Notes under the pieces: model-generated
The model's input: only the letters and a program-made list of their open reading frames with translations
The model's database searches: none
What the model was told of the DNA's origin: nothing
Source of the DNA: Candidatus Rokuibacteriota bacterium
Lineage (GTDB): Bacteria > Methylomirabilota > Methylomirabilia > Rokubacteriales > CSP1-6
DNA length: 64,000 nt
Reading direction: 5' to 3'
NCBI GenBank assembly: GCA_016209635.1
Contig: JACQWC010000013.1
Location: forward strand, 12,680-76,679
Program-made: the position numbers and the translations under genes
Shown: positions 1 to 64,000 of the stretch, piece by piece
Layout of the letters: the number at the start of each line of letters is the position of its first letter
Numbering within the stretch: position 1 is the first letter of the stretch

Positions 1-82
1 GCACGTCGAAGGCGCGCTTGGCGCGCGATACGGGCCGGGGCTCGAGGGACGGCACCACGGCCTGGACGGTGGCCACCGTCAT
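1..82 (-). CDS. Partial CDS (first 27 codons; continues past the left window edge): probable priming sugar transferase (bacterial sugar transferase / phosphoglycosyl transferase family)
   Basis: ATG at 82-80 overlaps the TGA (81-79) of the upstream GT4 gene. Hand translation MTVATVQAVVPSLEPRPVSRAKRAFDV ends in the K-R-x-F-D motif that opens the conserved domain of WbaP/PglC-type transferases. Too short for certainty. Confidence 0.4.
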   Translation of the reverse strand, partial: MTVATVQAVVPSLEPRPVSRAKRAFDV

Positions 83-1323
83 CGCCCCGGCGTGTTCGCC
101 ACGCCGCGGAGCAGGCCCTCGTACCGATCGACGGCGCGCGACAGCGACAGCTCCGCCACCGCGAAGCGGCGCGCCTGCCGGCCGAGCGCCTCGGCCCACT
201 GCCGGTCAGCCCGGAACTTCAGGACGGCAGCGGCGAGCGCCTCCGCGTCGCCCGGCGGAACACACAGGCCGGCGCCCGACTCCTCGATGAGCCGCGCCGC
301 GTCCCCGTCACGGTGGAGCGCCGCGAGCACTGGACGCGCCGCGGCCATGATGCTGAGGATCTTCGACGGGACCACCGGCGTGCGCACGCTCGCGTGCAGC
401 GTGGCCAGGCAGACGTCCGAGGCGTCGAGCACCAGCGGGTAGCGGGCCTTCGGCTGCATCGGCAGGAACCGGGCGTTGTCCAGTCTGAGGGCCCGCGCCT
501 TCTCCTCGAGGCGCGCCTTCTCCACGCCGTCGCCCACGATCAGGAACACGACGTCCCGCTCAGCGCGCAGCCGCTGCGCGCAATCGAGCACCGTGTCGAG
601 GTCCTGCGAATAGCCGATGACGCCCGCGAACGAGACAACGAAGTGCTCGGGTCGCAGGCCTAGCCCTGCCCGTAGGTCATTGATGCGTGACCCCGGCCGG
701 ATGGCGTCGGTGTCCACCCAGTTCGGGATGACCGTCACCCTCGTCGGCGGGACGCCCTTGCCGATAACGTGGTCGCGATTGCCCTCGGAGTGCACCGTGA
801 GGTGGGCGGCGCGGCGATACACGAAACGCTCCATGCCCTCGGCGAGCCGGATGGCCCGCCGGCCGGTCAGCAGGCCCAGGTCAATCACGCTCTGCGGGAA
901 GAGGTCCTGGACGTTTAGGACGAACGGGACGCCGCGCAGCCGGTGCAGCGCCCAGCCGGTCAGCCCGAGCGGCAGCGGCGGGGAATAGACGAGCGCTGCC
1001 GACGCCTTCGGCGCCGTCACGCCGGCCGAGAGGAGCGCGGCCGCCTCGCTGAACTGCCACACGGCGCGAAGGAGCGGAATGTTTTGCGGGAGGCGCGGGG
1101 TCGCGGTGCGGATCACCGTTATGCCATCGGTCCGCTCGCACACGCGCAGGCGGCCCCGGTACCGCTCCCCTCCCTCGTCCGCGTAGTAACCGGGGAAACC
1201 GGTCAGAACCGTCACACGATGCCCCCGGCCAGCGAGGGCGGTGCCCAGCTCGGCGAACAAGTGCGACGCAGACCCGTTGTCCGGGGGGAAGTACGCCGTC
1301 ACCAGGAGGAGGTCCAGTGTCAT
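79..1323 (-). CDS. Glycosyltransferase family 4 (GT-B fold, WcaI-like)
   Basis: 414-aa ORF. N-terminus LLLVTAYFPPDNGSASHLFAEL and C-terminal PSKILSIMAAARPVLA...GAGLCVPPGD blocks are typical of GT4. ATG 1323 overlaps the upstream stop (ATGA). Confidence 0.85.
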   Translation of the reverse strand: MTLDLLLVTAYFPPDNGSASHLFAELGTALAGRGHRVTVLTGFPGYYADEGGERYRGRLRVCERTDGITVIRTATPRLPQNIPLLRAVWQFSEAAALLSAGVTAPKASAALVYSPPLPLGLTGWALHRLRGVPFVLNVQDLFPQSVIDLGLLTGRRAIRLAEGMERFVYRRAAHLTVHSEGNRDHVIGKGVPPTRVTVIPNWVDTDAIRPGSRINDLRAGLGLRPEHFVVSFAGVIGYSQDLDTVLDCAQRLRAERDVVFLIVGDGVEKARLEEKARALRLDNARFLPMQPKARYPLVLDASDVCLATLHASVRTPVVPSKILSIMAAARPVLAALHRDGDAARLIEESGAGLCVPPGDAEALAAAVLKFRADRQWAEALGRQARRFAVAELSLSRAVDRYEGLLRGVANTPGR

Positions 1324-3479
1324 CCTGGCGCCACCTCGACCGGCCGCCCCTCGCGCCGGGAGGTCTCGATCGCGAGCGTAGCCAGCGTCGTCGCCACGTA
1401 GGCGGCGAACGGCACGGGCGCGGGCCCGCCCCGCCGGACGGCGTCGAAGAACACCTGCATCTCTCGCCGGTGGCCACGGTCCACGGAGAGCCGCCGCAGG
1501 CGGCGCGTGCGCCCACCCCGCGTTACCGCCGCCCGCGAGAAATCGTCGATCACGCCGGCCGCGCCTCCGCGGAACACCTCGACGCGCTCCCGCGCAAAGG
1601 CCTTGTCGCCGCTCGCCGTGTACACGATGGAGGCGAGTGAGCCGTCAGCGAGCCGCAGCACGACGGCGAGGTCGTCAGCGCGCCCGGCGGCCGTCTCGGC
1701 CTGCACACGCACCACGCGAGCACCAGCGAGCGCCTGGACGAGGTCCACGAAATGGCAGACCTCGCCGAGGACCCGCCCCCCGCCCTCCACCGGATCCTGC
1801 GTCCAGTGGCCAGATGGGATCGCTCCAGCGTTGACGCGGCAGTGGATCACGGCCGACCCCGAGTCGGCCGGCATCTGCTGTCTCATCCACTCGGTGAAAG
1901 GCGAGAAGCGCCGGTTGAAGCCGACCATCACGATGGCGGCTCCGCTCGCGACGTGCGCGGCCTGCACCGCGGCGAGCTCGTCCGGCGTGAGCGCAAGCGG
2001 CTTCTCGACGAAGACGTGCTTGCCGGCCTCCAACGCCTGGATCGCCAGGGCCGCGTGGCTATCGTGCCGGGTGGTGATCAGGACCGCATCAACATCCTTG
2101 TCGGTGATGGCCTGGCGAGAATCGGTCGTGCACGACTCGAAGCCGAACCGGCGGGCGGCGTTCTCGGCGCTGACCCCGCGGGTCGCGGCAACCATGCGCC
2201 ACCGGATGTCCCCGAGGCGCCTGATCACGGGGAGGAGCGTGCCGCGGGCGAACTGCCCCGGCCCGACGAGCGCGATCGACACCACGCGCCCCTGGCGTGG
2301 GCTGTCGGCCGCGGGGGCGACGACGACGTCGACGCGCCGATCGAGCGACGGCGTCCCCGGATAGGTCAGGACCACGCCGAGCGCCTGCTCATGGCGCCGG
2401 TCCGATATCAGCGCGTAGGCGTCCAGCGCACGCTCGATCGGGAACCGGTGCGTCACGAGCCGGTCGAGGTGAAGCTGACCTCGCTCACACAGGGCCAGGA
2501 ACTCCTCGAGGTTCCGGCGTGCCGTCCAGCGCGCGAAGGCGTACGGGTAGTCGAGTCCCCGCTCGATGTACTCCGGGTCGAAGAGGCCGGGGCCCCAGGC
2601 GCGCGAGACGACCAGCTCGAGTTCCCTGTCAAAGAAAATCGCGCGCGGGACGTCGAGACCGACCGTGCCCGTCGCGACGATGCGCCCACGCTCCCGGCAT
2701 GCCTCGGCCGCCAGGCGCAGGGGCTCGTCGCTGTCGGTCGCGGCCAAGATGATAGTGGCATCGACGCCGTGCCCGTCGGTGAAGGCCAGCACCGCCGCCC
2801 CAAGATTGTCACCGTCGCCGGCCACCACGACCTCGGCGCCGTGCTCACGCGCGAGCGCCGCCCGCATCTCGTCCGGGTCGCTGGCCAGCACGTGGGCGCC
2901 GGAGGCCCGGAGCACCTGCACCGCGAGTTGTCCCACGAGGCCGAGCCCGATCACGAGGATCCGGTCGCCGACGGTGACTTTCGCGAGCCGCACCGCGTGG
3001 AGCGCAGTCCCACCGAGCGCGCCGAAGGCCGCGGCGTCGAACGCGACCGCGTCGGGGATGCGTGCGCACAGCGCGGCCGGCACGGCCACCACCTCCGCGT
3101 GAGAGGCGAAACCGGCGCCCGCGCACGCCACCCGCTGCCCGGGGGCGAAGTCACTCACGTCGTCACCGCACTCGAGCACGGTGCCGCTGGATGAGTAACC
3201 CAGCGGCGTCGGCGCCTCCAGCCGTCCCATCGCCTGGCGATACGCCTCGAGCGGCCCTTCGGCCCGCGCCTTGTTGAGCACCTGCCGCACCAGGTCCGGC
3301 CGCGCCAGCGCCTTGCCCAGGAGGGACTTCCGCGCCATCTCGAGCATCGCCCGCTCGGTGCCGACGCTGACGACGGAGGCCGCGGTGGCGACCAGCACTT
3401 CGCCGCGCCGTGGAGCCGGCACCGGCACGTCGCGGACGGAGAGCTCGCCGGTCCGGTAGGACTGCACCACCTGCTTCAC
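1320..3479 (-). CDS. Bi-domain oxidoreductase: MDR/zinc-type alcohol dehydrogenase domain fused to Gfo/Idh/MocA domain
   Basis: ORF track gives 1320-3497. I prefer GTG 3479, which forms a GTGA overlap with the upstream stop, and VKQVVQSYRTGELSV is the usual N-terminus. N-half has the Rossmann segment VIGLGLVGQL; C-half has IALVGPGQFARG...HVFVEKPLAL typical of Gfo/Idh/MocA. Confidence 0.85.
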   Translation of the reverse strand: MKQVVQSYRTGELSVRDVPVPAPRRGEVLVATAASVVSVGTERAMLEMARKSLLGKALARPDLVRQVLNKARAEGPLEAYRQAMGRLEAPTPLGYSSSGTVLECGDDVSDFAPGQRVACAGAGFASHAEVVAVPAALCARIPDAVAFDAAAFGALGGTALHAVRLAKVTVGDRILVIGLGLVGQLAVQVLRASGAHVLASDPDEMRAALAREHGAEVVVAGDGDNLGAAVLAFTDGHGVDATIILAATDSDEPLRLAAEACRERGRIVATGTVGLDVPRAIFFDRELELVVSRAWGPGLFDPEYIERGLDYPYAFARWTARRNLEEFLALCERGQLHLDRLVTHRFPIERALDAYALISDRRHEQALGVVLTYPGTPSLDRRVDVVVAPAADSPRQGRVVSIALVGPGQFARGTLLPVIRRLGDIRWRMVAATRGVSAENAARRFGFESCTTDSRQAITDKDVDAVLITTRHDSHAALAIQALEAGKHVFVEKPLALTPDELAAVQAAHVASGAAIVMVGFNRRFSPFTEWMRQQMPADSGSAVIHCRVNAGAIPSGHWTQDPVEGGGRVLGEVCHFVDLVQALAGARVVRVQAETAAGRADDLAVVLRLADGSLASIVYTASGDKAFARERVEVFRGGAAGVIDDFSRAAVTRGGRTRRLRRLSVDRGHRREMQVFFDAVRRGGPAPVPFAAYVATTLATLAIETSRREGRPVEVAPG

Positions 3480-4555
3480 GCCGCCCCCACCCGCCACACC
3501 GAGGTGACCTCATCGTTGTCGCGCACCGCCACGCCGGTGGCAGCCAGTAGCCCACGGTCGCTCCGGCCCGATGCGAAGACGATGTTGGGGTACTGGAACA
3601 GCCGCCCTGGCCACCGGTCACGGCGCCACGCGAGCAGCTGCTGCCAGCCGTCGGCCTCCGAGCCGCCGTAGAGACGGGCGAGAGGCGAGGTGTTCCGTCG
3701 GCTCGGCTCCACCGCCGTTGAGAAGAACACGCGCCCACCCGCCTGGGCGCTCCAGAAGCAGGAGCCGCTGATGGGCGCAAGCCGCTGCAGGTCCCCCCGG
3801 CGATCGAGCCGGTAGATCCAGTTTTGTTCGGCGGGCGTGTCGGTCGCGAAGTAGAGCGCCTCCGGCGTCGGCTGCAGCGTCACCGCGCGCGCCTGCTGGC
3901 TTCCTTCCACGACGGTCTCGCACCGCCGCCAGTCCGGCGAGACCTTCCAGATTGCGCTCTCGCGGTCGTCGTCGCCGGTGAGCACCCAGAGACAGTCAGC
4001 GAACCCGTCGTAGACGACGCCGTGCACGTGCCGGACCACGCCGGCGGCAAACGTGTGCACGATGTCCCAGTGCTGGCCGCCGTCGCGCGATCCGTAGACG
4101 TGCACCGCCTCGCGATGCGGATTCGAGAAGTACTCGCCCCAGAAGACGTGGCCCTGGGGGGTGACGGCGAGCGCGAGTGGGCGCGTCCCCCGTGTCACCC
4201 GGTGGGTCACCTCGAAGCGCGCCCCGCCGGCCCGCAACACCACGATGGCGCCGGCCACGGCGGCGACCAGCGTGCCGTCCGGCAGCGTCGCCAGCGCGTG
4301 AAACCCGTCGCGGAACAGCCGCGCGGTCGGGCGCCAGCGCCCGGTCGCGCGCCGCCAGGGCCTAGCGTCGAACCGGCCGACGGGTGCCGGAGGCACGCCG
4401 GCCCCAGGGTCGAGACGGAAGAGGCGGTATCCCGACGACACGTACAACGCCCCGCCGTTCCACGCCAGCGCGCGCAGGCCACGCAGCCGCACGACCGGCT
4501 CCAGCCGGGGCAGGACGCTATCGCGTGACGAGACAGTGGCCAAGCGCGAGCGCAT
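3476..4555 (-). CDS. Hypothetical protein, probable beta-propeller with a BNR/Asp-box motif
   Basis: 359-aa ORF in the operon frame with no obvious TM segment. It has one clear Asp-box (SRDGGQHW) and a strand-rich repetitive pattern. Function not assignable from sequence. Confidence 0.6.
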   Translation of the reverse strand: MRSRLATVSSRDSVLPRLEPVVRLRGLRALAWNGGALYVSSGYRLFRLDPGAGVPPAPVGRFDARPWRRATGRWRPTARLFRDGFHALATLPDGTLVAAVAGAIVVLRAGGARFEVTHRVTRGTRPLALAVTPQGHVFWGEYFSNPHREAVHVYGSRDGGQHWDIVHTFAAGVVRHVHGVVYDGFADCLWVLTGDDDRESAIWKVSPDWRRCETVVEGSQQARAVTLQPTPEALYFATDTPAEQNWIYRLDRRGDLQRLAPISGSCFWSAQAGGRVFFSTAVEPSRRNTSPLARLYGGSEADGWQQLLAWRRDRWPGRLFQYPNIVFASGRSDRGLLAATGVAVRDNDEVTSVWRVGAA

Positions 4556-6242
4556 CCATGCGCGTACGCAGGAAGCACTCGATGGCCTCCTCGGGCGCGC
4601 ACACGATCGGTTCGTTCTCGTTGAAGGACGTGTTGAGGACCACCGGCACGCCGGTGAGCCCGGCGAACTCCTTGATGAGCTGCCAGTACATTGGGTTGTC
4701 CTCTCGCCGAACGGTCTGCAGCCGCCCGCTGCCGTCCACGTGCGTCACGGCCGGGATCGTCGACCGCCGCTCCGGCCGGACGCCGTAGATCTTGACCATG
4801 AATGGCTCCGGGTATGTCTGGTCAAAGTACTCCCCCACCGACTCGAGGAGGATCGAGGGCGCGAACGGCCGGAACGGCTCCCGGTGCTTCACGCGGGCAT
4901 TGAGCACGTCCTTCATCTCGGCGCGCCGCGGGTCGGCGACGATGCTGCGATTGCCGAGCGCGCGGGGCCCCCACTCCATCCGGCCCTGGAACCAGCCGAC
5001 CACCTTGCCGTCCGCCACGGTCGCTGCCACGCGCCGCGCCAGGGACTCCTCGTCGAGCCGCTGGAAGGGAAGGCCGTGCCGGGCGAGCGCCCGCTCGACG
5101 GCGGCCGCGTCGTACGCCGGCCCCGTGTAGGAGCGCTCCAGCACGAAGCCGCGCGGTGCGCCGAGCACCTGATGAAGGATGTAGTAGCAGACGCCCATGG
5201 CCGTCCCCGCGTCGTTCGCCGCCGGCTGAACGAAGACGTCGCCGAAGTCCGTGGCGGACAGGATCTTACCGTTGAACGCGCTGTTGAGAGCCACGCCACC
5301 GGCCAGACAGATAGCACGCAGCCGGGTCTCGGCCGCCAGCCTCCGCACGAGTGCGAACTCCGCTTCCTCGAGGACGGCCTGGAGGGACGCCGCCACGTTC
5401 GCGTGATGCGCGGTCAGCTCGCCCCGGTACCCACGCGGCGGGCCCAGCGCCGCGACCAGCTTCGGCGAGTACATCGTGCCGACCTCGGGCTCGCCGTCGT
5501 CCCACGTGAGCGAGACCTCGCCCCGTTGGTGGAGGAAGTAGTCGAGGTCCAGCTCGAACGTCCCGTCCCGCGCGACGCGCAGGATGCGCCGGAAGAGGTC
5601 GAGGAAGACTGGCTCGCCCAGCGGGGCCAGCCCCATTACCTTGCCCTCGTCTCCGTACTTCGGGAACCCGAGCCACTGCGAGACCGCGGTGTAGAGGAAC
5701 CCGAGCGAGTGCGGGAAGTTGATCTCGCCGTCCACCTTGATCTGGCCGTCGCGCCCTACGCCCCACATGGTGCTGACGAAGTCGCCCATGCCGTCCACCG
5801 AGAGCACGACCGCCTCGCTGAACGGCGAGACGAAGAAGGCGCTGGCCATGTGGGCCAGATGGTGCTCGACGTGATGGAACTCGGCCTTCAGGTCCGAAGG
5901 CGCCACCCGCACGGCCTCGCAGAACGTCGCCTTGAGGTCGCGCAACCGGACGGCCTGTGCGAGGCGGCTCTTCAGGAAGTCGAGCCGGGGACGGCCGGAG
6001 AGCGCGAACTTCGCCTTCTTCAAGAGATTCGCCGACGGGTCGCGCGAGATCCCCACGTGATCGAGGTCCGCGACGGTCATGCCCCCCTCGCGCAGGCAGA
6101 ACTCGATCGAGCGCGTCGGGAAGCCCGCCCAGTACTTCACCCGGCGCAGGCGCTCCTCCTCGATCGCCGCCACGGGAACGCCGTCCCGTACCAGGCAGGC
6201 CGAGGAGCCGCCGTGGTAGGCGTTGATCCCGAGGATGTTCAT
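4518..6242 (-). CDS. Carbamoyltransferase (NodU/CmcH family)
   Basis: 574 aa. N-terminus MNILGINAYHGGSSACLVRDG and the overall layout (ASKHA-like N-domain, YrdC-like C-part) are characteristic of NodU/CmcH O-carbamoyltransferases. ATG 6242 overlaps the ACP stop (ATGA). Confidence 0.9.
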   Translation of the reverse strand: MNILGINAYHGGSSACLVRDGVPVAAIEEERLRRVKYWAGFPTRSIEFCLREGGMTVADLDHVGISRDPSANLLKKAKFALSGRPRLDFLKSRLAQAVRLRDLKATFCEAVRVAPSDLKAEFHHVEHHLAHMASAFFVSPFSEAVVLSVDGMGDFVSTMWGVGRDGQIKVDGEINFPHSLGFLYTAVSQWLGFPKYGDEGKVMGLAPLGEPVFLDLFRRILRVARDGTFELDLDYFLHQRGEVSLTWDDGEPEVGTMYSPKLVAALGPPRGYRGELTAHHANVAASLQAVLEEAEFALVRRLAAETRLRAICLAGGVALNSAFNGKILSATDFGDVFVQPAANDAGTAMGVCYYILHQVLGAPRGFVLERSYTGPAYDAAAVERALARHGLPFQRLDEESLARRVAATVADGKVVGWFQGRMEWGPRALGNRSIVADPRRAEMKDVLNARVKHREPFRPFAPSILLESVGEYFDQTYPEPFMVKIYGVRPERRSTIPAVTHVDGSGRLQTVRREDNPMYWQLIKEFAGLTGVPVVLNTSFNENEPIVCAPEEAIECFLRTRMDALALGHCLVTR

Positions 6243-6496
6243 CGCGCCGCGGCGGCCCCGACGCGCTCGACCATGGCGAGCATCTCCCTCACGGTCTCGA
6301 AGTGCTCGGGACGCGCCTTGCCCCTCGGGATGCGTCGCCCGGTCACGCGCTCCACCGCAAGGAGCAACTCTACCAGCGCGAACGAGTCGATGAGACCGGA
6401 GGACAGGAGGGGCGTGTCCTCCGCGAGCGGGAGCCCGGGATCCTTGATCAGCGTCGTCCTCAAGAAGGCGATGATCTGGCCCGCCCTAGCGTCCAA
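6239..6496 (-). CDS. Acyl/peptidyl carrier protein
   Basis: 85 aa. Phosphopantetheine-attachment motif GLIDSFALVELL (Ser of DSF). Non-ATG (TTG) start as given by the ORF track, overlapping the end of the ligase gene by 11 nt. Confidence 0.8.
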   Translation of the reverse strand: MDARAGQIIAFLRTTLIKDPGLPLAEDTPLLSSGLIDSFALVELLLAVERVTGRRIPRGKARPEHFETVREMLAMVERVGAAAAR

Positions 6497-8195
6497 GCGA
6501 TCCCTCGGTGTCCAGCTCCGGATGCTCCTGGAGGAATTTCCGCCGGTTCGTCGAACGTGCCGGCTTGCCAGCCGTGCTCTTGACCATCCAGCGCGGCGGG
6601 ACGACCCAGACGACCCGCGGCGCGACTCCCAGGTGATTCGTCAACCGCCTTCGCACCTCCAGCTCGATCTCCCGCTTCCGAACCAGCCGGTCCGCGTGCT
6701 CGGCTTCGACGACCACCACGATGTCATGGGTGCCCAGGGACGGATTGCGCACACCGAACGCCACCGCCCTGCCGTCGTGGACGTCAGGGTGGCCGCACGC
6801 GACCTCTTCGATATCCTGGGGATGAAAATTCTCCCCGCCGACAATGATTACATCATCCTTCCGTCCAAGCACGTACAGGTTTCTGTCGAGGACGAACCCT
6901 AGGTCCCCGCTGTGGTACCAGCCTTCCCGCAGGGCCCGCCCTGTGAGGTCGGGACGGTTGAAGTACCCCTGGAACAGCGAGTCGCTCCGGATCAGGATCT
7001 CCCCCACTCGCCCGGGCGCCAGCTCCTCCCCGTCGTCGCGCACGATGCGGATCAGGTTGCCGGGCAGGCACTCGCCGGACGAGACGAGCGTCAGCGCGGC
7101 TGGCGGGTCCGCCGGAACCCGTGTGACGACGCCCTCGCGTCGGAGCGCTTCGCCGTCCACGGTCACCGCCGGCGGGCCCGCCGGCGCGCCCGGCCTAGAG
7201 TGGGTCACCGCAAACGTGTTCTCCGCCATCGCGTAGCAGGTGGCCAGCGCCTCGCGGCGGAAGCCGGACGGCTCGTAGGCCGCGACGAACTCGTCGAGAC
7301 TCCGCTGGAGCACCGGCTCCGAGCAGTTGACCACGGCCCTGAGCGAGCGGAGGTCCAGCCCGGTCTTGTATTCCTCAGGGACGCGCCGCGCGAGGAACTG
7401 GAACGCGAAGTTCGGCAGCCAGCACAGCGTCGCGCGGTGGCGTGTAGCCAGCTCGAGGAGGCTCGATGGTTGCACGACCCAGTCGGTAGGTGACAGCAAG
7501 ACCAGGCGCAGGTGGCACGCGAGCGAGAGGACGAGGCACGCGATGAGGCCCATGTCGTGATAGAGCGGGAGCCAGCTCACGATGCAGTCGTCCCGCCCGA
7601 CCCCGAGCGCGTCCGAGAGATGACGGAGCTGCGCCAGCACCGACCGGTGCGAGAGCGAGACTCCCTTCTGGAGGCCGGTGGTCCCGGCCGAGTGCTGGAT
7701 GAAGGCGATGTCGCCAGGACCGGCGGCGTGCGTCCGGGCTGGCTCCTCGCACGCCGACGGCTCTCGATCGGCGAAGACGACTGGGGCCAACTCACCGATC
7801 AGCCCAGAGAGGTGGGCAGGGAACTCCCGGTCGAGCACGACGGCGCGCGCCTGGAGGTTGCGCGACACTCCCGCGAGGCCGTCGCGGTACTTCGCCGGAT
7901 CGGCCTTGAATGTCGGGTATGCGAGGATCGCCGGCACCTGACCGCCCAGGAGGGCGCCCACGAACGAGGCCAAGAGGGGGATCCCCTGCGGCAGAACGAG
8001 AATGACCCGATCGCCCGGCCCGAGTCCCCCAGCCTCCAGCCGCGCCCGGTAACGCTGCGCCAGGGCGAGGAACTCGCCCCAGGTCAGCGTCTCCTCCTCG
8101 GGTGACCGCTCCGGCGACCACATCGTGACGAAGCGACGCGCCGCGGGCGCTGCGAGCAACGCCTCGACGAGCGTCGTGCACCCCTGCGGGATCAT
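6486..8195 (-). CDS. Fatty acyl-AMP ligase (FAAL-type adenylate-forming enzyme)
   Basis: The ORF track extends to 8666 across the MBOAT gene, but the ATG at 8195 (MIPQGC...) sits 2 nt after the MBOAT stop. AMP-binding motifs are present (IQHSAGTTGLQKGV, GWYHSGDLG, GRKDD), together with the FAAL-type LPLYHDMGL motif. Confidence 0.85.
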   Translation of the reverse strand: MIPQGCTTLVEALLAAPAARRFVTMWSPERSPEEETLTWGEFLALAQRYRARLEAGGLGPGDRVILVLPQGIPLLASFVGALLGGQVPAILAYPTFKADPAKYRDGLAGVSRNLQARAVVLDREFPAHLSGLIGELAPVVFADREPSACEEPARTHAAGPGDIAFIQHSAGTTGLQKGVSLSHRSVLAQLRHLSDALGVGRDDCIVSWLPLYHDMGLIACLVLSLACHLRLVLLSPTDWVVQPSSLLELATRHRATLCWLPNFAFQFLARRVPEEYKTGLDLRSLRAVVNCSEPVLQRSLDEFVAAYEPSGFRREALATCYAMAENTFAVTHSRPGAPAGPPAVTVDGEALRREGVVTRVPADPPAALTLVSSGECLPGNLIRIVRDDGEELAPGRVGEILIRSDSLFQGYFNRPDLTGRALREGWYHSGDLGFVLDRNLYVLGRKDDVIIVGGENFHPQDIEEVACGHPDVHDGRAVAFGVRNPSLGTHDIVVVVEAEHADRLVRKREIELEVRRRLTNHLGVAPRVVWVVPPRWMVKSTAGKPARSTNRRKFLQEHPELDTEGSLGR

Positions 8196-8197
8196 CC

Positions 8198-9583
8198 TCA
8201 GAACTGGAAGTACACGAACACCGACGACTGGTGGCTCCAGATGATGACCGCGATGACGAGCGCGCCGTAGTATGCCGGCCGTAGGACGGTCACGAGCCCA
8301 TCGACGCGGCGCGACGTCGCGAGCCGCGCGGCGATCCCGCGGCTCCAGCCGTACGCAAAGTACAGAGCCGCCACCAGCGCCACGAGGATGTAGAAGTTCG
8401 GCCGGAGCGAGAACGTCGCGTAACTCCACGGCGCCAGCAGGGCGCGCGTCAGCGCCCAGGCCTGGGCGAGATCGGCCGACCTGAACAGGAGCCATCCGTA
8501 CGACACGAGCAAGAACGTCGACACCCACGCGACGCTCTGCCACGCCGCGCGGAGCGCCGCCGGCGCGCCGCGTCCCGGCAGCCACGGCTGGACGGCGCGG
8601 TGGGCGACCTGCAGGAGCCCGTGATACAGCCCCCAGGCGACGAAGGTCCAGCCGACCCCGTGCCACATCCCGAATACCAGCATCGAGACGATCACGGCGA
8701 GATAGCGTCCCGGAGCATGCGGCAGGGCCGTGGCCAAGGGAAAGAACAGGTAGTCACGAATCCACCGCGACAGCGACATATGCCAGCGGCTCCAGAACGC
8801 CGCCGGTGAGTCGGCGAGGTAGGGGTGGTCGAAGTTCTCGGGCAGCCGGATGCCGAGCAGCCGCGCCGATCCGATCGCCACGTTGGAGTAGCCGGCGAAG
8901 TCGAAATAGAGCTGCAGCCCGAAGCCGATCGCCAGGAACCACGCGTCGATGCCGCTCCAGCCGCTGGCGAGACGATCGAACCCGAACGTCACGCCCTCCC
9001 CGACCTGGATCCCGGTCGCGAGCGTGTCGGCCACGACCATCTTCATGAAGAGGCCGGTCAGGATCTGGCGCGCGCCGACGGCCAGATCGTCCCACGAGGG
9101 ACGGCCGAGCGACCGAAGCTGCGGCACGATCCCGTGGACCCGTGTGATCGGACCGGCGAGCACCGTCGGCCAGAAAGCCATGTAGACCGCGAACTCGAGC
9201 AGCGTCGGCCGCGTGTCGTCCTCTCGGTACGTATCGATGAGATGGCTGAGTCCCTGGAAGGTGAAGAACGAGAGACCCACGGGGAGGGCGATCCGCTCCG
9301 ACCAGACGCCGCCGTACTTGAAGGCGCCCAGCAGCGCCACGTTCAAGGCGATGCCGCAGGCGAGGCTCCAGGCCGCCGGCCATCGCCGGATGACGATGGC
9401 CGCGCCGTGGTTGAGCAGGGTGCTCGCCAGGAGGAGCAGCGGAAGCCACACCCCCCAGGTGGCGTAGAAGAGGTAACTCAGAGCGAGCACCCCGAGCAGT
9501 CGTCGCCGCACCACGCCGGGCGCCGCGGCGACGGCGCACGCGACCGGCAGGAAGATCCAGTAGGACAGCGACTGGAACGTCAT
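8198..9583 (-). CDS. MBOAT family membrane O-acyltransferase (AlgI/DltB-like)
   Basis: 461 aa, polytopic. Conserved MBOAT region FWSRWHMSLSRWIRDYLFFPL...FGMWHG. ATG 9583 overlaps the upstream stop (ATGA). Confidence 0.9.
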   Translation of the reverse strand: MTFQSLSYWIFLPVACAVAAAPGVVRRRLLGVLALSYLFYATWGVWLPLLLLASTLLNHGAAIVIRRWPAAWSLACGIALNVALLGAFKYGGVWSERIALPVGLSFFTFQGLSHLIDTYREDDTRPTLLEFAVYMAFWPTVLAGPITRVHGIVPQLRSLGRPSWDDLAVGARQILTGLFMKMVVADTLATGIQVGEGVTFGFDRLASGWSGIDAWFLAIGFGLQLYFDFAGYSNVAIGSARLLGIRLPENFDHPYLADSPAAFWSRWHMSLSRWIRDYLFFPLATALPHAPGRYLAVIVSMLVFGMWHGVGWTFVAWGLYHGLLQVAHRAVQPWLPGRGAPAALRAAWQSVAWVSTFLLVSYGWLLFRSADLAQAWALTRALLAPWSYATFSLRPNFYILVALVAALYFAYGWSRGIAARLATSRRVDGLVTVLRPAYYGALVIAVIIWSHQSSVFVYFQF

Positions 9584-10809
9584 CGCGCCCGCCCCAGCAA
9601 TGGCTCGAGTCGCGGCCAGACGTCGGCCGCGAGGCGCTCGGCGAGCACGCGATGAGCGGCACCGGTGAAATGCGCGAAGTCCGGCTGGCCACCAATGCCG
9701 GAGGCATCGGTCTCCGGATAGTTCGTCCAGAGCGGCCCGGGGATGAGGCCCGTGTAGTCGAGGTACAGCGCCTCGTAGCGGCGGCAGAGGTCGGCCAGAT
9801 CGCGCCGGAAGCGCGCCACGTCCTCCTCGACGTACGAGTTCGGCTCGAGCGGACGGATCGGCGCGATGTAGAGCACCGCGGCGACCCTCTGCTCACGCAG
9901 GAGCCGCAGGCTCGCCGCGATGAGCTCGAGATTGGCGGCGTACATGGCCGGCGCGATCGGACGGCGCGTGGTCGTCCTGAACCCGAGCAGCGCGTTCCGC
10001 GTCGCGGTGTAGCGCAGGCTCAGGGCCGCGTGGAGGTCGCGCCGGGCCGCGAACAGCGGCAGCGCGCGCTCCGCCCATCCCTGAAGATGCTCTTCGATCG
10101 CTGCCATGGGCCGTTCCCGCCCCGCACGCGCGTCGGCCGACGGACCCGCCGCCGACGGCTGCACGGCCTCGAGCGCCCGCACGTCGGCCATGGCACGCGC
10201 GGCTGCGGCGAGCCGCGGCTCGGCGCTCACGACGCGCGCGATGGCGTCGCGCGCGTCGGCGTTACCCATGAGCCGGACGAGATCGGGCCGCGCCTCCACC
10301 CACCGCAGGCCGTCCAGCACGATCCCGACGATCACCGCGTCGGGCCCCTGAGACGGATTCGCCGTCGCCGCGACCAGCTTGATCAGCAGCTCCGACATGG
10401 TGAGGTTCGCGTCCGACGCCATCCGGATGGCGAACGGCTCGTCGCGGTCGCCGCCGTTCAGCGCCGACGCCAGCCAGGCCGCGACGATCCGATCACCGGG
10501 CCGCATGTCCATGATCGCCATCGTCTGCGAGTTGCCGATGAAGAGGACCGTCGCCCGGCCCGGAGCTCTCGCGGGAAGATCGCGCAGAACCCTCGCCACG
10601 AGAGGATCGGGACGGCCCTGCACTCCGGCTCGCGGCGTGAGGCGCCCTACCTCCCCCGCCGTCCCGAAGGTCAGGCGCGGGTCCTGCGCCGCCGCGAGCG
10701 GGTCGGTCGGCCGGCTCCGCGATACCCCCGCGTTCACCAGGAGCACGATCGCCACCGCCGTGATCGGCGTCACGCCGCGGCGGAGTGCGTGGCGGATCGG
10801 CCCGCTCAC
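9580..10809 (-). CDS. Membrane-anchored SGNH/DltD-like protein (probable periplasmic O-acyl transfer partner of the MBOAT)
   Basis: ORF track 9580-11490 is over-extended. GTG 10809 forms a GTGA overlap with the stop of the upstream GT2. It has an N-terminal TM anchor (TPITAVAIVLLVNAGV), an SGNH block-I-like VLFIGNSQT and a block-V-like DFAHFT (D-x-x-H). Confidence 0.6.
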   Translation of the reverse strand: MSGPIRHALRRGVTPITAVAIVLLVNAGVSRSRPTDPLAAAQDPRLTFGTAGEVGRLTPRAGVQGRPDPLVARVLRDLPARAPGRATVLFIGNSQTMAIMDMRPGDRIVAAWLASALNGGDRDEPFAIRMASDANLTMSELLIKLVAATANPSQGPDAVIVGIVLDGLRWVEARPDLVRLMGNADARDAIARVVSAEPRLAAAARAMADVRALEAVQPSAAGPSADARAGRERPMAAIEEHLQGWAERALPLFAARRDLHAALSLRYTATRNALLGFRTTTRRPIAPAMYAANLELIAASLRLLREQRVAAVLYIAPIRPLEPNSYVEEDVARFRRDLADLCRRYEALYLDYTGLIPGPLWTNYPETDASGIGGQPDFAHFTGAAHRVLAERLAADVWPRLEPLLGRAR

Positions 10810-11672
10810 CGCTGCTGTCCGGCCCGCCGCATCTCCTCCACCTTGACCTTCACAAGGAACGGATACCAGAACGCGTGGAGCACGCAGTAGATCAGCCCGG
10901 GCCTGCCGTCGAGGAATCCGAGTCGAAAGAAGTATCGGTACGCGAATTCGATGCAAGGCGCGAGCAGCGACGGCACCGCAGCCAGCACGTTCCGCCGCAG
11001 CCAGACGGCCCGTCGCCGCTCGAGGATCGCCGTGCCGGGTCTGCTCTGATTCAGGAGTCCACCTTGTGTGTCCGTACCCTTCAACAACTCGCCCGCGGCT
11101 AGGTTCGAGATTCGATTGTGTTTGTCGATCCAGAAGCCGAGGTCTTTCTGATCCAAGTGGAGCATGTGGCGTCGCAGATATCGCGCCTTGCCAGCAAGCT
11201 CGAAGTACTCGCGGTCGCCGGCGTGATGGACCCGGACCCGGTCGCGCCTCACCAGCCGCAGCACCCAGGTCGGGTTGTAACCACCGTACTTCAGCCAGCG
11301 GCCCACAAAGATCATGCGGCGATCGATATAGAATCCGGACACTTCCTCCCGGAGGCCGCGAAGCGTCCGTGTGATCTCTTCTTGGAGCTCCACCGTGAGT
11401 CGTTCGTCCGCGTCGAGGAAAAGCACCCAGTCGTGGCGGATCGGCAGAGTGGCAAGGGCCCAGTTGCGCTGCGCCGCCCAGTTCTCCCACGCATGTTGCA
11501 CGACAGTTGCCCCGAGCGACCTCGCGATCTCCACCGTGCCGTCAATGCTGTACGAGTCGACGACGAACACCTGATCGGCCCACCCGAGCACACTCCGAAG
11601 CGCGTGCGGCAGGTTGATCTCCTCGTTGTACGAGAGAATGATCACAGTGACGGGCGTACGCTGTTGTGTCAT
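10806..11672 (-). CDS. Glycosyltransferase family 2
   Basis: Start taken at ATG 11672 (MTQQRTPVTVIILSYNEEINLPHAL). GT-A motifs are present, including DADE (LFLDADERL). The C-terminal GFLDGRPGLIY block is shared with the N-domain of the next gene upstream (paralogue). Confidence 0.85.
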   Translation of the reverse strand: MTQQRTPVTVIILSYNEEINLPHALRSVLGWADQVFVVDSYSIDGTVEIARSLGATVVQHAWENWAAQRNWALATLPIRHDWVLFLDADERLTVELQEEITRTLRGLREEVSGFYIDRRMIFVGRWLKYGGYNPTWVLRLVRRDRVRVHHAGDREYFELAGKARYLRRHMLHLDQKDLGFWIDKHNRISNLAAGELLKGTDTQGGLLNQSRPGTAILERRRAVWLRRNVLAAVPSLLAPCIEFAYRYFFRLGFLDGRPGLIYCVLHAFWYPFLVKVKVEEMRRAGQQR

Positions 11673-11739
11673 CGTGGCTCCGCAGGCATCGGGACATGCG
11701 GAATCGGTTCCACAGCGCGGCAGGGTCCGGCCCGGGTTA

Positions 11740-13677
11740 TCATCCTGGAGGCATCGTCCGTCTGGCCGTGTAGCCCACATCCCCGTAGAGCAACCGCTTC
11801 ACCGGCCTGAACTCGCGAAGGATGTAGAGCGCCTCGTGCAACGGATCGGCGAGCGCCGAATCGTAGACGAGCCTCGTGCCGATGCGGCTGCGGAACATCC
11901 TCCTCGTGAACTCACTGAGCAGGGACCGTTCCAGCGTGAACCGATGAGAGAAGAACTTCGACGGTGGCTCGTTCAAGCGAACCCCGGCCAGCGAGTCGGC
12001 AAAGAGCCCCACCCGCCGGGCGACGACGAAGTGTCGTACGGTCCACGGATCGATCCCCATGATCTCGGCGCAGGCTCGCGACCCGGAGCCGATGTCCGTC
12101 GCAGCGACGAGCAGATTCATGGCCACCGCCTTGCCGGCCATCGGGCCGCTCTCGTCGAGAAAGTATGTTCCGTCGAACAGCGCCAAGCGTGGACGGAGGA
12201 GCATGTTCACGGCAACGATGGTATGCGCGAAGTCCGGATGGTACCGGAGACGCATCGGGCTCGGGATGCATCCGAACTGGTTCTTGAAGCCGAGACTCAG
12301 TCCGGTCATCGCGTGAACCTTGGGCACGGGCATCGTGATGAAAAAATCGGTCTCTTCGATGAGCAAGCGCGGCAACTCGACCGTGACCTCTCGCCCGTCG
12401 ACCTCTTGCCGACAGATCACGGCGGGAAGCTTCGTGAGATTCTCGACGTGGATCCCGTAGCGCGTCATGAGGTCGTACAGCCCGTGGGCTGCGAACGCTT
12501 CTTCAGCTTTGTACGAGTGGTACCCTCCATCCGACTCGCCGATCGTGATGTCGACGCCATAATCCCTCAGCGCCAGCACGGCCGCCTCGATGAACGCCGG
12601 CGTTGTCGTCACTCCCGGTGTCGGGTCCGGCCACGTCAAATTCGGTTTGATGAAAATCGACCGCTTGCCTCTCAGCAGGTCGCGTATCCCGAGCCACTCG
12701 AGGGCCGTCCGTATCCGCTCGACCAGTGTCTGCTGCGTGAGGTGCCCGATCCAGACAGCTGGCGGTGTCACCGCTTCGGCGCCTGCATCCGCGTGAAGGA
12801 GGTCTCTCGCGGACGCCGCCCGAAGAGGAGCCGACCGCCTGGCCCGAGCTTTCTCGTAGTACTTGGCGCTGATGAGGAACGGGTACCAGAAATGCATCAG
12901 CACCGCGTACGCCAGGCCCGGAGCGCCATCGAGAAAACCCAGTTGAATAATGTAGCGAAGGACAAAAAGAAGGACGGGGCGGACGAACATCGGGACCCGA
13001 TGCCAGATCGCCTCCCGCAACCAGCGTGAGCGCTTCAGCTCCACGTACTCCGACGCCGTTGCGCTGGCCAGCCGCCTCTTCCCAGCGCCGGTGAGGAGCT
13101 CTTCCACCTCCCATTCCGCCATCATGTTGGCCTTGGTGATCCAGGCCGTCAATCCACGCTTGTTCTCGTGAATCATGTCGTGCCGGAGCGTTTGGACCTT
13201 TCCACGGATCGCGAGATACTCGCGGCCCCCGGCGTCGATGACTCGTGCGAGGTGCTTGCGGAACAGCCGAACCTCGGGCATCGGATAGTTCGCGCCGAAT
13301 CGGAGCCAGCGACCGAGGAAGTAGAACCGACGTTTGATGTAGAACCCGTCGACTCCCTCCGGGTGACGATCGAACAGCTCGCGAATTTCCTCCAGCAACT
13401 CCGGCGTGAGGCGCTCGTCCGCGTCGAGATGCAGGACCCAGTCGTGACGGATCGCCAGGTTGTCGAGCCCCCAGTTCCGCTGAGCGGCGAAGTTCTCGAA
13501 CTGGTGGAGATGGACGTTCGACGTGTACTGCCGGGCGATCTCCTGGGTCCTATCGGTGCTGAATGAGTCGACGACAAACACTTCGTCCGCGAAGCCGGCC
13601 ACACTCTCCAGACACGGACCGATGTCGCGTTCCGAGTTGTAGCTCAGGACGAGCGCCGACAGGGGCACAGTGCCCAT
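11740..13677 (-). CDS. Fusion protein: glycosyltransferase family 2 domain + DUF362 domain
   Basis: 645 aa. The N-half (LVLSYNSERDIGPCL...HLDADERL...GFLDGAPGLAY) is a GT2 paralogous to 10806-11672. The C-half (IFIKPNLTWPDPTPGVTTTP...ITIGESDGG...PKVHAMTGLSLGFKNQFGC) matches the DUF362 pattern. Confidence 0.8.
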   Translation of the reverse strand: MGTVPLSALVLSYNSERDIGPCLESVAGFADEVFVVDSFSTDRTQEIARQYTSNVHLHQFENFAAQRNWGLDNLAIRHDWVLHLDADERLTPELLEEIRELFDRHPEGVDGFYIKRRFYFLGRWLRFGANYPMPEVRLFRKHLARVIDAGGREYLAIRGKVQTLRHDMIHENKRGLTAWITKANMMAEWEVEELLTGAGKRRLASATASEYVELKRSRWLREAIWHRVPMFVRPVLLFVLRYIIQLGFLDGAPGLAYAVLMHFWYPFLISAKYYEKARARRSAPLRAASARDLLHADAGAEAVTPPAVWIGHLTQQTLVERIRTALEWLGIRDLLRGKRSIFIKPNLTWPDPTPGVTTTPAFIEAAVLALRDYGVDITIGESDGGYHSYKAEEAFAAHGLYDLMTRYGIHVENLTKLPAVICRQEVDGREVTVELPRLLIEETDFFITMPVPKVHAMTGLSLGFKNQFGCIPSPMRLRYHPDFAHTIVAVNMLLRPRLALFDGTYFLDESGPMAGKAVAMNLLVAATDIGSGSRACAEIMGIDPWTVRHFVVARRVGLFADSLAGVRLNEPPSKFFSHRFTLERSLLSEFTRRMFRSRIGTRLVYDSALADPLHEALYILREFRPVKRLLYGDVGYTARRTMPPG

Positions 13678-14552
13678 CAGGTCGTGCTTCGCTGCAGCGA
13701 CTCGGCACGTGTCCGCGTCCAGTGAACGAGGACCCGTGTCTCATCGCCCGCCCGCTGCTCCTTGCGGGCCGTGTAGATCACGTACGGCAGCCCCGGGCGG
13801 GGCTCGACCTCCAGCACTTCGAAGCCGAGACGAGTGAGCAGCTGTCTCATTTCGACCTCTGAGAACGTGACCCCGACAAGGGTGCCGCCCTGCTCGCGGC
13901 GGTCCGCTCGTCCGGTGGCCCACACTTCGAACCGCACGATCCCCGCTGCCTTGAGAACCCGTGCGGCCTCGGCGAGGTAGGTCAGCACGAATCGCTTCTC
14001 CGGCAGGTGTCGGAAGACGGCGATCGAGTAGCAGAGGTCGAAGTGCCCGGCAGGATACGCGGAGAGCGCCCCGTCGCATACGCGAAGCTGAACGTTTGTC
14101 AGCCCCTCCAACCGCTCCTTCCCCTGCTGCACCATCTCGGCCGAGATATCCACGCCATGTACCTCGGCCGTGCGGCGAGACATCGGCTTGACGAGCCGCC
14201 CGATCCCACACCCGATCTCGAGCGCCCGCGCTCCGGGCTCGACGACGAGTTCCTTGAGGACGACATCCCGCACGTCCGCTTCCCCGGCGGCGTCGAACTC
14301 TTCCTCGGTCTTCCACGCGTCCCAGTAGATATACCAGCGGGCATTCCGCCGCGCGCGCGCATCCCAGTCCCTCGCCATATCGCCCGTGCCCACGCTCACC
14401 CCGTCCGGCGAGATCTCGAGGTTGTAGACCAGCCGTCCCAGCGGAGGAATCAGGGAGCATGCGAGAAGCAGGCTCCGTTTGAGAGCCTCCTTCACCAGGG
14501 CAGCCTTCCTCACGTAGATCCACTTCCGGGCCAGCACCCGTAGGACGGTCAC
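13677..14552 (-). CDS. Class I SAM-dependent methyltransferase
   Basis: Motif I ALEIGCGIGRL. Start taken at GTG 14552 (GTGA overlap with the upstream stop); the ORF track extends to 14618. Confidence 0.8.
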   Translation of the reverse strand: MTVLRVLARKWIYVRKAALVKEALKRSLLLACSLIPPLGRLVYNLEISPDGVSVGTGDMARDWDARARRNARWYIYWDAWKTEEEFDAAGEADVRDVVLKELVVEPGARALEIGCGIGRLVKPMSRRTAEVHGVDISAEMVQQGKERLEGLTNVQLRVCDGALSAYPAGHFDLCYSIAVFRHLPEKRFVLTYLAEAARVLKAAGIVRFEVWATGRADRREQGGTLVGVTFSEVEMRQLLTRLGFEVLEVEPRPGLPYVIYTARKEQRAGDETRVLVHWTRTRAESLQRSTT

Positions 14553-15220
14553 ACCACCCCGCTTCCCTTTTGACCTATGACACCGAGCGTGGGACTGAGA
14601 ATCGGGTGGCGCAGCCACGGCGCCCGGGCCCAGAAAAAGCGGAGCTGTGGCCCAAGTCCGCCAGCGGACAACGCGGCGCGCAGCACATGATGCCGGAGCC
14701 GGCCGTCGTTCCGGTCTCCCGACGTCATAAGCAGGAATCGCAAGAGCACTGCCGGGTTGGCGAAGTTCGGCTCGATCCCCAGGTAGATCCCGGCGGGAGC
14801 GAGTACGCGCGAAATCTCCGCGGCGGCGCGTTCAAGCGGGCGGAAGCGGAACAGCACGCCGCTGCCCCAGACGACATCGAATGCCCCGGCCGCGAAAGGC
14901 AATTCGAACGCGTCGCCGACGACGAAACGAACCGGGGCTGGCTGCCCACGAGACATCGCCGGCCCGAGCCGGGCCGCGATCAGATCGAGGTTCACGTACA
15001 GTCGCGGAGCGGTCGCCGCGCACACCATCCGACCGTGCAGACACTCGCCGGCGCCGAGGTCGAGGACTCGCTTGCCGTCGAAGTAGCGATGGTACTCCCC
15101 GAGAAACGAACGGTAGTAGGCGTCGAGGTAGCCGAAGCGGCCGTCAGAAATCGTCCGGGACTCCGAGTAGTACTGGCGCTCCGCTCCGTGGTCGAACGCA
15201 GTGGACGAGAGGCGTCTCAC
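14549..15220 (-). CDS. Class I SAM-dependent methyltransferase
   Basis: 223 aa. Motif I VLDLGAGECLHG and downstream FDVVWGSGVLF. GTG 15220 overlaps the upstream stop (GTGA). Confidence 0.8.
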   Translation of the reverse strand: MRRLSSTAFDHGAERQYYSESRTISDGRFGYLDAYYRSFLGEYHRYFDGKRVLDLGAGECLHGRMVCAATAPRLYVNLDLIAARLGPAMSRGQPAPVRFVVGDAFELPFAAGAFDVVWGSGVLFRFRPLERAAAEISRVLAPAGIYLGIEPNFANPAVLLRFLLMTSGDRNDGRLRHHVLRAALSAGGLGPQLRFFWARAPWLRHPILSPTLGVIGQKGSGVV

Positions 15221-16311
15221 GCCCGACTCCAGCGCGCGAGCGCCCCGGCGACGGTCTCGGCCTCCTCGTCCGTCATCTCGGGGTAGAGAGGCAACGAGAG
15301 GACCGTACCCGCCGCCGCCTCGCTCGCCGGGAGCGTCCCGGGGCCGTAGCCGAGGTCCCGATACGCCTCCTGCAGATGGACGGGCAACGGGTAATGGATC
15401 AACGTTGAGATCCCCTGGTCGGCTAGGAAGTCCCGGAGCTCGTCACGGCGGTCGGTCCGCACCACGAATAGGTGGTAGGCGGGCTCCGCGCTGGCCGGTG
15501 CCGCCGGCACCCAGGTTCCTCCGCCAAGTGCGTCAACGTAGCGCTTGGCGAGCTCCCGCCGACGCACGTTCCACGCGTCGAGGTGCCGAAGCTTGACGCG
15601 AAGCACCGCCGCCTGAATCTCGTCCAGCCGGCTGTTGGAGCCCCTGACCACGCTGACATAGCGTTCCCGCCAGCCGTATTGCCGCAAGAGCCGTGCCTGC
15701 TCGGCCAGCACTGGATCGTCTGTCGTGATGACGCCCCCGTCACCAAGTGCCCCGAGGTTTTTCGTCGGGTAAAAGCTGAAGCATCCCAGATCACCCAGGA
15801 CGCCCACGCGACGCCCACCGTAACGGGCCCCGTGCGCCTGCGCACAGTCCTCCACCACCCGCAGACCGTGCCGCATCGCCACTGACAGAACGGACGACAT
15901 GTCGGCCGGCGTGCCATAAAGATGCACCGGAAGAACCACCTTCGTCCGGGGGGAAATCGCCCTTTCCACGAGCGCGGGATCGATCGTGCAGGTCGCCGGG
16001 TCCACATCCACCAACACTGGGCGAGCCCCGCTCAGCTCCACAGCCGCCACCGTCGCCACGGCCGTGTGAGACACCGTAACGACTTCGTCTCCCGGCCTCA
16101 CCCCGCAGGCCCGCAGTGCGAGGTGCAGCGCCTCGGTCCCGGACCCGACTCCGACCGCGAACCTTGCCCCCACGTAGCGGGCGAACTCCTCCTCGAACGC
16201 GGCGACCTCCGGGCCGATCACGAACACGCCCCGCCGGACGACACCGGAGATGGCGGCCTCGATCTCATGGGCAAGGCGTCGGTGCTGGCGAGTGAGATCG
16301 AGAAACGGCAC
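15217..16311 (-). CDS. DegT/DnrJ/EryC1/StrS family PLP-dependent sugar aminotransferase
   Basis: VPFLDLTRQHRRL start and the PLP-lysine block FSFYPTKNLGALGDGG. The ORF track start at 16380 would overlap the upstream gene by 59 nt, so GTG 16311 is preferred, but the start is uncertain. Confidence 0.9.
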   Translation of the reverse strand: MPFLDLTRQHRRLAHEIEAAISGVVRRGVFVIGPEVAAFEEEFARYVGARFAVGVGSGTEALHLALRACGVRPGDEVVTVSHTAVATVAAVELSGARPVLVDVDPATCTIDPALVERAISPRTKVVLPVHLYGTPADMSSVLSVAMRHGLRVVEDCAQAHGARYGGRRVGVLGDLGCFSFYPTKNLGALGDGGVITTDDPVLAEQARLLRQYGWRERYVSVVRGSNSRLDEIQAAVLRVKLRHLDAWNVRRRELAKRYVDALGGGTWVPAAPASAEPAYHLFVVRTDRRDELRDFLADQGISTLIHYPLPVHLQEAYRDLGYGPGTLPASEAAAGTVLSLPLYPEMTDEEAETVAGALARWSRA

Positions 16312-16321
16312 GCTTCGGATC

Positions 16322-17347
16322 TCAGCGGTAGTGATCGATGTGCCTCTGGAAATACTCGAGCGTTCGGCGCAACCCCTCACGCAAAGGGACTGTCGGGACC
16401 CAACCGAGTTGCTCCCGGATCTTCCGATAGTCGGAGTAGTAGTCGCCGATGTCGATCACCTTTCGCTCCGGTGGAAACGGAACCTGATGGAACTCGCCGC
16501 GGCCATTCACCTCGACCAGCAGCTCGGCGAGATCACGGAGACTGATGAACTCCTCACTCCCGAGATTGAAGACGTGGCCGTACATGTCGTCACAGATGCC
16601 TGCCAGCAGCAGCGCGGTGACGACGTCGTCGACGTAGTTGAAGTCCCGCAGCTGGGTGCCATTGCCGAACACCTCGATGGGCCGTCCCTCGAGTATCTGG
16701 AAAATCCACCAGCCGAGGAACGTCTGCCGCGCGTCCTTGATGCGCATCCGGGGACCGTACGTGTTGGTGAGCCGGAGCGCGCACGACCGGAGGCCATAGA
16801 CGTTGTTGTAGACGATGTGGTACCGCTCGCCGGCCATCTTGTTGATCCCGTTCACGTCTGTCGGGTGCAGGAGATGGCGCTCATCGACTGGCAAGTAGTC
16901 GGGCACGCCGTAGATCTGCCGCGTACTGGCGAACACGATCCTGATGCCGGGGTTGATCTTCCGGCACACCTCGAGGATCGAGAGCTGGCTGCGGCAGTTG
17001 ATGTCCAGGTCCGTGAAGGGATCGCGCATCGAATCCAGGTGACTCGTCTGTCCGGCCAGGTTGAAGAGGTAGTCCTGTCCGGCCACCAGATACCGCATCG
17101 AGTACTCGTCACGGACGTCGGCGACGTTGACCCGCACCCGCGACTCCACCCCCTCGAGGTTGAACAGGTTGCCCCCGTACTCGGGGATGAGGGAGTCGAC
17201 CAAGAGCACCTCGGCCCCGAGCTCAAGGAGCTGCCGCGCGAGGTTGGAGCCGATGAAGCCGAGACCTCCCGTGATCATCACCCGCCGGTGACGATACGCG
17301 TCTTGGTCGAGAGCCGACATCGAGAGCATCGACATCGAGAACATCAT
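16322..17347 (-). CDS. NAD-dependent epimerase/dehydratase (extended SDR)
   Basis: 341 aa. Rossmann motif ITGGLGFIGSNL and extended-SDR layout. At the expected YxxxK position the sequence reads NGINK (see finding). Confidence 0.85.
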   Translation of the reverse strand: MMFSMSMLSMSALDQDAYRHRRVMITGGLGFIGSNLARQLLELGAEVLLVDSLIPEYGGNLFNLEGVESRVRVNVADVRDEYSMRYLVAGQDYLFNLAGQTSHLDSMRDPFTDLDINCRSQLSILEVCRKINPGIRIVFASTRQIYGVPDYLPVDERHLLHPTDVNGINKMAGERYHIVYNNVYGLRSCALRLTNTYGPRMRIKDARQTFLGWWIFQILEGRPIEVFGNGTQLRDFNYVDDVVTALLLAGICDDMYGHVFNLGSEEFISLRDLAELLVEVNGRGEFHQVPFPPERKVIDIGDYYSDYRKIREQLGWVPTVPLREGLRRTLEYFQRHIDHYR

Positions 17348-17420
17348 GTTACAGCCCCGGGTTGGCAGTCACACCATTTTCCTGTGCTGTCCTTCCCGAA
17401 CGCGGCCGATCATTCCGTCA

Positions 17421-18566
17421 TCACTCGTCCTGCGCCGGCGCCCGGCTCAACTCCAAGCATCGCTGCGAGTACTCCACCCACGTCGGTCCCGGCGGACCGG
17501 ATGGCCGGCGCGCCGCCAGAGACCGGCGGAGCTCCCTGTCGGCGGCCGTCAGCTCGAAGAGCTTGGCCGCACCCTCCACATCGCCCGGCGCGTAGTAGAG
17601 CGCACCCTCCCCAGCCATCTCCCGGTTGACGGCGGTGTCGGCCGCAACGATCGGCAACCCGTAAATCCTGGCCTCGAGAAGGGGAAACCCGAACGACTCG
17701 CACAGGGACGGGAAGACGAGCACGTCGCAGGCGCGATACAGCCGTTCGATCGTCTCGCCACGGACCTTTCCGAGGATCACCACCTGCTGGCCCAGGTCGA
17801 GTGCTTCCACGCGGCGAACGAACCGGTCGAATCCCTGTGGCCAGTCTTCCGGCGCGATCGTCAGATAGAGGCGGAGTGGCCGGGCCGTCCGGTCCACAGC
17901 GCGCCGGAACGCGTCGAGCACGAACGGCAGCGCCTTGAACGAGAGGATGTGACCAACGTAGAGGAAGCGCACAGTCCCGGGGGGCGCGTCGGCGAGCGCG
18001 CTGGCGACAGCCCCGCTCAGCGGCTCTCGCGCAACCGCCGGGTCATACGGATGTGGCATGATCTCGAAGCGGTCCGACGGAAGCTCCGGGTGCACCCCGC
18101 GGATCATGTCGCGCATGGCCAGCGTCGGCGTGATGATCCAGCGCGACGCCCGCATCGCCCGGTACAGGAGCGCCCGCCGGATCCGGGTCACGAGGAGGTC
18201 GCGCCGTCCCAGCGTTTCGAGGTAGGCCGGACAGTAGTACATCGCGTTGCGCTGGAACGCGATCTGGCGCACCGGCGGCCGCAGCATCCCAAACGAGAGA
18301 GTCGCCCACACCACATCGGCGCGCTCGCTGACGGTGATCATGGGGAACACCACCTGGTCCCACCAGAGACGATGGAACTGGCCGTGAAGGGGCACCGAAC
18401 GCACGCTGACTCTCCCGGGCGCCTGACGGATCGGGAAGGCAGTGCTCACGTAGACGACGTACTGCGCGGAGGGATCCGCTGCCTCGAGTGAGGAGAGCAT
18501 GCCCCGCAGGTGGCGATCACTGCCGCCCGTCTCCAGCGCCGCCAGCGCGTGGATCAGGACCCTCAC
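17421..18566 (-). CDS. Glycosyltransferase family 4
   Basis: Start taken at GTG 18566 (VRVLIHALAALETGG; GTGA overlap). GT4 C-terminal block FPSLCESFGFPLLEARIYGLPIVAAD. Confidence 0.8.
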   Translation of the reverse strand: MRVLIHALAALETGGSDRHLRGMLSSLEAADPSAQYVVYVSTAFPIRQAPGRVSVRSVPLHGQFHRLWWDQVVFPMITVSERADVVWATLSFGMLRPPVRQIAFQRNAMYYCPAYLETLGRRDLLVTRIRRALLYRAMRASRWIITPTLAMRDMIRGVHPELPSDRFEIMPHPYDPAVAREPLSGAVASALADAPPGTVRFLYVGHILSFKALPFVLDAFRRAVDRTARPLRLYLTIAPEDWPQGFDRFVRRVEALDLGQQVVILGKVRGETIERLYRACDVLVFPSLCESFGFPLLEARIYGLPIVAADTAVNREMAGEGALYYAPGDVEGAAKLFELTAADRELRRSLAARRPSGPPGPTWVEYSQRCLELSRAPAQDE

Positions 18567-19246
18567 AGGGATGCGTCCGGCTTCAAGGCGCCCGTGAACC
18601 ACTGGTAGGCGAACACCACGAGCCCGGCATATTCGTGGACGACCGCCTCGGCGTGCCGGGTGTTCCTCCACCACGCCGCGGAGCCGTGGAGCGACCTGGA
18701 GGTGTGCGGGATCACCCGCAGTCCCGCGACCCCCTGCGTCACCATGTACAGATACGCCCGCCGGATGTGGATCGGATCGGTGACGACGATCACCGACCGC
18801 AGCCCCGTCAGGCTGAGAACTCGACCGACCGCGCGCAGCTCCGGTCCCGTGCCGACGCGATCGGCGATGCTGATGAGAATCGCGGAGCGTGGGACGCCGT
18901 AGCGAGCCAGGATCCTGGTCGCCGACTCGTCGTCGTCGAGGATATCGACACCGAAGCTCCGAAAGATTGCAGATCGCGGATCGGGCGTCGACAATCGACT
19001 CACGATAATGCGCGGCGCATATCCGGCACGATAGACCTCACCCGCTTCCATCGCCCTGTACGGCAAACCCCCGAGCAGAATGACGATCGCGTCGGCCCGC
19101 TCCAGTGGCGCACTCATCACCAGGAGCGCGTCGGCACGGTGGACGAGCAGGATCAAGCTCCCGGCGGCCGCCACGAGGCCCAGCCGCCAGACCCACGTCC
19201 GCCGCCGTCGTGGCCCAATGGGCCCTATTCGCACAGCGCCGCCCAC
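18563..19246 (-). CDS. DUF218 / YdcF-ElyC-SanA family protein
   Basis: 227 aa. N-terminal TM anchor, then ADAIVILLGG...YRAMEAGEVYRAGYAPRIIVS, typical of DUF218. Confidence 0.75.
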   Translation of the reverse strand: MGGAVRIGPIGPRRRRTWVWRLGLVAAAGSLILLVHRADALLVMSAPLERADAIVILLGGLPYRAMEAGEVYRAGYAPRIIVSRLSTPDPRSAIFRSFGVDILDDDESATRILARYGVPRSAILISIADRVGTGPELRAVGRVLSLTGLRSVIVVTDPIHIRRAYLYMVTQGVAGLRVIPHTSRSLHGSAAWWRNTRHAEAVVHEYAGLVVFAYQWFTGALKPDASL

Positions 19247-19812
19247 GCCTCCACGTGCTTCGTGCAGACCGCCGAGGCCTGGTACCGCTCAACGATGGCG
19301 AGCGCCGGTGCCGGATCGAGGGGCGCCCGGCCCTGCAGCTCGGGGGCGACAAGACACGTCTTGAACTCGCTGAGCACCCGTTCGCGCTCGGGGAGCACCG
19401 CGGGGAAATCGCTGAAGCAGTCGACCCAGATCCAGTCCACCTTGCCGGCAAGTGCCAGGCACCCCTCGATGGGCTCGTGCTCCGAGAACCGTACGGCGAT
19501 CCGCCGCTCGCCCTGTCGCACCAGCTTCACCAGGGCCGGGAACGACAGGTCCAAGAAGAAGAAGTCCTCGATCCCCCGTCGCTCCACGATTCGAAGGACC
19601 TCCGCCTCGATTCCCTCGCACTTTACGTTCAGGATGATGAAGCGATGGCGAAAGTGCTCGATGTACCGCTCGAAGGTTTCACCCCCGAGACCCGGGTCGT
19701 GCTGCACGACGACCTTCCCATTGTAATCCCTAAGATCGACTTCGACGCCGTACCGCGTCGAAGTCTGCGCGAGCTGCTCGATGGTGTTGACCCGGTGCGA
19801 CACGACGATCAT
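19225..19812 (-). CDS. Glycerophosphodiester-phosphodiesterase-like (PLC-like TIM-barrel) protein
   Basis: Start at ATG 19812 (ATGA overlap). MIVVSHRVNT...YGVEVDLRDYNGKVVVQHDP reproduces the H-R ... E-x-D-x-R ... HD pattern of the GDPD family. It is short (195 aa), so the assignment is tentative. Confidence 0.55.
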   Translation of the reverse strand: MIVVSHRVNTIEQLAQTSTRYGVEVDLRDYNGKVVVQHDPGLGGETFERYIEHFRHRFIILNVKCEGIEAEVLRIVERRGIEDFFFLDLSFPALVKLVRQGERRIAVRFSEHEPIEGCLALAGKVDWIWVDCFSDFPAVLPERERVLSEFKTCLVAPELQGRAPLDPAPALAIVERYQASAVCTKHVEAWAALCE

Positions 19813-20528
19813 GCGCTCTCCGAGCGAAGCCTGATCATGTATCGTACCGCCGCGCTGATGTGGCGCCAGCGTGAGCGCACGCCGACCGCCCACTTCGACT
19901 GTCCGTGACGTCGGCGCTCGAAGCTCACTGGAACCGTTTCGATCTTCCAACCCGCGCGGAGGGCTACATAGAGCACGTAGAGGTCGAAAGACAGGTCCTT
20001 GGGCGGCGCGACGACGTACGCGAGGAGACTCCGATGGAACACCTTCGGTTGAGCGTTGATATCACGCAGCGGCTGCCTCAGGATCAATTGCGCCATCGTC
20101 TGCATGCCGTAGGTCAACAGCGCGCCGCCCACGTCGCGTCGCTGTCGAGCCCCCTTGACCAGGACCCCACGATGATCGGGCATCGAACGAAGCTTCGCGA
20201 ACGCCCGAAACACATCCGCAGGATCGGTCTGAAGATCGCCATGCGACCATCCGAGGTACTCGGCGTTCGTGGCCTTCAGTCCCATCCAAATGCCGTGACC
20301 GTACCCCTCGTTGTGCGGCACGGTCGTCACGCGGCAAAATGTCCGAAATTGCTCACGCTCCACTACCTCGGCAAGAACCGCTGCTGAGCGGTCCGTCGAC
20401 CCGTTGTTCACGAGGACAAGATCGAGGTGCAGGTCACGAGGTCGCACTTCGGCAAAGCGTGCGACAAGGCCCGGCAGGCTCTCGGCCTCGTTGTAACAGG
20501 GGATCGACACCCCAAGAGTTGGCAGCAT
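19809..20528 (-). CDS. GT2 polyprenyl-phosphate glycosyltransferase (GtrB/ArnC/DPM1-like)
   Basis: Start at ATG 20528 (MLPTLGVSIPCYNEAESLP), overlapping the TAA of the GtrA-like gene by 1 nt. The ORF-track extension to 20978 is out of context. Confidence 0.8.
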   Translation of the reverse strand: MLPTLGVSIPCYNEAESLPGLVARFAEVRPRDLHLDLVLVNNGSTDRSAAVLAEVVEREQFRTFCRVTTVPHNEGYGHGIWMGLKATNAEYLGWSHGDLQTDPADVFRAFAKLRSMPDHRGVLVKGARQRRDVGGALLTYGMQTMAQLILRQPLRDINAQPKVFHRSLLAYVVAPPKDLSFDLYVLYVALRAGWKIETVPVSFERRRHGQSKWAVGVRSRWRHISAAVRYMIRLRSESA

Positions 20529-20968
20529 TAGCGACGTTCGCGGAAGATTCGAAGATGCTCCTGAGCATCCCGGAACGCGATGAACTTCTGGCCCAGGAAG
20601 TTTAGCAGTGTCGAGACAGCTGTAGCGCACAAGAAGGCGGTGACAAAGGCCGCGGGGCGACCAGCTGCCAACACCATATGATTCACTACCACGTTGACGA
20701 GCATGGTTGATGCGTACAGCCCTCCGAACGCCACGACCTCGAAGGTCGACCACTGACGCGACGCGAAGGTCCACAGCTTGTTGGCCACGAATGCGAAGGC
20801 AGTGCCCAGCACGAACGAGACGGCCTTCATTGCGTCCGGTGAGGCTTTGGAGCCGGAAGCGAGGATCATGGCATAGTAGGAGAGACCGTCGATGGCCACG
20901 CTTCCCAGTCCCACCACGAGGAAGCGTCCCGCCTGCCGCACGACAAGTGGCTCGAGTCCGATGCCCAC
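20528..20968 (-). CDS. GtrA family membrane protein (lipid-linked sugar translocation-associated)
   Basis: 146 aa with four hydrophobic segments. RQAGRFLVVGLGSVAIDGLSYY and NKLWTF motifs are typical of GtrA-like proteins. Confidence 0.75.
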   Translation of the reverse strand: MGIGLEPLVVRQAGRFLVVGLGSVAIDGLSYYAMILASGSKASPDAMKAVSFVLGTAFAFVANKLWTFASRQWSTFEVVAFGGLYASTMLVNVVVNHMVLAAGRPAAFVTAFLCATAVSTLLNFLGQKFIAFRDAQEHLRIFRERR

Positions 20969-20974
20969 GATCGA

Positions 20975-22543
20975 TCACGCGTCCGAGGAGGGGACACCAC
21001 GGCGCTCAGAATGTTGCCGCCAGTACTCGAAGGTCCGGAGATCGTCGGGTGTCCCCCAGCCCAGATACATGGCGACCTCGAACACCGTCACCGTCTTGCC
21101 CGCGGCGAGGACGGCGTTCAGCGCCTCGTCGATATAGAACTCGCCGTTCACGCGACGGTCGGCCTCGATCATCGCTCGCACTGCCGCGAAGAAGTCGCGG
21201 CTCTTCCGGAAGTAGAACGTCCCGACGATCGCGTGATCGGTCCGCGGCGTTGAGCTGATCGGGATCTTCACGGAGACCCGCGTCACCTGCCCGCTGGTGG
21301 CATCGACCCAGCCGAACGCGGTCGGGTTCTGCTCGAGCGATGCGCGCCGTCGAAACGTCCAGACGATCGCGTCGATCGACGGGTCTGCGACCATTCGCCT
21401 GTAGGTAGCACCGTCCCAGGTCATCCCGTTGTCGCAGGCAGCGATGAGGAGCGAACGCTCGGGATTGACCAAGCGCTCGCCGAAGAGCGCGGTGCACGCC
21501 TGCCCTTCCGTCACGCCGTCGAGGCAGAGCAGATCGCACCCCCCGACCTCACCGCGCAGAAGCTCCGCGACGCCGTACGCCTCGAAGTGCTCACGAAGGC
21601 CGATGAAGCCCCACCGACGGGCGCGCGGGAGCGACCGGATGGCCTGGATCACCATCGGTGCGCCCGCGACCGGGATGAGAGGCTTGGGGAGGCAGTATCC
21701 CTCATGCGCGAAGCGCATGCCGCGGCCGGCCATCAGCACGAGATTGTAGTCCGCCATCGGCGTCTCGTTCGCGGCACCCAGCCGGGGCCCATCCCCCCTG
21801 AAGTAGTCGGACCAGCACTGGTACTCTTCGAGGTCCTGCGGCGTTCCCCACTGGAGAAAGCGTTCGAGCTCATAGATGTAGGTGCGGTGACCGTCACGCT
21901 GGAGAAGGTTGTAGACGAGGCTGACATAGTACTCACCGCTCACTTCGAGGCGTTCCTTCATTGCCATTGGGAAGTACCGCTTGACGAGCTCGCCCCGAGC
22001 AAAATAGTACGTCCCCGCCGATGCGTACTCGTTCATCCGGTTGCCGGTGAAGGCCTCCTTCTCCCGGATTTCGACCAGCCAGTTCCCTTCGTGTTTCACG
22101 TAGGCGTAGTACGTCGGCCCCAGCGAATGCGGGTGAAAGCCCCGATAGGCCGAGATCCCGCCGGCCGCCCGCCGGCTTCGAAGTTCCGCCAGGAAGCGTC
22201 GATGGTCCCAGGCGACGCCAAAGTCGCAATAGTTGACGATGACTTCCTCCTCGTCGTCGAGGCAGTCGAGCGCCTGACACACCGCGTGGACCGGCCCCAG
22301 CTTGTGCGGCTCGATTTCCACGATGACGCCGCCCGGTTTGGCCCTCGTCAGGACGTCGGCGAGCGGGGAAGTCCGCAGATGCTCCGAATTGCACACGAAG
22401 ACGAAGTTGTCCTCGCCCGGGAACATCTCGATGATGTGCTCGATCATGGGGCGACCGTCCACCTTGATCAGCGGCTTCGGCTCCCTATACCCGGCGCGTC
22501 GGAAGCGGTCGCCCATCCCAGACATCGGGATGACGATCTTCAC
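20975..22543 (-). CDS. Tandem-domain nucleotidyltransferase (two sugar-phosphate nucleotidylyltransferase-like modules)
   Basis: 522 aa. Two copies of the G-x-G-x-R...K-P-L signature (IPMSGMGDRFRRAGYREPKPL and VLMAGRGMRFAHEGYCLPKPL). GTG 22543 overlaps the upstream stop (GTGA). Confidence 0.75.
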   Translation of the reverse strand: MKIVIPMSGMGDRFRRAGYREPKPLIKVDGRPMIEHIIEMFPGEDNFVFVCNSEHLRTSPLADVLTRAKPGGVIVEIEPHKLGPVHAVCQALDCLDDEEEVIVNYCDFGVAWDHRRFLAELRSRRAAGGISAYRGFHPHSLGPTYYAYVKHEGNWLVEIREKEAFTGNRMNEYASAGTYYFARGELVKRYFPMAMKERLEVSGEYYVSLVYNLLQRDGHRTYIYELERFLQWGTPQDLEEYQCWSDYFRGDGPRLGAANETPMADYNLVLMAGRGMRFAHEGYCLPKPLIPVAGAPMVIQAIRSLPRARRWGFIGLREHFEAYGVAELLRGEVGGCDLLCLDGVTEGQACTALFGERLVNPERSLLIAACDNGMTWDGATYRRMVADPSIDAIVWTFRRRASLEQNPTAFGWVDATSGQVTRVSVKIPISSTPRTDHAIVGTFYFRKSRDFFAAVRAMIEADRRVNGEFYIDEALNAVLAAGKTVTVFEVAMYLGWGTPDDLRTFEYWRQHSERRGVPSSDA

Positions 22544-23745
22544 GCGTGATCCCCTCGGCGGACCGCGACCTCGCGCCGGTAAACTTCGGACTCCGAGCGA
22601 AGAAGTTGAGCCACGCGCTCACCGGGGAGAGGTCGCGGCCGGCCGACCCGCCCGGCGAGGCGCGCCACGACCTGCTGCGCGAGCCACACTTCGGCGACGG
22701 CACGAGCCTCGCCTGGGTTGGCGCCGCTGCAGAGCGCTACGTCTCGACACACCCAGACCCTCGCGGGCTGCCCCCACGCGGCGAGATACTCGGCGGCCAG
22801 CCGTTGGACTCCCGCCGCGCTCCGGCGTGCGTCCTCATCGAGAACGATTGCCGAGGGCCCGCAGAAAACGGCAGCGTCCGGAAAGAGGACTCCGGGCGCC
22901 ACAGGAAAGTCGGCCGGAATGCAGATCAGCGCCGGTCGCTGCGGCACGGCGTGGCGGATCGCGCTCACGACGTCAACTGGCACTGCTGTGTCGGCCTGCT
23001 CCGACCGGAATCGTAACCGGTCGGCCTCGCCTCCGAGCGCATCCACGAGGGCACCGATGATCCGCTCGTGGGCGCCGATCACATCGTCCGCGCTATCGCC
23101 ATGAACGACGACTCCGTGATTCTCGAGGAAGATCACTTTCGGCACGTCGTCTCCGGCCCGCGCCCCATCCGCAAGGACCCGCCACAGGGCCAGGCCCAGC
23201 TCGAGTCCTGGCATCGCGTATGGCACATACAGGTGGCCGCTCTGATCCTTGACGACCTCCTCGATCCGGGCCCGACTCTCCTCGACGCAGAGAAACGCGT
23301 TGGCGACCAGGGGATGCGTGTGCAGCACGACACATCCCAGAAGGCCGTGGAGCGATAACTCCATCGTCGGCCTCGGTTCCCCGTGCCCGCTCGCGGACGT
23401 GGATTTACGATCCCACTCCGTCAGCGCGTCGCTGCCGGCAGCCGCAGCCCCGAGCCGGAGAGAGGAGTACTCGACCACGGCGACCCCTCTCCCCGCGGCG
23501 ACGTCGGCGAGCGTACAGCCGGACGCCTTCACGTACATCGTCCCGTCTGCCGATTTCACGCTCGTGTTGCCGCCACTCGCCTGGACGAAATCCCACCGCT
23601 CGGCCGCATAGGCCGAAACCTTGATCAGCTCCTGTCGTGCGGCAGACTCGCTCGGCACGGTCGCAATCACAGCCGTGCGGGCATATCCCTGAACGTCCTC
23701 ATCGCCGCCGCGCCCGGAGTGGCCCCCGGTGAGAACCAAAACCAT
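22540..23745 (-). CDS. Class II aldolase/adducin-domain protein (resembles the aldolase half of bifunctional aldolase/SDR proteins)
   Basis: 401 aa. Motifs SGGNTSVK...YVKASG, VVLHTHPLVANAF and FLENHGVVVHG (metal-binding His pattern of class II aldolases/epimerases). Confidence 0.75.
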   Translation of the reverse strand: MVLVLTGGHSGRGGDEDVQGYARTAVIATVPSESAARQELIKVSAYAAERWDFVQASGGNTSVKSADGTMYVKASGCTLADVAAGRGVAVVEYSSLRLGAAAAGSDALTEWDRKSTSASGHGEPRPTMELSLHGLLGCVVLHTHPLVANAFLCVEESRARIEEVVKDQSGHLYVPYAMPGLELGLALWRVLADGARAGDDVPKVIFLENHGVVVHGDSADDVIGAHERIIGALVDALGGEADRLRFRSEQADTAVPVDVVSAIRHAVPQRPALICIPADFPVAPGVLFPDAAVFCGPSAIVLDEDARRSAAGVQRLAAEYLAAWGQPARVWVCRDVALCSGANPGEARAVAEVWLAQQVVARLAGRVGRPRPLPGERVAQLLRSESEVYRREVAVRRGDHA

Positions 23746-23775
23746 GTCGCATTGAGCGAGACTCCACGCACCCGG

Positions 23776-25893
23776 CTACGCGACACTGCGACCCGCGTCG
23801 CCGAGCACATCACTCAGCAATATCAAGAAACAGAGCTGAAGCACACCGTTGTGTCCGCCATGCCAGCCGGGTCGGGCCACCACCAGCTCGTTGAGCTGGG
23901 GCAGGACGCGATCCGCCACCGCGCGCACATCGGCCACGCTGAGATCGCCCTCGACCACCAGCGTCTGGTGAACGAGGTCTTCCTCGTGCACCACCGAGAC
24001 CCGCGTGCCTTCCAAACGTTTCAGCTCCTCGGCCAGCCGCGTGAACGGCAGGCTGTTGTCGACCCGCAGGCGGATGCCGAGCGCCGGCGAGCCCGTGGTC
24101 GCGGCTGGGACGGCCACTGTCCGACGATAGTACTGGACGACCATGTCGGCGAATTGCTGCTGCGGCCGGACGAACGCCGCCGCGTCGGTCTCACGCGTCC
24201 GGAGCTGCTCCAGCACCTGGCCCGCGCTGTAGCCCCGATCGCGCACGTCGCGGTGCATCTTCCACTCCTGGCGCAGCTCTTCCTCGGTGTCCATGTAGAT
24301 CCTGATGTCGAGCATCTCTCGCATGCGCTTCATGTAGAAGGGGTGGAGTCCGATCACGAAGACGAAGCGGCCCGGCGAGACCCGGGCGGGCTGCGTGAAC
24401 TTGCCGGTCGCGTGATCGTAACGGACTCGGGTGATCGTCTGTCCCCGGCCGAGCGCCTCCGCGTGCTCGAAGAGCAGGTAGAGATCATTGGCCGACGGAT
24501 CGAGGTGGGATACGACCTTCCACATCTCGTGGCCGCGCTCCCACCGATGCACGTCGTCACCATCCACGGTCAGCACGTTGTCGGGCCCGAGCACCGCGGC
24601 GAGGGTGTCGCGCGCGGTGTGCTTCCCCGAGCCGGAGTCCCCGCCGACACCAACGAGGACCGGCCGCGTCCGCGGTCGATAGATGATGTTCACCTGCACG
24701 CCGTACCGGTACATCATGAAGGCGATCGTCAGCACCGAGGCCTGCACGGCAGTGTAGAGCAGCGAGTTCGCCAGCCGCCCGTCGATCCCATACCCTTCGG
24801 CGATTGTCAGCGGACGGAGCCCGGCCACTGCCGGCGCCAGCATCCCCAGCGATTCGAAGAAGGTCGAGTCGTGGCCCAGCATCAGATAGGCGAGGCAGCT
24901 GACGTTGAACGCCCAGAGGAGGAGGCGGGGATAGAGCGTCTGCTGCGAGAAGAAGTAGACGATGAACGGAAGCGGCCAGATGTAGTAGCCGTGCGCTGGC
25001 GGGATGAGCGTCACGAGCACCGTGTAGGCCAGGCCGAGGAACATCAACAGCATGTCCCGGTTGACTTTCTTGTACGACGCGAACTGCAGGAACAGCACCC
25101 CGATCGCCAGCGGCGCCAGGTAGACGTGGAGCGCGGGCAGGTAATCGACGGCCACCCGGAACACCCGCTGCTGCTCCTCGGTTCCGAACACCATAGCCCG
25201 GAAGCCCGGGCTCAGGACCCACGGGAAGAGGCTCGCTCCATATGCGCCGACCGTGACGGCCGCGAACTGCGCGCCACGAAGCCACGACATCTCCTTGCGG
25301 ACCGTGAAGATCGCGAGAAACGGCAGCGCGACGAAGAGGTGGGACTTGGTCGAGAGGCCGAGTCCCAGGACGACGGCCGCCCAGGCGTACCGCCCGCGAA
25401 ACAGCAGCGCCAGACTCGCCAGCAGCAGCGCCGTGGGAATCAGGTCGAGTTGCCCGTGGACGTAGGTGACGTACAGCACGATGGGCGACATCCACCACAG
25501 CAGCAGGGTCCGCTCAGCCTCCGTCTTGAGTCCGTGGATCAGGAGCGCCAGGATGGCGAGATCCGCCCCCAGGAGCGGCAGACGGGCCGCCAGCAAGTGA
25601 ATCCAGGTCACGAGCGCGGGATCCGCTGGCACTGCCCACGCCACGAGGAGTCGCGGAACGAGCATGAGATAGAACATCACGGGACCGTACGGGAAGGCGT
25701 TCGAGATACCGTGATCGATGGCCGCCTGCCACGGGTCGGCCGCGAATCCGCCCACCGCGAGGTTCAGGAACGGCACGAAGAGCCCGTACAGGAAGTGCGA
25801 GGCCACGGTGGCTCCGAGGAGCATCTTCACCGCGGCGATACCGCCCACGCGCAGCCGGTCGCTCCCTCGAAAACCGGTCAGCCGTGCGATCAT
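23776..25893 (-). CDS. Fusion protein: polytopic GT-C-like membrane domain + phosphoribulokinase/uridine-kinase-family P-loop kinase domain
   Basis: Start at ATG 25893 (ATGA overlap). About 10 hydrophobic helices sit in the N-terminal two-thirds (FPYGPVMFYL...). The C-terminal domain has the P-loop VGVGGDSGSGKHT and PRK/Udk-like blocks (YDHATGKF, DIRIYMDTEEELR, RDVRDRGYS). Confidence 0.75.
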   Translation of the reverse strand: MIARLTGFRGSDRLRVGGIAAVKMLLGATVASHFLYGLFVPFLNLAVGGFAADPWQAAIDHGISNAFPYGPVMFYLMLVPRLLVAWAVPADPALVTWIHLLAARLPLLGADLAILALLIHGLKTEAERTLLLWWMSPIVLYVTYVHGQLDLIPTALLLASLALLFRGRYAWAAVVLGLGLSTKSHLFVALPFLAIFTVRKEMSWLRGAQFAAVTVGAYGASLFPWVLSPGFRAMVFGTEEQQRVFRVAVDYLPALHVYLAPLAIGVLFLQFASYKKVNRDMLLMFLGLAYTVLVTLIPPAHGYYIWPLPFIVYFFSQQTLYPRLLLWAFNVSCLAYLMLGHDSTFFESLGMLAPAVAGLRPLTIAEGYGIDGRLANSLLYTAVQASVLTIAFMMYRYGVQVNIIYRPRTRPVLVGVGGDSGSGKHTARDTLAAVLGPDNVLTVDGDDVHRWERGHEMWKVVSHLDPSANDLYLLFEHAEALGRGQTITRVRYDHATGKFTQPARVSPGRFVFVIGLHPFYMKRMREMLDIRIYMDTEEELRQEWKMHRDVRDRGYSAGQVLEQLRTRETDAAAFVRPQQQFADMVVQYYRRTVAVPAATTGSPALGIRLRVDNSLPFTRLAEELKRLEGTRVSVVHEEDLVHQTLVVEGDLSVADVRAVADRVLPQLNELVVARPGWHGGHNGVLQLCFLILLSDVLGDAGRSVA

Positions 25894-27584
25894 CGTGACG
25901 AGACCACGGACTCCTTCCCCGCGACCGACACGTAAAGCCCGTTGGTCCCCCATTTCACCGCCTTGCTGATGCCGGGCTGGACGTCCGATTCCACGCTCAC
26001 CAGGGGTCGGATCGTGTAGCCCCGCGACGTGAGGAAGGCGTTCTCTCGCGGGTATCGTTCGATCGGCCCGTACTGGGACACGAGCAGGAACCCCCGCTCG
26101 GGGAGTCGCGCTTTCGACGCCTCACCCCTGCGCATGATCGGCTCCAGGTCGAGAAAGGTAACCCGGTGCGCCGACCGGCGAAACATGAGCGCCGGGTTCC
26201 ACGTCCAGTCGTAACCCACGATCGTGTCGAGGCGGTGGGCGGCGAGCAGTTCACCGAGGCGCGTCTCGTCAAACCGGTCTCTTCGGTCGGCACGGAACTG
26301 GCCATAGCCGGCGCTGAACAGTGCCAGCATCACCAGCAGCAGCGTCCATGCGATAGCCTCGCCCGGGACGAGGCGGAGCCGGACGCGCTCCAGCAGATGT
26401 CGCGTGCCAACGGCAATCAGGAGCGCCACGATCGGGCTCAGGACGAGCACATGACGTGTCGGACTGACGGGGAAGCGACCGGTCGCGTTCAGCACGGCCC
26501 AGGCCAGAGCCAGCAGGCCGAGAAAGACTCCGAGCGCGCGCGCCGGGGCGCGTCCATCGGCCAGCAAGCTCCAGACGCCGGCCGCGCACAGCACGAAGAG
26601 CACTGCCACGCACGCGGACGCTGCGGGACTGTCGAGGGCGAACGTCACATTGGTCGCGACGACCGTGTAGAGCGCCCCGGCGACGTATTGCACCAAGTAG
26701 CCTACGTCGTCGAACAGGCCGGTGCCTGGCAGCCGCGGAAAGAACTGGTCGAACCCGCCGATGCTGAGCAGCCGTCCGGGGCGTGACTTGTCGCGCAGGA
26801 GCACGAAGAGCGGCAGCACGAGAATGCCGAACAGCGACACGGAGAGCGCATATCGTCCGACCATCGCCTTCACCGACTGCGGACGGTGACACAGGTACTC
26901 CGTGACGACGAGCGCCGCATAGGCGATCAGGACCATCATGAGCACCTGGTAATTGGCCCAGCTGAGCAGCGCGCAGACCCCCGCCCACCACACGAGCCTC
27001 CACGGGTCGGTCGGTCGGTCTGAGTAGGCCACGAGGAGCCACATGAGCAGGGCTGCTCCCAGCACCCCGACCGCGTACGACATCGCCTGCTGGGCGTAGG
27101 TGATGTTCATCAGCGACAGCGCGAGGGCCCCGAGGGCGAGGAGGCCCGGGGCGTCCAGAACGCCGGCCCACGCGCGGTAGAGTCCGATGAACGCGACCAG
27201 GGCGAGCGACGCAAAGATGGCGCTCGGCAGCCGGCCGCGCCACAGGAACTCGCGATATGAGAAGTCGCCGTTCAGAAACAACGGATAGAACAGAAATTGC
27301 AACGGGGCGTACGTGGTTTCGCTCACATAGGCCGCATACAACAGCGGGCTCGACCTGATGCGGCGGGCGTCGATCGTGACTGACAGACGCCCACCCGATC
27401 CCGGTACGGCCATGGTCAGCGGTTCACCCTGGTTGATGAGGTACGGACCGGCCATAGTCACGAGGTCGTCGACGTGCGAGAAGTGCTCGTCGAGACCGTG
27501 AAACCGCAGCCCGATCCCAACGGCAAGAAGCGCAACGAACGCTGCGGGAAGCGCCGCCCACCGGTAGGCCGGACGTCCGATCAT
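25890..27584 (-). CDS. Polytopic membrane protein, GT-C-like glycosyltransferase (ArnT/PMT-like)
   Basis: Start at ATG 27584 (MIGRPAYRWAALPAAFVALLAVGIGLRFHGL; ATGA overlap). About 12 hydrophobic helices plus a soluble C-terminal tail. Family call is by architecture only. Confidence 0.6.
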   Translation of the reverse strand: MIGRPAYRWAALPAAFVALLAVGIGLRFHGLDEHFSHVDDLVTMAGPYLINQGEPLTMAVPGSGGRLSVTIDARRIRSSPLLYAAYVSETTYAPLQFLFYPLFLNGDFSYREFLWRGRLPSAIFASLALVAFIGLYRAWAGVLDAPGLLALGALALSLMNITYAQQAMSYAVGVLGAALLMWLLVAYSDRPTDPWRLVWWAGVCALLSWANYQVLMMVLIAYAALVVTEYLCHRPQSVKAMVGRYALSVSLFGILVLPLFVLLRDKSRPGRLLSIGGFDQFFPRLPGTGLFDDVGYLVQYVAGALYTVVATNVTFALDSPAASACVAVLFVLCAAGVWSLLADGRAPARALGVFLGLLALAWAVLNATGRFPVSPTRHVLVLSPIVALLIAVGTRHLLERVRLRLVPGEAIAWTLLLVMLALFSAGYGQFRADRRDRFDETRLGELLAAHRLDTIVGYDWTWNPALMFRRSAHRVTFLDLEPIMRRGEASKARLPERGFLLVSQYGPIERYPRENAFLTSRGYTIRPLVSVESDVQPGISKAVKWGTNGLYVSVAGKESVVSSR

Positions 27585-28456
27585 GTCGCCGGCGATGGCC
27601 TCGTTCCGGTCTTGCGCGCCACGAAGAGCAGTCGGTAGGCCCACGATCGGGGAAGGACTGAGCGAAACACATCGTCGGCCGCCACGACCACCACGTCGCA
27701 CAACTCCGCGACTCTGCCCCAGCGATTGACACGATGTGCTGCCTTCCCGATCCACTGAAGGGGCTTCGGGACTCTCGGCGCCGAAGCGAAGTAGGTCCAC
27801 GGCGCATGGTCGAGAACCGGGAAGCGACTCATCAGCCGCCACTCCAGGATGTCGAATCCTGCCCCCGTCAGCAGCTCCGCCCAGGTGCGCTCGCGACGGA
27901 GCCCCAGGTGTCCTGGCACCTTAATGAATGCCTCCTGATACCCATCGGGGAAGAAGCGGCGCACCAGCGACAGCAACGGGTGGTCACACTCCAGGTCGCA
28001 GAGGCAGATAAGAACACCGTGCGGTCGCAGCACTCGCCTGAGCTCGTCGAAGGTGGCTACAGCGTGCTCGAACGGGAGGTGCTCAAGAACGAAACTCGAG
28101 ACTGCGGCGTCGAAGGTCTCCGCTCGAAACGGGAGCTGGGCGACGTCACCGGTGACGGCGCCCTGGTACGGCCCGCTGACGGCTCGGACGGTCTCGAAGT
28201 CGACGTCGAACCCGGTCGTATGGAAACGCGAGGGGAAGTACGACGTCCCTTGGCCGCATCCGAAGTCCAGGACTTCACTGCCCTCTCGCACGTTGGCCTC
28301 GATCGTGCACAGAAAGTGCCACGTCGAGAAGTACCGCGCGGCGAGCGCCAGGACGCCGTGTCCCCGAGTGATCCGCCCCGATCCCGCGACCGGCCGGTCA
28401 CTGTTCCCGCCCGCGCGTGGCCTGCCGATGTCCTGTTTCTCAGCAGCGCGCGTCAC
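27581..28456 (-). CDS. Class I SAM-dependent methyltransferase
   Basis: Motif I VLDFGCGQGTSYF and FDAAVSSFVLEHL. Start taken at GTG 28456 (GTGA overlap); the ORF track extends to 28582. Confidence 0.75.
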   Translation of the reverse strand: MTRAAEKQDIGRPRAGGNSDRPVAGSGRITRGHGVLALAARYFSTWHFLCTIEANVREGSEVLDFGCGQGTSYFPSRFHTTGFDVDFETVRAVSGPYQGAVTGDVAQLPFRAETFDAAVSSFVLEHLPFEHAVATFDELRRVLRPHGVLICLCDLECDHPLLSLVRRFFPDGYQEAFIKVPGHLGLRRERTWAELLTGAGFDILEWRLMSRFPVLDHAPWTYFASAPRVPKPLQWIGKAAHRVNRWGRVAELCDVVVVAADDVFRSVLPRSWAYRLLFVARKTGTRPSPAT

Positions 28457-29604
28457 TGAGTCCAACCGACTGCGTGGAGGAAGCGGTTCTCGAAGTGAGA
28501 GAAGAGATACCGATCTTCGAGCCGACTTCGACCGGCCCGGCCCATGGTCTGGGCCGCTTCCGGGTCCTTGAGCAGCCGGCAAAGCGCGTCAGCCAGGAGG
28601 CGGGGATCGTGAGGCTCCGCCAGGAGGAGCCCGGTCTTGCCGTCGACGATCACGTCGCGCGCCGCATCCAGGGTCCCGCCAATGCAGGGCTTGGACCACC
28701 GCATCGCCTCCAGGTACACGAGACCGAACCCTTCGCCCTTGCTCGGCATGGCGAAGACGGCGCAGCGCGCGTAGAGCGCATCTCGGACCTCGTCGCTCAC
28801 GAACCCGGGCAGGAAAACGTGTTGACCGATCCCCTCAGCGAGGGCAAGCGCCCTCAGCTCGTCGATCCAGTCCCCGCCACCTGCCAGCACCAGCTCAGCG
28901 GCCGGAAAGCGCTCGCGAACGAGCGGCAACGCCCGGATAAGGGCGTCCTGGCCCTTGTGACGCTGGTCGCGCCACAACCGCCCGACGCAGAGCACGATCT
29001 GCGATCCGAGTTCGCGCTGCTCGCCCGAGGCCGTCAGCAGGCTCAAGGGGATCCCCGGCGCGGCCACGTCCAGGGGGAGCTTGGGATCAAGGGCTAGCTC
29101 GCACACTGTAACCAGGAGCCCCGGAAAGCGGGCGTGCAACGCGGCGCGGGTGGTCGGCGATATCGCGAGCCGCCGCTCGGCACCGAACAGCGTGAGTCGC
29201 CGGCGCCACGAGAGAAGCCCCGACGACAGCTCTAGTCCGTTGCACGAGACACTGTATCGACACAGGCGGAGCCGGCTGAGGGGATAAAGGACACTAGCAA
29301 CTCCGACTTGGTCCGTGAAGATCAGGTCCCAGCGCCGTACGAGCACTTCACGCCAGGCCGCTCCTACAAACCCGCCCAGACGCTCGCCGAACGGTCGCCA
29401 GATCGTACGCGCGGGATCGACATAGAACGGATCGAGCGGTGTCAATGACGGCTCATTCAGGGCCAAGACCGTCACGCGAGTCCGTCCACCATCGAACTTC
29501 GTCAGAGCCTTCAGCACGAGCCGATTCAACGCCGCCACGCCTCCTCCCACACCGAAGGCGCCCGTGATGCAGCAGAGCACCCGCCTGTCCTGGCGCGGTG
29601 TCAT
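28453..29604 (-). CDS. Glycosyltransferase family 4
   Basis: Start at ATG 29604 (ATGA overlap). GT4 block MPSKGEGFGLVYLEAMRWSKPCIGG...VDGKTGLL. Confidence 0.85.
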   Translation of the reverse strand: MTPRQDRRVLCCITGAFGVGGGVAALNRLVLKALTKFDGGRTRVTVLALNEPSLTPLDPFYVDPARTIWRPFGERLGGFVGAAWREVLVRRWDLIFTDQVGVASVLYPLSRLRLCRYSVSCNGLELSSGLLSWRRRLTLFGAERRLAISPTTRAALHARFPGLLVTVCELALDPKLPLDVAAPGIPLSLLTASGEQRELGSQIVLCVGRLWRDQRHKGQDALIRALPLVRERFPAAELVLAGGGDWIDELRALALAEGIGQHVFLPGFVSDEVRDALYARCAVFAMPSKGEGFGLVYLEAMRWSKPCIGGTLDAARDVIVDGKTGLLLAEPHDPRLLADALCRLLKDPEAAQTMGRAGRSRLEDRYLFSHFENRFLHAVGWTQ

Positions 29605-31109
29605 CGACCGCGGCGGCTGCAGAGCCACAGCAGCGAGATCCAGATCGCCCAGTTCTTCACGTCGAGCACGAACATCTGCCAGAATGCCGAGGCGGTCAGG
29701 AACGCGACGGCGTACACCGGGAAACCCAGCTCCAGGCTCGACCGCCTGATAAGCCAGTCGTAGCGTGTCTGCAGATACATACCATGCAACAGGGAGAGAA
29801 TCAGGACTCCCCAGGGGCCGAAGTTAAGGTAGAACTCGCTCACGTAGTCGATGGCGATCCCACCCCGCTGGTCGGCTTCGAAGTACGTCTGGTAGGTGAA
29901 CAGGCCTGCCCGATAGGCCAATCCCTGGACGTACTGGAGCACATTGGGCTTGTCCGGGTCGAGTATCCGCGGCACGAGCCCGCTGACGACGACGCGAGCG
30001 CTCTCGCCGAGCAGATATGGATACGGGTCGGGCGCAATCCGCTGGTAACTGGCCACGTATGTCGCCGGGTACGTCGTCGATCGCACCAGCTCGATCAATC
30101 CCGCCAGCTTCGGCTCGTCCCCAGCGTTGAGGTCTTCCATGGTCCGCTGGATCGCCTCTTCGACTGGCACCAGGCCACCCATCCGATGATACTTATACAC
30201 GCTCAGCAAGGGGAACACGCCGAAGCTGAACACCAGGAAGCTCGCCAGAAACCCGACGAGCAGCTTCCGCGACGGCTTGCCCCTCACGCCGATCAAGCTC
30301 CACAAGTAATAGATCACGACGAACATCAGCACACTGCGAGCGCCGAGGAACAGCCCGACGCCGCAGTACACGACCACGACCGTACCCGCGACGAGACGCC
30401 AGGCGATCACATGCGTAGTACCGCGCAGGAGGCGCACAAACCCGCATACCATCAACACGAGCCCGAACGTGCCGACAATGTACACGGTCTGCTGGATCTC
30501 GCCTGGAGCCTGGTCGCTGTACGAATACAGGTAGGCGGCGACGGTCAACGGTACGATCAGGAGCGCCCGGAACGGGAATTTCCCTTCGTCCTCCACCCAG
30601 GCGAGCCTGGGTAGGCTGCGCGCGATCGGCAAAACGGGGACGCACAACCCCACGTACGTTCCCAGCGCTCCAATCATGATCAGCCAACTCGCCCTCGGGA
30701 TGCTCTCCTGCAGCTCGAACACTTCGCGCGGGTCCCAGGTCATGTAGTCGACGAAGAACTCGCCGTACAGGACGAACAGCATCCCGATCCCGTACTGCAG
30801 CACGAAGAGGTAAAGCATGTGGATGAATGACGGCGACAGCCATGGGTTCTCACCCGCTAGACGGCTCCTTCTGAAGCCAAGTGCCGTCAGCCACACAACG
30901 TTGATGACCGCGGCCCACGCCGCCACGGCCTTCGGCATACCGATGACGATCTCGGGGATCAGGAGAAGTAGCCCGGCCACCAAGACCGGCAGGATCACCG
31001 GACGCACAACATCTGTGTCTCGTCGTCGAGCCAGCGCCCCCACTCCGACCGCAACTCCCACGTTCGGTGTCCCCGTCTTCACGTTATCTCTCGGCCTTCT
31101 GCGTCTCAC
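29601..31109 (-). CDS. Polytopic membrane protein, putative repeat-unit polymerase (Wzy-like)
   Basis: 502 aa with more than 10 hydrophobic segments and no soluble domain. Its position among GTs next to a Wzx-type flippase suggests Wzy. There is no diagnostic motif, and the start (GTG 31109) is uncertain. Confidence 0.5.
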   Translation of the reverse strand: MRRRRPRDNVKTGTPNVGVAVGVGALARRRDTDVVRPVILPVLVAGLLLLIPEIVIGMPKAVAAWAAVINVVWLTALGFRRSRLAGENPWLSPSFIHMLYLFVLQYGIGMLFVLYGEFFVDYMTWDPREVFELQESIPRASWLIMIGALGTYVGLCVPVLPIARSLPRLAWVEDEGKFPFRALLIVPLTVAAYLYSYSDQAPGEIQQTVYIVGTFGLVLMVCGFVRLLRGTTHVIAWRLVAGTVVVVYCGVGLFLGARSVLMFVVIYYLWSLIGVRGKPSRKLLVGFLASFLVFSFGVFPLLSVYKYHRMGGLVPVEEAIQRTMEDLNAGDEPKLAGLIELVRSTTYPATYVASYQRIAPDPYPYLLGESARVVVSGLVPRILDPDKPNVLQYVQGLAYRAGLFTYQTYFEADQRGGIAIDYVSEFYLNFGPWGVLILSLLHGMYLQTRYDWLIRRSSLELGFPVYAVAFLTASAFWQMFVLDVKNWAIWISLLWLCSRRGR

Positions 31110-31235
31110 GCACGCTCATTGGTCTCGAATCCGTAGCCTCGGCACTAAGCTCCCAGAGAGCCATTGCTCACTATCTTGGCGGAGATCATGCGTTTCTCTA
31201 GCTTTTTTTGGGCCCCTCGGCGGCGATGTGCGCGA

Positions 31236-32390
31236 TCACACCACAGCCCGGCACCCCGCGAGCAGTCCCTCGATGAAGGCGTCGTAATTCCAGGCCTTGA
31301 TGAGCTCGGCCGAACGCGCGCCCATTGCTCTCCGCTTGGGCTCGTCTCTTATTAGCTCGCCGAGGCGCGTGGTGAGTGCGGCCACATCCCTCGCGGCGAC
31401 CACGTAGCCGTTCTCGCCATCCTGCACGAGGTCATACGAGGCGCCTACTTTGTCCGTGGCGATGATGGGCAGCCCGAAGTTCATCGCCTCGTTGATCACA
31501 AGCCCCCACGTTTCGTCCCAGGCCGACGGGAGCACTAGCATATCGGCCACCGCGTAGGCCAGCGGGATCTCAGTCTGATTCAGGAAGCCGCTGATTCGGA
31601 CATCCGGGATACCTGCTCCCTGTACCCGCCGCTCGATTTCCCCGCGCAACTCCCCCTCGCCAGCGAAAAGAAGAGAGCAGGATACGTCCTGCCGCACCCG
31701 CCAGTACGCCTCGAGGAGCGCGAGGGGCTGCTTCTTGGGAATCAACTTCCCGCAGAACAGAACCACGGCACCGACGAGCGGCAGGCCGAACCGTTCGCGT
31801 AGTTGATCTCCCTGGCCCCGGAGGGCTTCCGCGCGCGAGCGGAAGAAGTCGTTGTTCACGCAGTGCGGCGCAGGGAACAGACGGTCGCGACGGATCCCAT
31901 ACGACTCAAAAAACCTTCGATTGGCCTGTCCCACGTAGAGAGCGCCAGCGAGCCGAGGAAACAACGTTCCGTACAGACAACGCTTGAGCAGGCGCCTGGC
32001 CCACGGCTTGCGGTCCAGCAGATGCGAATCGCCGAAGAGAAGGACAGGCCGCTGCCGGCGCCAGGTGGCGGCGAACAATCGCCACGCCCAGAGATCAGTG
32101 CAACCGGACACCCAGATGACGTCGAACTGATGCCGATCTAGCACTCCGGGGATCTCCCGCAACGGATCCCGCAGAAACTCGTGCCGGTAGCCGTCGAGGA
32201 GCGAGATGTCCCACTTAAAGGCGACGCCGAAACCGGGGTCCCACCTCTCGCGTGCCCCCATCTGTGAGCAGAAGGCCACCCGGAGGTCCACCTCCGGCCG
32301 AGCGGCCAAGCGCTTGAACAGGGGGCCGTAATACTGGATCGGATGAGAGAAGAACGCACCAAGCCGGACCGTTCGCTCAGATCTGCTCAA
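31236..32390 (-). CDS. Glycosyltransferase family 4
   Basis: 384 aa. GT4 block LPSAWDETWGLVINEAMNFGLPIIATDKVGASYDLVQDGENGYVV. Confidence 0.85.
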   Translation of the reverse strand: MSRSERTVRLGAFFSHPIQYYGPLFKRLAARPEVDLRVAFCSQMGARERWDPGFGVAFKWDISLLDGYRHEFLRDPLREIPGVLDRHQFDVIWVSGCTDLWAWRLFAATWRRQRPVLLFGDSHLLDRKPWARRLLKRCLYGTLFPRLAGALYVGQANRRFFESYGIRRDRLFPAPHCVNNDFFRSRAEALRGQGDQLRERFGLPLVGAVVLFCGKLIPKKQPLALLEAYWRVRQDVSCSLLFAGEGELRGEIERRVQGAGIPDVRISGFLNQTEIPLAYAVADMLVLPSAWDETWGLVINEAMNFGLPIIATDKVGASYDLVQDGENGYVVAARDVAALTTRLGELIRDEPKRRAMGARSAELIKAWNYDAFIEGLLAGCRAVV

Positions 32391-33378
32391 GAATCTGCCG
32401 CACGCGATCCTGATGCGTGTACCCCGATGTCAGGCAGCGCTGATGCCCCGCGGTGGCGATCACCTCCCGCCGGTCGGCATGATCCAGGTAGAAGCGCACC
32501 TTGGCCAGCAGCCCGTCGCGACCTGCGAAGAACTCCGCCTCACGCCCCTCCACGTAGTAGCCGAGGTGGTCGGCGGTTCGCTCCCCCAGCAGGAACCGCC
32601 CGATGGCCGGGATCTCGAAAGTGCGCCCGGCGGACTGGTTCCGGTTCCACTTCGACAGGAAGCAGAGGCAGATCTTGGCGGCGGCCAGCGCCCTCACGTA
32701 CTCCTCCCCGTAGATCGCGGTCGTGGCCCGAAGCTGGCGATCGCGGGCCTGGTACCATCCTCCACCCCATACGTGCACCTGAAAGCCCGCGTCTCGGAGC
32801 AAAAGGATGTGGCCCTCCGTTGTGGGTTCCCAGTGGCCGATGAACGTGAGATCGGCGCCATACCGGGCACGGTCGTCCTTCCGAAGATCGACGGGCCGGT
32901 GCAGCCGTGGATCGTAGCCGAACTCTCCCCGCAAGACCTTCGGCGCTCCCAGCCGGTAGAGCAATGGAATGTTCAACTCGTTCGTCGTGACGTGCAGGTT
33001 GTAGTGCGGCACGCCCGCCCGGTAAAGCCGGTACCACCGTCGGTCGTGTTCGATGTCGTCCGAATGATAATGGAGCACAAATGCCCGTGTGTCCGCGCGG
33101 ACCGCGGCGAGTGTAGCCGGCTGCACGAACACGCCTGAGTCCACCCACACGACGTCTGGCCGCTCGCACTTGGCGGCGGCACGAATGGCTCGGTTATATG
33201 CAGAAATGTTCGGGCCCTTCAGCAGATGCAATTGTGCTTTCGCCAGCAAGCGCGGCCCGCGCCACAGGTATGGTAGCGCGTCCACGGCCGCCACGTCGTG
33301 ACCGAGCTCCCGCAGCGCGCGGAGGCGCGCTTCCGTCGTGGTCAAGGAGGCAAGACGGCCCGTATAAAGGATCCTCAT
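32377..33378 (-). CDS. CgeB-family / DUF3880-type glycosyltransferase-like protein
   Basis: Start at ATG 33378 (MRILYTG; ATGA overlap). The C-terminal block RTFEIPAIGRFLLGERT...EFFAGRDGLLAKVRFYLDH...IATAGHQR is typical of CgeB-like proteins. Confidence 0.7.
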   Translation of the reverse strand: MRILYTGRLASLTTTEARLRALRELGHDVAAVDALPYLWRGPRLLAKAQLHLLKGPNISAYNRAIRAAAKCERPDVVWVDSGVFVQPATLAAVRADTRAFVLHYHSDDIEHDRRWYRLYRAGVPHYNLHVTTNELNIPLLYRLGAPKVLRGEFGYDPRLHRPVDLRKDDRARYGADLTFIGHWEPTTEGHILLLRDAGFQVHVWGGGWYQARDRQLRATTAIYGEEYVRALAAAKICLCFLSKWNRNQSAGRTFEIPAIGRFLLGERTADHLGYYVEGREAEFFAGRDGLLAKVRFYLDHADRREVIATAGHQRCLTSGYTHQDRVRQILEQI

Positions 33379-34136
33379 CTTACGGCATCCCGCCGGGCAT
33401 ACACATCTACCACCAGCACATCCTTGAAATGGAATGTGCGCTGGCGATACTGAAGCCCGGCCGCTTCCAGTAGCGATTGGCACCGCGGATAATCAATAGA
33501 ACGCAGGTGAAATTCTCCGACGAGCACGTTCGTCCGCTCCAGAACACAGCGATACGCCGCGATCACTCCCTCCTCCGCCCCTTCCACGTCGATCTTCAGC
33601 AGATCGATTCGCCGACACTTCACGTGGGCTGCCAGGTCGACCACCGGAACCCGTCGTGTGGTCACGCGTCGCCGAGCGACCACCGCGCCCATCCCGTGCG
33701 CGTGGGGGGCATAGTAGAACTCCGCGACGCCCGAGCGCTGCAGGGAAACGACGCCCTGCACCACGCTGACTCGGGCGTCGAGCCCGTTTGCATCTATGTT
33801 CCGACGTAGCCTGCGAAGGTTTTCGGCCGCCGGCTCGATGCACAGAAACTGCGGCGTTGTCCCGGGCCGCCGTCCACGCACGTAGTGCTCGGCAAAAAGC
33901 ACGAATAGCCCGCGATTCGCGCCGAGGTCGACCACGAAGTCAAGTCGCTCAGCCAGATCGAGCGCTGGGGCGTAAGGCTGCGTAACGAAGAGCTCGCAGA
34001 ACATGTCGAGCGTCAGCCGTGAGTCAATTCCTACCTTGACCCCCGTGTCGGTTGTTAGCCAGACTGGACGGAGGCTGAGGGCATCGGGCGTCAGCCTCCG
34101 CATAAGGTTGGCGGCGCGCTCGATGACCGCCCTCAC
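33375..34136 (-). CDS. FkbM family methyltransferase
   Basis: FVVDLGANRGLFVLFAE motif and C-terminal IDLLKIDVEGAE. Start at GTG 34136 (GTGA overlap) or ATG 34103; the ORF-track extension to 34526 is rejected. Confidence 0.75.
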   Translation of the reverse strand: MRAVIERAANLMRRLTPDALSLRPVWLTTDTGVKVGIDSRLTLDMFCELFVTQPYAPALDLAERLDFVVDLGANRGLFVLFAEHYVRGRRPGTTPQFLCIEPAAENLRRLRRNIDANGLDARVSVVQGVVSLQRSGVAEFYYAPHAHGMGAVVARRRVTTRRVPVVDLAAHVKCRRIDLLKIDVEGAEEGVIAAYRCVLERTNVLVGEFHLRSIDYPRCQSLLEAAGLQYRQRTFHFKDVLVVDVYARRDAVR

Positions 34137-35662
34137 GGCAAGCCCGCCCGCACGCGTCGCGGCATTCCGCGGATCAACCGCCGCTCCTGCTCGTCCAGCG
34201 AGAACCGGTAAGTCGCGATCCCGTAGAAGCCGATCATGACGATGGGCACGCCGACGAGGCGCCACGCCGACGCGCCCAGAAAGGGTTCCGCACCTTCCAC
34301 GAGCACCAGCAGGACAGCTCCGATGATGAGTGGTGCCGCCACGCTTGTCAGCAGGAACGAGACGACAGGCCGCTCGAGCGCGCGAGATAAGAGCCAGGGT
34401 ACGACCAGCAAATTGCACACTACGTCGGCCAACACCGAGCCCAGCGCGACGCCTATCAGCCCGAACGAGCGAACCAGTGCCAGGGCCAGCCCGATGGAAA
34501 CGACCGAATTCACGAGCATCAACCACGCATAGGCGTGCTGCCGGTTAATGGCCAGGAGCGGGAGACCGCTCGCATTCCAGATGGCCATCAGGACGACCTG
34601 GATCAGGAAGAGATCGAGAACGCGTGGCTCGAACACCACCTGTCTCCCTGTCCATAGGCGGTAGAGATCAGGGCCGACGAAGCGGATCAGGAGGGCGGCC
34701 AGCACAGCCACCGACACGTTGGCTTTCACGAGCCACTGACTTAGGCGGACCAGCCGCTCGCGCTCCCCGCGCGCGTCGACGACGGTGATCTCGGGCCACA
34801 GCGCGGAGTTCACAATGCCGATCCCCTGGGGAACGACGTTCGCCACCGTACGGATGGTGACAAACTGAACCACTGCGACGGCCCCGAGGAAGGAGTTGAC
34901 GACGAGAACCATGCCTTGCAGATTCATGGCCGACGCGATGCCGAATAGCAGGAACAAGAGCGCCGGCCCGACGAGCCTAGCGCCGTGTCGCCAGCTACCA
35001 GCGGAGAGGTCCAAGCGCACCTCCGGCCGGAACCGCCGCAGATCACTCAGGATCAACACGATGCCAACCGTGTTCATGGCGACCCACCCCGCAGCCAGTG
35101 TCGCCACCGACGTCCACAGCCATACCACCGCCGCCGTCACCACGAACTGGACGAGCCGCAGGCCGTTGCCGATCATCTGCCCCCGCGCATAGGCTCCCGT
35201 CGCCCGGTAGAGGCCTCCGACGAGGCCCATCGGAATGGAGTTCAGCACGACGTTCATACCGAGCAACACGAGGCTCAGCCCCGCAACGTGCGGTGACGTC
35301 CGCTGGAGATTGAACAGGCGGCCCACGGGGGCCAGAGCGACAAACGCCGTCACGGCCGCGAGCCCGACGACGGCGACGGCGGCGAAGATCTCGATGGCGC
35401 TGTGCAGGTCACGATGCAGCTCGTCCAGCCGCCCTCGAGCGTAAGCCTGGCACATGCGGTTCACGACGTAGGTCTGCATCCCGAGGTCCAGGAGCGCGAG
35501 ATAGCCGATCGCCGCAGATAGCGCGAGCCACTCTCCGTAGAGCTGTCCTCCCCAGAAGGCGAGGAACACGGGCACTAGCAGTACGCTGTTGGCGAAAGTC
35601 AGTAGGTACCCAATCACGTTTGCGCCGACTCCGGCCGCGACCCGCTTCAGCAGACTGTCCAC
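34133..35662 (-). CDS. MOP-superfamily polysaccharide flippase (Wzx-like)
   Basis: About 12-14 hydrophobic helices with a typical Wzx length. The arginine-rich first ~60 codons of the ORF-track model (to 35845) have poor third-position GC, whereas another frame is coding-like there. Start therefore placed near GTG 35662 (uncertain). Confidence 0.75.
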   Translation of the reverse strand: MDSLLKRVAAGVGANVIGYLLTFANSVLLVPVFLAFWGGQLYGEWLALSAAIGYLALLDLGMQTYVVNRMCQAYARGRLDELHRDLHSAIEIFAAVAVVGLAAVTAFVALAPVGRLFNLQRTSPHVAGLSLVLLGMNVVLNSIPMGLVGGLYRATGAYARGQMIGNGLRLVQFVVTAAVVWLWTSVATLAAGWVAMNTVGIVLILSDLRRFRPEVRLDLSAGSWRHGARLVGPALLFLLFGIASAMNLQGMVLVVNSFLGAVAVVQFVTIRTVANVVPQGIGIVNSALWPEITVVDARGERERLVRLSQWLVKANVSVAVLAALLIRFVGPDLYRLWTGRQVVFEPRVLDLFLIQVVLMAIWNASGLPLLAINRQHAYAWLMLVNSVVSIGLALALVRSFGLIGVALGSVLADVVCNLLVVPWLLSRALERPVVSFLLTSVAAPLIIGAVLLVLVEGAEPFLGASAWRLVGVPIVMIGFYGIATYRFSLDEQERRLIRGMPRRVRAGLP

Positions 35663-36000
35663 TGAGTTTCCGGCGACACGTTCGCGAATTTCTCGCGGCT
35701 GATGGCCGACCCGTTGTTTAGCGTCCCCGCCTTGCGCGCCGTGACGACTAGCCCGTTGGGTCCCTCGCTCGTGCCGAAGCGGGCCCGCTCGATATACGGG
35801 AGGCCGAACCACCGCACGACGCGGCGCTTGAGGCGAACACCACACGATTCACCCGGCCGAAGATTTTCCGCCCGCTGAGCGACAAGCAGATGATGTTCAC
35901 CACCAAGTTGAGCGGATGGGGGAAGCACATGTACAGCTGTCTGAGCCCGCCCTGGGACCGCTGCTCGTCGATGAATCCGCTGTCCTCGGAACCATTTGGC
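35647..36000 (-). pseudogene. Coding-like remnant split over two reading frames (unknown family)
   Basis: In my hand counts over 20-codon stretches, third-position GC is 18/20 in one minus frame for 35650-35820 and 16-18/20 in a different minus frame for 35850-35995. No single ORF covers both stretches. The local GC dip is about 52 percent at 35881-35940. Confidence 0.3.
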
Positions 36001-36095
36001 TACCCAGATACCGCAGCTCGGATTACCTTCTGTCCTTGCTGGTGGTTTCTCCCGAGATGGCGAACTACCGACCGTCTGATGCCCTGTTGTCTCGT

Positions 36096-37343
36096 TCAAA
36101 CCTTCGAGCCCCGCACCAGCCGACGGGCGGCAATACGAGCTCGACCGTAGCCCACTGAACGCAACAAGTCCCCACCTAGCCGCTTCGGGGCCGGTGCCGG
36201 CTCATCGCTGATAGCGCGCTCGGCAATGCGCTCCCAATCATCCACTCCACGGTCATAACCACCGACCGTGTGGCCCCACTTTCTTCCAGCTTTCCCGAAA
36301 TCCGCCCGTAGTCGCTCGTTGCTGAGAAGTCGCACAATCGCGTCAGCCAGCGCTCGCGGGCTCGGCTCGTCTACAAGCCAGCCCGTCTCCCCATGCCTGA
36401 CAAACTCCTGGAGTGCGCCGCGCGCAGCTCCGACTACGGGCGCTCCCGCAGCCTGTGCCTCGACCGCGCTCCGGCAGTGTGTTTCAAACGAACCCGTCCA
36501 GTTGCAATTGACCACCACAACCGACGCCTGCCGGAGTTCTCCAAACACTTCCCGCACTGGCACAAGCCCGGCAAGCTCGATCCCTACCGCCGCCAGGTCT
36601 CGGCACGGGCCCACGACCGGATCTAGGTGGCGCACCTCGAGGTCTGCGTCCAATACCCTTGTCCACCCGCCCACGGCATTTGGGTCGTGAAGTTCGGCAG
36701 AGCCGACGACGCGAAGCCGCGCGCCCTGGTGTACCTTCCGCACGAGCGGCCAAGCATCGAGCACGTTGTGGAACCCTTTTGAGAAACGAGGGGCTCCCAC
36801 GAAGACAACCAAGTCGCCCGACCTTTCGATCTCTGGCACCTTCTCAAGAAGGTCCAGGTCAATCCCACACCGCACGATCTCAAGGCGGTCAAAGTTCGGA
36901 TATGGACGGAAGAATTCGCGGTGATAGTGACTCACGCAGGCAATTCTATGGAGGTGCACGCCATCAATTGACAGCAACCAGCCGGCAGCGAATGGGTTCC
37001 CGGCCCACATCAACTTCGCCCTGGCTGCCGGAATGTCAAGCGCGATTAGCTGACGCGCTCTCTCGCAATAGTTGAAGACGAACAGATGCACTCGCCCGAG
37101 CCCGCCGAGCACCTCCGGGATCTCCTCAGGCACATTGACCTTGAGACCCTGCACGCCGTCGACGCTCGAGCCGTCGTAGTGATTTAGCAAGAACACCCCG
37201 TGTCCTCTCGCAGCAAGCCAAAACAGCATCCGAAATCTCGCGGAACCACCTCCCACCGCCAAGTCTCCACGCTGAAGCTCTGCCAGAGAGAACCGCTTGC
37301 CGTAGTCTTCCAGGTAGAAGGCAAAGCGGAGCGGCAGCGGCAT
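36096..37343 (-). CDS. Glycosyltransferase family 4
   Basis: 415 aa. GT-B layout with C-terminal FETHCRSAVEAQAAGAPVVGAARGALQEFVRHGETGWLV. Confidence 0.85.
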   Translation of the reverse strand: MPLPLRFAFYLEDYGKRFSLAELQRGDLAVGGGSARFRMLFWLAARGHGVFLLNHYDGSSVDGVQGLKVNVPEEIPEVLGGLGRVHLFVFNYCERARQLIALDIPAARAKLMWAGNPFAAGWLLSIDGVHLHRIACVSHYHREFFRPYPNFDRLEIVRCGIDLDLLEKVPEIERSGDLVVFVGAPRFSKGFHNVLDAWPLVRKVHQGARLRVVGSAELHDPNAVGGWTRVLDADLEVRHLDPVVGPCRDLAAVGIELAGLVPVREVFGELRQASVVVVNCNWTGSFETHCRSAVEAQAAGAPVVGAARGALQEFVRHGETGWLVDEPSPRALADAIVRLLSNERLRADFGKAGRKWGHTVGGYDRGVDDWERIAERAISDEPAPAPKRLGGDLLRSVGYGRARIAARRLVRGSKV

Positions 37344-37805
37344 ACTTTACTGCACCTCTCTCAATAAGCGCCGGATCGTGAGTGCATCCACGCACCAGAG
37401 GGTGTAGAGAAGCGCTTCCGGAATCGCCGTCCCTCGCAGAGCCCACTTCCGCCACGGAACGGGGGAACACTGGGAAGCTTGCCCGTGAGCCCGCTTGGCT
37501 CTTCGGAAGTAAGGAACGTCATCAGTTTCGTAACCAATTCTCGTGCGCTCCCGCCTTCACGAGTCTTGCGGAGGCGTTCAATAATCCGGAATCCCTGTCC
37601 TGCTCGCTCGCCAGCAAGCACGATGTCACCCAGTAGAGAAGTATTCACCGTCCCAGGAGCCACTGCGTTAACGTCGATTCACGACCCTCCTGGCCTCCCA
37701 GCCCCAGCTTTCCAGCCAGCAAGATCGCGAGCGAGAAGTCGCGCCGTCCAACTCTTCGAGGTAGCAAGCTATAAACCACGCCACCCGTCCGATACGTCCG
37801 TTACT

Positions 37806-38981
37806 TCAGCGAAGCGCATTTCGCATCAGCGAGCGCAGAGCCGGAAGAGCCAGTGGGAGCCATGGCCGGCCTTTCCTTCGCACCTTGCCGATCAGGCGAG
37901 CGCCAGCGTCTGCGGAGCGCCAGTACTCGTAGAGCCAGGCATAGAGGCGATCGACGCGCTGGCCCGGCATGCGGCGGATTGGCGCTACCGGTTCGGGAGC
38001 CCCCGCAACAGTGGCCAGCAGACCGACCAGCCTCCGCTCGAGGCTGTGCCGCTCCATCACCGCGCGATGCCCAGCGGCGGCGATCTGCGCTCGCGCGTCG
38101 TCATCGCGCAGGTAGTCCTCGACGAGGCGGAGCAGTTCGGCGGTCGTGTCGAACGTCACGAAGTGCTTGCCTTCCTCGAACAGGTTCCCCTGGCCATTGT
38201 CCACGCGGCGGGTGATGAGCATCGCCCCGCAGGACAGTGCCTCGAAGAACCGGAAGTTCAAGTCGTCTCCGGCGGGGAGGTTCACCACGATCTTGGTCCG
38301 GGAGTAGACGGCGGGGATCTCCTCCTGGAGGTACCAGCGCTGCTCGTTCACTCGATACCGCGACGCAAGGTCCCTCATCAGCCGCGCCCGCTCCGAGTCG
38401 GGGCCAGAGCGTTCGCCAATGAAGGCGACGTCGAGATCGCGGGCGCCGCCGAGAGGATGGAAGACCTCGAGGTCGCAGGCGTAGGGCATCCAGTGGACGT
38501 GGGTGCGAGGGTGCTCGGTGAAGCGGCTGACATAGTTGCGCTGGTACAGGAAGACGTGGTCGAAGAACCCGGCCAGGCGCAGCCTCGAGGGCAGGTCGCG
38601 ATGGCAGTCTCCCAGGACGCACGCCGTTGGAAACGGTGCGCGCTCCAGGCCCTCGGGAACGAGCCCGAGCGGCTCGACATAGAGGAACAGATCCGGCCGA
38701 CCGGGGAGCACCTGCAACAGTTCCTCCACGGACGTTCCGAGTGGAAGTCCCGCCTCGGCGCGGTCCCCCTTGTGCGGCGATCCGCCGCAAGCGGGCGCGG
38801 AAATCCTCGACACCTGGCATCCCAGGCGCCTGAGGACGATCTCGTAGAAGCGCCCTTCCCCTTTGTCGTGCCCGGAGAGCGTCGAGAGCAGCACCCTCTT
38901 ACCGGCGCAGGGGAATGCGGACGGAGGATGGCCCAGCATCATCTGCGTTTCACTCATGCCGGTGAGCACGTCGTGCGCCAT
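37806..38981 (-). CDS. CgeB-family / DUF3880-type glycosyltransferase-like protein
   Basis: 391 aa. The C-terminal block NFRFFEALSCGAMLITRRV...FEEGKHFVTFDTTAELLRLVEDYL...AAAGHRAV is paralogous to 32377-33378. Confidence 0.7.
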   Translation of the reverse strand: MAHDVLTGMSETQMMLGHPPSAFPCAGKRVLLSTLSGHDKGEGRFYEIVLRRLGCQVSRISAPACGGSPHKGDRAEAGLPLGTSVEELLQVLPGRPDLFLYVEPLGLVPEGLERAPFPTACVLGDCHRDLPSRLRLAGFFDHVFLYQRNYVSRFTEHPRTHVHWMPYACDLEVFHPLGGARDLDVAFIGERSGPDSERARLMRDLASRYRVNEQRWYLQEEIPAVYSRTKIVVNLPAGDDLNFRFFEALSCGAMLITRRVDNGQGNLFEEGKHFVTFDTTAELLRLVEDYLRDDDARAQIAAAGHRAVMERHSLERRLVGLLATVAGAPEPVAPIRRMPGQRVDRLYAWLYEYWRSADAGARLIGKVRRKGRPWLPLALPALRSLMRNALR

Positions 38982-38996
38982 CAGCCGCCCGCCGGC

Positions 38997-39836
38997 TCAG
39001 CGCTGCCGTGCCAGCACGTAGAGCCCATCCGCCATCCCGGCCAGGCCGGCCAGGCGCATGGCCGCGATCAGGGGCGCGCGCTTCCACCAGAATGCCTTCG
39101 ACCACCAGCGGGGCTCAGGCCAGCCCCGATGCACTCTCTGCCGGATCGTGACCGGCACGAAGCCGGTGCGGGAGAGAAGGCGCTGGATGGTGTGGCGAGA
39201 ATAGATCCACTCGTGCTCCCCAGGATCCCATCCGTTCCAGCGGGTGCCGTACCACCAGCCGGGCAGGGACCGGTACGTGGGCGTCACGAGCGCGAGATAA
39301 CCCTGCGGGCTGAGCCGAGGGCGGGCCGCGTCGAGAAACAGCACAGGGTCGAGCAGGTGCTCGAACACATGGCTCAGGAGAACGACATCGAACTGTTCGT
39401 CCAATGATTCCAGGGTGCCGCAGGTGAGATGACGCCCGAGGCTTCGTCCGTATTCCACCGCCCGTCGATCGCGGTCAACGCCCCGGGCCGTCCACCCACG
39501 TTCTGCGAAGTACCCGACCGTGGCACCAGTCGAGCAGCCGACATCCAGGAAGGACCGGGGCGCCTCGCCGACGCAGGCGACGAGAAAGCGGTAGGTATCC
39601 TCGGCAAACCATCGCCACCGCGCTTCTTCGACCATACGCCAGCGGTAGGCCTCCGTGGAATCGTCCTGCCGATGCGCCGGCGGCCACAGGCGCTCAACGC
39701 CACAACCACCGCAGCGCAGAACCACGTGGGACTCGGAGAGGCGAAGCAGCTGCTGGAACGTCCGCTCGTTCGCGCAGATACAGCACCGAATGGTGACTTC
39801 AAGTCTGGCTGGCCCCCGCGTCTGGACTCTCGTCAC
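38997..39836 (-). CDS. Class I SAM-dependent methyltransferase with N-terminal Cys4 zinc-ribbon
   Basis: Start taken at GTG 39836 (GTGA overlap); the ORF track extends to 40472. CCICANE...LRCGGCG zinc ribbon, then motif I FLDVGCSTGATVGYF and FDVVLLSHVFEHL. Confidence 0.8.
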   Translation of the reverse strand: MTRVQTRGPARLEVTIRCCICANERTFQQLLRLSESHVVLRCGGCGVERLWPPAHRQDDSTEAYRWRMVEEARWRWFAEDTYRFLVACVGEAPRSFLDVGCSTGATVGYFAERGWTARGVDRDRRAVEYGRSLGRHLTCGTLESLDEQFDVVLLSHVFEHLLDPVLFLDAARPRLSPQGYLALVTPTYRSLPGWWYGTRWNGWDPGEHEWIYSRHTIQRLLSRTGFVPVTIRQRVHRGWPEPRWWSKAFWWKRAPLIAAMRLAGLAGMADGLYVLARQR

Positions 39837-40900
39837 CGCAGGGTTGCGCCGCGCGAGAACGTCGCCCAGAAGGCCCTCCGGATGAGAGCCCATCTCACCT
39901 TCTTCCAGGATCGATAGGCCGGGAGCAACGCGCGCAATGCCCGCGCCACGAACGGTGTCATCCGTAGCAGCCACGCGAGCACCCTGGTGACCCGCAAGCA
40001 TTCCGTGGCGAGGATCGGAGCGCTCTGCCCGACGAGCTCGCCATCGTCCTTCGCCACCGCGCGCGCCAGAAACAGCAGATACCCGGCGTCGCGTCTCACC
40101 GGGCACCAGATGTGACCGGCGATCAGCATGAGTGGATGACCCGCGTAGGCCCGGGACCAGTTCGTCCGCTGGATTCGGGCCAGCGCCTGTACGTCCACCC
40201 ACCGAGCTTGGAACGTGTAGTCGCCGGCCTGCCGCGCGGGGGTCGCGACCACCGGCTCCCGGATGTAGCCGACGTCGCCGACTAGAGCGAGCCGGACCCA
40301 CATGTCCATGTCGGCGGGCAACCCAAGGTTTTCGGGGTACTTCCCGACCAGCGCGTAAGCGTCGCGGCGGGCCATCACCGTCGACGCTTGAATGAAAGAG
40401 CTCCACCGCCGAGCCATCCGCCGAGCGACGCGGCGGCCGGGGGCCACAGCAGGCCACCATTCCTCCGCCCACGTGCGAACGTGCTGCCCGGCACTGTCGA
40501 TCGTGCGAACGGCAGTGTAGACGAACGAGACCTCCGGATGGGTGGCCAGAACCGCAACGCAGCGATCGACGATTCGCGGATCGTACACGTCATGGTCGTG
40601 ATAAACCGTGACGTACTCGCCCCGCGCCAGATCCAGGCAGCGATTCCAGGCCGGATAGAGGCCGAGGTTCACAGGATTCCGATGGTAACGGATCCGTGGG
40701 TCGTCGAAGCGGCGGACGACTTCTGGGGTCTCATCGCTGGACGCATCGTCCACGACGACAAGCTCGAAATCGGTGAAAGTCTGCTGCAGCAACGACTCGA
40801 GTGTACGGCCGAGCGCATGGGCGCGGTTGAACGTCGGCACACAGAGACTGACCGTCGGCGTCCGGTCAGACGGGTTGGTCAATGCGGGTCGCCTCGGCAC
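39833..40900 (-). CDS. Glycosyltransferase family 2
   Basis: 355 aa. VSLCVPTFNRAHALGRTLESLLQQTF...LVVVDDASSDET is the classical GT2 N-terminus. Confidence 0.85.
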   Translation of the reverse strand: MPRRPALTNPSDRTPTVSLCVPTFNRAHALGRTLESLLQQTFTDFELVVVDDASSDETPEVVRRFDDPRIRYHRNPVNLGLYPAWNRCLDLARGEYVTVYHDHDVYDPRIVDRCVAVLATHPEVSFVYTAVRTIDSAGQHVRTWAEEWWPAVAPGRRVARRMARRWSSFIQASTVMARRDAYALVGKYPENLGLPADMDMWVRLALVGDVGYIREPVVATPARQAGDYTFQARWVDVQALARIQRTNWSRAYAGHPLMLIAGHIWCPVRRDAGYLLFLARAVAKDDGELVGQSAPILATECLRVTRVLAWLLRMTPFVARALRALLPAYRSWKKVRWALIRRAFWATFSRGATLR

Positions 40901-40939
40901 TTCTGATAAGGAACTCCGTCGGGTGGGACGAGCCGTGCC

Positions 40940-41656
40940 TCACAGCGTGTATCCTGCCTTGAGAGCGTCGTCGCGGAACATCTGCACGGTCTCGAGCGAA
41001 TATTCTGTGAGGCCCTTGCCGACGATCTCGAGCTTCTTGAGCAGATCTGCCGTCACAGTGATGACGTGGCAGCCGATGGCGTCGGCCTGAAAGACGTTGA
41101 GGATCTCGCGTGGACTCGCCCAGATGAGCCCGACGTTCGCATACGGTCGCAGCAGCTCAAGTGCCGTCGTCATAAGGGGCACGGGGTCTACCCCGGTGTC
41201 CGCGACTCGTCCGGCGAACACGGATACGTACGCCGCTGGCCCGCCCGCCAAGCTCGTCATCATCTCCCGTACCTGATCCAACGTCAGGACCGCAGTGACG
41301 TTTGTTCGGATTCCTGCGTCCGCCAGACGGCGCACGAGCTCGCGGGACGATTTGCCGCGGGTATTGGTGATGGGGATCTTCACGAACACGTTGTCGCCCC
41401 AGCTCGCGATCTCGCGAGCCTGGCGCTCCATCTCGGAGAACTCGTCGGAGAAGACCTCGAAGGAGATCGGCCGGTCGGGAATGGCGGCGACGATATCCCA
41501 CGCGAACGCACGGTAGTCTTCGACACCCGCCTTGCGCATCAGTGTTGGATTGGTCGTGAAGCCACGGATGAAGGGCTTGCCGTACAACTCGAGCATCGCA
41601 GCCTTGTCGGCACCATCTGCGAAGATCTGCACGCGCAGATCGCGCAAGCGAGTCAT
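40940..41656 (-). CDS. Transaldolase / fructose-6-phosphate-aldolase family protein
   Basis: Start at ATG 41656 (MTRLRDLRVQIFADGAD), with a GGGGGA Shine-Dalgarno about 10 nt upstream. FTTNPTLM and KIPIT motifs of the short transaldolase (TalC/MipB) family. Confidence 0.85.
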   Translation of the reverse strand: MTRLRDLRVQIFADGADKAAMLELYGKPFIRGFTTNPTLMRKAGVEDYRAFAWDIVAAIPDRPISFEVFSDEFSEMERQAREIASWGDNVFVKIPITNTRGKSSRELVRRLADAGIRTNVTAVLTLDQVREMMTSLAGGPAAYVSVFAGRVADTGVDPVPLMTTALELLRPYANVGLIWASPREILNVFQADAIGCHVITVTADLLKKLEIVGKGLTEYSLETVQMFRDDALKAGYTL

Positions 41657-41676
41657 CTGTACGTGTCCCCCAAGAC

Positions 41677-42288
41677 CTAGTGTGTCACCGACTCCCACTT
41701 CATCGGAGCCTTCTGCAGCGCTGGGTGCGCGACGAGCAGGTGCCAGACCACCGCCTGGAACGCCTCCGTGTGGGGTGTCACAGTTGCCGGGTTGACCGTG
41801 GGAACGATCACACACGCGTCCGCTACTTTCGCCGTGTGACCGCCGTCCCGGCCGACGACGCCCCCGATGCTTGCGCCCACGGCCTTTGCGTACTCCAGCG
41901 CCCGCACGAGGTTCGGGCTCACGTTGCGCCCCAGGTCGCCACCGCCCACAGAGAAGACGAGCACCATGTCCCGCCGCGAGAGGCGGCTCCCCTCGAGCCA
42001 GCGGGCGAAGACGGACTCCCAGCCGTCGTCGTTGATCCGGGCGGTCAGCTCGGACACGTTGTCGATGGGCGTGTAAGCCTCGATCCCCACGATCTTCCTG
42101 AAGTCGCTCACCGCGTGGGAGGCGTGGCCGGCGCCACCGCCGACGCCGAGGACGAAGAGTCGGCCTCCGCGCTCACGCAGCGCCACGAGGAGGCCGATCA
42201 TCTTCTCGATGGCCGCGACGTCGATCTTCTCGATGATCTGGGCGGCCTCGGCGAGGTAGCGGGCGGCGAACGGCTCGGGCGCGGTCAT
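41677..42288 (-). CDS. SIS-domain sugar-phosphate isomerase (GmhA-like, sedoheptulose-7-phosphate isomerase candidate)
   Basis: Start at ATG 42288 (ATGA overlap), 203 aa. RLFVLGVGGGAGHASHAVSDF parallels the GNGGS..A.HFA.E motif of GmhA. Confidence 0.8.
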   Translation of the reverse strand: MTAPEPFAARYLAEAAQIIEKIDVAAIEKMIGLLVALRERGGRLFVLGVGGGAGHASHAVSDFRKIVGIEAYTPIDNVSELTARINDDGWESVFARWLEGSRLSRRDMVLVFSVGGGDLGRNVSPNLVRALEYAKAVGASIGGVVGRDGGHTAKVADACVIVPTVNPATVTPHTEAFQAVVWHLLVAHPALQKAPMKWESVTH

Positions 42289-43325
42289 CGCTCCGTTACC
42301 CCGACGGGGGTCTCCAGGCGCACCGTCGCCCCCGAGCGAGCCGACTCGTAGACGGCCTCGACGAGCCTCAGGGCTGCGAGCCCGTCCTCTGCGCCGACTG
42401 CGGGCGCTCCTGCTCCGCGGATCGCGGCGACGAAGTCCTCCCACTCCCGATCCCACGAGCGGTCGGGTTCCGGGAACTCGAGCCGCTCCTCCTCCGGGGG
42501 TCCCGACGGGATGCGCCGCTGCATCGTGAGCCGCTCGGTGCCGTAGGACTTCCCGAGGCCCTCGACCAGCAGCGCCCCACGTGCGCCGACGACCTCGAAG
42601 GAGAAGAGGTTCTTCCACTGGGTCCAGCTCGCGTGGAGCGAGGCGACTTGGCCCTGGGGAGTCCGGAAGAGCGCGAAGACGTTGTCCTCGACCGGGGCCC
42701 GCCACTCCCACGTGGCCGTAATCCCGGTGGCCTCGGACAGATCCCCGAGGAACCACCGGAAGAGGTCGATCGCGTGGATTCCCTGATCGAGGAGTTCGCC
42801 GCCACCGGAGCGCTCCGGGTCCATCCGCCACTCGCGCTCGTACCCTGGGCGGCCACCGTGACCGTAGCGGCAGCGGATGAAGTAGATGTCGCCCACCTCG
42901 CCGCGCACGGCAAGGTCGTGGGCCTGGCGGATTGCCGGATGCTCGCGATGGTTGAACCCCACCTTGAGGAAGCGCCCTGTCCTCCGGACGGCGGCGACCA
43001 ACTCCCCAGCCTCACGGCTGCCGGCGGCCATCGGCTTCTCGCAGAGGACGTGCTTCCCCGCCTCGAGCGCGGCGATCGAGATCGGCGCGAGCCAGTCGTG
43101 GGTGGTTGCGACGATGACGACGTCGACCTCGGGGTGGCGGACGACCTCCCGCCATCCGGCGAGCGTCTGCGCGCCCGCCGCCTCCGCCGCCTCCCGCGCG
43201 CGTGCCGGTTCGAGGTCGGCGACGGCGACGACGCGGCTCGCTGGATGGCTCGCCGCGACCGTGGCACGGCGGAGCCCGATCGCCCCGCAGCCAACGACGC
43301 CGACGCCGAGCGCGGCCTCGGTCAC
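42285..43325 (-). CDS. Gfo/Idh/MocA family oxidoreductase
   Basis: The 641-aa ORF-track entry runs through the upstream SDR gene in another frame. The real start is GTG 43325 (GTGA overlap). Motifs VGVVGCGAIGLRR and KHVLCEKPMA. Confidence 0.85.
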   Translation of the reverse strand: MTEAALGVGVVGCGAIGLRRATVAASHPASRVVAVADLEPARAREAAEAAGAQTLAGWREVVRHPEVDVVIVATTHDWLAPISIAALEAGKHVLCEKPMAAGSREAGELVAAVRRTGRFLKVGFNHREHPAIRQAHDLAVRGEVGDIYFIRCRYGHGGRPGYEREWRMDPERSGGGELLDQGIHAIDLFRWFLGDLSEATGITATWEWRAPVEDNVFALFRTPQGQVASLHASWTQWKNLFSFEVVGARGALLVEGLGKSYGTERLTMQRRIPSGPPEEERLEFPEPDRSWDREWEDFVAAIRGAGAPAVGAEDGLAALRLVEAVYESARSGATVRLETPVGVTER

Positions 43326-44173
43326 TTCCAGCCCATCCCGCGGTCGGCCGGCACGATCCGCCGCAGCGTGTAGACGTCGGTCTTCGTCATCTCGTCGAGG
43401 TGCTCGCCGAACTCCGCCCAGCGGTCCCAGACAGCGCTGATGAACTTCCCAGTGATCCTGTCGCCCGTGTCGGCCGCCAGGTAGGCGACGAGGGCCGCGG
43501 GGATCGCGGGGTCGACAGCGCCCTGCGCAACTTGCTCCTGCGTCTTCTTGAAGTAGTCCGCGCCCGCGCGCTCGCCGGCGGCGAGCGTCTCCTGGTGGAG
43601 GCGCGTGGCGACGAAGCCCGGGGCCACGGCGTTGACCTGAATGTTGTGCGGCGCGAGCTCGAGCGCAAGGGTCTCCGTGAACCTGACGACCGCGGCCTTG
43701 GAGACCGCGTAGGCGGTGAAGCGGGGGAAGGGAGTGGCCGCGCCGCCGCCCGACATGTTGACGATCTTCCCACACTTGGCGCGGATCATCGCGGGCACGA
43801 CCTCGTGGCAGACGCGGAAGGTGCCCAGCAGGTTGATCTCGATCGTCCGCTGCCACTCTGCGGAATCGTTCTCCCAGGCGGGGCCGATCGGCCCGTAGAC
43901 GCCGGCGTTGTTCACGAGGACGTCGATCCGACCGAAGCGATCGAGCACCGCGCCGACGAGCCGTGCGACGTCGGCGTGGCGGCTCACGTCGGCGGCCAGG
44001 GCGAGCACCTCGCTCCCCGGGCGGGTGAACTCCGCAGCGGCAGTCTCGAGGTCGCTCTCGCGCCTCCCGCAGAAGGCGACTCGGGCGCCTTCGGCGAGGA
44101 ACCGCGCGACCACCGCCTTGCCGATGCCGTGGCTCCCGCCCGTGACGAGGGCGACGCGGTCCTCGAGGGTCAC
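43322..44173 (-). CDS. Short-chain dehydrogenase/reductase (classical SDR)
   Basis: 283 aa. LVTGGSHGIGKAV cofactor motif, NNAG, YAVSKAA catalytic Y-x3-K. GTG start at 44173. Confidence 0.9.
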   Translation of the reverse strand: MTLEDRVALVTGGSHGIGKAVVARFLAEGARVAFCGRRESDLETAAAEFTRPGSEVLALAADVSRHADVARLVGAVLDRFGRIDVLVNNAGVYGPIGPAWENDSAEWQRTIEINLLGTFRVCHEVVPAMIRAKCGKIVNMSGGGAATPFPRFTAYAVSKAAVVRFTETLALELAPHNIQVNAVAPGFVATRLHQETLAAGERAGADYFKKTQEQVAQGAVDPAIPAALVAYLAADTGDRITGKFISAVWDRWAEFGEHLDEMTKTDVYTLRRIVPADRGMGWK

Positions 44174-44363
44174 CGCCCCACCGCCATGTACCGGAATCCT
44201 CGTTCCGCAAGCCGGAGGTCGGCGAGAAGATTCTTTCCGTCGAGAATCACGGGGTTCGCCATGAGGCCGCGCCTCTCACCGTGTGGCCCAGCTCGGCCCA
44301 CGAGGCGGAGATCACCGAGCCCAGCTGCCAGAGGCCGACGACGGCGATCCGCTCAGGACTCAC
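44170..44363 (-). pseudogene. Remnant of a UDP-glucose/GDP-mannose 6-dehydrogenase gene (N- and C-terminal ends only, internal deletion)
   Basis: GTG 44363 opens VSPERIAVVGLWQLGSVISASWAELGHTV, a degenerate Rossmann N-terminus. A second frame ends ANPVILDGKNLLADLRLAERGFRYMAVGR-stop, a typical UGDH C-terminus, and its TGA overlaps the SDR start (GTGA). Confidence 0.45.
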
Positions 44364-45063
44364 CGGCCATCCTCTCCGAGAGGGCCCGGAAGAGCTCCGG
44401 GGTGTCAATCGCCCACACGGCGCCGGGGAGCACTCGACCATACACCGGCGCACCCGCCGCGAGAAGCGCGGGAAAGACGTCGTAGCCGAAGTCGCAGGGC
44501 ACGACGGCTGGGACCATGGGCAGGATCTCGGGCGAGAGAACGTAAAGGCCGCCGTTGACGAGGCGGCTCGGCGCCTCCGACTGGCGGGGTTTCTCGATGA
44601 ACTGGATGACACGGCCTGTCGGATCGAGCCGTACGGTGCCAGAACCGGTCACGTCGTCCTTCTCGAAGAGCCCGATCGTCGCGAGTGCCCGCCGCTCGTG
44701 GTGGAACTCCAGGAGCTCGGCGAGCTTGCAGTCGAAGTAGTTGTCGCCGTACGCGACGAAGAAGGGCGCCCCGCCTAGGTGTGACGCGAAGTTCCTGACG
44801 GTGCCGGCGGTCCCGAGGAGCGTCGGCTCGTAGGCGTAGGTGATCCTGAGGCCCCACTGCGACCCGTCGCCGCAGTACTCGCGGAGGGCCTCGGGCCGGT
44901 GATGGAGGTTCATCAGGACCTCGCGCACACCGCTCCGGGCCAGGAGGTCAAGGAGCCAGGCGACGACCGGGCGACCACCCACGGGTAGCATCGGCTTGGG
45001 GAGCGCCTCGGTGAGGCCCCCGAGCCGCGTGCCCCTACCGGCGGCCAACACCACGGCCTTCAC
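44353..45063 (-). CDS. Sugar-1-phosphate nucleotidylyltransferase (HddC / mannose-1-P guanylyltransferase-like)
   Basis: 236 aa. (V)KAVVLAAGRGTRLGGLTEALPKPMLPV is the canonical G-x-G-t-R-l...K-P motif. GTG start. Confidence 0.85.
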   Translation of the reverse strand: MKAVVLAAGRGTRLGGLTEALPKPMLPVGGRPVVAWLLDLLARSGVREVLMNLHHRPEALREYCGDGSQWGLRITYAYEPTLLGTAGTVRNFASHLGGAPFFVAYGDNYFDCKLAELLEFHHERRALATIGLFEKDDVTGSGTVRLDPTGRVIQFIEKPRQSEAPSRLVNGGLYVLSPEILPMVPAVVPCDFGYDVFPALLAAGAPVYGRVLPGAVWAIDTPELFRALSERMAGES

Positions 45064-45979
45064 CGATCACGGCCTCTCTGATGTAGGCGATCGAGCGCGC
45101 CACGCCCTCTGTGAGAGCGACCCTCGGCTCCCAGCCGAGGGCCCGAGCCCCCTCGATATTGGCGAGGGTGACCCCCGCTTCTCCCGGTAAGTCGTTCTGG
45201 TAGATCGCGGTGAGGCCCGTCCCGAGCTGTGCCTCCACCGCGGCGAAGACCTCATTCACAGAGTAGTTCGTACCCGAGCCGACGTTCAGAACCCGGCCGT
45301 CCGAGCGCGAATCCACGAGGGCGAGCACGTTGATCGTCGTGACGTCGTCGATGTAAACGAAGTCCCGCCGCTTCTCGCCGGTGCCGTAGATCACCGGGCG
45401 CTCGCCGCGGAGGAGGCGCATGGCGAAAGCGCTCATCAGCGGCGGGATCGCTCGCCGCCAGTCCTGGGCGGGCCCGTAGACGTTGAAGTAGCGGAGGACC
45501 GTCAGCCGGAGCCCATGGAAAGCCTGGTAAGCCTCGCAAAACATCGCGCCGGCCCGCTTGCTCCGCCCGTAGACGCTGAGGGGCGCCACGCGGTCGACCC
45601 GCGAGGGGAAATCGAGGATGCCCTCGTACTCCGCGGAGGTATCGGCGTAGACGACCTTCGACGCGCCAGCCCTGTGGGCCGCCTCGAGCACGTTCGCGGT
45701 CCCGACGACGTTGATCTCTGCGGTCTCGACCGGATCTTGCAAACAGTCGGCGAGGCAATTCTTCGCGGCGAGGTGGAAGACCGCGTCGGCGCCGTGGAAC
45801 AGCGGGTAGATCTCGCGGGAGCGGATGTCGACCTCGTGGAACTCAGCGCCGGGTTGAACCTGCTCGAGCAGGCCCGCCGAGAGGTTGTCCAGGCCGATGA
45901 CCTCGTGGCCCTCCTTGAGCAGACGAGTTGCGAGATGGCTCCCGATGAAGCCGGCGACGCCGGTCACCACAACGCGCAT
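45035..45979 (-). CDS. NAD-dependent epimerase/dehydratase (extended SDR)
   Basis: 314 aa. VTGVAGFIGSHL, catalytic YGRSKRAGA (Y-x3-K). The 3' end overlaps the next gene by 29 nt. Confidence 0.9.
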   Translation of the reverse strand: MRVVVTGVAGFIGSHLATRLLKEGHEVIGLDNLSAGLLEQVQPGAEFHEVDIRSREIYPLFHGADAVFHLAAKNCLADCLQDPVETAEINVVGTANVLEAAHRAGASKVVYADTSAEYEGILDFPSRVDRVAPLSVYGRSKRAGAMFCEAYQAFHGLRLTVLRYFNVYGPAQDWRRAIPPLMSAFAMRLLRGERPVIYGTGEKRRDFVYIDDVTTINVLALVDSRSDGRVLNVGSGTNYSVNEVFAAVEAQLGTGLTAIYQNDLPGEAGVTLANIEGARALGWEPRVALTEGVARSIAYIREAVIGEGRGVGRR

Positions 45980-46082
45980 TACGCGGACATTCTAGCCGAA
46001 GCACCGCCTTGGGGTCGAATTCTGGTCGCTCCCGGGCGGCGAAGAGGCCAGGAAAGGCGCGGACGCTTCTGAGCGGGGCGGG

Positions 46083-47072
46083 TCAGAAATTCACGAGCAC
46101 CTTGGCGCCCTCGAAGTCGAAGGCGAAGGGCATCTCGCGGAGTCCCTCGGCGGCGAGCGCTTCGCGAACGGAGGCCCTGACCGACGGTGGGCAGCAAAGC
46201 ATCAGGAAACCGCCGCCGCCCGCGCCGACGAGCTTACCGCCAAGGGCGCCCTGGGTCCGCGCGAGGTCGTACCAGCGGTCGATCTTTACGTCGCTGATCC
46301 TGTCCGACCGCCGCTTCTTGTTCTGCCAGTGCTCCTCGAGAAGCTGGCCAAACTTCGGCAGGTCGCCACGCTCGAGCGCCTCCTTGATCCGGTAGCCGAT
46401 CTCTTTCGTCCGGTGCAGGCTGTCGAGGATCGTCACCTTCGCCTCGCGCGTGTCCGCATCCTGCGCGCCGAGGATCTCGCGGCTGCTCCGCTGGAGCCCG
46501 GTGAAGAAGAGCACGATCCAGCGCCGGAGCTCCTCGGCGTCGTCGCCCCCCAGCGTGAGTGGCGTGACAGCCACCGCGCCGCTCTGTGCGATCTCCAAGC
46601 ACGTGATGCCACCGAAGGCGGCAAGGTAGTGATCCTGCTTGCCGACGGGATGACGGGCGAGGTCCATCTCGATGTGGACGGCCAATTCGGCGAGGTCCTG
46701 GGTCGGGATACGCTCCCGCTTGAGTTCATGCAGCGCCGTGAGGACCGCGACGAGGTAGCTTCCCGACGATCCAAGCCCCGTCCCGTCCGGCACGTCAGCC
46801 ATCGAGACGATCTCGAGAGCGCCGTCGACGCCGAGGAGCTTGAGAGCAGGCCGCACCAGATCGTGCTGGATCTCGTCGACCGAGGAAACCTGCTCGTACC
46901 GTGAGTACTTTACGCGGAGAAGCGTATCAGCAGCCGGGCGGTTGACGTAGATATACACGTACTTGTTGATCGCCGCGCTCAGGACGAAACCGCGATGGCG
47001 CGTGTAGTAGGAAGGGAGGTCAGTGCCACCACCGCCTAGGGTGATTCGGAGCGGCGCGCGGGCGAGAATCAT
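46083..47072 (-). CDS. GHMP-family sugar kinase (HddA/WcbL-like heptose-7-phosphate kinase candidate)
   Basis: Start at ATG 47072, preceded by GGGAGG. ARAPLRITLGGGGTDLPSYY, GLGSSGS, GKQDHYLAAFGG and GAGGGGFLML reproduce the HddA/fucokinase-type GHMP pattern. Confidence 0.85.
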   Translation of the reverse strand: MILARAPLRITLGGGGTDLPSYYTRHRGFVLSAAINKYVYIYVNRPAADTLLRVKYSRYEQVSSVDEIQHDLVRPALKLLGVDGALEIVSMADVPDGTGLGSSGSYLVAVLTALHELKRERIPTQDLAELAVHIEMDLARHPVGKQDHYLAAFGGITCLEIAQSGAVAVTPLTLGGDDAEELRRWIVLFFTGLQRSSREILGAQDADTREAKVTILDSLHRTKEIGYRIKEALERGDLPKFGQLLEEHWQNKKRRSDRISDVKIDRWYDLARTQGALGGKLVGAGGGGFLMLCCPPSVRASVREALAAEGLREMPFAFDFEGAKVLVNF

Positions 47073-47288
47073 GTGGACCTCCCGCGGCGGGTGGAGCATG
47101 CCGCGTCGATGATCGCCGCGATCGGGACGCGCTGGCAGGTCGGCTCGATGCTCGCGGCCGGGTCCATAGTTTGCGAAGAAATTGTACCCGAGGGGGCCGG
47201 AAACCGCCGAGCCTCTTTCTCCCCCGCCGCGCTGGCTGAAGCGACGCCGCCGGCGCGCGGAGCCGTCGCGCCTCCCGCGCGCTGTACT

Positions 47289-47930
47289 TCACCGCGAGCC
47301 GCAACGGACGCACAGGAGCAACAGGAGGTCCTCGGGCGCCGGGATAACGCCATGGGGCTCTTCCCGGACGAAGCTACGGAGCCCCGGCTTGCAGGATGCC
47401 CGCACGTCGCGCAGCGCGGCCTCGGCGGCTCCGACGGCGCGGCGGGCATCCTCCGCGGTGGTCTCCCCGTGCGGCAGGAGGCCTTCCTCGGTGGGGTAGC
47501 GACCGCGGTACAGCTCCACGACATCGTGACTGCGCGGCGGGCCCTGTCCCCTCCCCAGTAGCAGGGCCTTCAGGGCGCGCTCGACGCACTGCTGGCCGTG
47601 CAGGCACGCCGCGCGGTGCTTCTCGCGCTCGAGCAGAATCGCGGCACTCTCCAGCTCCTCCTCCGCCTCGCGGAGCCAGGCTTCGGTCGCCCTTCGCATG
47701 TAGAGGACCCTCCCGTGCTCGACGACCTCCTCGATGAAGGGGCTCCCCAGGGCGTAGAGGTCGCGCATCTCGCGCCGCGTGTAGACGAGGACATCGAGCG
47801 GGACCGCGCGGTCGGCAAGGAGCCGCTCGACCTCGGCCCCGCCGGTCGCGTGCGAGCCGAACAGGATGATCCGGTCGGGGTCGTAGTGGCTCACCAGGCG
47901 CTCGACGACAGCGGTCAGGGTCGTCAGCAT
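47289..47930 (-). CDS. Fused minimal nucleotidyltransferase (MNT-like) + HEPN domain protein
   Basis: 213 aa. N-part IILFGSHATGG...PLDVLVYTRREM...HGRVLY (pol-beta NTase fold). C-part WLREAEEELESAAILL...CLHGQQCVERALKALLL...RSHDVVEL...GRYP (HEPN). The usual Asp-x-Asp segment after the GS motif seems absent. Confidence 0.6.
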   Translation of the reverse strand: MLTTLTAVVERLVSHYDPDRIILFGSHATGGAEVERLLADRAVPLDVLVYTRREMRDLYALGSPFIEEVVEHGRVLYMRRATEAWLREAEEELESAAILLEREKHRAACLHGQQCVERALKALLLGRGQGPPRSHDVVELYRGRYPTEEGLLPHGETTAEDARRAVGAAEAALRDVRASCKPGLRSFVREEPHGVIPAPEDLLLLLCVRCGSR

Positions 47931-48020
47931 CAGCGCATCCTAGCACGGACCCCGGACGATCGAGGGTGTGCGCCTCTTCCCCGGCCGAGCCCGGGTGTGG
48001 ACCGTCTCTGATCGGAGACG

Positions 48021-48049
48021 GTGACCTGTGTCGCCCCGGGTGCTACGCT
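48021..48049 (+). promoter_or_regulatory. Candidate sigma70-like promoter (GTGACC-17 nt-TACGCT) upstream of the coiled-coil gene, conserved at the paralogue
   Basis: The same hexamers occur with an 18-nt spacer at 53606-53635, upstream of the paralogous gene. Flanking leader sequence is also conserved between the two loci. Confidence 0.3.
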
Positions 48050-48069
48050 CTGAGCGCCGGAGGAGGGCG

Positions 48070-48549
48070 ATGGCTGAGCCGGGTCGCCAGGACGTCACGC
48101 TGAACACCCTGCACGAGGACCTGACAGCAGGCTTCCGGGAAATGCGGGCGGGCGTCGTCGACCTCAAGGCCACGCTGACGGAAGGGTTCCAGGAGATGCG
48201 GGCGGGCTTCGCCGACCTCAAGACCACGTTGGTCGCGGGCTTCCGAGGCCTGCCGAGCCGCGAGTCGAGCGAGGAGATGGTGCGCCTGCTCCGGGAGGGA
48301 AACCGGCTGCAGGAGGCGCGGTTCGCGCAGCTCGACGTCCGCATCCGCGAGCAGCACCTGGAAACCCAGCAGATCCTCCACGCCCTGGCCGAGGGCCAGC
48401 GCGCCCTGGTCGAGATCCTCCACGCCGTGGCCGAGGGCCAGCGCGCGCTAGTCAGCGAGGTCAGGAGCCTCTCGGCTGACATCAAGGCCCTGATCGCCCG
48501 CCTCGACGCAATGATCAAGGGGCGGGGCGACGGGAGCCCGCCCGCGTAG
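48070..48549 (+). CDS. Coiled-coil repeat protein of unknown function (paralogue 1)
   Basis: ATG 48070 preceded by GGAGGAGGG. 159 aa, heptad-rich, with internal repeats (GF[RQ]EMRAG..DLK.TL twice; ILHA.AEGQRALV twice). A near-identical paralogue lies at 53656-54051. Confidence 0.6.
   Translation: MAEPGRQDVTLNTLHEDLTAGFREMRAGVVDLKATLTEGFQEMRAGFADLKTTLVAGFRGLPSRESSEEMVRLLREGNRLQEARFAQLDVRIREQHLETQQILHALAEGQRALVEILHAVAEGQRALVSEVRSLSADIKALIARLDAMIKGRGDGSPPA
48373..48456 (+). repeat. Perfectly in-frame 42-bp tandem duplication inside the coiled-coil gene
   Basis: Units 48373-48414 and 48415-48456 (ILHALAEGQRALVE / ILHAVAEGQRALVS). The paralogue at 53656-54051 has a single unit. Confidence 0.8.
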
Positions 48550-48859
48550 CCCTCACGCCGGCCCCCGCCTGGCTGACGGCGGACTACGTGGCGCGCAGCC
48601 GGCCCAGGAAGTCGCGCCCGAAGGCGAGCACCCTCGCAGCCCCGTCCGCCGCCGCCCGGGCTTCGCCTTCTGCCATGCCGATCTCGTGATAGAACGCCGG
48701 CCCGCGGATCTCGGCCAGCCGGCTCGAGAAGGCCGCGGCCCTCCAGAGCCAAGCCAGGACGATCCTGAGCGAGGACTTCGCCGCCGGCCGCACGATCGAA
48801 GGCGTCACGATCGAGAATCCGTTCGCCGACCTCGCCGCCCGCCCCGGCAACTCGTGACT

Positions 48860-49116
48860 ATGGAATCGAAGATTTCAGCGACAGAGCTTGCAAGGAAGCT
48901 GGGGGACGTGCTCGGCCGTGTCCGCTTCCGCGGAGACTCCTTCGTCATCGAGCGAACTCGACGCCGATCGCTCGCCTCGTTCCGGTCCCGGGCGCGGCCC
49001 TGCCGACGCTCCGGGAGGTCGTGACAGCTTGGGGAGCCGCCGGGGAGCCGGACCCCACGTTCGCCACGGACCTCGATCGCGTCGGCGCGCTGGATCGCTT
49101 GCCCGAAAACCCATGA
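48860..49116 (+). pseudogene. Frameshifted Phd/YefM- or VapB-type antitoxin gene
   Basis: MESKISATELARKLGDVLGRVRFRGDSFVIER in one frame continues as [53 protein letters not shown]-stop in the -1 frame. The apparent 1-nt loss is near 48955. The stop overlaps the ATG of the following PIN remnant. Confidence 0.55.
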
Positions 49117-49297
49117 GCCTCGTGATCGACACGAGCGCCTCTTCGCCGTGCTGAGCCGCGCTGGCCGGCTGATCCTGGCCAACGATTTGGCCGTGGCCGC
49201 CACGGTGCTTCACCTCGGGTTCGGGGTCCTCGTCGGGCCGGCGGGGGACGAACACTTCCGGCAGGTTGCCGGCCTTCGCGTCGAGCGGCTCTCGTAG
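49113..49297 (+). pseudogene. VapC (PIN-domain) toxin remnant with internal deletion
   Basis: MSLVIDTSA... (PIN N-terminus) stops after 13 codons. Another frame then gives [42 protein letters not shown]-stop (PIN C-terminus). The middle of the domain is missing. Confidence 0.55.
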
Positions 49298-49310
49298 TCC
49301 CGAGGCGGGT

Positions 49311-49439
49311 CGCGTCGAGGTGTACCGCCGGCCGACGACTGCAGGCCACCAGGAGGTCCGGAGGCTCGGCCGCGGCGGGACGCTCGGCCCCGAAGTGTTT
49401 CCGGACATCGCCCTCACCGTCAACGACCTCCTCGGATAG
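49311..49439 (+). pseudogene. 3' fragment of a Uma2-family (DUF820) endonuclease gene
   Basis: RVEVYRRPTTAGHQEVRRLGRGGTLGPEVFPDIALTVNDLLG-stop parallels the C-terminus of the intact Uma2 gene at 62912-63472 (DRVEVYRRPSDEGYRDVRRLGRDQTLSAEAFPDVTLTVGDLLG-stop). Confidence 0.55.
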
Positions 49440-49584
49440 GAGCCCGCTACCTCACCGGACAGCACCCCCGACGCCGACCGGCGCGTGAGGGGCTGGCCGG
49501 ACTCGACAAGTTTCCCGTTGAAGACGACACCTGGCATTACGTTGCAGGATAGCGTATTCTTTCGTCCGACGGAGGGACCGTAGC

Positions 49585-50004
49585 ATGAGGGCTGTCCAGA
49601 AAAGCATTCGGATTCCCGAAGAGATTGTTCGACTGGTCGAGGACTTGGCCAGAATGTCAGGCCGGGACTTCACGGCGACGATCAACGAGCTACTGGACGA
49701 GGCGCTCAAGATGCGGCGCTTTCCGGGGATCGTCCTTGCCGATGGGCCCGCTGGACGACGGGCGCGCCTTGCCGGCACGGGCCTCGACGTCTGGGAGGTG
49801 ATTGCCACCTATCGGAGCGTCGACCGTGACACGGTTCGGCTGCACAAGGCCCTTCCGTGGGTCCCCGAACCTGCCCTGCGCGCAGCGCTCGCCTACTTCG
49901 CAGCCTACCCCGCCGAGATCGACCAGCGCATCGCTGCAAGCGAGCGCTGGACCATGGAGGAGCTGAAGGCCCGACACCCGGCGCTCATGTCCGGGCACGA
50001 GTGA
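49585..50004 (+). CDS. RHH (CopG-like) + DUF433 domain protein (antitoxin-like)
   Basis: 139 aa. KSIRIPEEIVRLVEDLARMSGRDFTATINELLDEAL (ribbon-helix-helix), then LAGTGLDVWEVIATYRS...ALRAALAYFAAYPAEID (DUF433 pattern). Confidence 0.7.
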   Translation: MRAVQKSIRIPEEIVRLVEDLARMSGRDFTATINELLDEALKMRRFPGIVLADGPAGRRARLAGTGLDVWEVIATYRSVDRDTVRLHKALPWVPEPALRAALAYFAAYPAEIDQRIAASERWTMEELKARHPALMSGHE

Positions 50005-50345
50005 AGTTCTACCTCGACGAGGACCTGAGCCCGACGGTTGCGGAGCTAGCCAGGGACCGCGGGGTCGATGCCATCAGCGTGCACGAGGTCGGCGCGACCG
50101 GCCTGTCGGACTGGGAACAGCTCGACCGAGCGGCCAGCGCCGGGCGCTGTCTGGTCACGCGGAACCGCGATGACTTCGTCCGGCTCACCGTCGAATACTA
50201 CGCGGCGGGCCGTCCCCACCGAGGTGTCTTGATTATCCCGTACACGCTGCCCGCCGATCAGTTCTCGCGGCTGGCCGATGCCCTCGTCGCCTACGCGGCT
50301 CACCGCCCAGGCGACGCGCCGGAGTACACGATCGACTTCCTGTGA
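50001..50345 (+). CDS. DUF5615-family PIN-like protein (toxin-like partner of DUF433)
   Basis: GTG 50001 overlaps the upstream TGA (GTGA). VKFYLDEDLSPTVAELARDRGVDAISVHEVG...LVTRNRDDF matches the DUF5615/Mut7-C-like pattern. Confidence 0.7.
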   Translation: MKFYLDEDLSPTVAELARDRGVDAISVHEVGATGLSDWEQLDRAASAGRCLVTRNRDDFVRLTVEYYAAGRPHRGVLIIPYTLPADQFSRLADALVAYAAHRPGDAPEYTIDFL

Positions 50346-50605
50346 ACCGTCCGCGCTGATCGCGCCAGATCACCTCGCCGACCTGCGAAGGTGACGCCAC
50401 TATCGCTCAGACGGACCCCGTCAGCGTGATCCGGCCGGGATGACGGACATTCGATGCCATCGTGACATCCCGGATCGGGCATCCCGCCAGACGCGGAGGG
50501 CCCGTTGTAGCGGGCGGCACTTGAATTTTCGGCGACTTAGGTTCTGGCAGTATTCCTGCAGCAAGAGCATTTCATGGCCCGAGAACAAGCCCGGAGGACG
50601 CAACG

Positions 50606-51052
50606 ATGAAAATCATCTGCTCCCCCTGCCGCGCGGGCGGACACCGCGCCATCGTCCGCGAGGAAGAACCGATGACTGACGAACACGAAACGGTTGGCCT
50701 GTGCCTCGAACACAGCATCGCCGTCCTCGGGCAGATTCGTTCCCAGCTGGGCGGGTCGCTGGGGCGACAGCACGCGAGCCCCCGTGGGCACCCGAGTGAA
50801 CGCCGACGCTCTCCACGCACCCAGGTGTCGTGGCCCGTGCGCCTCTGGGTCGGCCACGAAGCACTGAGCGGGCAGGTCGTGGACGCGAGTGCAAGCGGCA
50901 TCGCCCTGGCCACGGCTCCGACGGCCGCAGTGAAGCTCGGCAAGGCCTACCGGGTCGAAGTCCTCGGTGGAAGTCACGGTGCCTCGGCGTTCATCGCTGA
51001 GGTCCGCAATGTCGGCGGCGGCAGGGTCGGCATGGAGATCAGGAACGTGTGA
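50606..51052 (+). CDS. PilZ domain protein with N-terminal Cys/His cluster
   Basis: ATG preceded by GGAGGA. Canonical c-di-GMP motifs RRSPR (RxxxR) and DASASG (DxSxxG). The N-terminus CSPC...CLEH resembles a small zinc-binding module. Confidence 0.75.
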   Translation: MKIICSPCRAGGHRAIVREEEPMTDEHETVGLCLEHSIAVLGQIRSQLGGSLGRQHASPRGHPSERRRSPRTQVSWPVRLWVGHEALSGQVVDASASGIALATAPTAAVKLGKAYRVEVLGGSHGASAFIAEVRNVGGGRVGMEIRNV

Positions 51053-51093
51053 GGCGGGCGCGGCCGAGCGCCAGTTAGGGAGACCGGTCACGC

Positions 51094-51981
51094 TCATGTC
51101 TTCATCTCCGGGGGGAGGATAGCCGACTTCGAGAGCGAGGCCGGATTCCGCCGCGCCCACCGGCCGGCGTCGACGGCCGCGACGAAGTCGAGGACAGCCC
51201 GGTTGAAGGCCTCCGGCTCCTCCAGGTTGATGGCGTGGCCGGACTTGGGGAGGATCACGAGGCCGGCCGTCGGGATCTTCCGCTTCATGTGGAGCGACGG
51301 CTCCAGGCACGGCTCGTCCTCGTCGCCGGTCATGATCAGCGTCGGGACCTCCAGCGTCTCCAGCCGGTCGGTCAGCTCGAACACGCTCGGCCGCGTCATC
51401 TGCACGCCCCGCATGGTGAGGGCATGCCCCCGGGCCGAGCCGGCGGCGAAGAGGTCGTAGAACTCCTGGTAGCCCTTGGGGTCCTTGTCCATGAGCTGGA
51501 CACGGGTGGGGCCGCGGCCGTAGAACGCGGCGACCTTGGCCATCCCCTCCTGCTCGAGGCCGCGGACCGTCGCCTCCACATCGCGCCGGAAGTCCTCGCC
51601 GGCCCCGCTGCCGTAGCCGCAGCCGCCCACGACGAGCGAGAGCGCGCGCCGGGGATAGGTCAGGCCGAAGTGGAGCGCCGCGTAGCCCCCCATGGAGAGC
51701 CCGCACACGTGGGCCCGGTCGATGCCAAGCGCGTCGAGCATCCCCCGGATGTCCTCCGCCGCCCGCTGCTGCGAGTACTTCGCGGGGTCGTCCGGCACGT
51801 CCGACGGCGGGTAGCCCCGAGCGTTGTAGGCGATCGTGCGGTAGCGGCGCGCGAAGACGCGGAGCGGGGGGTCCCAGGAGCGGCACTCCCCGGCAAACTC
51901 GTGGACGAGGATCAGGGGCACGCCCTGCCCGTACTCCTCGTAGGAGAGCGAGACACCGTCGTCCATCGTGGCCTTGGGCAT
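51094..51981 (-). CDS. Alpha/beta hydrolase
   Basis: 295 aa. HEFAGE oxyanion region, nucleophile elbow GLSMGG, C-terminal GHAINLEEPE. Confidence 0.9.
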   Translation of the reverse strand: MPKATMDDGVSLSYEEYGQGVPLILVHEFAGECRSWDPPLRVFARRYRTIAYNARGYPPSDVPDDPAKYSQQRAAEDIRGMLDALGIDRAHVCGLSMGGYAALHFGLTYPRRALSLVVGGCGYGSGAGEDFRRDVEATVRGLEQEGMAKVAAFYGRGPTRVQLMDKDPKGYQEFYDLFAAGSARGHALTMRGVQMTRPSVFELTDRLETLEVPTLIMTGDEDEPCLEPSLHMKRKIPTAGLVILPKSGHAINLEEPEAFNRAVLDFVAAVDAGRWARRNPASLSKSAILPPEMKT

Positions 51982-52133
51982 GGTCTCCGTCCTTCCGATG
52001 ACGTCGGGCGCGCCGAGCCTAACGGCACGCCTTCGACGCGGTCAAGGACAGCGGCAGTCAGACCGCGAGTGAGGTTCTATCCCGCCCGAGCCCACCAATG
52101 AGGCTCTGGTAGAGTCCAAAAATGCATACACCG

Positions 52134-52183
52134 TTGACGGACACTCAGGCGATGCTATCTTGATGCGCGACTATCTTGATGCG
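52134..52183 (+). promoter_or_regulatory. Candidate promoter (TTGACG-16 nt-TATCTT) overlapping two 13-nt direct repeats (CTATCTTGATGCG), a possible RHH operator
   Basis: -35 at 52134-52139 and -10 at 52156-52161. The repeats sit at 52155-52167 and 52171-52183 (16-nt period), immediately upstream of the RHH gene in a locally AT-richer stretch. Confidence 0.35.
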
Positions 52184-52189
52184 TGGAAG

Positions 52190-52450
52190 ATGATGCGTAT
52201 CCCCGCAAAGCGAATGACATTCCGCCTGCATCAGCCGACTATTGCGGGAATCGATGTTCTCGTCCAGACCGGTCTTGCTCCAAGCCGGAACGCCTTGATC
52301 GAGGCTCTTGTGGACCAGGCCCTCCGCGTACATCGCCGCCATGAGCGAGAAGCTCAAACGGAGAAGGTGTACAGGGAAGCCTTCCGCGATCCTGCGTACG
52401 TTGCCGAGCAACAAGAAGTCATCCGGGCGTTCGCCGCTGCGGATGCCTAG
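52190..52450 (+). CDS. Ribbon-helix-helix (CopG/Arc-like) protein, antitoxin-like
   Basis: ORF track starts at 52160 (TTG), but that lies inside the predicted promoter, so ATG 52190 (MMRIPAKRMTFRLHQPTIAGIDVLVQTGLAPSRNALIEALV) is preferred. The beta-strand plus two-helix pattern is as in RHH. Confidence 0.65.
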   Translation: MMRIPAKRMTFRLHQPTIAGIDVLVQTGLAPSRNALIEALVDQALRVHRRHEREAQTEKVYREAFRDPAYVAEQQEVIRAFAAADA

Positions 52451-52461
52451 ACTCCACCGCA

Positions 52462-52821
52462 ATGGGTGAGGTGCGAGTCCCGATCGTCGTGGAGAATTCT
52501 CGGACGGGAGCCCGCTCCGAGGAGCTGATCGCACTCGCCGACACGGGCGCCACGCTTACCGTGGTCCCTGCGACCACCCTCAGCCACATCGGGATCGAGC
52601 CGGTTGGAAGCGTGGCCGTCGTTCTCGCTGACGGCCCGCGGGTTTCGCGCCGTGTGGGGAATGCCGTGATCGCGATCGACGGAGAGTCCGCCCCGTGCCG
52701 AGTGCTCTTCGGCGAAGCCGGCGACGCGGTGCTCCTTGGTCTCACAGTCCTGGAGCAGTTGGGCTTGGCCGTCGATCCGGTCCAGCGGCGGCTCGTCCCG
52801 ACGGACTTTCTCCTCTACTAG
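52462..52821 (+). CDS. Retropepsin-like (clan AA) aspartic protease, single domain
   Basis: 119 aa. Active-site ALADTGAT, and downstream LLGLTVLEQLGLAVD typical of the bacterial/archaeal retropepsin-like family. Starts 11 nt after the RHH gene. Confidence 0.8.
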   Translation: MGEVRVPIVVENSRTGARSEELIALADTGATLTVVPATTLSHIGIEPVGSVAVVLADGPRVSRRVGNAVIAIDGESAPCRVLFGEAGDAVLLGLTVLEQLGLAVDPVQRRLVPTDFLLY

Positions 52822-52822
52822 G

Positions 52823-52927
52823 CTAGCCGAGGAACGGCAGCACGATCAGCGCGTCGGGGTCGAGCCCCGCGCGCTCGCAGACTTCCTGCGCCTCGAGCCT
52901 GTAACGTCTCCGCCCGCGCCTCGTCGC
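52823..52927 (-). pseudogene. About 105-bp 3'-terminal fragment of a paralogue of the cyclase/ATPase/TPR gene
   Basis: The sequence from the stop codon inward (CTAGCCGAGGAACGGCAGCACGA...) is near-identical to 55274-55378. The encoded tail ...AQEVCERAGLDPDALIVLPFLG matches ...AQEVCERAGLEPDSLVVLPFLG of the intact gene. Confidence 0.65.
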
Positions 52928-52951
52928 TGAGTAACGACCGGGCACGGACTT

Positions 52952-53149
52952 GTGTTGACGACAGCCCAGGCGATGCCGATGCAGGCAGTCATCGAGAACG
53001 CGCTCGAACTCTATCGGCGACAGCGGTTCCTCGAAGAAACGAATCGGGCGTTCGAAGCCCTCCGTGCCGACACAGAAGCGTGGCGCGCCGAGGAGGAAGA
53101 ACGTGGAGCCTGGGACACAGCACTGTCGGACGGGTTGGCTGAGCCGTAA
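52952..53149 (+). CDS. Antitoxin-like protein upstream of MazF (appears N-terminally truncated RHH)
   Basis: 65 aa from a GTG. It aligns by eye with the C-terminal two-thirds of the RHH protein at 52190-52450 but lacks the beta-strand/helix-1 part. It ends 3 nt before mazF. Confidence 0.55.
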   Translation: MLTTAQAMPMQAVIENALELYRRQRFLEETNRAFEALRADTEAWRAEEEERGAWDTALSDGLAEP

Positions 53150-53152
53150 GCC

Positions 53153-53494
53153 ATGGCAGAACCCGACCGCGGAGAGGTCTGGCTCGTGGACCTGAATCCG
53201 GTGCGAGGCCACGAGCCGGCCGGCGTCAGGCCCGGGCTCGTGATCTCGGTCGATCCCTTTAACCACGGTCCGGCCGGACTCGTGGTGCTGCTGCCCCTGA
53301 CGATGGTCGCGAAAGGGATCCCCCTTCACGTCGAGGTGAACCCCCCCGAGGGAGGTGTGAGGACGACCAGCTTCGTCAAGTGCGATGACATTCGCTCCGT
53401 CGCCAAGGAGCGCCTGTCCCATCGCTGGGGAAAGGTCTCGACGGCGACGCTCGCGGCCGTCGAGGACCGGCTCAGGATCCTTATGGGCCTGTAA
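53153..53494 (+). CDS. mazF: MazF/PemK family endoribonuclease toxin
   Basis: 113 aa. RGEVWLVDLNPVRGHEPAGVRPGLVIS...LLPLT is the hallmark MazF/PemK N-terminal pattern. Confidence 0.9.
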   Translation: MAEPDRGEVWLVDLNPVRGHEPAGVRPGLVISVDPFNHGPAGLVVLLPLTMVAKGIPLHVEVNPPEGGVRTTSFVKCDDIRSVAKERLSHRWGKVSTATLAAVEDRLRILMGL

Positions 53495-53498
53495 GCCC

Positions 53499-53552
53499 CA
53501 TCAGCCGACCATCGCGGGAATCGATGCCCTCGTCCAGACCGGTCTTGCTCCA
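53499..53552 (+). repeat. Internal fragment of an RHH gene duplicated from (or related to) 52229-52282
   Basis: It encodes HQPTIAGIDALVQTGLAP, against HQPTIAGIDVLVQTGLAP in the intact gene. Only a handful of nucleotide differences over 54 nt, with no start codon or complete ORF. Confidence 0.6.
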
Positions 53553-53605
53553 ACACAGAACGAGGCCGCCGTCACCCCATGACCTCCTGTCTCCGATCAG
53601 CGACG

Positions 53606-53635
53606 GTGACCCGGTGCCCGCCGGGGTGGTACGCT
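53606..53635 (+). promoter_or_regulatory. Candidate promoter (GTGACC-18 nt-TACGCT) upstream of coiled-coil paralogue 2
   Basis: Conserved counterpart of 48021-48049. Confidence 0.3.
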
Positions 53636-53655
53636 CGGAGCGCCCGAGGAGGACC

Positions 53656-54051
53656 ATGGTTGAGCCGGGCCGCGAGGACGTCACGCTGAACACCCTGCAC
53701 GAGGATTTGACCGCGGGCTTCCGGGAGACGCGGGTGGAAATGCGCGCGGGTTTCGCCGACCTCAAGGCGACGCTGGTCGCGGGCTTCCGGGGCCTGCCGA
53801 GTCGCGAGTCGAGCGAGGAGATGGTGCGCCTGCTCCGCGAGGGAAACCGGCTGCAGGAGGCGCGGTTCGCGCAGCTCGACCTCCGCATCCGCGAGCAGCA
53901 CCTGGAAACCCAGCAGATCCTCCACGCCGTGGCCGAGGGCCAGCGCGCCCTGGTCAGCGAGGTCAGGACCCTCTCCGCGGACATCAAGGCCCTGATCGCC
54001 CGCCTCGACGCAATGATCAAGGGGCGGGGCGACGGGAGCCCTGCCCCGTAG
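53656..54051 (+). CDS. Coiled-coil repeat protein of unknown function (paralogue 2)
   Basis: ATG 53656 preceded by GAGGAGGA. 131 aa, collinear with 48070-48549 except for two 14-codon indels. Confidence 0.6.
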   Translation: MVEPGREDVTLNTLHEDLTAGFRETRVEMRAGFADLKATLVAGFRGLPSRESSEEMVRLLREGNRLQEARFAQLDLRIREQHLETQQILHAVAEGQRALVSEVRTLSADIKALIARLDAMIKGRGDGSPAP

Positions 54052-54226
54052 GCTTCAAGCCTGCGCCCGCCTGGCCCGGCTCCCCTGAGGGGACCCGGAC
54101 CGCGAGGCGCGCTTCCGTGTGGGCGACCTTGGCCTCTTTGAATCGACCGCTTTCCTGCGATAGAGTTCCCGCGGCGGTCCTCAACCCGAGCGCCGGGGAT
54201 CGCATCGGAGCGTCCGGAGGGGACAT

Positions 54227-54880
54227 GTGAGCTTTGTCAATGAAGGTCGATCGCCGGTCCGGCCGGGCGAGCCCGCGCCGGACTTCACCCTGGCCGCCGC
54301 GCACGCGACCGGCACGGTCTCGCTCGCGGACTACCGCGGCCAGCGTCCGGTCCTGCTCGTGCTCCTCCGGGGGCTCTACTGACCCTTCTGCCGGCGACAC
54401 GTCGTGTCGCTCGGGGTCACGGCGGAGAAGCTCCAGCGGGTGGGCGTCGCGACGCTCGCGGTCGTCGCGACCGCTGCGGACCGGGCGCGCCTCTTCTTCC
54501 GGTTCCGCCCGCCGCGGGTCCCGGTTGGCGCCGACCCCGATCTCACGACCCATCGGGCCTATGGACTGCCGAACATGGAGCCGAGCCAGGAGCTTTGGGC
54601 CGCGATCCAGAACGTCGCGTCGACTCTCTCCCGCGAGCTGAACCTGGGCGTCCCGCCGGACGAGGCGTATGCGGCCATCGACCGGCTCGACGGCTACAAG
54701 AAGGACCAGAGCGACACCGCGGATCTCGAGCGGCATCGCGCGCAGGGCACCGGCCAGTTCCTCGTGGATGCGAGCGGGACAGTCCGCTGGGCGAACATCG
54801 AGTGCGCGCGCGAGGGGCTGGCGGGCGTCGACAAGTTCCCTGCGGACGAGGAGCTGCTGGCGGCGGCCCGCGCGCTCTGA
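54227..54880 (+). CDS. Peroxiredoxin-like (AhpC/TSA-redoxin, thioredoxin fold) protein with in-frame TGA at the CxxC position: candidate selenoprotein (U-P-F-C)
   Basis: GTG 54227 after GGAGGGG. The frame reads ...PAPDFTL...VSLADYRGQRPVLLVLLRGLY-TGA(54380)-PFCRRHVVSL... and continues in the same frame as ORF 54404-54880. The paralogue at 58622-59266 has the same TGA. Confidence 0.65.
54393..54411 (+). promoter_or_regulatory. SECIS-like hairpin 10 nt downstream of the in-frame TGA
   Basis: GGCGACAC-GUC-GUGUCGCU: 7 Watson-Crick pairs plus a G-U, with a G-first apical loop 19 nt after UGA. The 23 nt around it are identical in the paralogue, while flanking synonymous sites differ. Confidence 0.5.
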
Positions 54881-54932
54881 GGGTGCGGCCCGCGCGGCCG
54901 CGCTAGTGACGGCCAGGAGAGATGCTTATGGG

Positions 54933-55109
54933 GAGAGGAACGGTATACCCGTGGCCCGCATCGTTCCGATCCTGACCGACCGGCTGCCGTCGCTCAACGA
55001 AGCGCTGGCCGCGTGGCGCGCGGCGGGAGAACCCGACGCGGCATTCGCCGACGATCTCGAGCGGATCGGTGCCGCCGACCGGCCGCCGGCCAATCCGTGG
55101 GCGTCGTAA
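54933..55109 (+). pseudogene. 5'-truncated antitoxin gene (homologous to the 3' part of 48860-49116)
   Basis: ERNGIPVARIVPILTDRLPSLNEALAAWRAAGEPDAAFADDLERIGAADRPPANPWAS-stop parallels [53 protein letters not shown]. The N-terminal half is absent. Confidence 0.5.
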
Positions 55110-55264
55110 TCGACACGAGCGCACTCGTCGCCGCCGAGCGCGTCGGCGCCGTCTGGGATGACTCCCTCGCAGCAACCGGCGGCGAGAGTGTCGTGAGGGG
55201 CCCGCGCGATGAGGCGCATTTCCGACAGGTGCCTGACCTCAGGGTCGAGACCTTGCGGGCATAA
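55097..55264 (+). pseudogene. VapC (PIN-domain) remnant with internal deletion
   Basis: VGVVIDTSALVAAER... is followed directly by ...DEAHFRQVPDLRVETLRA-stop. At 55 codons it is too short for a PIN domain. It is the counterpart of 49113-49297. Confidence 0.5.
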
Positions 55265-55273
55265 GTAGATGCA

Positions 55274-58200
55274 CTAGCCGAGGAACGGCAGCACGACCAG
55301 CGAATCGGGCTCGAGCCCCGCGCGCTCGCAGACCTCCTGCGCCTTGAGCATGTAGGCCTCCGCCCGCGCCTCGTCGCCCAGATCGAGGTGGAGCGTCGCG
55401 AGCCCGTCGTAGCAGGGGAACAGGAGCTGAGGCTCGCCCATCCGCTCGGCCAGGGCCAGGGCCTCACCGTAGTAGCCGAGCGCCCGCTCCGTCTCGCCCT
55501 CGCACTGATAGATCTGGCCGAGGACGATCAGCGGCACCGCGAGGTGGTCGAGCTGACCGAGCTGCCGATCCAGGTCGATGGCCTGGAGCGCCGCCTGGAT
55601 GCCCTCCTCCTCGCACCGGTCGGTGAGCGCACAGTAGGCGACGGCCAGGTTCGCGTAGAGCCATGACTGGAACCCGAGGTCCCCAATCTTCCGGGCGGTC
55701 TCGAGGCCGGTGAGGCAGGTGTCGATCCCCTTCCGCGGATCGACCTGGCTGTGGAGGACGCCGAGGTTCGTGTAGGCCCGGCAGGCGACGCGGAGGAGGT
55801 CGTGCGCGCGGGCGACCTCGACGCTGCGCTCGATCTCGCTGATGGCCCGCTCGCGCTCGCCGAGGCGCGCCCAGGCGACGCCGAGGGTGTTGCGCGACTG
55901 GGCGATGACGGCCGCGGCCTCGGCACCGACCGCCTCCGGGCCCTCCCCTCCCGCCCTGTCGAGGGCGTGCTGCGCCAGCGTGAGGGCCTGCTCCGCCCAC
56001 TCGATGGCCCGGGGGTTGTCGCCGCTGCGAAACGCGAGCCGTCCCATCTCCTGGAACAGGTGGGCGCGCTCGATGTCGTGAGTGCCGGGGGCCAGGACCT
56101 CGAGCCCGCGCTGGAAGGCCTCGAGCGCCCGCTGCCGCTCGCTCGCGTCCCAGAGGAGGCCCCCGACCTTCCGGTGCATCCGCCCCTGGATCTCCGCGTC
56201 GCCCAGCTCCTCGGCGCGCGCCAGCACCGCCTCGTAGTGCTCGAGCGCCGCGCCGCGCTGCCCGGTCAGCGCGAGCAGGTCGCCGAGGCGCTCCCTGACC
56301 TCGAGCTCTTCACGCTCGTACCCGGCGCACCCGGCGATCGTCTGGAAGGCGAGCGCATAGTGCCGGAGGGCGTCGTCGTTGGCGTAGACCACCCGGGCCC
56401 GGTCGCCGGCCAGGAGGAGGTAGCGGACGCCGCGCGGGCGATCACCGCTCAGGCTGAAGTGGTGCGCGAGCGCCTCGATCTCCTCCAGCCGGTGAGGGCG
56501 CCCGCCACAGAGCACCTCGAGCCCCTCGCCGGCCCGGCGGTGGAGCTCCGCGCGCCGGCTGAGGAGCACGTTCCCGTAGACGACCTCCTGGATCAGCGAG
56601 TGAACGAAGCGATACCTCGGCTCGCCGCTCTCGGCGCGCGCCCGAGGGACCTCCTCGACCAGCTCGACCTCCTGCAGCAGGTCGAGCGCCGAGTCGAGGG
56701 CGTCACCGATATCGGAGACGATCCGCAAGAGCGCGAGGTCGAAGGTGTCGCCGAGGACCGCGGCGTCCTGGAGCACGCGCCGGGCGGGCCGCGGGACGCG
56801 GTCGATGCGTGAGAGGAGGAGCGCCTCGATGGTTCGCGGCACGTCGACGACCGCGTCGCCCTGGGCGCACGCCCAGCCCTCGCCCTCGCGCCGGAGCACG
56901 CCGCCGGCGATCAGCTCGCGGACGATCTCCTCCAGGTAGAGCGGGTTCCCGCCGGCGCGCTCGACGACGAGGTCCCGCAGCCGGTCCGGGATCCGCGGCA
57001 ACGAAGCGTGGAAGAACGCCCCGAGGATCCGCGCGGCCTCCGACCGGCCGAGGGGCGCGAGCCGGATGATCGTGCTCGTCACGCGGGCCGTGACGAGCCC
57101 CTGCGCCTCGAAGCCCGGCCGGTGCGTGACGAGCACCATGAGCGGCCGGGCGGCGAGCCGGTCGGCGGCGAACCGGAGCAGCTCGACCGAGGCCGCGTCG
57201 GCCCAGTGGAGATCCTCCACCAGGAGCAAGAGCGGCCCCTGCTCGAGCCGCCGCTCGAGGAGCCGCCGCGCCGCGAGGAAGATCTGGCGCTTGAGCTGCT
57301 CAGGCTCGACGTGGCGCACGGCCTCCTCGGAGGCGAACCCCTGGACCCAGGCCAGGATCGGGGTGATCGCGGAAGCCTCGGCCTCGCCGATCCCGATCTC
57401 GCGGACGCCGGCGACGACCCGGTCGGCCGCCGCCGCCGGCGTGTCCTCCCCCGTGATGCCGAAGGCCTGCCGGAGGAACGCGGCGAAGACGCCGTAGGTC
57501 TGCTCGCCGAGCGCGCTGCACACGGCGCGCCGTACGGTGACGTCCCGCAGCCGGCCCTCCGCCTCGAGGCCGCCGAGGAACTCGGCCAGGAGGCGGGACT
57601 TGCCGACGCCGGCCTCGCCAACCAGGCTGACGACCTGGGCCGAGCCGGCGAGCATCCGCTCGAAAGCGGCGTGCAGCTGGCCGAGCTCCTCGTCGCGCCC
57701 GACCAGCGGCGCCACGAGCCCATGCGCCTCGAGGCCGCGGAGCGGCTGGGGCGCTTCCAGCGCGGACAGCAAGCGGTAGGTCGGCACCGGCTCGCGCTTG
57801 CCCTTGACCGTGAGGGCCTCGGCGGGGTCGAAGCCGAAGGCATGCTCGGTCAACCGGTGCGTGCTCGCGGCCACCAGCGTCTCGCCTGCCGCCGCCGCGG
57901 AGAGGAGCCGGGCGGCGGTGTTGACGGTGTCGCCCGTCACCGCATACGCCGCGCTTGCCGCCGCCCCCAGGGTGCCGGCGACGACCGGCCCGGTGTTGAC
58001 GCCGACGTGCAGCGCCACCGGCGACCCGAAGCAGGGCTCCCACCGCGCGGCGAGCGGCCGCATCTGCGCGTGCATCGCGAGCGCGGCATGGAGCGCGCGC
58101 TCCGGGTCGTCCTCATGCGCGCTCGGCGCGCCGAACACGGCCATGACCGCGTCGCCGACGAACTTCTCGACGAACCCCTCGTACCGCTCGACGACGCCCG

Positions 58201-58543
58201 CCAGAGTCGCGAAGAGGTCGCTCTGGAATGCGCGGACGTCCTCCGGATCGAGCCGCTCGCTCAGCGCGGTGAATCCGGAGAGATCGGCGAAGAGCACGGT
58301 GACAGCGCGGCGGTCGGTGTCCGGACGGGCCTCGCCGCGCGGGGCGGCCGCCGCCGGCGGCGGGGCCGTCGGCGCAGGGTCCGGCGACGGGCCCGCCAGT
58401 CTGGCGCCGCACTTCGGGCAGAACGCGAAGTCCGGAGCGCAGGCGGCTCCGCACCCGGGGCACAGGACGGGAAGCCGCGCGCCACACTTCGGACAGAAGG
58501 CGAAGTCCGGCGAGGCCTCGAAGCCGCAGCCCGTGCAGGTCAC
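55274..58543 (-). CDS. Multidomain signalling protein: double zinc ribbon + class III adenylate/guanylate cyclase + AAA/STAND-type ATPase + TPR repeats
   Basis: 1089 aa. CTGCG...CPKCG...CPGCG...CPKCG; cyclase block RRAVTVLFADLSGFTALSERLDPEDV...GDAVMAVFG; P-loop LVGEAGVGKSRLL; the C-terminal ~450 aa are TPR-like. GTG start. Confidence 0.9.
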   Translation of the reverse strand: MTCTGCGFEASPDFAFCPKCGARLPVLCPGCGAACAPDFAFCPKCGARLAGPSPDPAPTAPPPAAAAPRGEARPDTDRRAVTVLFADLSGFTALSERLDPEDVRAFQSDLFATLAGVVERYEGFVEKFVGDAVMAVFGAPSAHEDDPERALHAALAMHAQMRPLAARWEPCFGSPVALHVGVNTGPVVAGTLGAAASAAYAVTGDTVNTAARLLSAAAAGETLVAASTHRLTEHAFGFDPAEALTVKGKREPVPTYRLLSALEAPQPLRGLEAHGLVAPLVGRDEELGQLHAAFERMLAGSAQVVSLVGEAGVGKSRLLAEFLGGLEAEGRLRDVTVRRAVCSALGEQTYGVFAAFLRQAFGITGEDTPAAAADRVVAGVREIGIGEAEASAITPILAWVQGFASEEAVRHVEPEQLKRQIFLAARRLLERRLEQGPLLLLVEDLHWADAASVELLRFAADRLAARPLMVLVTHRPGFEAQGLVTARVTSTIIRLAPLGRSEAARILGAFFHASLPRIPDRLRDLVVERAGGNPLYLEEIVRELIAGGVLRREGEGWACAQGDAVVDVPRTIEALLLSRIDRVPRPARRVLQDAAVLGDTFDLALLRIVSDIGDALDSALDLLQEVELVEEVPRARAESGEPRYRFVHSLIQEVVYGNVLLSRRAELHRRAGEGLEVLCGGRPHRLEEIEALAHHFSLSGDRPRGVRYLLLAGDRARVVYANDDALRHYALAFQTIAGCAGYEREELEVRERLGDLLALTGQRGAALEHYEAVLARAEELGDAEIQGRMHRKVGGLLWDASERQRALEAFQRGLEVLAPGTHDIERAHLFQEMGRLAFRSGDNPRAIEWAEQALTLAQHALDRAGGEGPEAVGAEAAAVIAQSRNTLGVAWARLGERERAISEIERSVEVARAHDLLRVACRAYTNLGVLHSQVDPRKGIDTCLTGLETARKIGDLGFQSWLYANLAVAYCALTDRCEEEGIQAALQAIDLDRQLGQLDHLAVPLIVLGQIYQCEGETERALGYYGEALALAERMGEPQLLFPCYDGLATLHLDLGDEARAEAYMLKAQEVCERAGLEPDSLVVLPFLG

Positions 58544-58621
58544 GTGAGTACTTTACGCCATCTCTGCGGTATGATCCCAGCGTCGCCCGGTGAGTGCGGT
58601 GGCGAAAGGAGGACCATCCAC

Positions 58622-59266
58622 GTGACTTCCCCCGACGGACGCCAGTCGCCCGTTCAGCCAGGAGAGCCGGCGCCGGACTTCGTCCTGCCGGCCGCGCACG
58701 CCGAGGGCACGGTTTCGCTGTCCGGGTACCGAGGGCGCCGCCCGGTCCTCGTGGCCCTCTTCCGCGGCCTCTACTGACCGTTCTGTCGGCGACACGTCGT
58801 GTCGCTCGGCAGCACGGCGGACAAGCTCCAGCGCGAGGGCGTGGAGACCCTGGCGGTCGTGGCGACGGCGCCCAGCCGCGCACGCCTCTACTTCCGCTTC
58901 CGCCCCTCGAGGATCCCGGTCGGCGCCGATCCCGAACTGGTCACCCACCGCGCCTACGGCCTGTCGAGCGGTCCCCTGACGCCCGAGGTGAGGGAAGCCA
59001 TCGAGGCCGCCGCGCAGCGGCTGGCCGGCGAGCTGAAGTTGCAGATACGCCCCGACGGAGCCCTCCAGGCGATCGCAGGGCTGGACGGCTGGCAGGTCGA
59101 TGCCAGTGACGGGGACGCGAGCCACGCCCAGCTGATCGGACAATTCCTGGTGGACGGAGACGGCATCGTCCGCTGGGCCAACGTCGAGTGCGCGCGGGAC
59201 GGGCTCGCCGGCATCGCCGGCTTCCCGACCGACGAGGACCTCCTGGCCGCGGCGCGATCGCTCTGA
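58622..59266 (+). CDS. Peroxiredoxin-like protein with in-frame TGA at the CxxC position: candidate selenoprotein (paralogue 2)
   Basis: GTG 58622, 8 nt after AAGGAGGA. The frame reads ...PAPDFVL...VSLSGYRGRRPVLVALFRGLY-TGA(58775)-PFCRRHVVSL... and continues in frame with ORF 58799-59266. Confidence 0.65.
58788..58806 (+). promoter_or_regulatory. SECIS-like hairpin downstream of the in-frame TGA (paralogue 2)
   Basis: Same GGCGACAC-GUC-GUGUCGCU hairpin at the same offset from the TGA as at 54393-54411. Confidence 0.5.
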
Positions 59267-59600
59267 GACACCCGCACCGGCGCCCTTCCTCGAGCGCCCG
59301 CCGACGAGCACCGTTCTGTTACAACGAACACATGGGCACGACGGTCCGGAACCTGGACGAGACATGCTCGCGTCGCCCTCCGGCGCCGTCTGGCCGGCCG
59401 ACTGTGAACGAGCAGTTTGAAACCGCCTGGCGCCTGCACCTCTTCCTGACCGCGCGGCCTCACGGAGCCCGGGACATGCCTACGGCCCGAATCTCGCCCC
59501 CGCGGGAAATCCATGGCTTTCGGAAGCGCTTCCCGGCAAGCTCAGCCGAGGGCACCGGCGCTGTGAGGCGTGGATCCTGCGTCGTCACGCCTGTCAGCGG

Positions 59601-60023
59601 TCAAGCGGGCAGGAGCGCGAACCCCTCGCGGCTAGCGGCATCCCGGAGGCGTTCGTCCACGCACACGAACGTCTCGCCCACGGGCGTATCCTCGCACCAC
59701 ACGAGGGCGGCCGCGAGCTGGAGAGCGTCCCCGGCGCGGAGCGGATGGGCGGCGAGCAAGCGCCCGGCGCGCTCGCGGAGCCGAAGGGTGGGCGCGACGA
59801 CGTCCGCGTCCTCGACGAGGCCGGCGAGGCGGTGCAGAGCCTGCTCGAGCGACCGCGCCGGCAGCCGCACTTCACGGTGCCGGCGGTACAGTGCCGACTG
59901 GCATTCCAGCGGGCTTCCCCACCAGAGCGCCCGAGTCGCATCGGCGCGGAGCGCGGTAACCAGGATGTCGGACTGAGGGGCGGACAAAAGGGTCGGGACG
60001 AGCGCGGAACTGTCCCAGAACAT
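59601..60023 (-). CDS. vapC: PIN-domain toxin (VapC family)
   Basis: 140 aa. MFWDSSALV N-terminus with the first acidic residue, PIN-sized. ATG overlaps the antitoxin stop by 1 nt. Confidence 0.8.
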   Translation of the reverse strand: MFWDSSALVPTLLSAPQSDILVTALRADATRALWWGSPLECQSALYRRHREVRLPARSLEQALHRLAGLVEDADVVAPTLRLRERAGRLLAAHPLRAGDALQLAAALVWCEDTPVGETFVCVDERLRDAASREGFALLPA

Positions 60024-60313
60024 CAGCGCCCTTCCGCACGCTCCTCCAGCAGGGCGCGCAGGACGCCAGAGCCCACCGCCGGCCCCCGGGGCGGTCGGCG
60101 CAGGAACGGCCGGAGTCGTCCGGTGCCCAGAGCGAGCAGCCCAGCGCGAGCCAGGCGCTCACGGCGCGAGGCGACCCCCTCCGCGCCGCGCAGCCCCACG
60201 AGCTTGGCGACCGGCCGCCCGCGGTCGGTGATGAGAACGTCTTGACCGTGCCGGGCGGCCGCCAGATAGCGGCTGAGCTGTGCCTTGAGCCGGGCGACGC
60301 CCACCTGGGTCAT
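60023..60313 (-). CDS. Phd/YefM-type antitoxin
   Basis: Start at ATG 60313 (MTQVGVARLKAQLSRYLAAARHGQDVLITDRGRPVAKLV), the typical Phd/YefM N-domain. Confidence 0.8.
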   Translation of the reverse strand: MTQVGVARLKAQLSRYLAAARHGQDVLITDRGRPVAKLVGLRGAEGVASRRERLARAGLLALGTGRLRPFLRRPPRGPAVGSGVLRALLEERAEGR

Positions 60314-60944
60314 GTGACCATCATGGTCACTTCGCCGCCTGGTGTCAACGACTCCAGTTGGATACAGCATCACGCCGGGACGTAGGACCTCGGGACGGCG
60401 TCAGGTCACTTGAGGACGGACGAACTCCACGATCGCACGGCAGGTGGAGGGCCTCGCGGTCGTACCTGCCTGAGAATGGAACCGCAGATGTCGTTCCGAA
60501 CATCAGAGAGTAAGAAACTCAATGAGTTACAAACGTGATCTTGAGACGAGCGTCCAAGCTTTGGTGTGGGCACGGGTGCTGGCGGCGCAGCAGGGAACCT
60601 CCGTGAGCCGTCTTCATCGGGAGCGAGGATTTCATCTGGGGGAAAGATCCACGGCAGCCGGGAAGAGTGGCGAAACCCCGCTCGTGCGAGATCCTCGCCT
60701 GACAAGTCCAGATACGCGAGACCTCTTCGGCGTGTTCTCCGCTGGACTCACCCGCCAGCGCTGAGGAGAGGCCGACGTCCGACCCGGCGGCGCGTCACGG
60801 GTGAATCACCCCATCTCCCCCCTTGGGAAGCCTGTCGCCGCCGGGTCCGGCGGGCGGGATCGGGTAGAGGGGGCGAGTCGATGCTTGACCGGGATCTCAC
60901 CTGCGATGTATGTTGCGATGTATACGGAGGCCGTCCTGGCGAAG

Positions 60945-61193
60945 ATGGTCCGCAAGCAGGTGTACCTGGAGGCGAGTCATGAGCGGGTGCTGAAGGATCG
61001 GGCCCGGCAGTACCGGGTCACCGAAGCGCAGCTCATCCGCCGCTCGATAGACCAGGCACTCAAGCCGGGGGCCGTGGACACGGTGGACCCGGCGGCCTGG
61101 AAGGAACTCAAGCGTCGCATCGCTCGCCGGCGCAAGAGCTCCGGCCCCGCGACGATCAGATCGTGGACGCGCGCAGCGCTCTATGACCGGTGA
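60945..61193 (+). CDS. Ribbon-helix-helix antitoxin (VapB-like)
   Basis: MVRKQVYLEASHERVLKDRARQYRVTEAQLIRRSIDQAL has the RHH pattern. The start is uncertain (in-frame ATGs also at 60906 and 60918). It overlaps the following PIN gene by 11 nt. Confidence 0.65.
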   Translation: MVRKQVYLEASHERVLKDRARQYRVTEAQLIRRSIDQALKPGAVDTVDPAAWKELKRRIARRRKSSGPATIRSWTRAALYDR

Positions 61194-61633
61194 CGTGCTG
61201 ATCGACACGAACGTCGTTGTCTACACCTATGCCGACGGCGACCGGCGCAGGCAGCCACGGGCGATCGAGGCCCTCGACCGACTTTCCGCCAGCGGCCGGG
61301 GAAGACTGTCCACCCAGGTGCTCGGCGAGGTCTTTCGTGTGTTGACGACCAGGAGCCGGCCGCGGGGTCGCGGTCTCGGATGCCGTCACCGATCTCGCGA
61401 TTCTCGCCCGGGCCTGGCCGGTCTATTCCGTCACGCCGCTGATCGTTCTCGAGGGGGCGCGGGGCGTACGCGACCATCGCTTGAGCTATTGGGATGCGCA
61501 GCTCTGGGCGACGGCCCGCCTCAACCAGGTCTCGACGATCCTCACCGAGGACTCGACGCACGGACGGGTGCTGGAAGGCATCCAATACCTGAACCCGTTC
61601 GCTCCGGCCTTCGACCTCGCCGCGCTCGGCTGA
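61183..61633 (+). pseudogene. Frameshifted VapC (PIN-domain) toxin gene
   Basis: MTGDVLIDTNVVVYTYADGD...QVLGEVFRVLTT in frame 1. The PIN C-terminal part (VAVSDAVTDLAILARAWPVYSVTPLIVLEG...YWDAQLWATARLNQVSTILTEDSTHGRVLEGIQYLNPF) lies in the +1 frame from about 61367 and ends at TGA 61631-61633. The switch occurs between 61346 and 61367, in or near a G-run. Confidence 0.6.
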
Positions 61634-61646
61634 GCCGCGCGGCCTC

Positions 61647-62699
61647 CTACTGCGCCCGCAGCGTGTAGATGGAGCCGACGACGCTCGGCCCGTAGCGCTC
61701 CGGCGCGAACGCGTGAGCCAGGATCGCCTTGGCTCTCCAGCCGGTGCAATGGCCAGGCGCAACGACGCGGGGCCGGATTCGCTCCCTCAAGTCTCGAACG
61801 GTAGCTTCGATACGTGCTTCCATCGCCTTGCCGCTCAGGTGGTAGCCCCCCAGCACCACGTCGATCGCAGTCCCTCCGAACTGCGCCTGCGCGCCGAGTG
61901 ATGCGTTGACGACTCCGGCATGGGAGCAGGCCGACAGCACCGTGACGCCGCGGCCACGAACCTGGGCGGCCACGAAGCGCTCGTCGAGGATGAGCGGGTC
62001 TGCTTCCCCCTCATCACGGCGGAAACTGTGGTGGCCCACGAGGCCCTTCTCGTACTCGGTGACCCGGTCGATCTGCCCGCTGCCCACGAAGAAGCCGTCG
62101 CAGAGCACGTGGGCCTCGGCGTGCTTGGCGACCCGGCCACCAGCGGCCTCCACCGCCTCGAAGCTCGGCTCCGGCGCGAGCATGATCATCGTCCCGGTCG
62201 GGAGGAGGATCCCGCGCTGATCGGGCCGGTCGGGGTGCAGATCCACGAGGACGGGCGCGCTGAGGCCCGCCTTCCTCCGCGCCTCGGTCACGGCAGCGAC
62301 AACCTCGGGCAGCGCTCCGCTGTGGTCAGAGTGCCAGTGGGACAGAAACACGAGCTCGATCTTCGCCAGATCAACCCCGAGGCGCGCCGCATTGGTGAGC
62401 CAGAGGTCGGCATAGGGTCCGACGTCGAAGAGCATCGTGCGCTCGTCGTGGCCTCGCCTTCCCGTCACGAGGACTGACAGACCGTGACCGGCGCAGCACA
62501 ACCGGTCGAACACCACCTTGCAGGGGTGCCCATTGTAGGTCCGGCTGGTAGGTAGGCGCGGGACGAGGTGCGCCACTTCCGGCGTCTGCGGCACACCTTC
62601 GGCGATGCTGGACAGCGTGTCCGTCTCGTTGTCGACGACGACGAGCAGGCGGAGCTCGTCCAGCGTCATCGCATCAGCACCCGGCATGGGCCGACCCAT
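61647..62699 (-). CDS. MBL-fold metallo-hydrolase
   Basis: FLSHWHSDHSG (HxHxDH) motif. Start placed at ATG 62699, which has GGAG 6 nt upstream; the ORF track extends to 62756. Confidence 0.85.
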   Translation of the reverse strand: MGRPMPGADAMTLDELRLLVVVDNETDTLSSIAEGVPQTPEVAHLVPRLPTSRTYNGHPCKVVFDRLCCAGHGLSVLVTGRRGHDERTMLFDVGPYADLWLTNAARLGVDLAKIELVFLSHWHSDHSGALPEVVAAVTEARRKAGLSAPVLVDLHPDRPDQRGILLPTGTMIMLAPEPSFEAVEAAGGRVAKHAEAHVLCDGFFVGSGQIDRVTEYEKGLVGHHSFRRDEGEADPLILDERFVAAQVRGRGVTVLSACSHAGVVNASLGAQAQFGGTAIDVVLGGYHLSGKAMEARIEATVRDLRERIRPRVVAPGHCTGWRAKAILAHAFAPERYGPSVVGSIYTLRAQ

Positions 62700-62911
62700 A
62701 TCACGCTCCGCCCTTGGCCATCGCTCGATCTCCTCCCGCCCCCAAGAGGACCGCACCAGGGTCAGTTCCTCAACCAGAAAATGGTCTGGCGTTCCGGGCG
62801 CAGGCTCCTGGGATGCCCGCGGGAGCGACGGCGTTCGGCCCCACTGTCCACGACTCCCGACACTTGTGCGACGGTGAGGCGGCCGGTAGAGTCGACGCGT
62901 GGGAGGGATCC

Positions 62912-63472
62912 GTGGCTGAACCCCTGATGACGCGGCGCTTCACCGTCGACGAGTACTACCGCATGGCCCAAGCGGGGGTGCTCACCGAGGACGATCGCGT
63001 CGAGCTGATCGAGGGGCAGATCGTCCTGAGGGAGCCGATCGGCCCGTACCACGCGGGCACCGTGAGGCGGCTCAACCGTCTCTGGACGACTCGACTTGGC
63101 GCACGGGCGGTCGTGGACGTCCAGAACCCCGTCCGGCTCGGCGCGCACTCCGAGCCCCAGCCGGATCTGGTCTTGCTTCGCCCTCGCCACGATTTCTACG
63201 CCGACACGCATCCGGAACCCGCGGACGTGCTCCTCGCCATCGAGGTGGGGGGGACGAGCGCCGAGGGCGACCGGACGGTGAAGATGCCGCTCTACGCCAG
63301 GGCGGGCATCCGCGAGGCCTGGCTGGTCGACCTCGCGGCGGATCGCGTCGAGGTGTACCGGCGGCCCAGCGACGAGGGCTACCGGGATGTCCGGAGGCTC
63401 GGCCGCGATCAGACGCTGAGCGCCGAGGCGTTCCCGGACGTCACCCTGACCGTCGGCGACCTCCTCGGATAG
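62912..63472 (+). CDS. Uma2 family (DUF820) endonuclease
   Basis: FTVDEYYRMAQAGVL...RVELIEGQIV...PDLVLL...LAIEV...D...K...YARAGIREAWLVD is the restriction-endonuclease-like Uma2 pattern. Start at GTG 62912 after GGGAGGGA (ATG 62927 is an alternative). Confidence 0.8.
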   Translation: MAEPLMTRRFTVDEYYRMAQAGVLTEDDRVELIEGQIVLREPIGPYHAGTVRRLNRLWTTRLGARAVVDVQNPVRLGAHSEPQPDLVLLRPRHDFYADTHPEPADVLLAIEVGGTSAEGDRTVKMPLYARAGIREAWLVDLAADRVEVYRRPSDEGYRDVRRLGRDQTLSAEAFPDVTLTVGDLLG

Positions 63473-63488
63473 CGGCGGAGTACACAAA

Positions 63489-63704
63489 GTGAAGGGGTTC
63501 GAGGTCGTCGGCCCCTACTGTCTCCGTGTCGAGTTCGCAGATGGGCTGGAGCGCACGATCAACTTCCGACCGGTCTTGGAGGGCGAACTCTACGGTCCCT
63601 TGCGTGATCTGAGCGTGTTCAATTCGGTGTCGCTAGTAGAAGGCCAGCTAACCCGTCACAGGCGCGCGAACTCGTGCAACAGGGTGACCACGAACTTCTC
63701 GTAG
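63489..63704 (+). CDS. DUF2442-like small protein, C-terminus probably aberrant
   Basis: (V)KGFEVVGPYCLRVEFADGLERTINFRPVLEGELYGPLRDLSVFNSV matches the DUF2442 pattern. The last ~20 codons do not, and they overlap the convergent peptidase gene by 49 nt. Confidence 0.5.
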   Translation: MKGFEVVGPYCLRVEFADGLERTINFRPVLEGELYGPLRDLSVFNSVSLVEGQLTRHRRANSCNRVTTNFS

Positions 63705-64000
63705 AGGTGCAGGCCTTCCACGGTGAAGTACTCGTTGGCGACGTGCTCACGCCCCATCCGGCCGAGCCCGAAGCCGACGGCCGGCAGGTTGAGGGGCGGG
63801 GCGCTGAACACCGCCATGGGGATGCCGGCGTAGTAGATCGGCCAGCAGACGGTCTTCACCCCATGGAGATCGGAGGCCCGGATCGCCGCCTGGACGAAGG
63901 GGGCACGCAGGGAAGTCTTCGACGGGTTGTAGCAGCCCTGGATCTTGATCTCGACCTCCGGGAAGCCGTGACGGTCGAAATGCTTCCGGAGTTTCGCCCG
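63656..64000 (-). CDS. Partial CDS (3' end; continues past the right window edge): M20-family metallopeptidase/deacylase-like
   Basis: The frame is open from the window edge. Hand translation: ...RAKLRKHFDRHGFPEVEIKIQGCYNPSKTS...PAVGFGLGRMGREHVANEYFTVEGLHLYEKFVVTLLHEFARL-stop. The C-terminal H-x-x-NE-Y block is typical of ArgE/DapE/M20 enzymes. Confidence 0.6.
   Translation of the reverse strand, partial: RAKLRKHFDRHGFPEVEIKIQGCYNPSKTSLRAPFVQAAIRASDLHGVKTVCWPIYYAGIPMAVFSAPPLNLPAVGFGLGRMGREHVANEYFTVEGLHLYEKFVVTLLHEFARL

Follow-up and report, generated by a model that had tools for sequence, protein, structure and literature searches.

What would a fatty acyl-AMP ligase (FAAL)-type enzyme and a carrier protein contribute to an MBOAT and an SGNH-fold protein encoded in the middle of a glycan gene cluster? 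The question is raised by a 64,000-nucleotide stretch of DNA (the window) from a Candidatus Rokubacteria metagenome-assembled genome (MAG). The host is an uncultured soil bacterium. An initial annotation, made from the letters of the window, proposed Dlt-type logic (ligase to carrier to MBOAT to SGNH) built around a FAAL-type ligase and acting on a glycan. We consider it fairly probable that the cassette encodes an MBOAT-SGNH relay that is fed by the carrier protein and esterifies the polysaccharide of the cluster at the outer face of the cytoplasmic membrane; the ligase matches, the SGNH fold and the co-conservation described below all support the proposed logic.

A compact cassette in a glycan cluster

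The minus strand carries, from 10809 to 6239, four tightly packed genes encoding X409 (our label for a 409-aa SGNH-fold protein), the MBOAT, the FAAL-type ligase and the carrier, and a carbamoyltransferase gene follows directly, an arrangement that the initial annotation had described correctly (Table 1). Every junction is an overlap or a 2-nt gap: GTGA between an upstream GT2 gene and X409, ATGA between X409 and the MBOAT, the 2-nt gap between the MBOAT and the ligase, 11 nt between the ligase and the carrier (start codon TTG), and ATGA between the carrier and the carbamoyltransferase. The NCBI proteins MBI4634952.1 to MBI4634949.1 have boundaries identical to those called here for the MBOAT, ligase, carrier and carbamoyltransferase, and X409 is listed in the MAG as hypothetical protein HY727_01260.

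Table 1. Features of the cassette and its surroundings (positions in the window)
Feature	Position	Strand	Evidence and proposed role
X409, 409-aa membrane-anchored SGNH-fold protein	9580..10809	-	AF2 model and Foldseek; proposed final acyltransferase
MBOAT, 461 aa	8198..9583	-	PF03062, E 1.1e-20; proposed trans-membrane acyl conduit
FVYFQF hexapeptide, residues 456-461 of the MBOAT C terminus	8201..8218	-	FxYxxF acyl-shuttle motif with Tyr458
FAAL-type adenylating enzyme, 569 aa	6486..8195	-	PF00501, E 3e-49; proposed carrier-protein loader
Carrier protein, 85 aa	6239..6496	-	PF00550, 21.0 bits versus cut-off 20.8
NodU/CmcH-type carbamoyltransferase, 574 aa	4518..6242	-	PF02543, E 3e-54; PF16861, E 4e-72
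Wzy-type polymerase	29601..31109	-	PF14296, E 3e-10

The cassette is surrounded by a minus-strand cluster spanning approximately 79-41800, with many GT1/GT2/GT4 genes, a DegT aminotransferase (15217-16380), epimerases, methyltransferases and nucleotidyltransferases. The Wzy-type polymerase marks this cluster as a Wzy-dependent glycan pathway, and the glycan is presumed to be the source of the acceptor. The cluster had been called Wzx/Wzy, and only the Wzy half of that description was confirmed: no ORF of the window matched a Wzx/MOP flippase model, and a 570-aa protein at 34133-35845, with roughly 13 hydrophobic stretches, is a flippase candidate only. We found no KS, KR or other chain-modifying genes in the cluster and no obvious N-acyltransferase, though the aminotransferase is present.

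The carbamoyltransferase directly follows the carrier gene in the window and in three related loci (L002, L007 and L010). In L005 and L038 it is located elsewhere, and the examined flanks of L003 and L006 lack it. It is therefore an occasional neighbor outside the conserved core, probably an independent decoration enzyme that performs a separate, cytoplasmic O-carbamoylation step.

A FAAL-type ligase and its carrier

The ligase contains the FAAL-type motif LPLYHDMGL (residues 209-217), as annotated. Its best NCBIfam models are fatty acyl-AMP ligases, led by PRK09192 at 341 bits; the scores fall under the curated FAAL cut-offs (600 for this model), and the insertion typical of FAALs did not show up cleanly. 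The best PDB matches are likewise FAALs (3pbk at 2e-67, 3kxw and 7r7e-g). No DltA model appears within the NCBIfam top 25, and the amino-acid adenylation model reaches 123 bits against a cut-off of 317. By these matches, the enzyme appears FAAL-type rather than DltA-type. FAALs habitually acylate a carrier protein rather than CoA, and the adjoining carrier gene fits this habit.

In the carrier, the serine of the annotated DSF motif lies within IDSFA and is the predicted phosphopantetheine site (Ser38, codon 6385-6383); the Pfam match is just over its cut-off. Residues G34, I36, D37, S38, A40 and L41 are invariant among seven orthologues. A PDB profile search returned 6cxt (3.8e-10), PigG and PltL, both type II carriers (about 2e-6), and DltC (1.6e-3), and two DltC models gave 20.8 bits versus 68 and 17.2 bits versus 52.

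The MBOAT and its SGNH-fold partner

The Pfam check confirmed the MBOAT assignment. A PDB sequence search matched only DltB (E 1.4e-32), and alignment with the DltB WHG histidine identifies His308 (codon 8662-8660) as the catalytic histidine, whereas the DltB equivalog TIGR04091 scores 174 bits, under its 375 cut-off. An AF2 model (pLDDT 87.4, pTM 0.86) has DltB 6bug as its best fold match (E 7e-14, TM 0.71), followed by PORCN (E 3.5e-9) and HHAT (E 2.6e-7). The model features two extra C-terminal helices (395-422 and 425-450) and then FVYFQF as a low-confidence, presumably flexible tail. These last six residues are the same in all six orthologues; F456, V457 and Y458 are invariant across 44 homologues, and 80 of the 81 tabulated related MBOATs, the window's included, end in xxYxxF. 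The role of FxYxxF as an acyl-shuttle motif is known (PMC12148441). The architecture is therefore that of PatA and AlgI, with the shuttle on the protein's own C terminus, so that DltX is not needed.

X409 has a single N-terminal hydrophobic helix, modeled as a transmembrane helix at residues 3-30. Both annotated blocks are present, GNSQ at residues 92-95 and DFAH at 377-380, and they supply three of the four candidate catalytic residues: Ser94 (codon 10530-10528), Asp377 and His380 (codons 9681-9670), the fourth being Asn135. In a 33-sequence alignment (A1), N93, S94, D101, N135, D377 and H380 are among the invariant positions. Searches of Pfam, whose models include ALGX and Lipase_GDSL_2, and of NCBIfam gave zero matches, and none of 47 homologues has a named product. 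In the AF2 model (pLDDT 79.5, pTM 0.76), S94 immediately follows strand 86-91, the DxxH motif sits just ahead of the last helix, and a large helical insert spans approximately 165-306. SGNH/GDSL-type proteins or scaffolds occupy ranks 1-49 of the 50 best Foldseek matches listed, with marginal E-values of about 1e-3 (best, 9.5e-4), and we assign the predicted fold as SGNH. The annotation had called the protein SGNH/DltD-like: the SGNH part is supported by the model, whereas DltD has no detectable sequence similarity to X409 and is absent among those 50 matches.

The best fold matches of X409 are hydrolases, namely TesA and GDSL esterases (TM 0.72-0.74), ahead of the transferase PatB (0.49-0.56), and fold alone does not separate esterase from transferase. 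X409 might thus be a thioesterase or an acyl-editing or acyl-removing esterase, with the MBOAT acylating the acceptor directly. We regard this as improbable: X409 is membrane-anchored, its gene adjoins and is translationally coupled to that of the MBOAT, and the two proteins co-evolve. The MBOAT also retains a Tyr shuttle tail, which is known only to pass acyl groups on to an SGNH partner (PMC12148441), and the helical insert is missing in simple esterases.

These data also bear on whether the locus is a genuine dlt operon for D-alanylation, which its gene content resembles (dltA, dltB, dltC and dltD); the PDB match of the MBOAT to DltB and the weak matches of the carrier to DltC models point the same way. 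An ordinary dlt operon is refuted by the sequence, and we give a D-alanylation system next to no weight: the ligase groups with FAALs and not with DltA, as the initial annotation held, the DltB and DltC scores lie below cut-off, X409 lacks detectable similarity to DltD, and the shuttle motif belongs to the MBOAT itself instead of to a DltX. The locus comes from a Rokubacteria MAG, and the truly DltA-like loaders found in sister loci such as L027 look quite different from the window's ligase, to which the L027 enzyme is only 23% identical.

Conservation of the cassette and the proposed relay

The four-gene order recurs in at least seven further loci, which derive from Acidobacteriota and Planctomycetota or sit on metagenome contigs without assignment; Blastocatellia, Tepidisphaerales and Acidobacteriaceae are among the sources. 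X409, MBOAT and FAAL genes occur in this order in L002, L003, L004, L006, L007, L009 and L010, with the carrier gene next where the contig extends; L005 shows this order too but is frameshifted, and L008, L011 and L012 are shorter fragments in the same order. Recurrence in other phyla indicates that the arrangement is not due to chance.

We then considered metagenome loci in which the MBOAT shares 40-50% identity with that of the window and which extend at least 3 kb to either side of it. A carrier gene is present in 24 of 24 and a recognizable loader in 21, figures that describe this clade only, since the survey took the 80 loci most closely related to the query MBOAT. Beside closely related MBOATs, the loader may be of FAAL, DltA-like adenylation, FkbH-domain or LnmK-family type, and every sampled example has a carrier gene, a pattern that is difficult to account for unless the MBOAT is fed by the carrier. 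Different families also fill the SGNH position, and MBOAT clades follow the type of partner, as expected if the MBOAT and SGNH proteins pair physically. Carrier-associated MBOAT-SGNH systems form a large modular family, of which the cassette represents one branch.

The MBOAT-SGNH pair might instead perform ordinary O-acetylation from acetyl-CoA, like PatAB, AlgIJ and WssHI, while the FAAL and carrier serve another glycan step such as N-acylation of the DegT amino sugar or lipid anchor synthesis. All characterized MBOATs with a fused FxYxxF tail use acetyl-CoA as donor (PMC12148441), so that the donor here may likewise be a CoA ester, and an aminotransferase without an obvious N-acyltransferase would suit such a split. 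FAAL-carrier pairs of the same subfamily are also found away from any MBOAT: of six FAAL loci sampled, two have none within 7-kb flanks, and a third has an insertion element where the MBOAT would stand. Yet no further acyltransferase that might take the acyl group from the carrier is conserved next to it. The carrier gene accompanies this MBOAT clade throughout the survey in several gene orders, and the carrier, MBOAT and SGNH set stays while the loader is swapped among four enzyme classes. DegT is not kept in other cassette loci, and L006 and L007 have separate AT3 acyltransferases that could supply acetylation. We therefore judge simple O-acetylation unlikely.

Under the favored carrier-fed relay, the FAAL-type enzyme would adenylate a carboxylic acid in free form, a fatty acid being the most likely substrate, and load it as a thioester onto the phosphopantetheine arm at Ser38. 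The acyl-carrier would dock at the cytoplasmic face of the MBOAT, where His308 would catalyze transfer to Tyr458 of the tail on the periplasmic side. The acyl-Tyr tail would then pass the group to Ser94 of X409 (Ser94/His380/Asp377, with Asn135 as oxyanion residue), and X409 would deliver it to a hydroxyl of the Wzy-dependent glycan. The analysis shows the genes, their folds and motifs, the conserved order and the link between this MBOAT clade and carrier genes; homology and genomic neighborhood are what we infer the chemistry of each step, the acid and the acceptor from. The acid may be short or functionalized rather than a long fatty acid, since MBOATs about 45% identical pair with small-acyl loaders (glyceryl, propionyl and aminoacyl).

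The same relay could serve another acceptor, such as a membrane glycolipid or LPS core, peptidoglycan or a secreted protein. The polysaccharide is suggested by neighborhood only, the fold matches after DltB are protein-lipidating enzymes, and some related cassettes adjoin PMT_2/ArnT-like rather than Wzy genes. However, where contigs are long enough to reveal the surroundings (L002, L006, L007 and L010), they contain GT, Wzy, Bac_transf and Poly_export genes. The X409-type loci with sufficient flanking sequence sit within clusters rich in GT genes, and L006 and L007 are those with Wzy, Bac_transf or Poly_export genes. The window's cassette is itself translationally coupled to GT2 and sugar carbamoyltransferase genes. 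A different acceptor has, in our estimate, a small but appreciable chance.

Comparison with known systems

Transfer from carrier to MBOAT, Tyr, SGNH Ser and polymer is established for Dlt, as is transfer from the MBOAT C-terminal Tyr to SGNH for PatAB; in the same source, a 2025 JBC paper, MBOAT/SGNH pathways apart from Dlt are stated to have no carrier protein (PMC12148441). This agrees with the initial annotation, which named Dlt as the sole well-understood MBOAT system with a carrier and the O-acetylation systems as carrier-free. A literature search for the combination of FAAL, carrier, MBOAT and SGNH protein found no paper describing it, in line with the annotation's remark that no representative was characterized.

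Like the cassette, DltABCD with DltX, which D-alanylates teichoic acids in Firmicutes, uses an adenylating enzyme to load a small carrier, an MBOAT to move the acyl group across the membrane to the Tyr of FxYxxF, and a membrane-anchored SGNH-type protein to transfer it to a cell-envelope polymer (PMC12148441), and DltB is the solved structure closest to the window's MBOAT. The window differs in having a FAAL-type ligase instead of DltA, a shuttle fused to the MBOAT instead of DltX, an SGNH partner without detectable sequence similarity to DltD, and a Wzy-type glycan cluster in a Rokubacteria MAG instead of teichoic acid synthesis.

PatAB, AlgI-AlgJ/AlgX and WssH-WssI, which O-acetylate peptidoglycan, alginate and cellulose, share with the window an MBOAT whose two extra C-terminal helices end in FxYxxF, an SGNH partner that is a separate protein, either periplasmic or anchored in the membrane, and extracytoplasmic glycan modification; they use acetyl-CoA and are reported to have no ligase or carrier (PMC12148441), whereas the FAAL and carrier of the window are co-transcribed and co-conserved with the pair. 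X409, moreover, matches no Pfam family, ALGX and Lipase_GDSL_2 included.

FAAL-carrier pairs of lipid and polyketide pathways (the E. coli and Legionella FAALs 3pbk and 3kxw; FadD32-Pks13) include the best matches of the ligase, and the adjoining carrier gene is a further point in common, but in the window the downstream partner is an MBOAT-SGNH pair instead of a PKS, NRPS or lipid-assembly enzyme. The eukaryotic lipidating MBOATs HHAT, PORCN and GOAT also attach fatty acyl groups, brought through a membrane, to secreted substrates, and PORCN and HHAT are the second-best fold matches; they differ in using acyl-CoA donors and acylating proteins directly, and neither a Tyr shuttle nor an SGNH protein takes part. 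In Vibrio cholerae, RfbK-O (tetronate N-acylation of perosamine) and AlmEFG (glycine addition to lipid A) likewise employ a dedicated AMP ligase and small carrier in or near a surface-glycan locus to supply an unusual acyl group, but with soluble or LpxL-type acyltransferases on the cytoplasmic side, and no MBOAT-SGNH pair is known to take part. Previous descriptions of a carrier-fed relay concern only the D-alanine of Gram-positive teichoic acids; relatives of the window's cassette are widespread and unstudied.

Cassette genes and their glycan-cluster context

The window has a high GC content (62-74%) and carries, on its minus strand, one long run of glycan-synthesis genes from position 79 to about 41,800. 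Many GT1, GT2, and GT4 glycosyltransferases are encoded there, together with a DegT aminotransferase, epimerases/dehydratases, methyltransferases, and nucleotidyltransferases. Five consecutive genes of this run, at precisely the positions given in the initial annotation, encode a membrane-anchored protein (here X409), an MBOAT, an AMP-binding ligase, a carrier protein, and a carbamoyltransferase, and the motifs quoted for them (GNSQ, DFAH, LPLYHDMGL, and the DSF serine of the carrier) are all found in the translated genes. From the GT2 gene that precedes X409 through the carbamoyltransferase gene, the junctions are, in order, GTGA, ATGA, a 2-nt gap, an 11-nt overlap, and ATGA, consistent with a single translationally coupled unit. 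All five proteins have identical counterparts in a Candidatus Rokubacteria MAG, and their boundaries correspond to the NCBI gene calls, where they are named only "hypothetical," "MBOAT family," "AMP-binding," "acyl carrier protein," and "carbamoyltransferase."

The cluster had also been described as a Wzx/Wzy system. A Wzy-type polymerase is present within the glycan run, whereas no Wzx flippase was found with Pfam in the window's glycan cluster. Two polytopic membrane proteins without a Pfam match are encoded in the same run, one of which is a candidate Wzx-like flippase. Upstream of the cassette, a GT2-DUF362 fusion gene is followed by a second GT2 gene that overlaps the X409 start with its stop codon. 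Just downstream of the cassette, two dehydrogenases are fused in an unusual sugar-modifying enzyme, and four further unusual genes in the glycan cluster together point to the production of an unusual activated sugar.

Features of the window and of related loci (MAGs and metagenome contigs, L handles)
Feature	Sequence	Position	Strand	Remarks
X409, 409 aa	window	10809..9580	(-)	GNSQ at 92-95; DFAH at 377-380
MBOAT, 461 aa	window	9583..8198	(-)	PF03062
AMP-binding enzyme (ligase), 569 aa	window	8195..6486	(-)	LPLYHDMGL at 209-217
Carrier protein, 85 aa	window	6496..6239	(-)	PF00550; serine in IDSFA
Carbamoyltransferase, 574 aa	window	6242..4518	(-)	PF02543 + PF16861
359-aa protein	window	3476-4555	(-)	no Pfam/NCBIfam match; right after carbamoyltransferase gene, annotated start overlapping it by 38 nt
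Fusion protein, 725 aa	window	1320-3497	(-)	zinc-type alcohol dehydrogenase (ADH_N / ADH_zinc_N) + GFO/IDH/MocA oxidoreductase
GT2-DUF362 fusion, 645 aa	window	11740-13677	(-)	GT2 glycosyltransferase + DUF362 domain (PF04015, E 8e-36)
Four unusual genes	window	20975-25953 and 40940-41815	(-)	nucleotidyltransferase (522 aa), class II aldolase-like (401 aa), 725-aa phosphoribulokinase/uridine-kinase-domain protein, transaldolase/FSA-like
Polytopic membrane protein, 650 aa	window	25890-27842	(-)	~10 segments + soluble C-terminal part
Wzy-type polymerase	window	29601-31109	(-)	
Polytopic membrane protein, 570 aa	window	34133-35845	(-)	~13 hydrophobic segments; candidate Wzx-like flippase
HEPN-domain protein	window	47289-47930	(-)	outside glycan cluster
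1089-aa protein	window	55274-58543	(-)	outside glycan cluster; zinc-ribbon, adenylate/guanylate cyclase, AAA_16, TPR domains
MBOAT orthologue, Blastocatellia	L002	11185-12603		WHE, YQG
MBOAT orthologue, Blastocatellia	L004	645-2051		WHE, YQG
Cassette with DltA-like loader	L027	2475-6049		amino-acid adenylation enzyme (TIGR01733, 323 bits, above cut-off); different 83-aa carrier; unnamed SGNH-like c3 partner
Cassette with FkbH loader	L030	34-3574		MBOAT ending FIYTLF, then 77-aa carrier (EWDSLSA), then FkbH-domain protein (TIGR01686, 316 bits)
Cassette with FkbH loader	L055	3361-6955		
Cassette with LnmK-family loader	L082	9266-12632		acyltransferase/decarboxylase (TIGR04098, 132 bits) overlapping carrier gene of the window's family; MBOAT + c3 partner alongside
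MBOAT position	L092	5328-6749		MBOAT
Same position	L088	5789-6955		insertion element (HTH_Tnp_1 + rve genes)
FAAL locus	L089	4157-9060		no MBOAT within 7-kb flanks
FAAL locus	L093	7001-8752		no MBOAT within 7-kb flanks

Predicted folds and families of the cassette proteins

X409 has no Pfam or NCBIfam match at E 0.01, and the profile of its 33-sequence alignment matches no PDB sequence at E below 0.5. Its 47 close homologues are all without a name, and a profile search retrieved 868 representatives, with E-values of 1e-3 or lower, from 1.84 billion. Because sequence-family searches gave no assignment, we place X409 by structure prediction. The AF2 model (pLDDT 79.5, pTM 0.76) combines an N-terminal transmembrane helix (3-30) with an alpha/beta domain into which a long helical segment is inserted, and SGNH/GDSL-type proteins or scaffolds occupy ranks 1-49 of the best 50 Foldseek matches, with E-values that are marginal at about 1e-3. 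E. coli TesA scores a TM of 0.72-0.74 and the peptidoglycan O-acetyltransferase PatB 0.49-0.56. Invariant in the alignment are N93, S94, D101, N135, D377, and H380. S94 lies directly after the first strand, N135 after strand 126-130, and D377-x-x-H380 before the last helix, which in the predicted fold are the canonical places of SGNH blocks I, III, and V; S94, D377, and H380 form the predicted triad. The expected SGNH fold is thus borne out by the model. The label "DltD-like" is not supported in its narrow sense, as DltD is absent from the best 50 fold matches and X409 has no sequence match to it. The X409 gene adjoins and overlaps that of the MBOAT. A hydrolytic role for X409 is a further, less likely option.

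The MBOAT matches PF03062 at E 1e-20 and the PDB sequence of DltB at E 1.4e-32, and it reaches 174 bits on the DltB equivalog model TIGR04091 (cut-off 375). By sequence comparison it is a homologue of DltB but not an equivalog. To our knowledge, DltB is the only bacterial MBOAT with a structure. His308 of the WHG motif aligns with the WHG histidine of DltB, is invariant among homologues, and is the predicted catalytic residue. Two Blastocatellia orthologues carry WHE for WHG at this histidine and YQG for YHG a few residues after it. The confident AF2 model (pLDDT 87.4, pTM 0.86), whose closest fold matches are DltB (TM 0.71) and then PORCN and HHAT, places helices at 395-422 and 425-450, followed by a low-confidence, probably flexible tail that bears the conserved final six residues, FVYFQF. 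The FxYxxF motif has been described as an "acyl shuttle" in which an invariant tyrosine accepts the MBOAT's acyl group and passes it to the serine of the SGNH partner; it resides on the microprotein DltX in Dlt, and at the C terminus of PatA, AlgI, and other MBOATs, fused via two extra helices (PMC12148441). As modeled, the window's MBOAT shows this two-extra-helix, fused-FxYxxF architecture of PatA and AlgI.

For the ligase, the top NCBIfam models are fatty acyl-AMP ligases (FAALs), with PRK09192 first (341 bits, cut-off 600), followed by FadD32, MbtM, and FAAL28. Every FAAL model scored below its curated cut-off, so we describe the ligase as a FAAL-type enzyme and not as a member of a named equivalog. 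Its closest PDB matches (3pbk, 3kxw, and 7r7e-g) are FAALs from E. coli and Legionella together with PKS FAAL domains. The DltA models TIGR01734 and PRK04813 are not among its best 25 NCBIfam matches, DltA is absent from its best 60 PDB matches, and the amino-acid adenylation model AA-adenyl-dom gives 123 bits (cut-off 317.4). As had been proposed, the ligase is accordingly of FAAL type, and it does not cluster with DltA. On sequence grounds, the cassette is not a genuine dlt operon. FAALs differ from CoA-using enzymes by a FAAL-specific insertion that blocks CoA use. Residues 314-416 of the ligase align nearly gap-free with E. coli FAAL, and acyl-CoA synthetase models cover the ligase only in two separate stretches. 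Pairwise BLAST against the DltA-like enzyme of a related metagenome locus (L027) is heavily gapped and isolates no clean FAAL insertion.

The carrier clears the PF00550 threshold only narrowly, and its orthologues keep the core G-[LM]-I-D-S-[FL]-A-L. With a profile built from these orthologues, the stand-alone type II carriers 6cxt, PigG, and PltL rank above DltC, and the DltC models score under their cut-offs (PRK05087, 20.8 bits versus 68; TIGR01688, 17.2 versus 52.35). The carbamoyltransferase has both domains of its family (Carbam_trans_N, PF02543, 185 bits; Carbam_trans_C, PF16861, 242 bits) and scores 168 bits against the 1000 of the NodU equivalog model, making it a NodU/CmcH family member and not NodU itself. 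Its gene directly follows the carrier gene in the window, as annotated initially, and in three related loci (L002, L007, and L010), whereas in other cassette loci it is elsewhere or absent. This inconsistent linkage rules it out as a core part of the cassette; it is an occasional neighbor that probably carries out a separate cytoplasmic O-carbamoylation.

Conservation and module exchange among related loci

Among 185,579 species genomes, a pattern scan detected X409 in at least four MAGs, of which two belong to Blastocatellia, one to Tepidisphaerales, and one to Acidobacteriaceae; the count is a lower bound because the scan is pattern-based. All four keep the order X409-MBOAT-FAAL-carrier, the Acidobacteriaceae locus (L005) being frameshifted. 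Two long metagenome contigs carry the same four genes amid GT4 genes, Wzy, AT3, Bac_transf, and Poly_export. The co-conservation predicted for related genomes is thus observed. Cultivated organisms are not among the best matches of any search.

A metagenome scan based on the MBOAT alignment gave the 80 closest loci, at 40-69% identity; it too is pattern-based, and its counts apply to this clade only. Where at least 3 kb were available on both sides of the MBOAT, a carrier-protein gene was present in 24 of 24 loci and a recognizable loader in 21. Gene orders include X409-MBOAT-FAAL-ACP, FAAL-ACP-MBOAT-partner, and ACP/FAAL divergent from MBOAT. The loader in most loci is a FAAL, 45-57% identical to that of the window. 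An xxYxxF ending occurs in 80 of 81 tabulated MBOATs, the window's included. The SGNH partners belong to at least five families other than X409, all of them combining an N-terminal hydrophobic segment with G-x-S and D/x-x-H blocks, and some of them reach Pfam Lipase_GDSL_2 or ALGX. An HMM of X409 did not detect three of these partner families (c3, c4, and c14), and hhalign gave 40% probability against the GDSL-positive c14, over block I only, and 2% against c3, with a collinear alignment; we therefore treat all four as separate SGNH-like families. In a neighbor-joining tree, the MBOAT clades follow the partner family, and FAAL loaders appear in nearly all clades.

Other loaders replace the FAAL in a subset of loci. 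Locus L027 and six more from soil metagenomes (L016, L022, L029, L036, L037, and L087) pair the MBOAT with a DltA-like enzyme; the MBOAT of this type has 517 residues and a C terminus that matches Pfam DUF5989. Judged by sequence, these sister cassettes are Dlt-like aminoacylation systems. In L028, L030, and L055 the loader is instead an FkbH-domain protein (TIGR01686, 301-316 bits for L055 and L030), encoded immediately behind the MBOAT and a 77-aa carrier, and one locus (L082) has an LnmK-family enzyme. FkbH enzymes give glyceryl-carrier proteins and LnmK gives propionyl-carrier. The FkbH cassette would be a glyceryl-carrier-fed version that could place glycerate esters on polysaccharides, and L082 suggests a propionyl-carrier-fed variant. 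Across the sampled loaders, then, the acyl groups suggested are fatty acyl (FAAL), aminoacyl (DltA-like), glyceryl (FkbH), and propionyl (LnmK).

The main rival explanation is plain acetyl-CoA-dependent O-acetylation in which the FAAL and carrier serve another step. The PatA-type tail of the MBOAT fits that explanation, as does the existence of FAAL-carrier pairs without an MBOAT. Against it stand the swapping of loaders, the lack of any other conserved acyltransferase able to unload the carrier, and the carrier gene beside the MBOAT in every one of the 24 loci, which argues for a carrier rather than acyl-CoA as donor. Modules are swapped one at a time while the carrier always stays beside the MBOAT-SGNH pair, and this is the strongest evidence in our analysis that the carrier is the MBOAT's donor.

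Relatives are abundant in metagenomes, with 972 MBOATs reaching E 1e-60 and over 6000 FAALs reaching E 1e-100. Of six FAAL-subfamily loci sampled, three (L090, L091, and L092) include an MBOAT and SGNH partner, one (L088) has an insertion element in place of the MBOAT of L092, and two have no MBOAT within the 7-kb flanks. An invariable pairing of these FAAL-carrier genes with an MBOAT is thereby ruled out, and the FAAL-to-MBOAT association is weaker than the MBOAT-to-carrier association. L088 and L092 are otherwise collinear (radical-SAM genes, PMT_2, the differing point, FAAL, and carrier), and L088 looks like a natural MBOAT knock-out. The two MBOAT-free loci (L089 and L093) encode FAALs 54-55% identical to the window's, one of which has as neighbors a PMT_2 (ArnT-like) gene and two proteins that match nothing in Pfam, indicating that the subfamily has at least one other use. 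Some FAALs of this subfamily (P0242 and P0297; 712-722 aa) carry N-terminal PAS domains (PF13426, PF08448, and PF00989), a hint of sensory control of loading.

Proposed relay and comparison with known systems

We propose that the FAAL would adenylate a carboxylic acid and load it on Ser38 of the carrier, and that the acyl-carrier would dock at the cytoplasmic face of the MBOAT. With His308 as catalyst, the acyl group would move to Tyr458 in the flexible FVYFQF tail, which would pass it to Ser94 of membrane-anchored X409. On the periplasmic side, X409 would then esterify a hydroxyl group in the Wzy-dependent glycan. The steps have precedents in Dlt (carrier to MBOAT to tyrosine to SGNH to polymer) and PatAB (MBOAT tail tyrosine to SGNH to glycan) (PMC12148441). 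All evidence for the relay is computational. We regard a carrier-fed MBOAT-SGNH relay itself as highly probable. That the polysaccharide is its acceptor is likely, a different acceptor being the other option. Taken together, relay and polysaccharide, with the carboxylic acid left open, make a reading that we favor by a modest degree. Whether the loaded acid is a true fatty acid we judge an even question: the family of the ligase argues for such a substrate; however, sister MBOATs have small-acyl loaders, and the window's cluster has no chain-modifying genes. More speculatively, and with rather less conviction, the cassette may be one member of a large undescribed modular class of carrier-fed MBOAT-SGNH systems in which the loader sets the acyl group on extracellular glycans, the window's member putting a true fatty acyl ester on an exopolysaccharide outside the cytoplasm.

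If the relay exists, acylation by carrier-fed MBOAT-SGNH systems would be a general, programmable route to non-acetyl esters (fatty, aminoacyl, glyceryl, or propionyl) on the surface glycans of Gram-negative-type soil bacteria and would account for how unusual O-acyl substituents reach exported polysaccharides. It would predict amphiphilic polymers, with relevance to soil aggregation, biofilms, and bioemulsifiers, and would provide a natural test of one MBOAT scaffold taking a protein-bound donor with the fused tyrosine shuttle kept. Should the fatty acyl ester reading be true, the system would parallel, in bacteria, the MBOAT lipidation of eukaryotes (HHAT, PORCN, and GOAT) and would yield an amphiphilic or membrane-anchored polymer.

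The cytoplasmic half of the cassette resembles Dlt and the periplasmic half PatAB and AlgI-J. None of the cassette proteins belongs to DltA, DltB, DltC, DltD, or DltX, and whereas Dlt has FxYxxF on the separate DltX microprotein, the cassette has it on the MBOAT itself. The MBOAT fold and histidine, the C-terminal FxYxxF, and an adjacent SGNH-fold partner are all shared with the MBOAT-SGNH class of the PatAB, AlgI-J/X, and WssH-I type; those systems use an acyl-CoA donor and no carrier, whereas the cassette has a carrier gene. X409 shares with the SGNH hydrolase superfamily the fold, block I serine, block III asparagine, and block V DxxH, and matches no curated SGNH/GDSL sequence model. Reviews and a 2025 mechanistic paper name only AlgI, PatA, WssH, and DltB as bacterial MBOAT systems and, in agreement with the initial annotation, ascribe carrier use to Dlt only (PMC9558356, PMC12148441). 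Our search of the open-access literature found no paper on an MBOAT together with FAAL, FkbH, or LnmK, nor with a carrier or AMP-ligase, and thus no characterized representative of the combination, as the annotation had also held. Given these memberships and this literature, the cassette introduces no new principle and is instead an undescribed, apparently widespread extension of a known one.

Follow-up and report, generated by a model that had tools for sequence, protein, structure and literature searches.

The window, that is, the whole stretch of 64,000 nucleotides that was analysed, has a G+C content of 67% and is for the most part occupied by a polysaccharide-synthesis cluster. Two paralogous genes, referred to below as copy 1 and copy 2, lie on its forward strand and are separated by a long gene of the reverse strand (Table 1). 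In each paralogue, an otherwise open frame is interrupted by a single TGA. The copy 1 frame reads ...PAPDFTL...VSLADYRGQRPVLLVLLRGLY-TGA(54380-54382)-PFCRRH... and ends with a TGA at 54878-54880; its predicted product has 217 aa, including a selenocysteine (Sec) at position 52. A preliminary description of this DNA had assigned the GTG at 54227 as start codon, with a good Shine-Dalgarno sequence, and had reported the in-frame TGA followed by an open frame up to 54880. When reread from the sequence, every one of these statements holds. Copy 2, for its part, keeps both the TGA and the frame, as had also been described.

Table 1. Features of the locus and their positions in the 64-kb window.
Feature	Position	Strand	Remarks
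Shine-Dalgarno-like GGAGGGG	54216..54222	+	4 nt ahead of GTG 54227; read from sequence
Copy 1, full-length Prx-like selenoprotein gene (predicted)	54227..54880	+	Frame open except one TGA
Candidate Sec codon UGA, copy 1	54380..54382	+	First position of UxxC; aligns with Cys in homologues
bSECIS-like element, copy 1	54386..54427	+	MFE -20.0 kcal/mol; covariance model 72 bits
TGC, second (resolving) Cys of UxxC	54389..54391	+	C55, invariant in alignment
Zinc-ribbon/adenylate cyclase/AAA_16/TPR gene	55274..58543	-	1089 aa; Pfam domains
Copy 2, paralogous selenoprotein gene (predicted)	58622..59266	+	214 aa; GTG start after AAGGAGG
Candidate Sec codon UGA, copy 2	58775..58777	+	Same TGA as copy 1
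bSECIS-like element, copy 2	58781..58822	+	MFE -19.9 kcal/mol, z = -2.37; covariance model 63.7 bits

That gene callers would split such a gene had been anticipated, and an identical short public contig (L001) illustrates it. Two separate calls are found there, one of 51 aa that begins at the GTG corresponding to 54227 and ends at the TGA, the other of 158 aa that begins at an internal GTG corresponding to 54404. The product of the latter (P0001, 158 aa) is the sole truncated protein among the best 120 of the 2118 matches obtained by the protein search described below.

The two copies are 82% identical at the DNA level and 65% identical at the protein level. Over the whole gene, dS between them is 0.86 and dN/dS is 0.31, the latter ratio being 0.23 when the 51 codons that precede the TGA are taken and 0.34 for those that follow it. 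Since purifying selection is thus observed on both sides of the TGA, both parts of the gene have been translated for a long time. The codons next to the TGA had been said to differ at synonymous positions, and this is the case, with CCC TTC TGC in copy 1 and CCG TTC TGT in copy 2.

A search among 5.8 billion proteins gave 2118 matches, the best 120 of which were examined. The best full-length ones have about 218 aa and are 53-66% identical, copy 1 being 58-66% identical along its entire length to Cys homologues of 218 aa; those that carry a name belong to Rokubacteria, Methylomirabilota or NC10. At the TGA column, the alignment shows a Cys, within a CxxC motif, in 116 of these best 120 proteins, as the preliminary description would have it, and a U residue in none of the best 120 of the 2118 homologues. 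TGA-containing genes were also looked for at the nucleotide level. In a scan of GTDB, using one genome per species and the motif GGN NTN TAY TGA CCN TTY TGY CGN CG, GxxY-TGA-PFCRR was found at 13 loci in 12 species-representative genomes, with CSP1-6 contributing two copies. Eleven of these genomes are Rokubacteria/Methylomirabilota-type MAGs, and the twelfth, an Anaerolineales MAG, carries a shorter relative. Open and conserved frames are present on either side of the TGA at all 13 loci. Soil and groundwater metagenomes were then scanned with TGH in place of TGA, which makes the scan blind to the choice between TGA, TGC and TGT. At least 25 distinct family members with TGA, at least 45 with TGC and at least 23 with TGT were recovered, the TGA clade making up about a quarter of the distinct members among the matches listed. 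Thus, the alternation of Cys and Sec forms at this column, which had been put forward as a check, is found within one and the same family. Altogether, at least 35 distinct TGA genes occur in independent assemblies, none of them with another stop or a frameshift.

Neighbour joining places 32 of 35 Sec forms together in a clade that includes just one Cys form, and the two copies of the window are adjacent in the tree. According to parsimony, about four changes between the Sec and Cys states suffice. The two groups also differ just after the motif, where Sec forms read RR[HQ]VVxL and most Cys forms RRAIAQ or similar. From these comparisons, the TGA genes very probably represent a Sec-containing clade widespread in Rokubacteria/Methylomirabilota of soil and groundwater. 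Indirect support comes from other thioredoxin-fold genes with TGA on related contigs: one of these contigs (L012) carries a second paralogue with U-G-F-C, and another (L094) carries a true member of the SelL-related family NF040769, scoring 122.5 bits for a cutoff of 120.

Downstream of the TGA, the RNA can fold into two helices. In copy 1, the lower stem pairs 54386-54393 with 54420-54427, and the upper stem pairs 54393/54394-54400 with 54404-54410/54411 around an apical GUC loop (54401-54403). The upper hairpin, GGCGACAC-GUC-GUGUCGCU at 54393-54411, starts 10 nt past the TGA. Its counterpart in copy 2 (58788-58806, GUC loop at 58796-58798) has the same sequence and lies within a block of 23 nt past the second Cys codon that is identical in both copies; the identity of the hairpins claimed earlier is therefore found despite only 82% DNA identity between the genes. 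If the T of the TGA is numbered 0, positions +6 to +13 pair with +40 to +47 in the lower stem and +13/14 to +20 with +24 to +30/31 in the upper one, the loop GUY occupying +21 to +23. The features required of a bacterial SECIS element (bSECIS) have been given as a loop of 3-9 nt, an upper stem of 4-16 bp, a G in loop positions 1-2, 16-37 nt between UGA and loop and an MFE of -7.5 kcal/mol or lower (PMC13188914). With its GUC loop, an upper stem of 7-8 bp, 18 nt between UGA and loop and an MFE of -10.9 kcal/mol for the hairpin and -20 kcal/mol for the whole element, the present structure lies within all these limits. The G-first loop and the SECIS-like spacing of the preliminary description are thereby confirmed.

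The stability of the hairpin calls for a more nuanced statement. The 19-nt hairpin taken by itself is stable, as had been claimed, with -10.9 kcal/mol and z = -3.45, one of 200 shuffled sequences being as good. The claim does not extend to a wider context, since folding of 51 nt gives an unremarkable z of -0.84 for copy 1, against -3.44 for copy 2. In a DNA with 67% GC, folding energy alone is in any case weak evidence. A search of 54300-54500 against Rfam at a permissive threshold returned noise only; to our knowledge, Rfam has no general bacterial SECIS model.

Comparative data are more informative, and they indicate that the hairpin is more than a chance structure. Both helices were recovered by RNAalifold from 31 distinct Sec forms. 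When pairs are counted over the Sec forms, 90% of the cells are paired, versus 28-63% in slid registers. One compensatory pair is observed at columns 18:28 (G-C in 26 sequences, A-U in 4, including both copies of the window), and several one-sided changes, such as U-A to U-G, preserve pairing, while many Sec forms carry a mismatch at columns 17:29 of the upper stem. Covariation is thin because the sequence of the element is so conserved. At fixed register, at least seven of the eight upper-stem pairs can form in 30 of 32 distinct Sec forms versus 2 of 68 distinct Cys forms, and a GUU or GUC loop is present in 30 of 32 versus 4 of 68. As the TGA and the hairpin both mark one clade, this contrast of 30 to 2 does not stand for 30 independent events, and phylogeny confounds the association of the hairpin with TGA. 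With a covariance model built for the element, high scores are obtained in the window at the two copies only, the next match having 18 bits.

Codon usage bears the same imprint. Of the two stem Arg codons, one ends in G in 34 of 35 Sec forms and the other in 30 of 35, whereas in Cys forms all four bases are used at these third positions. Likewise, the third position of the Val codon in the stem is G in 34 of 34 Sec forms, and third positions in the loop and in the internal loop vary freely. Between the two copies, dS amounts to 0.28 in the SECIS codons versus 0.93 elsewhere. When all synonymous sites of the 16 codons past the TGA are pooled in the comparison with the rest, they are not significantly more conserved (p = 0.24); synonymous constraint is limited to the paired positions. 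In two divergent Sec forms (L029, L040), other hairpins lie at a similar distance and have a G in loop positions 1-2. Conversely, the few Cys forms in or beside the Sec clade (P0002/L138, L135, L017, L067 and P0003/L139) retain most of the hairpin, so that the hairpin alone does not predict TGA. The nested Cys forms with a hairpin fit a recent reversion from Sec to Cys that would have left a fossil SECIS.

Considering these properties, both genes are very probably selenoprotein genes missed by standard pipelines. The proposal of a candidate selenoprotein, already made in the preliminary description, is upheld by the Cys of the homologues, the recurrent TGA, the fit to bSECIS features, the purifying selection upstream of the TGA and the use of TGA as a normal stop elsewhere in the window. 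In the corresponding mechanism, UGA would be read as selenocysteine during translation of both genes. The hairpin located 10 nt past the UGA, inside the coding sequence, would act as a bacterial SECIS and bind SelB carrying Sec-tRNA(Sec), which would be handed over to a ribosome with the UGA in its A site. The resulting Sec would occupy the N-terminus of helix alpha-1, that is, the position of the nucleophilic Cys of thioredoxins and peroxiredoxins, and may cycle with the Cys three residues on through a selenenylsulfide. The products would thus be full-length thiol:disulfide oxidoreductases of the AhpC/TSA superfamily with a U-P-F-C redox centre. Whereas the TGA, the Cys of the homologues, the frame, the selection and the hairpin are direct observations, SelB-dependent decoding, the redox chemistry and the substrate are inferred.

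Genes for the Sec machinery were looked for in the neighbourhood. Neither selA, selB, selD nor tRNA-Sec was found in the 64-kb window by ARAGORN, Rfam and Pfam searches, the latter on about 40 genes, and the window gave no tRNA or Rfam match of any kind. Related loci totalling 669 kb were likewise negative, both by tblastn with the SelA, SelB and SelD proteins of E. coli and by ARAGORN for tRNA-Sec. As to the phylum, a 2026 review (PMC13188914) that cites Deng et al. 2026 mentions a Methylomirabilota MAG predicted to hold 63 selenoprotein genes. Sec-type group 4 hydrogenases are also listed for Methylomirabilota, as for other phyla, and genomes with such enzymes mostly carry selABCD (PMC13582414). 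No description of selenoproteins from Rokubacteria was met in the literature searched.

Several other fates of the TGA may be envisaged. It could be a true stop, in which case the loci would be pseudogenes or split genes, with a product reduced to the 158 C-terminal aa that start at GTG 54404, or with no product at all. Such a situation would agree with the split calls, which are exactly what gene callers give, and TGA is only a single-base change away from TGC or TGT. On the other hand, the same stop codon is shared by two paralogues separated by a dS of about 0.86 and by at least 35 distinct genes devoid of any other stop or frameshift, and the 51 codons upstream of it are under purifying selection (dN/dS of 0.23). 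Moreover, to judge from the fold model presented below, a protein started at 54404 would be deprived of both redox residues as well as of the first two strands and the start of the helix, and this GTG is itself embedded in the 3′ arm of the hairpin. Termination at the TGA therefore appears very improbable. A recent pseudogene was rejected in view of the same selection upstream of the TGA and of the frames that are open in at least 35 genes, and a sequencing error in view of the same TGA codon found across independent assemblies.

The TGA might instead be translated, yet not as Sec. Reading by a near-cognate or suppressor tRNA (for Trp, for instance), or a genetic code that makes TGA a sense codon, is the generic alternative for any in-frame TGA and has nothing specific in its favour. 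TGA ends about 22 of the 31 Pfam-supported genes of the window; being an ordinary stop there, it has not been reassigned, and a reassigned code was rejected. The TGA of the present family is, in addition, confined to the column of the catalytic Cys, where a Trp or a Gly would abolish the redox centre. This makes readthrough the least credible of the explanations considered here. A subtler case is recoding of the UGA as Cys, with the help of the hairpin, by a SelB-dependent allo-tRNA of the tRNA(ReC) type, which would yield an ordinary CxxC product. Such tRNAs decode UGA as Cys together with a SECIS in several uncultured phyla (PMC13582414), and nothing in the sequence tells Sec insertion from Cys insertion. 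They are, however, mainly found in genomes with UxxU motifs and in about 2% of other Sec-type genomes (PMC13582414), and none was detected either in the window or in the related loci (669 kb). UGA and SECIS have been upheld over the long term though a one-base change would give TGC or TGT, which argues that the product differs from the Cys protein. Decoding as Cys is accordingly judged a shade less probable than termination, itself very improbable, and selenocysteine is retained as the probable residue encoded by the TGA in what follows.

The identity of the proteins was examined with Pfam and NCBIfam profiles, scored with U replaced by C. PF00578 (AhpC-TSA) is matched with 55.6 bits by copy 1 and 52.3 bits by copy 2, for a cutoff of 26, over residues 13-124, a region spanning the TGA (residue 52); the Redoxin Pfam family is matched too. 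PF13911 (AhpC-TSA_2) gives 23.2 bits with copy 1, below its cutoff of 27, and no match with copy 2. Some homologues carry this domain (PRX_like2, cd02970 type), and one is called 'peroxiredoxin-like family protein' by NCBI. The peroxidatic signature PxxxTxxC is absent: VLLRGLY precedes U, with neither a Pro at -7 nor a Thr at -3. Because that signature is missing, the term 'peroxiredoxin-like' of the preliminary description should be read as CxxC chemistry of the thioredoxin/TlpA type. The predicted proteins are best described as thioredoxin-type UxxC thiol:disulfide oxidoreductases.

For the fold, use was made of the AlphaFold model of the closest Cys homologue (P0002), which is 65% identical to the protein of the window (mean pLDDT 91.9). 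The model has a thioredoxin/peroxiredoxin fold in which Cys51, the equivalent of the Sec, is placed just ahead of helix 52-69. Three helices (residues 120-169 approximately) are inserted between core strands, ahead of the last beta-hairpin. The closest folds are those of 2-Cys peroxiredoxins, AhpE, Bcp, DsbE and ResA, with TM scores of 0.5-0.6 on the query and 0.7-0.8 on the target. Sequence matches in the PDB are weak (E of about 0.002-0.006) and involve thioredoxin-family proteins, DsbE and AhpE, the CxxC being aligned with WCxxC.

The gene located between the two copies is divergent from copy 2, with a spacer of 78 nt, and tail-to-tail with copy 1. The redoxin family is usually found next to an orthologue of this adenylate-cyclase/AAA/TPR gene, which constitutes a new observation. 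An upstream flank of 400 nt or more is available for 82 distinct family members; in 48 of these, such an orthologue lies directly upstream of the redoxin, either with its 3′ end next to the redoxin and on the same strand (42 of 82) or with its 5′ end facing it in divergent orientation (6 of 82). These orthologues are full-length and typically 40-60% identical over long alignments, and the adjacency is seen with Cys and Sec forms alike. Clustering of neighbouring ORFs gave no other consistent partner, MsrA occurring in 4 loci only, and the ORF that precedes copy 1 has no conserved counterpart in the vicinity of other members of the family. The recurrent pairing suggests a functional link. It may even be imagined that the U/CxxC redoxin and the zinc-ribbon/cyclase/AAA/TPR protein form a conserved two-gene redox-signalling module, although this is rather unlikely. 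In such a module, the selenol redoxin would sense oxidant or thiol status, or relay it to the cyclase, for instance via Cys-rich zinc ribbons. Redox state would then be coupled to cAMP signalling in Rokubacteria, and Sec would have been chosen for its reactivity in oxic soils.

As standard annotation splits or truncates these genes, a whole Sec-containing clade would be missing from protein databases, and its restoration would correct the proteomes of Rokubacteria/Methylomirabilota. The genes would also add direct sequence evidence of selenocysteine use in a phylum abundant in soil. In addition, the numerous Sec and Cys forms of the family make up a natural series, with apparent recent reversions and fossil SECIS elements, suited to the study of the gain and loss of Sec sites. 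The value of the locus would therefore reside in better annotation, in evidence of Sec use by the phylum and in the conserved association with a signalling protein of the cyclase type, the mechanism itself being ordinary.

Comparison with known systems may start with the RNA. In E. coli fdhF, the SECIS is a hairpin located 3′ of the UGA inside the ORF, with a small G-U apical loop and an imperfect upper stem. The present element similarly is an intra-ORF hairpin directly 3′ of the UGA, with G-U in its loop and an imperfection in its upper stem. It differs from the fdhF SECIS in having no sequence similarity with it and a loop of 3-5 nt (GUY, closed by C-G or open).

Among proteins, PrxU of Eubacterium acidaminophilum (NF040737, PxxxTxxU) resembles the products of the window by its AhpC/TSA fold and by a Sec at the start of alpha-1. 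The genes of the window, however, reach only 21-25 bits with NF040737, whose cutoff is 270, and the sequence L-R-G-L-Y before U together with a second Cys of the CxxC type makes the site look like that of a disulfide oxidoreductase rather than that of a peroxidase. The SelL-related family (NF040769; marine and eukaryotic SelL) shares the thioredoxin fold and a Sec in the CxxC position, and is the best match in NCBIfam. Yet the two genes score 59.3 and 51.1 bits for a cutoff of 120 and match profile positions 2-102 of 173 only, and for these reasons they are not considered members. Furthermore, SelL has two Sec residues (UxxU), whereas a single one (UxxC) is predicted here. The closest solved structures, by sequence and by fold, are those of TlpA/ResA/DsbE (PDB 3kcm, 3gl3, 2h1b) and AhpE (1xvw). 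These proteins are 12-23% identical to those of the window, have Cys and are devoid of the helical insertion; the proteins of the window have no apparent signal peptide, in contrast to the extracytoplasmic location of TlpA and ResA.

The nearest relatives are the Prx-like UxxC/UxxU selenoproteins (PF00578; Kryukov & Gladyshev 2004), 'predicted with high confidence' (PMC13188914, PMC9312934). With them, the genes of the window share a PF00578 score above threshold, a UxxC located at the CxxC site of thioredoxin type, a SECIS, here predicted, inside the gene and directly past the UGA, and the existence of Cys homologues. They would be distinguished by a length of about 218 aa, by the three-helix insertion and by their occurrence mainly in Methylomirabilota/Rokubacteria. 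As Prx-like selenoproteins with UxxC were already described in 2004, the genes add to a known kind. They very probably constitute a new subfamily of these long-known Prx-like thiol:disulfide oxidoreductase selenoproteins, with a mechanism that is not new.

A gene encoding a protein with zinc-ribbon, adenylate-cyclase, AAA_16 and TPR regions recurs beside genes of the redoxin family. Its orthologues directly adjoin redoxin genes at the related loci L003, L007, L012, L013, L053, L070, L085, L089, L127, L138 and L139, among others. Where family members have enough flanking sequence, the cyclase orthologue is found upstream and co-directional in 42 of 82, and divergent from the redoxin gene in 6 of 82. 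Since this adjacency is observed across loci, with Sec forms (TGA at the first position of CxxC) and Cys forms (TGC or TGT there) alike, it is suggested that the redoxin and the adjoining cyclase gene constitute a two-gene module.

Some of the Cys forms keep the SECIS-like hairpin. On L138 (homologue P0002), L135, L017, L067 and L139 (P0003), 6-8 of the 8 upper-stem pairs are retained in genes that carry a TGT or TGC codon and are positioned within or beside the Sec clade. These genes appear to have reverted recently from Sec to Cys, leaving the hairpin behind as a fossil SECIS.

Other features of the window are collected in the table. The two helical ORFs are paralogous (78% identity across 156 aa); they have no match in Pfam and show no conservation beside redoxin family members at other loci. 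On the matching contig L002, mazF is preceded by a small ORF, which may correspond to an antitoxin. The long cluster contains genes for GT1/GT2/GT4 glycosyltransferases, a Wzy-like polymerase, MBOAT, a carbamoyltransferase, a DegT aminotransferase, epimerases, nucleotidyltransferases and GtrA. The two low-scoring hits of the SECIS covariance model are probably due to chance, because most mapped genes around them lie on the opposite strand.

Features in the window and on related contigs
Feature	Location	Strand	Remark
Polysaccharide or O-antigen-type biosynthesis cluster	1-47300	-	long, single-strand
Weak SECIS model match	12384-12432	+	18 bits, rough E 0.005
Weak SECIS model match	34037-34077	+	15.7 bits, rough E 0.025
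HEPN-domain gene	47289-47939	-	near redoxin genes
Helical, coiled-coil-like ORF	48028-48549	+	paralogue of 53524-54051
MazF/PemK-type toxin gene	53153-53494	+	near redoxin genes
Helical, coiled-coil-like ORF	53524-54051	+	just upstream of first redoxin copy
Zinc-ribbon/adenylate-cyclase/AAA_16/TPR gene	55274-58543	-	adjoins redoxin family genes
Candidate selenoprotein gene, second Prx-like paralogue	L012, index 5899	+	TGA in GLE-U-GFC
Candidate selenoprotein gene	L094, TGA at index 8579 of reverse complement	-	LRHYG-U-IFC; NF040769 match

The motif G-[LF]-Y-U-P-F-C-R-R of the redoxin Sec forms, TGA included, is also present in shorter Prx-like genes (about 157-190 aa) on L008, L033 and L037/L128, which belong to other lineages, one of them being from an Anaerolineales MAG. 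Compared with NF040769, the NCBIfam model of SelL-related redox proteins, these genes score 64-80 bits, all under the cutoff. The L094 candidate reaches it, with 122.5 bits for a cutoff of 120.

Follow-up and report, generated by a model that had tools for sequence, protein, structure and literature searches.

The Prx-like thiol:disulfide oxidoreductases (PF00578, UxxC/UxxU; Kryukov & Gladyshev 2004) are a predicted selenoprotein family listed in PMC9312934, PMC13188914, PMC1088965 and PMC2398784 ('Prx-like 1'). They are characterized by an AhpC-TSA domain and by a thioredoxin-like U-x-x-C motif that contains selenocysteine (Sec), true Sec-peroxiredoxins having T-x-x-U at this site; Cys homologues are numerous, the UGA is followed by a hairpin with a small G-containing loop, and the function is a predicted one. 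Within the window (the whole 64,000-nucleotide stretch of DNA that was analysed), we identified a redoxin gene with an in-frame TGA whose predicted product shares these traits. It is almost certainly a known kind of bacterial selenoprotein, and by sequence its product is a member of the known predicted family 'Prx-like thiol:disulfide oxidoreductase (PF00578, UxxC)'. By contrast with the description of the family, whose reference sequence is WP_010940744.1, it represents a longer subfamily (~217 aa) with a three-helix insertion of ~50 residues. This subfamily is concentrated in Methylomirabilota/Rokubacteria, includes both Sec and Cys versions, which often occur together as 2-5 mixed paralogues, and is tied to a cyclase-STAND gene. 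With a probability of roughly 0.88, positions 58622-59266 form one intact gene for a ~214-residue thiol(selenol):disulfide oxidoreductase, in which UGA would specify Sec52 and which likely works with its cyclase partner.

Among proteins of known structure, the best profile-to-PDB sequence matches were the TlpA/ResA/DsbE-type CxxC oxidoreductases (PDB 3hdc, 3gl3, 3c71), whose W-C-x-x-C aligns residue for residue with Y-U-P-F-C and which have an N-terminal beta-hairpin in common with the window protein. Sec52 and Cys55 would constitute a U-x-x-C redox pair where the first long helix begins, at the position occupied by C-x-x-C in these proteins, with Sec as the attacking nucleophile. However, TlpA/ResA/DsbE-type proteins act in cytochrome maturation and are either exported or anchored in the membrane, whereas the window protein carries Sec, a helical insertion and a hydrophilic N-terminus (VTSPDGRQSPVQPGEPAPDF, read directly from the translation) devoid of any hydrophobic segment, and is predicted to be a cytoplasmic oxidoreductase of thioredoxin/peroxiredoxin fold.

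The closest solved folds were those of peroxiredoxins (AhpE, BCP/PrxQ, typical 2-Cys Prx). A 61%-identical Cys homologue (P0002) was modelled as a proxy for the window protein, and its AF2 model (pLDDT 93.4) displayed a Trx/Prx core with the three-helix insertion. The top PDB matches of this model in Foldseek were all peroxiredoxins, with target-normalised TM-scores of 0.63-0.84, and the modelling thereby shows a Prx/Trx fold for the window protein by proxy. In Y-U-P-F-C, U aligns with the Prx Thr/Ser and with the first Cys of DsbE/ResA, and C55 with the peroxidatic Cys. The initial annotation had termed the protein 'Prx-like', which is right. Strictly speaking, however, it is no peroxiredoxin, since it has neither the PxxxTxxC motif nor the catalytic Arg: AhpE FFPlaFTgiC aligns with lfRGlyCpfC, with Pro replaced by an invariant Arg and Thr by Sec/Cys, and the Arg of AhpE nRGTFVVD, which precedes the FxxD strand, falls in a column that varies (Ile in copy 2, Thr in copy 1), so that the active site of the peroxidases is not preserved. 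The best NCBIfam match was the SelL-related redox protein (NF040769), akin to eukaryotic SelL (UxxU Prx-like), with which a Prx-like fold and a selenium dithiol-type motif are shared; its scores (51.1 bits for copy 2, 59.3 bits for copy 1) covered the N-terminal half only and fell far under the 120-bit cut-off.

Gene layout, paralogue and homologues

The locus comprises the redoxin gene (copy 2), a paralogue (copy 1) and a large cyclase gene between them:

54227..54880, + strand: copy 1, paralogous candidate selenoprotein gene, convergent with the 3' end of the cyclase gene (tblastn, 64% identity; sequence; Pfam)
55274..58543, - strand: 1089-aa partner with double zinc ribbon, class III (adenylate) cyclase, AAA_16 STAND ATPase and TPR (Pfam, PDB match)
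58544..58621, no strand: divergent intergenic region between redoxin copy 2 and the cyclase gene, 78 nt (coordinates)
58605..58613, + strand: Shine-Dalgarno-like AAAGGAGGA, GGAGG at 58608-58612, 8-9 nt before the GTG start (read directly)
58622..59266, + strand: copy 2, Prx-like (thioredoxin-fold) redoxin gene, 214 codons, in-frame TGA (translation, Pfam, homologues)
58775..58777, + strand: in-frame UGA, codon 52, the predicted U of the U-P-F-C redox motif (Cys alignment, TGA homologues, dN/dS)
58778..58817, + strand: extended stem of copy 2, predicted lower helices flanking the apical hairpin (MFE -28.9 to -30.3 kcal/mol, z = -2.1 to -3.5)
58788..58806, + strand: apical stem-loop of the presumed bacterial SECIS (fold, pair counts, covariation)

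Direct reading of copy 2 places its start codon at GTG 58622, nine nucleotides past GGAGG, and the resulting N-terminus agrees with those of full-length homologues. The in-frame TGA stands in ...VALFRGLY-TGA-PFCRRHVV..., and the true stop is a TGA too (59264-59266). Pfam matches to AhpC-TSA (7e-14) and Redoxin (2e-11) run through the TGA, over residues 13-118; PF00578 scored 52.3 bits in copy 2 and 55.6 bits in copy 1, for a cut-off of 26 bits. The GTG start at 58622 and the TGA within FRGLY-U-PFCRRH, both put forward in the initial annotation, were thus verified from the sequence, and so was the architecture it attributed to both copies: in copy 1 the TGA lies at 54380-54382 and the hairpin, identical to that of copy 2, at 54393-54411, hence at the same offset.

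Copies 1 and 2 share 64% protein identity, with a dS of ~0.8-1.0. Across the TGA, dN/dS was 0.23 upstream (50 codons, dS 1.03) and 0.34 downstream, revealing purifying selection on both sides. Over the three downstream thirds it amounted to 0.18, 0.61 and 0.20, which bears out the earlier visual impression that the copies are most alike near the redox motif and the C-terminus and least in the middle. The two copies pair as closest relatives in a rough NJ tree, indicating a duplication specific to this lineage; the claim that they are old therefore stands as far as divergence is concerned, with a duplication that is nonetheless lineage-specific.

The search for homologues of copy 2 recovered 2845 sequences at E<=1e-5. 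In 119/119 full-length homologues (~217 aa, 52-63% identical), the TGA column is occupied by Cys, within the motif G[LVI][YWF]-C-x-[FY]-C-R where Cys52 and Cys55 are invariant; 23 Cys forms were present among the fetched loci. TGA forms were searched in GTDB species genomes and metagenomes with a pattern demanding TGA inside the redox motif, which retrieved 28 loci from the former and 110 stretches from the latter, for 151 sites in total. Their hosts include Methylomirabilota/Rokubacteria, Chloroflexota and other MAGs, and coding sequence is kept on both sides of all 151 TGA, with an upstream motif PxQPGEPAPDF...YRG...RG. The retention of the TGA, initially noticed in the two copies, thus extends to these sites in other genomes and metagenomes. 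More divergent paralogues with TGA also occur, and the rough NJ tree suggests that Sec and Cys forms switch repeatedly.

The hairpin downstream of the TGA

Bacterial SECIS elements have in common a small loop with a G in its first two positions (PMC1088965). The hairpin of copy 2 (G58788-U58806), GCGACAC-GUC-GUGUCGC, is a stem of seven Watson-Crick pairs closed by a G-U pair; its first base lies 13 nt past the U of the UGA, and its 3-nt loop GUC, with G first, lies 18 nt past the UGA. Its position at an offset identical to that of copy 1 was confirmed on the sequence. The 60-nt stretch at the TGA folds better than shuffles in copy 2 (z = -3.5, 0/200) and not clearly so in copy 1 (z = -1.1 to -1.3). 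Across the family, a lower helix formed by segment columns 19-26 and 53-60 is paired at 84%.

Conservation of the hairpin was assessed on 91 long-form TGA sequences, in which 83.7% of cells are paired, versus 31-61% when the partners are slid, and covariation reaches 0.134 versus 0.094 in shuffles (0/500). Compensatory changes are illustrated by pair 30-40 (GC 65, CG 10, GU 6, AU 6); the A-U pair of the window stems from a synonymous CGG>CGA change together with a Leu>Ser change, CUG>UCG. A G-A mismatch occurs at pair 29-41 in about one third of the long-form sequences. By contrast, only 52% of cells are paired in Cys-form genes of the same loci in the same register. In other clades, hairpins of another sequence occupy almost the same position (CCAGCUC-GUC-GAGCUGG and CGCCC-AGUU-GGGCG, with GGCGC-AGUU-GCGCC in the short form), all with a small loop and a G within its first two positions. 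With Sec and Cys versions side by side and several independent hairpin solutions, this subfamily is therefore well suited, as a natural system, to work on Sec/Cys exchange and on how SECIS elements evolve within coding sequence.

Other results weigh against this reading of the hairpin. Rfam returned no match over the whole window at gathering thresholds, and at E<=10 on 58740-58880 yielded no SECIS family, with chance matches only (e.g. a CRISPR repeat model at E = 0.02). Folding energies of TGA and Cys forms were the same (-14.4 vs -14.4 kcal/mol, p = 0.46), a comparison that is uninformative in 67% GC DNA, and synonymous-codon entropy was lower in the SECIS codons (0.97 vs 1.10-1.25 bits elsewhere) without reaching significance (p = 0.15).

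This conserved hairpin is presumably a bacterial SECIS element to which SelB would bind. With the UGA positioned in the ribosomal A site, it would bring in SelB charged with Sec-tRNA(Sec), so that the UGA of codon 52 would be decoded as Sec, and the UGA located 162 codons later, devoid of such a signal, would end translation.

The adjacent adenylate cyclase gene

Class III adenylate cyclases rely on two metal-binding Asp, an adenine-specifying Lys and a transition-state Asn and Arg. The 1089-aa partner protein matches the PDB structure of CyaB (3r5g) at 4e-29, with FADLSGFT, EKFVGD, GVNTG and VNTAARL aligned and the catalytic residues in place. As in cyclase-STAND-TPR multidomain adenylate cyclases, such as M. 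tuberculosis Rv0386-type proteins, it joins a class III cyclase to an AAA_16 ATPase and to TPR repeats. It differs from them in the double zinc ribbon at its N-terminus, in the lack of an HTH or kinase domain, and in having a redoxin gene as its dedicated partner. The nearest NCBIfam model, TIGR03903 (TOMM kinase/cyclase fusion), scored below its cut-off (261 vs 706 bits), and a look-up of the exact protein sequence found no recorded entry.

Our results reveal that this redoxin subfamily is found nearly always beside one particular large adenylate-cyclase signalling gene. The cyclase gene, on the minus strand, starts at 58543, which leaves the 78-nt divergent spacer (58544-58621) that the initial annotation had reported and from which it had hinted at co-regulation. 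The coordinates were verified, and the hint is now backed by a conserved and reciprocal synteny: a cyclase orthologue adjoins the Prx-like redoxin gene in 60/68 informative long-form loci, and independent two-way checks were positive in 7/7 cases (3/3 Cys forms and 4/4 independently chosen cyclase homologues). Literature searches for a described redoxin-cyclase link returned nothing relevant.

The redoxin would most likely work with or on the zinc-ribbon/adenylate-cyclase/STAND-ATPase/TPR protein. Tentatively, the redoxin (Sec or Cys form) and the cyclase/STAND/TPR protein could form a dedicated two-gene redox-sensing module, in which U/CxxC would be oxidised by peroxide or a disulfide and would then relay to, or bind as a 'ligand', the STAND-TPR sensor or the Cys-rich zinc ribbon, switching cAMP synthesis; Sec would tune reactivity and the three-helix insertion would dock. 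Such a relay would resemble the eukaryotic Orp1-Yap1 and Prx2-STAT3 redox relays, here with a second-messenger output. It is also conceivable, though less likely than not, that the link is positional only, within a small conserved island, and that the redoxin acts in a general way, as an antioxidant or by reducing disulfides. This would fit the 8/68 informative long-form loci that lack the cyclase, the short-form relatives in Chloroflexota, where the cyclase gene is never adjoining, and the varied orientation of the two genes (same-strand downstream, same-strand upstream, divergent or convergent). However, the commonest layout is operon-like, on the same strand with gaps of 20-100 nt, the association holds from the Cys forms and from the cyclase homologues alike, and the pair is retained while all other neighbours differ: tblastn of 18 flanking window ORFs against all fetched loci detected no conserved neighbour except the cyclase. 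A simple promoter and terminator scan of 54000-59700 found nothing, and in particular no sigma-70-like promoter in the 78-nt spacer. As a possible redox-to-cAMP module, the reciprocal pairing with a STAND-type adenylate cyclase provides a concrete and testable hypothesis for the activation of one such large, poorly understood bacterial cyclase.

Decoding of the in-frame UGA

The reading of the in-frame TGA of copy 2 as Sec is strongly supported by the comparative data. TGA is the commonest stop in the window and the true stop of 35/51 predicted genes, both redoxin genes included; UGA is therefore not globally reassigned as a sense codon.

Read-through of the UGA as Cys or another standard amino acid, by a tRNA-Sec-like tRNA charged with Cys or by hairpin-aided near-cognate suppression, would accommodate the Cys found at this column in all full-length homologues as well as the repeated interconversion of Sec and Cys forms. 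It would also agree with the searches for Sec machinery: ARAGORN detected no tRNA-Sec in the window and all ~150 fetched loci, tblastn with E. coli SelA/B/D gave no matches in the same set, and Pfam identified no SelA/SelB/SelD among the ~50 window proteins, results that also weigh against the Sec reading itself. We nevertheless consider this explanation very unlikely, as the SECIS-like hairpin, whose small G-containing loop sits at the canonical distance, occurs specifically in the TGA forms, and TGC or TGT would be a simpler way to encode Cys. Literature searches on selenocysteine in Rokubacteria found nothing relevant. A Rokuibacteriota MAG carries a canonical C-U-G-S-C gene with TGA and hairpin, and the phylum is reportedly very rich in selenoproteins, one Methylomirabilota MAG having 63 predicted selenoprotein genes according to a review (PMC13188914).

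Still less probable is a true stop at codon 52, which would leave either a pseudogene or a 51-residue peptide followed by a separate 155-residue protein starting at GTG 58799. Gene-caller annotation corresponds to this view, since databases hold for copy 2 only the 155-aa post-TGA ORF (P0001), and this genome ordinarily ends its genes with TGA. Yet this product, which has no domain match, would be missing the two redox residues together with the initial beta-strands of the fold, and a stop is at odds with the upstream dN/dS, with the persistence of the TGA in both paralogues despite their divergence, and with the upstream frame and sequence conserved across phyla at 151 independent TGA sites. 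This explanation is effectively refuted by the comparative data. Selenocysteine thus remains our preferred reading, and gene callers have cut the redoxin gene to a 155-aa fragment, as well as at least 150 relatives, so that the selenoproteome and redox-enzyme inventory of this lineage are undercounted. Finally, that TGC or TGT, a single base away, was turned into TGA by faulty sequencing or assembly is of negligible probability, the same TGA being present in both paralogues, in an independent Logan assembly of another run (L001) and at the 151 other sites. The contig itself is represented in runs SRR12113390 and SRR12113401.

Scanning of the window with the motif-plus-TGA DNA pattern retrieved two sites only, in copies 1 and 2, for 0 expected in shuffles. 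Among all in-frame TGA candidates of the window, only the two redoxin genes qualified: the same-frame TGA at 38999 (- strand) resembles two ordinary adjacent genes, and that at 56810 (+ strand) is antisense to the cyclase gene.

An in-frame TGA in two redoxin paralogues

Sequence reading confirmed the redoxin gene with an in-frame TGA reported by the initial annotation (copy 2), whose coordinates proved exact on translation: the frame is open from GTG 58622 to 59264-59266, save for this single TGA. The main features of copy 2, of its paralogue (copy 1, 54227-54880, forward strand) and of the neighbouring cyclase gene (55274-58543, reverse strand) are as follows.

54380-54382 (+): in-frame TGA of copy 1, by sequence reading
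58543 (-): start of the cyclase ORF, 1089 codons, by sequence reading
58605-58613 (+): AAAGGAGGA, just upstream of the copy 2 start
58622 (+): GTG start of copy 2
58775-58777 (+): in-frame TGA of copy 2, codon 52, context RPVLVALFRGLY-TGA-PFCRRHVVSLG
58788-58806 (+): copy 2 hairpin GCGACAC-GUC-GUGUCGC, 7 Watson-Crick pairs and a closing G-U
59264-59266 (+): TGA, true stop of copy 2, by sequence reading

The hairpin begins 13 bases past the U of the in-frame TGA, and copy 1 carries an identical one at equal offset. In the window (G+C 67.5%), the degenerate DNA pattern YRG-x9-RG[LVI][YWF]-TGA-x[FY]CRR matched copies 1 and 2 only, with 0 matches expected in shuffles. The two proteins are 64% identical with a dS of ~0.8-1.0, so the duplication is not recent, in line with the old age initially proposed. 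In a rough, only indicative tree built from 124 long-form proteins by neighbour joining, the copies are sisters, nearby clades (L048, L083, L132, L138) carry the window's hairpin variant, and genes with a Cys codon at the TGA position (Cys forms) are scattered among TGA (Sec) forms.

In both copies, Pfam AhpC-TSA and Redoxin cover residues 13-118, and thus a single domain runs across the TGA. A protein search returned 2845 redoxin homologues; among the matches listed, all 119 full-length ones (~217 aa, 52-63% identical, those with names being Rokubacteria, NC10 or Methylomirabilis) have a Cys at the TGA position, in the motif G[LVI][YWF]-C-x-[FY]-C-R, and neither motif cysteine varies across 47 aligned sequences. 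The sole database entry for copy 2 (P0001) is a 155-aa ORF called from after the TGA. With TGA made obligatory, the pattern matched 28 stretches in GTDB genomes (one per species) and 110 in JGI metagenomes. The TGA-motif sites total 151 (109 distinct sequences), each having the conserved N-terminal coding sequence (..PVQPGEPAPDFTLPA..GTVSLADYRG..) ahead of the TGA and in frame with it, the majority being long forms (~217 aa) from Methylomirabilota/Rokubacteria; tblastn detected further, more divergent TGA paralogues. Between the copies, dN/dS, a comparison suggested with the initial annotation, was 0.23 for the 50 codons preceding the TGA (dS 1.03) and 0.34 downstream (0.18, 0.61 and 0.20 in the first, middle and last parts), indicating purifying selection on both sides. 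Since 35 of the 51 predicted window genes, both redoxin genes among them, end in TGA as their ordinary stop, recoding must be site-specific. Finally, the identical TGA occurs in an independent assembly from another sequencing run (Logan contig L001).

Combined, the domain match, Cys homologues, TGA sites, dN/dS, stop usage and independent assembly rule out both a read error at the TGA and a gene that is split or a pseudogene. The selenoprotein reading of copy 2 is well supported (probability about 0.9). With copy 2, a known selenoprotein family, predicted computationally, gains another member, a sound and unsurprising find in a phylum already reported as selenoprotein-rich; the added value lies in the scale of the family (>150 unannotated TGA forms), in its several hairpin solutions and in the tight pairing of the redoxin with a STAND-type adenylate cyclase.

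In many relatives, Cys and TGA forms stand together in arrays of 2-5 redoxin paralogues (4-5 paralogues at L007, L056, L067 and L101; also L004, L057, L068, L027, L039, L046, L054, L130 and L139), with divergent TGA motifs missed by the pattern (GVGG*PFCRRH, PGMV*PFCRQH, HGAT*PFCRRH, GVY*PLCRVH, GLE*GFCRRQ). A short form (RGFF-U-PFCRRH, ~165 aa) is found in Chloroflexota/Anaerolineae and in a single Desulfobacteraceae MAG (L010-L012, L014-L017, L019, L020, L026, L028, L040, L073, L111, L123, L134). Another relative (L088:834-1442) has a broken frame as well as an additional CA within the hairpin region (CGGCGGCACACGTCGTGTCGC), and is probably a decayed copy.

Presumed SECIS hairpins and predicted selenocysteine decoding

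The 60 nt around the copy 2 TGA fold at -30.3 kcal/mol (z = -3.5, 0/200 shuffles), while the fold around that of copy 1 is indistinguishable from shuffles. Comparison between sequences is more informative. No gaps are needed to align the 91 distinct long-form TGA sequences, and 83.7% of cells are paired in a two-helix model made up of an apical helix (columns 27-33 with 37-43) and a lower one (19-26 with 53-60); sliding the 3' partners by 1-3 columns lowers this to 31-61%. The model has a covariation score of 0.134, whereas shuffling gives 0.094 +/- 0.004 (0/500) and slid controls <=0.093. At pair 30-40 (G-C 65, C-G 10, G-U 6, A-U 6), the window's A-U combines a synonymous CGG>CGA on one side with a Leu>Ser change (CUG>UCG) on the other, and G-U intermediates occur in other loci. 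At pair 29-41, a third of the long-form TGA sequences are mismatched (G-A). Cys forms from the same loci (n=16) are paired in 52% of cells in this register; plain folding energy did not separate TGA from Cys forms, and synonymous-codon entropy over the hairpin codons was lower, though not significantly.

Other clades carry differing stems at nearly equal distance from the TGA, such as CCAGCUC-GUC-GAGCUGG, shifted by one codon, and CGCCC-AGUU-GGGCG; the short-form hairpin, GGCGC-AGUU-GCGCC, is highly conserved ~24 nt past the UGA. No Rfam family matched the hairpin. All variants have a G within the first two bases of a small loop, described as the feature that bacterial SECIS elements share (PMC1088965).

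Within the 64-kb window, no tRNA gene was found, nor SelA, SelB or SelD among ~50 predicted proteins (Pfam scans); tblastn with E. coli SelA/B/D matched neither the window nor any fetched locus, and ARAGORN found no tRNA-Sec in the fetched loci. Indirect support for selenocysteine decoding in the source genome comes from three sides: the redoxin and cyclase genes have all their nearest relatives in Methylomirabilota/Rokubacteria, with identities of just 56-66%; in a Rokuibacteriota MAG, a classic C-U-G-S-C gene, complete with TGA and hairpin, lies 3.4 kb away from a Cys-form module; and a 2026 review (PMC13188914) cites the highest bacterial total to date, 63 predicted selenoprotein genes in one Methylomirabilota MAG. 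The UGSC-family gene (L146:8308-8700 (+), GCA_050731515.1; context AVGC-TGA-GSC-TPAVV), with a hairpin (CGCCCGC-CGUGGU-GCGGGCG) starting 11 nt past the UGA, represents a second selenoprotein family in the phylum, truncated by annotation, which calls it only as far as the TGA.

Protein class and fold

The Y-U-P-F-C of the redoxin aligns with the W-C-x-x-C of DsbE/ResA-type oxidoreductases (3gl3, 3hdc). Against the F-(S/T)-x-x-C of peroxiredoxins (BCP 2cx3, AhpE 1xvw), U falls on Thr/Ser and C55 on the peroxidatic Cys; the peroxiredoxin Pro is replaced by an invariant Arg, and the column of the peroxiredoxin catalytic Arg is variable, with Ile in copy 2 and Thr in copy 1. This active site rules out a peroxiredoxin sensu stricto. 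The redoxin belongs to the predicted Prx-like thiol:disulfide oxidoreductase selenoprotein family (PF00578, UxxC), which is listed in PMC2398784, PMC9312934 and PMC13188914. The nearest NCBIfam model, SelL-related redox protein, scored 51-59 bits (cut-off 120).

The AlphaFold model of a Cys homologue (P0002, 61% identical, pLDDT 93.4) consists of a Trx/Prx core plus three extra helices at ~residues 120-169, where copies 1 and 2 diverge most; its top Foldseek PDB matches are peroxiredoxins (target-normalised TM-scores 0.63-0.84). As its N-terminus reads without a hydrophobic segment, the redoxin is probably cytoplasmic.

The cyclase-redoxin module and its surroundings

The product of the cyclase gene combines a double zinc ribbon with a class III cyclase (4e-29 to P. 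aeruginosa CyaB), an AAA_16 STAND ATPase and TPR repeats. Aligned to CyaB, the metal-binding aspartates, the adenine-specifying Lys, and the Asn and Arg are all present, their roles being those established for class III cyclases; the zinc-ribbon cysteines are kept in 16-19 of 19 orthologues.

From the 78-nt divergent spacer between the cyclase gene and copy 2, the initial annotation had surmised co-regulation, a hint that corresponds to a conserved two-gene module. Among loci fetched by the redoxin TGA motif alone, a cyclase orthologue (full-length or truncated, 55-66% identity) adjoins the redoxin gene(s) in 60 and is missing from only 8 whose redoxin array is flanked by 1 kb or more at each end, hence 60/68 informative long-form loci, together with 7/7 independent checks in both directions. 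In these checks, three Cys-form redoxins from the protein search each lie directly downstream of such a cyclase, and four cyclase homologues from a separate search each adjoin a redoxin (2 Cys, 2 TGA forms). The cyclase neighbours 0/7 short-form loci. The genes usually run cyclase > redoxin(Cys) > redoxin(Sec), or cyclase > redoxin(Sec), along a single strand and 20-100 nt apart; some loci show upstream or divergent layouts, and in the window copy 2 is divergent from, and copy 1 convergent with, the cyclase gene. All other neighbours differ between loci. We tentatively favour a role as a redox relay or in redox-dependent activation of the cyclase; literature searches found no description of a redoxin pairing with a STAND-type adenylate cyclase.

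A MAG labelled Phycisphaerae (L003, JBHHZX010000247.1) has the same cyclase and TGA-redoxin pair (58-59% identity, like Rokubacteria loci), which may reflect horizontal transfer or a mis-binned contig.

Near the module lie genes for HEPN-domain (47289-47930 (-)), PilZ-domain (cyclic-di-GMP receptor type, 50606-51052 (+)) and Uma2-family endonuclease-like (62714-63472 (+)) proteins, none kept beside it in other loci. Copy 2 is closely followed by genes for a PIN-domain toxin (59601-60023 (-)) and a Phd/YefM antitoxin (60023-60373 (-)), a pair also present on L001. A TGA at 38999 (-) separates same-frame open stretches of 530 and 396 codons (LYVLARQR*AGGRLMAH); with no Cys or redox context, these look like two ordinary adjacent genes. 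A very long same-strand run of polysaccharide-biosynthesis genes (79-47100 (-)) comprises many GT1/GT2/GT4 glycosyltransferases, a Wzy-like polymerase, carbamoyltransferase, MBOAT, DegT aminotransferase, epimerases/dehydratases, nucleotidyl transferases, methyltransferases, GtrA and a GHMP kinase.
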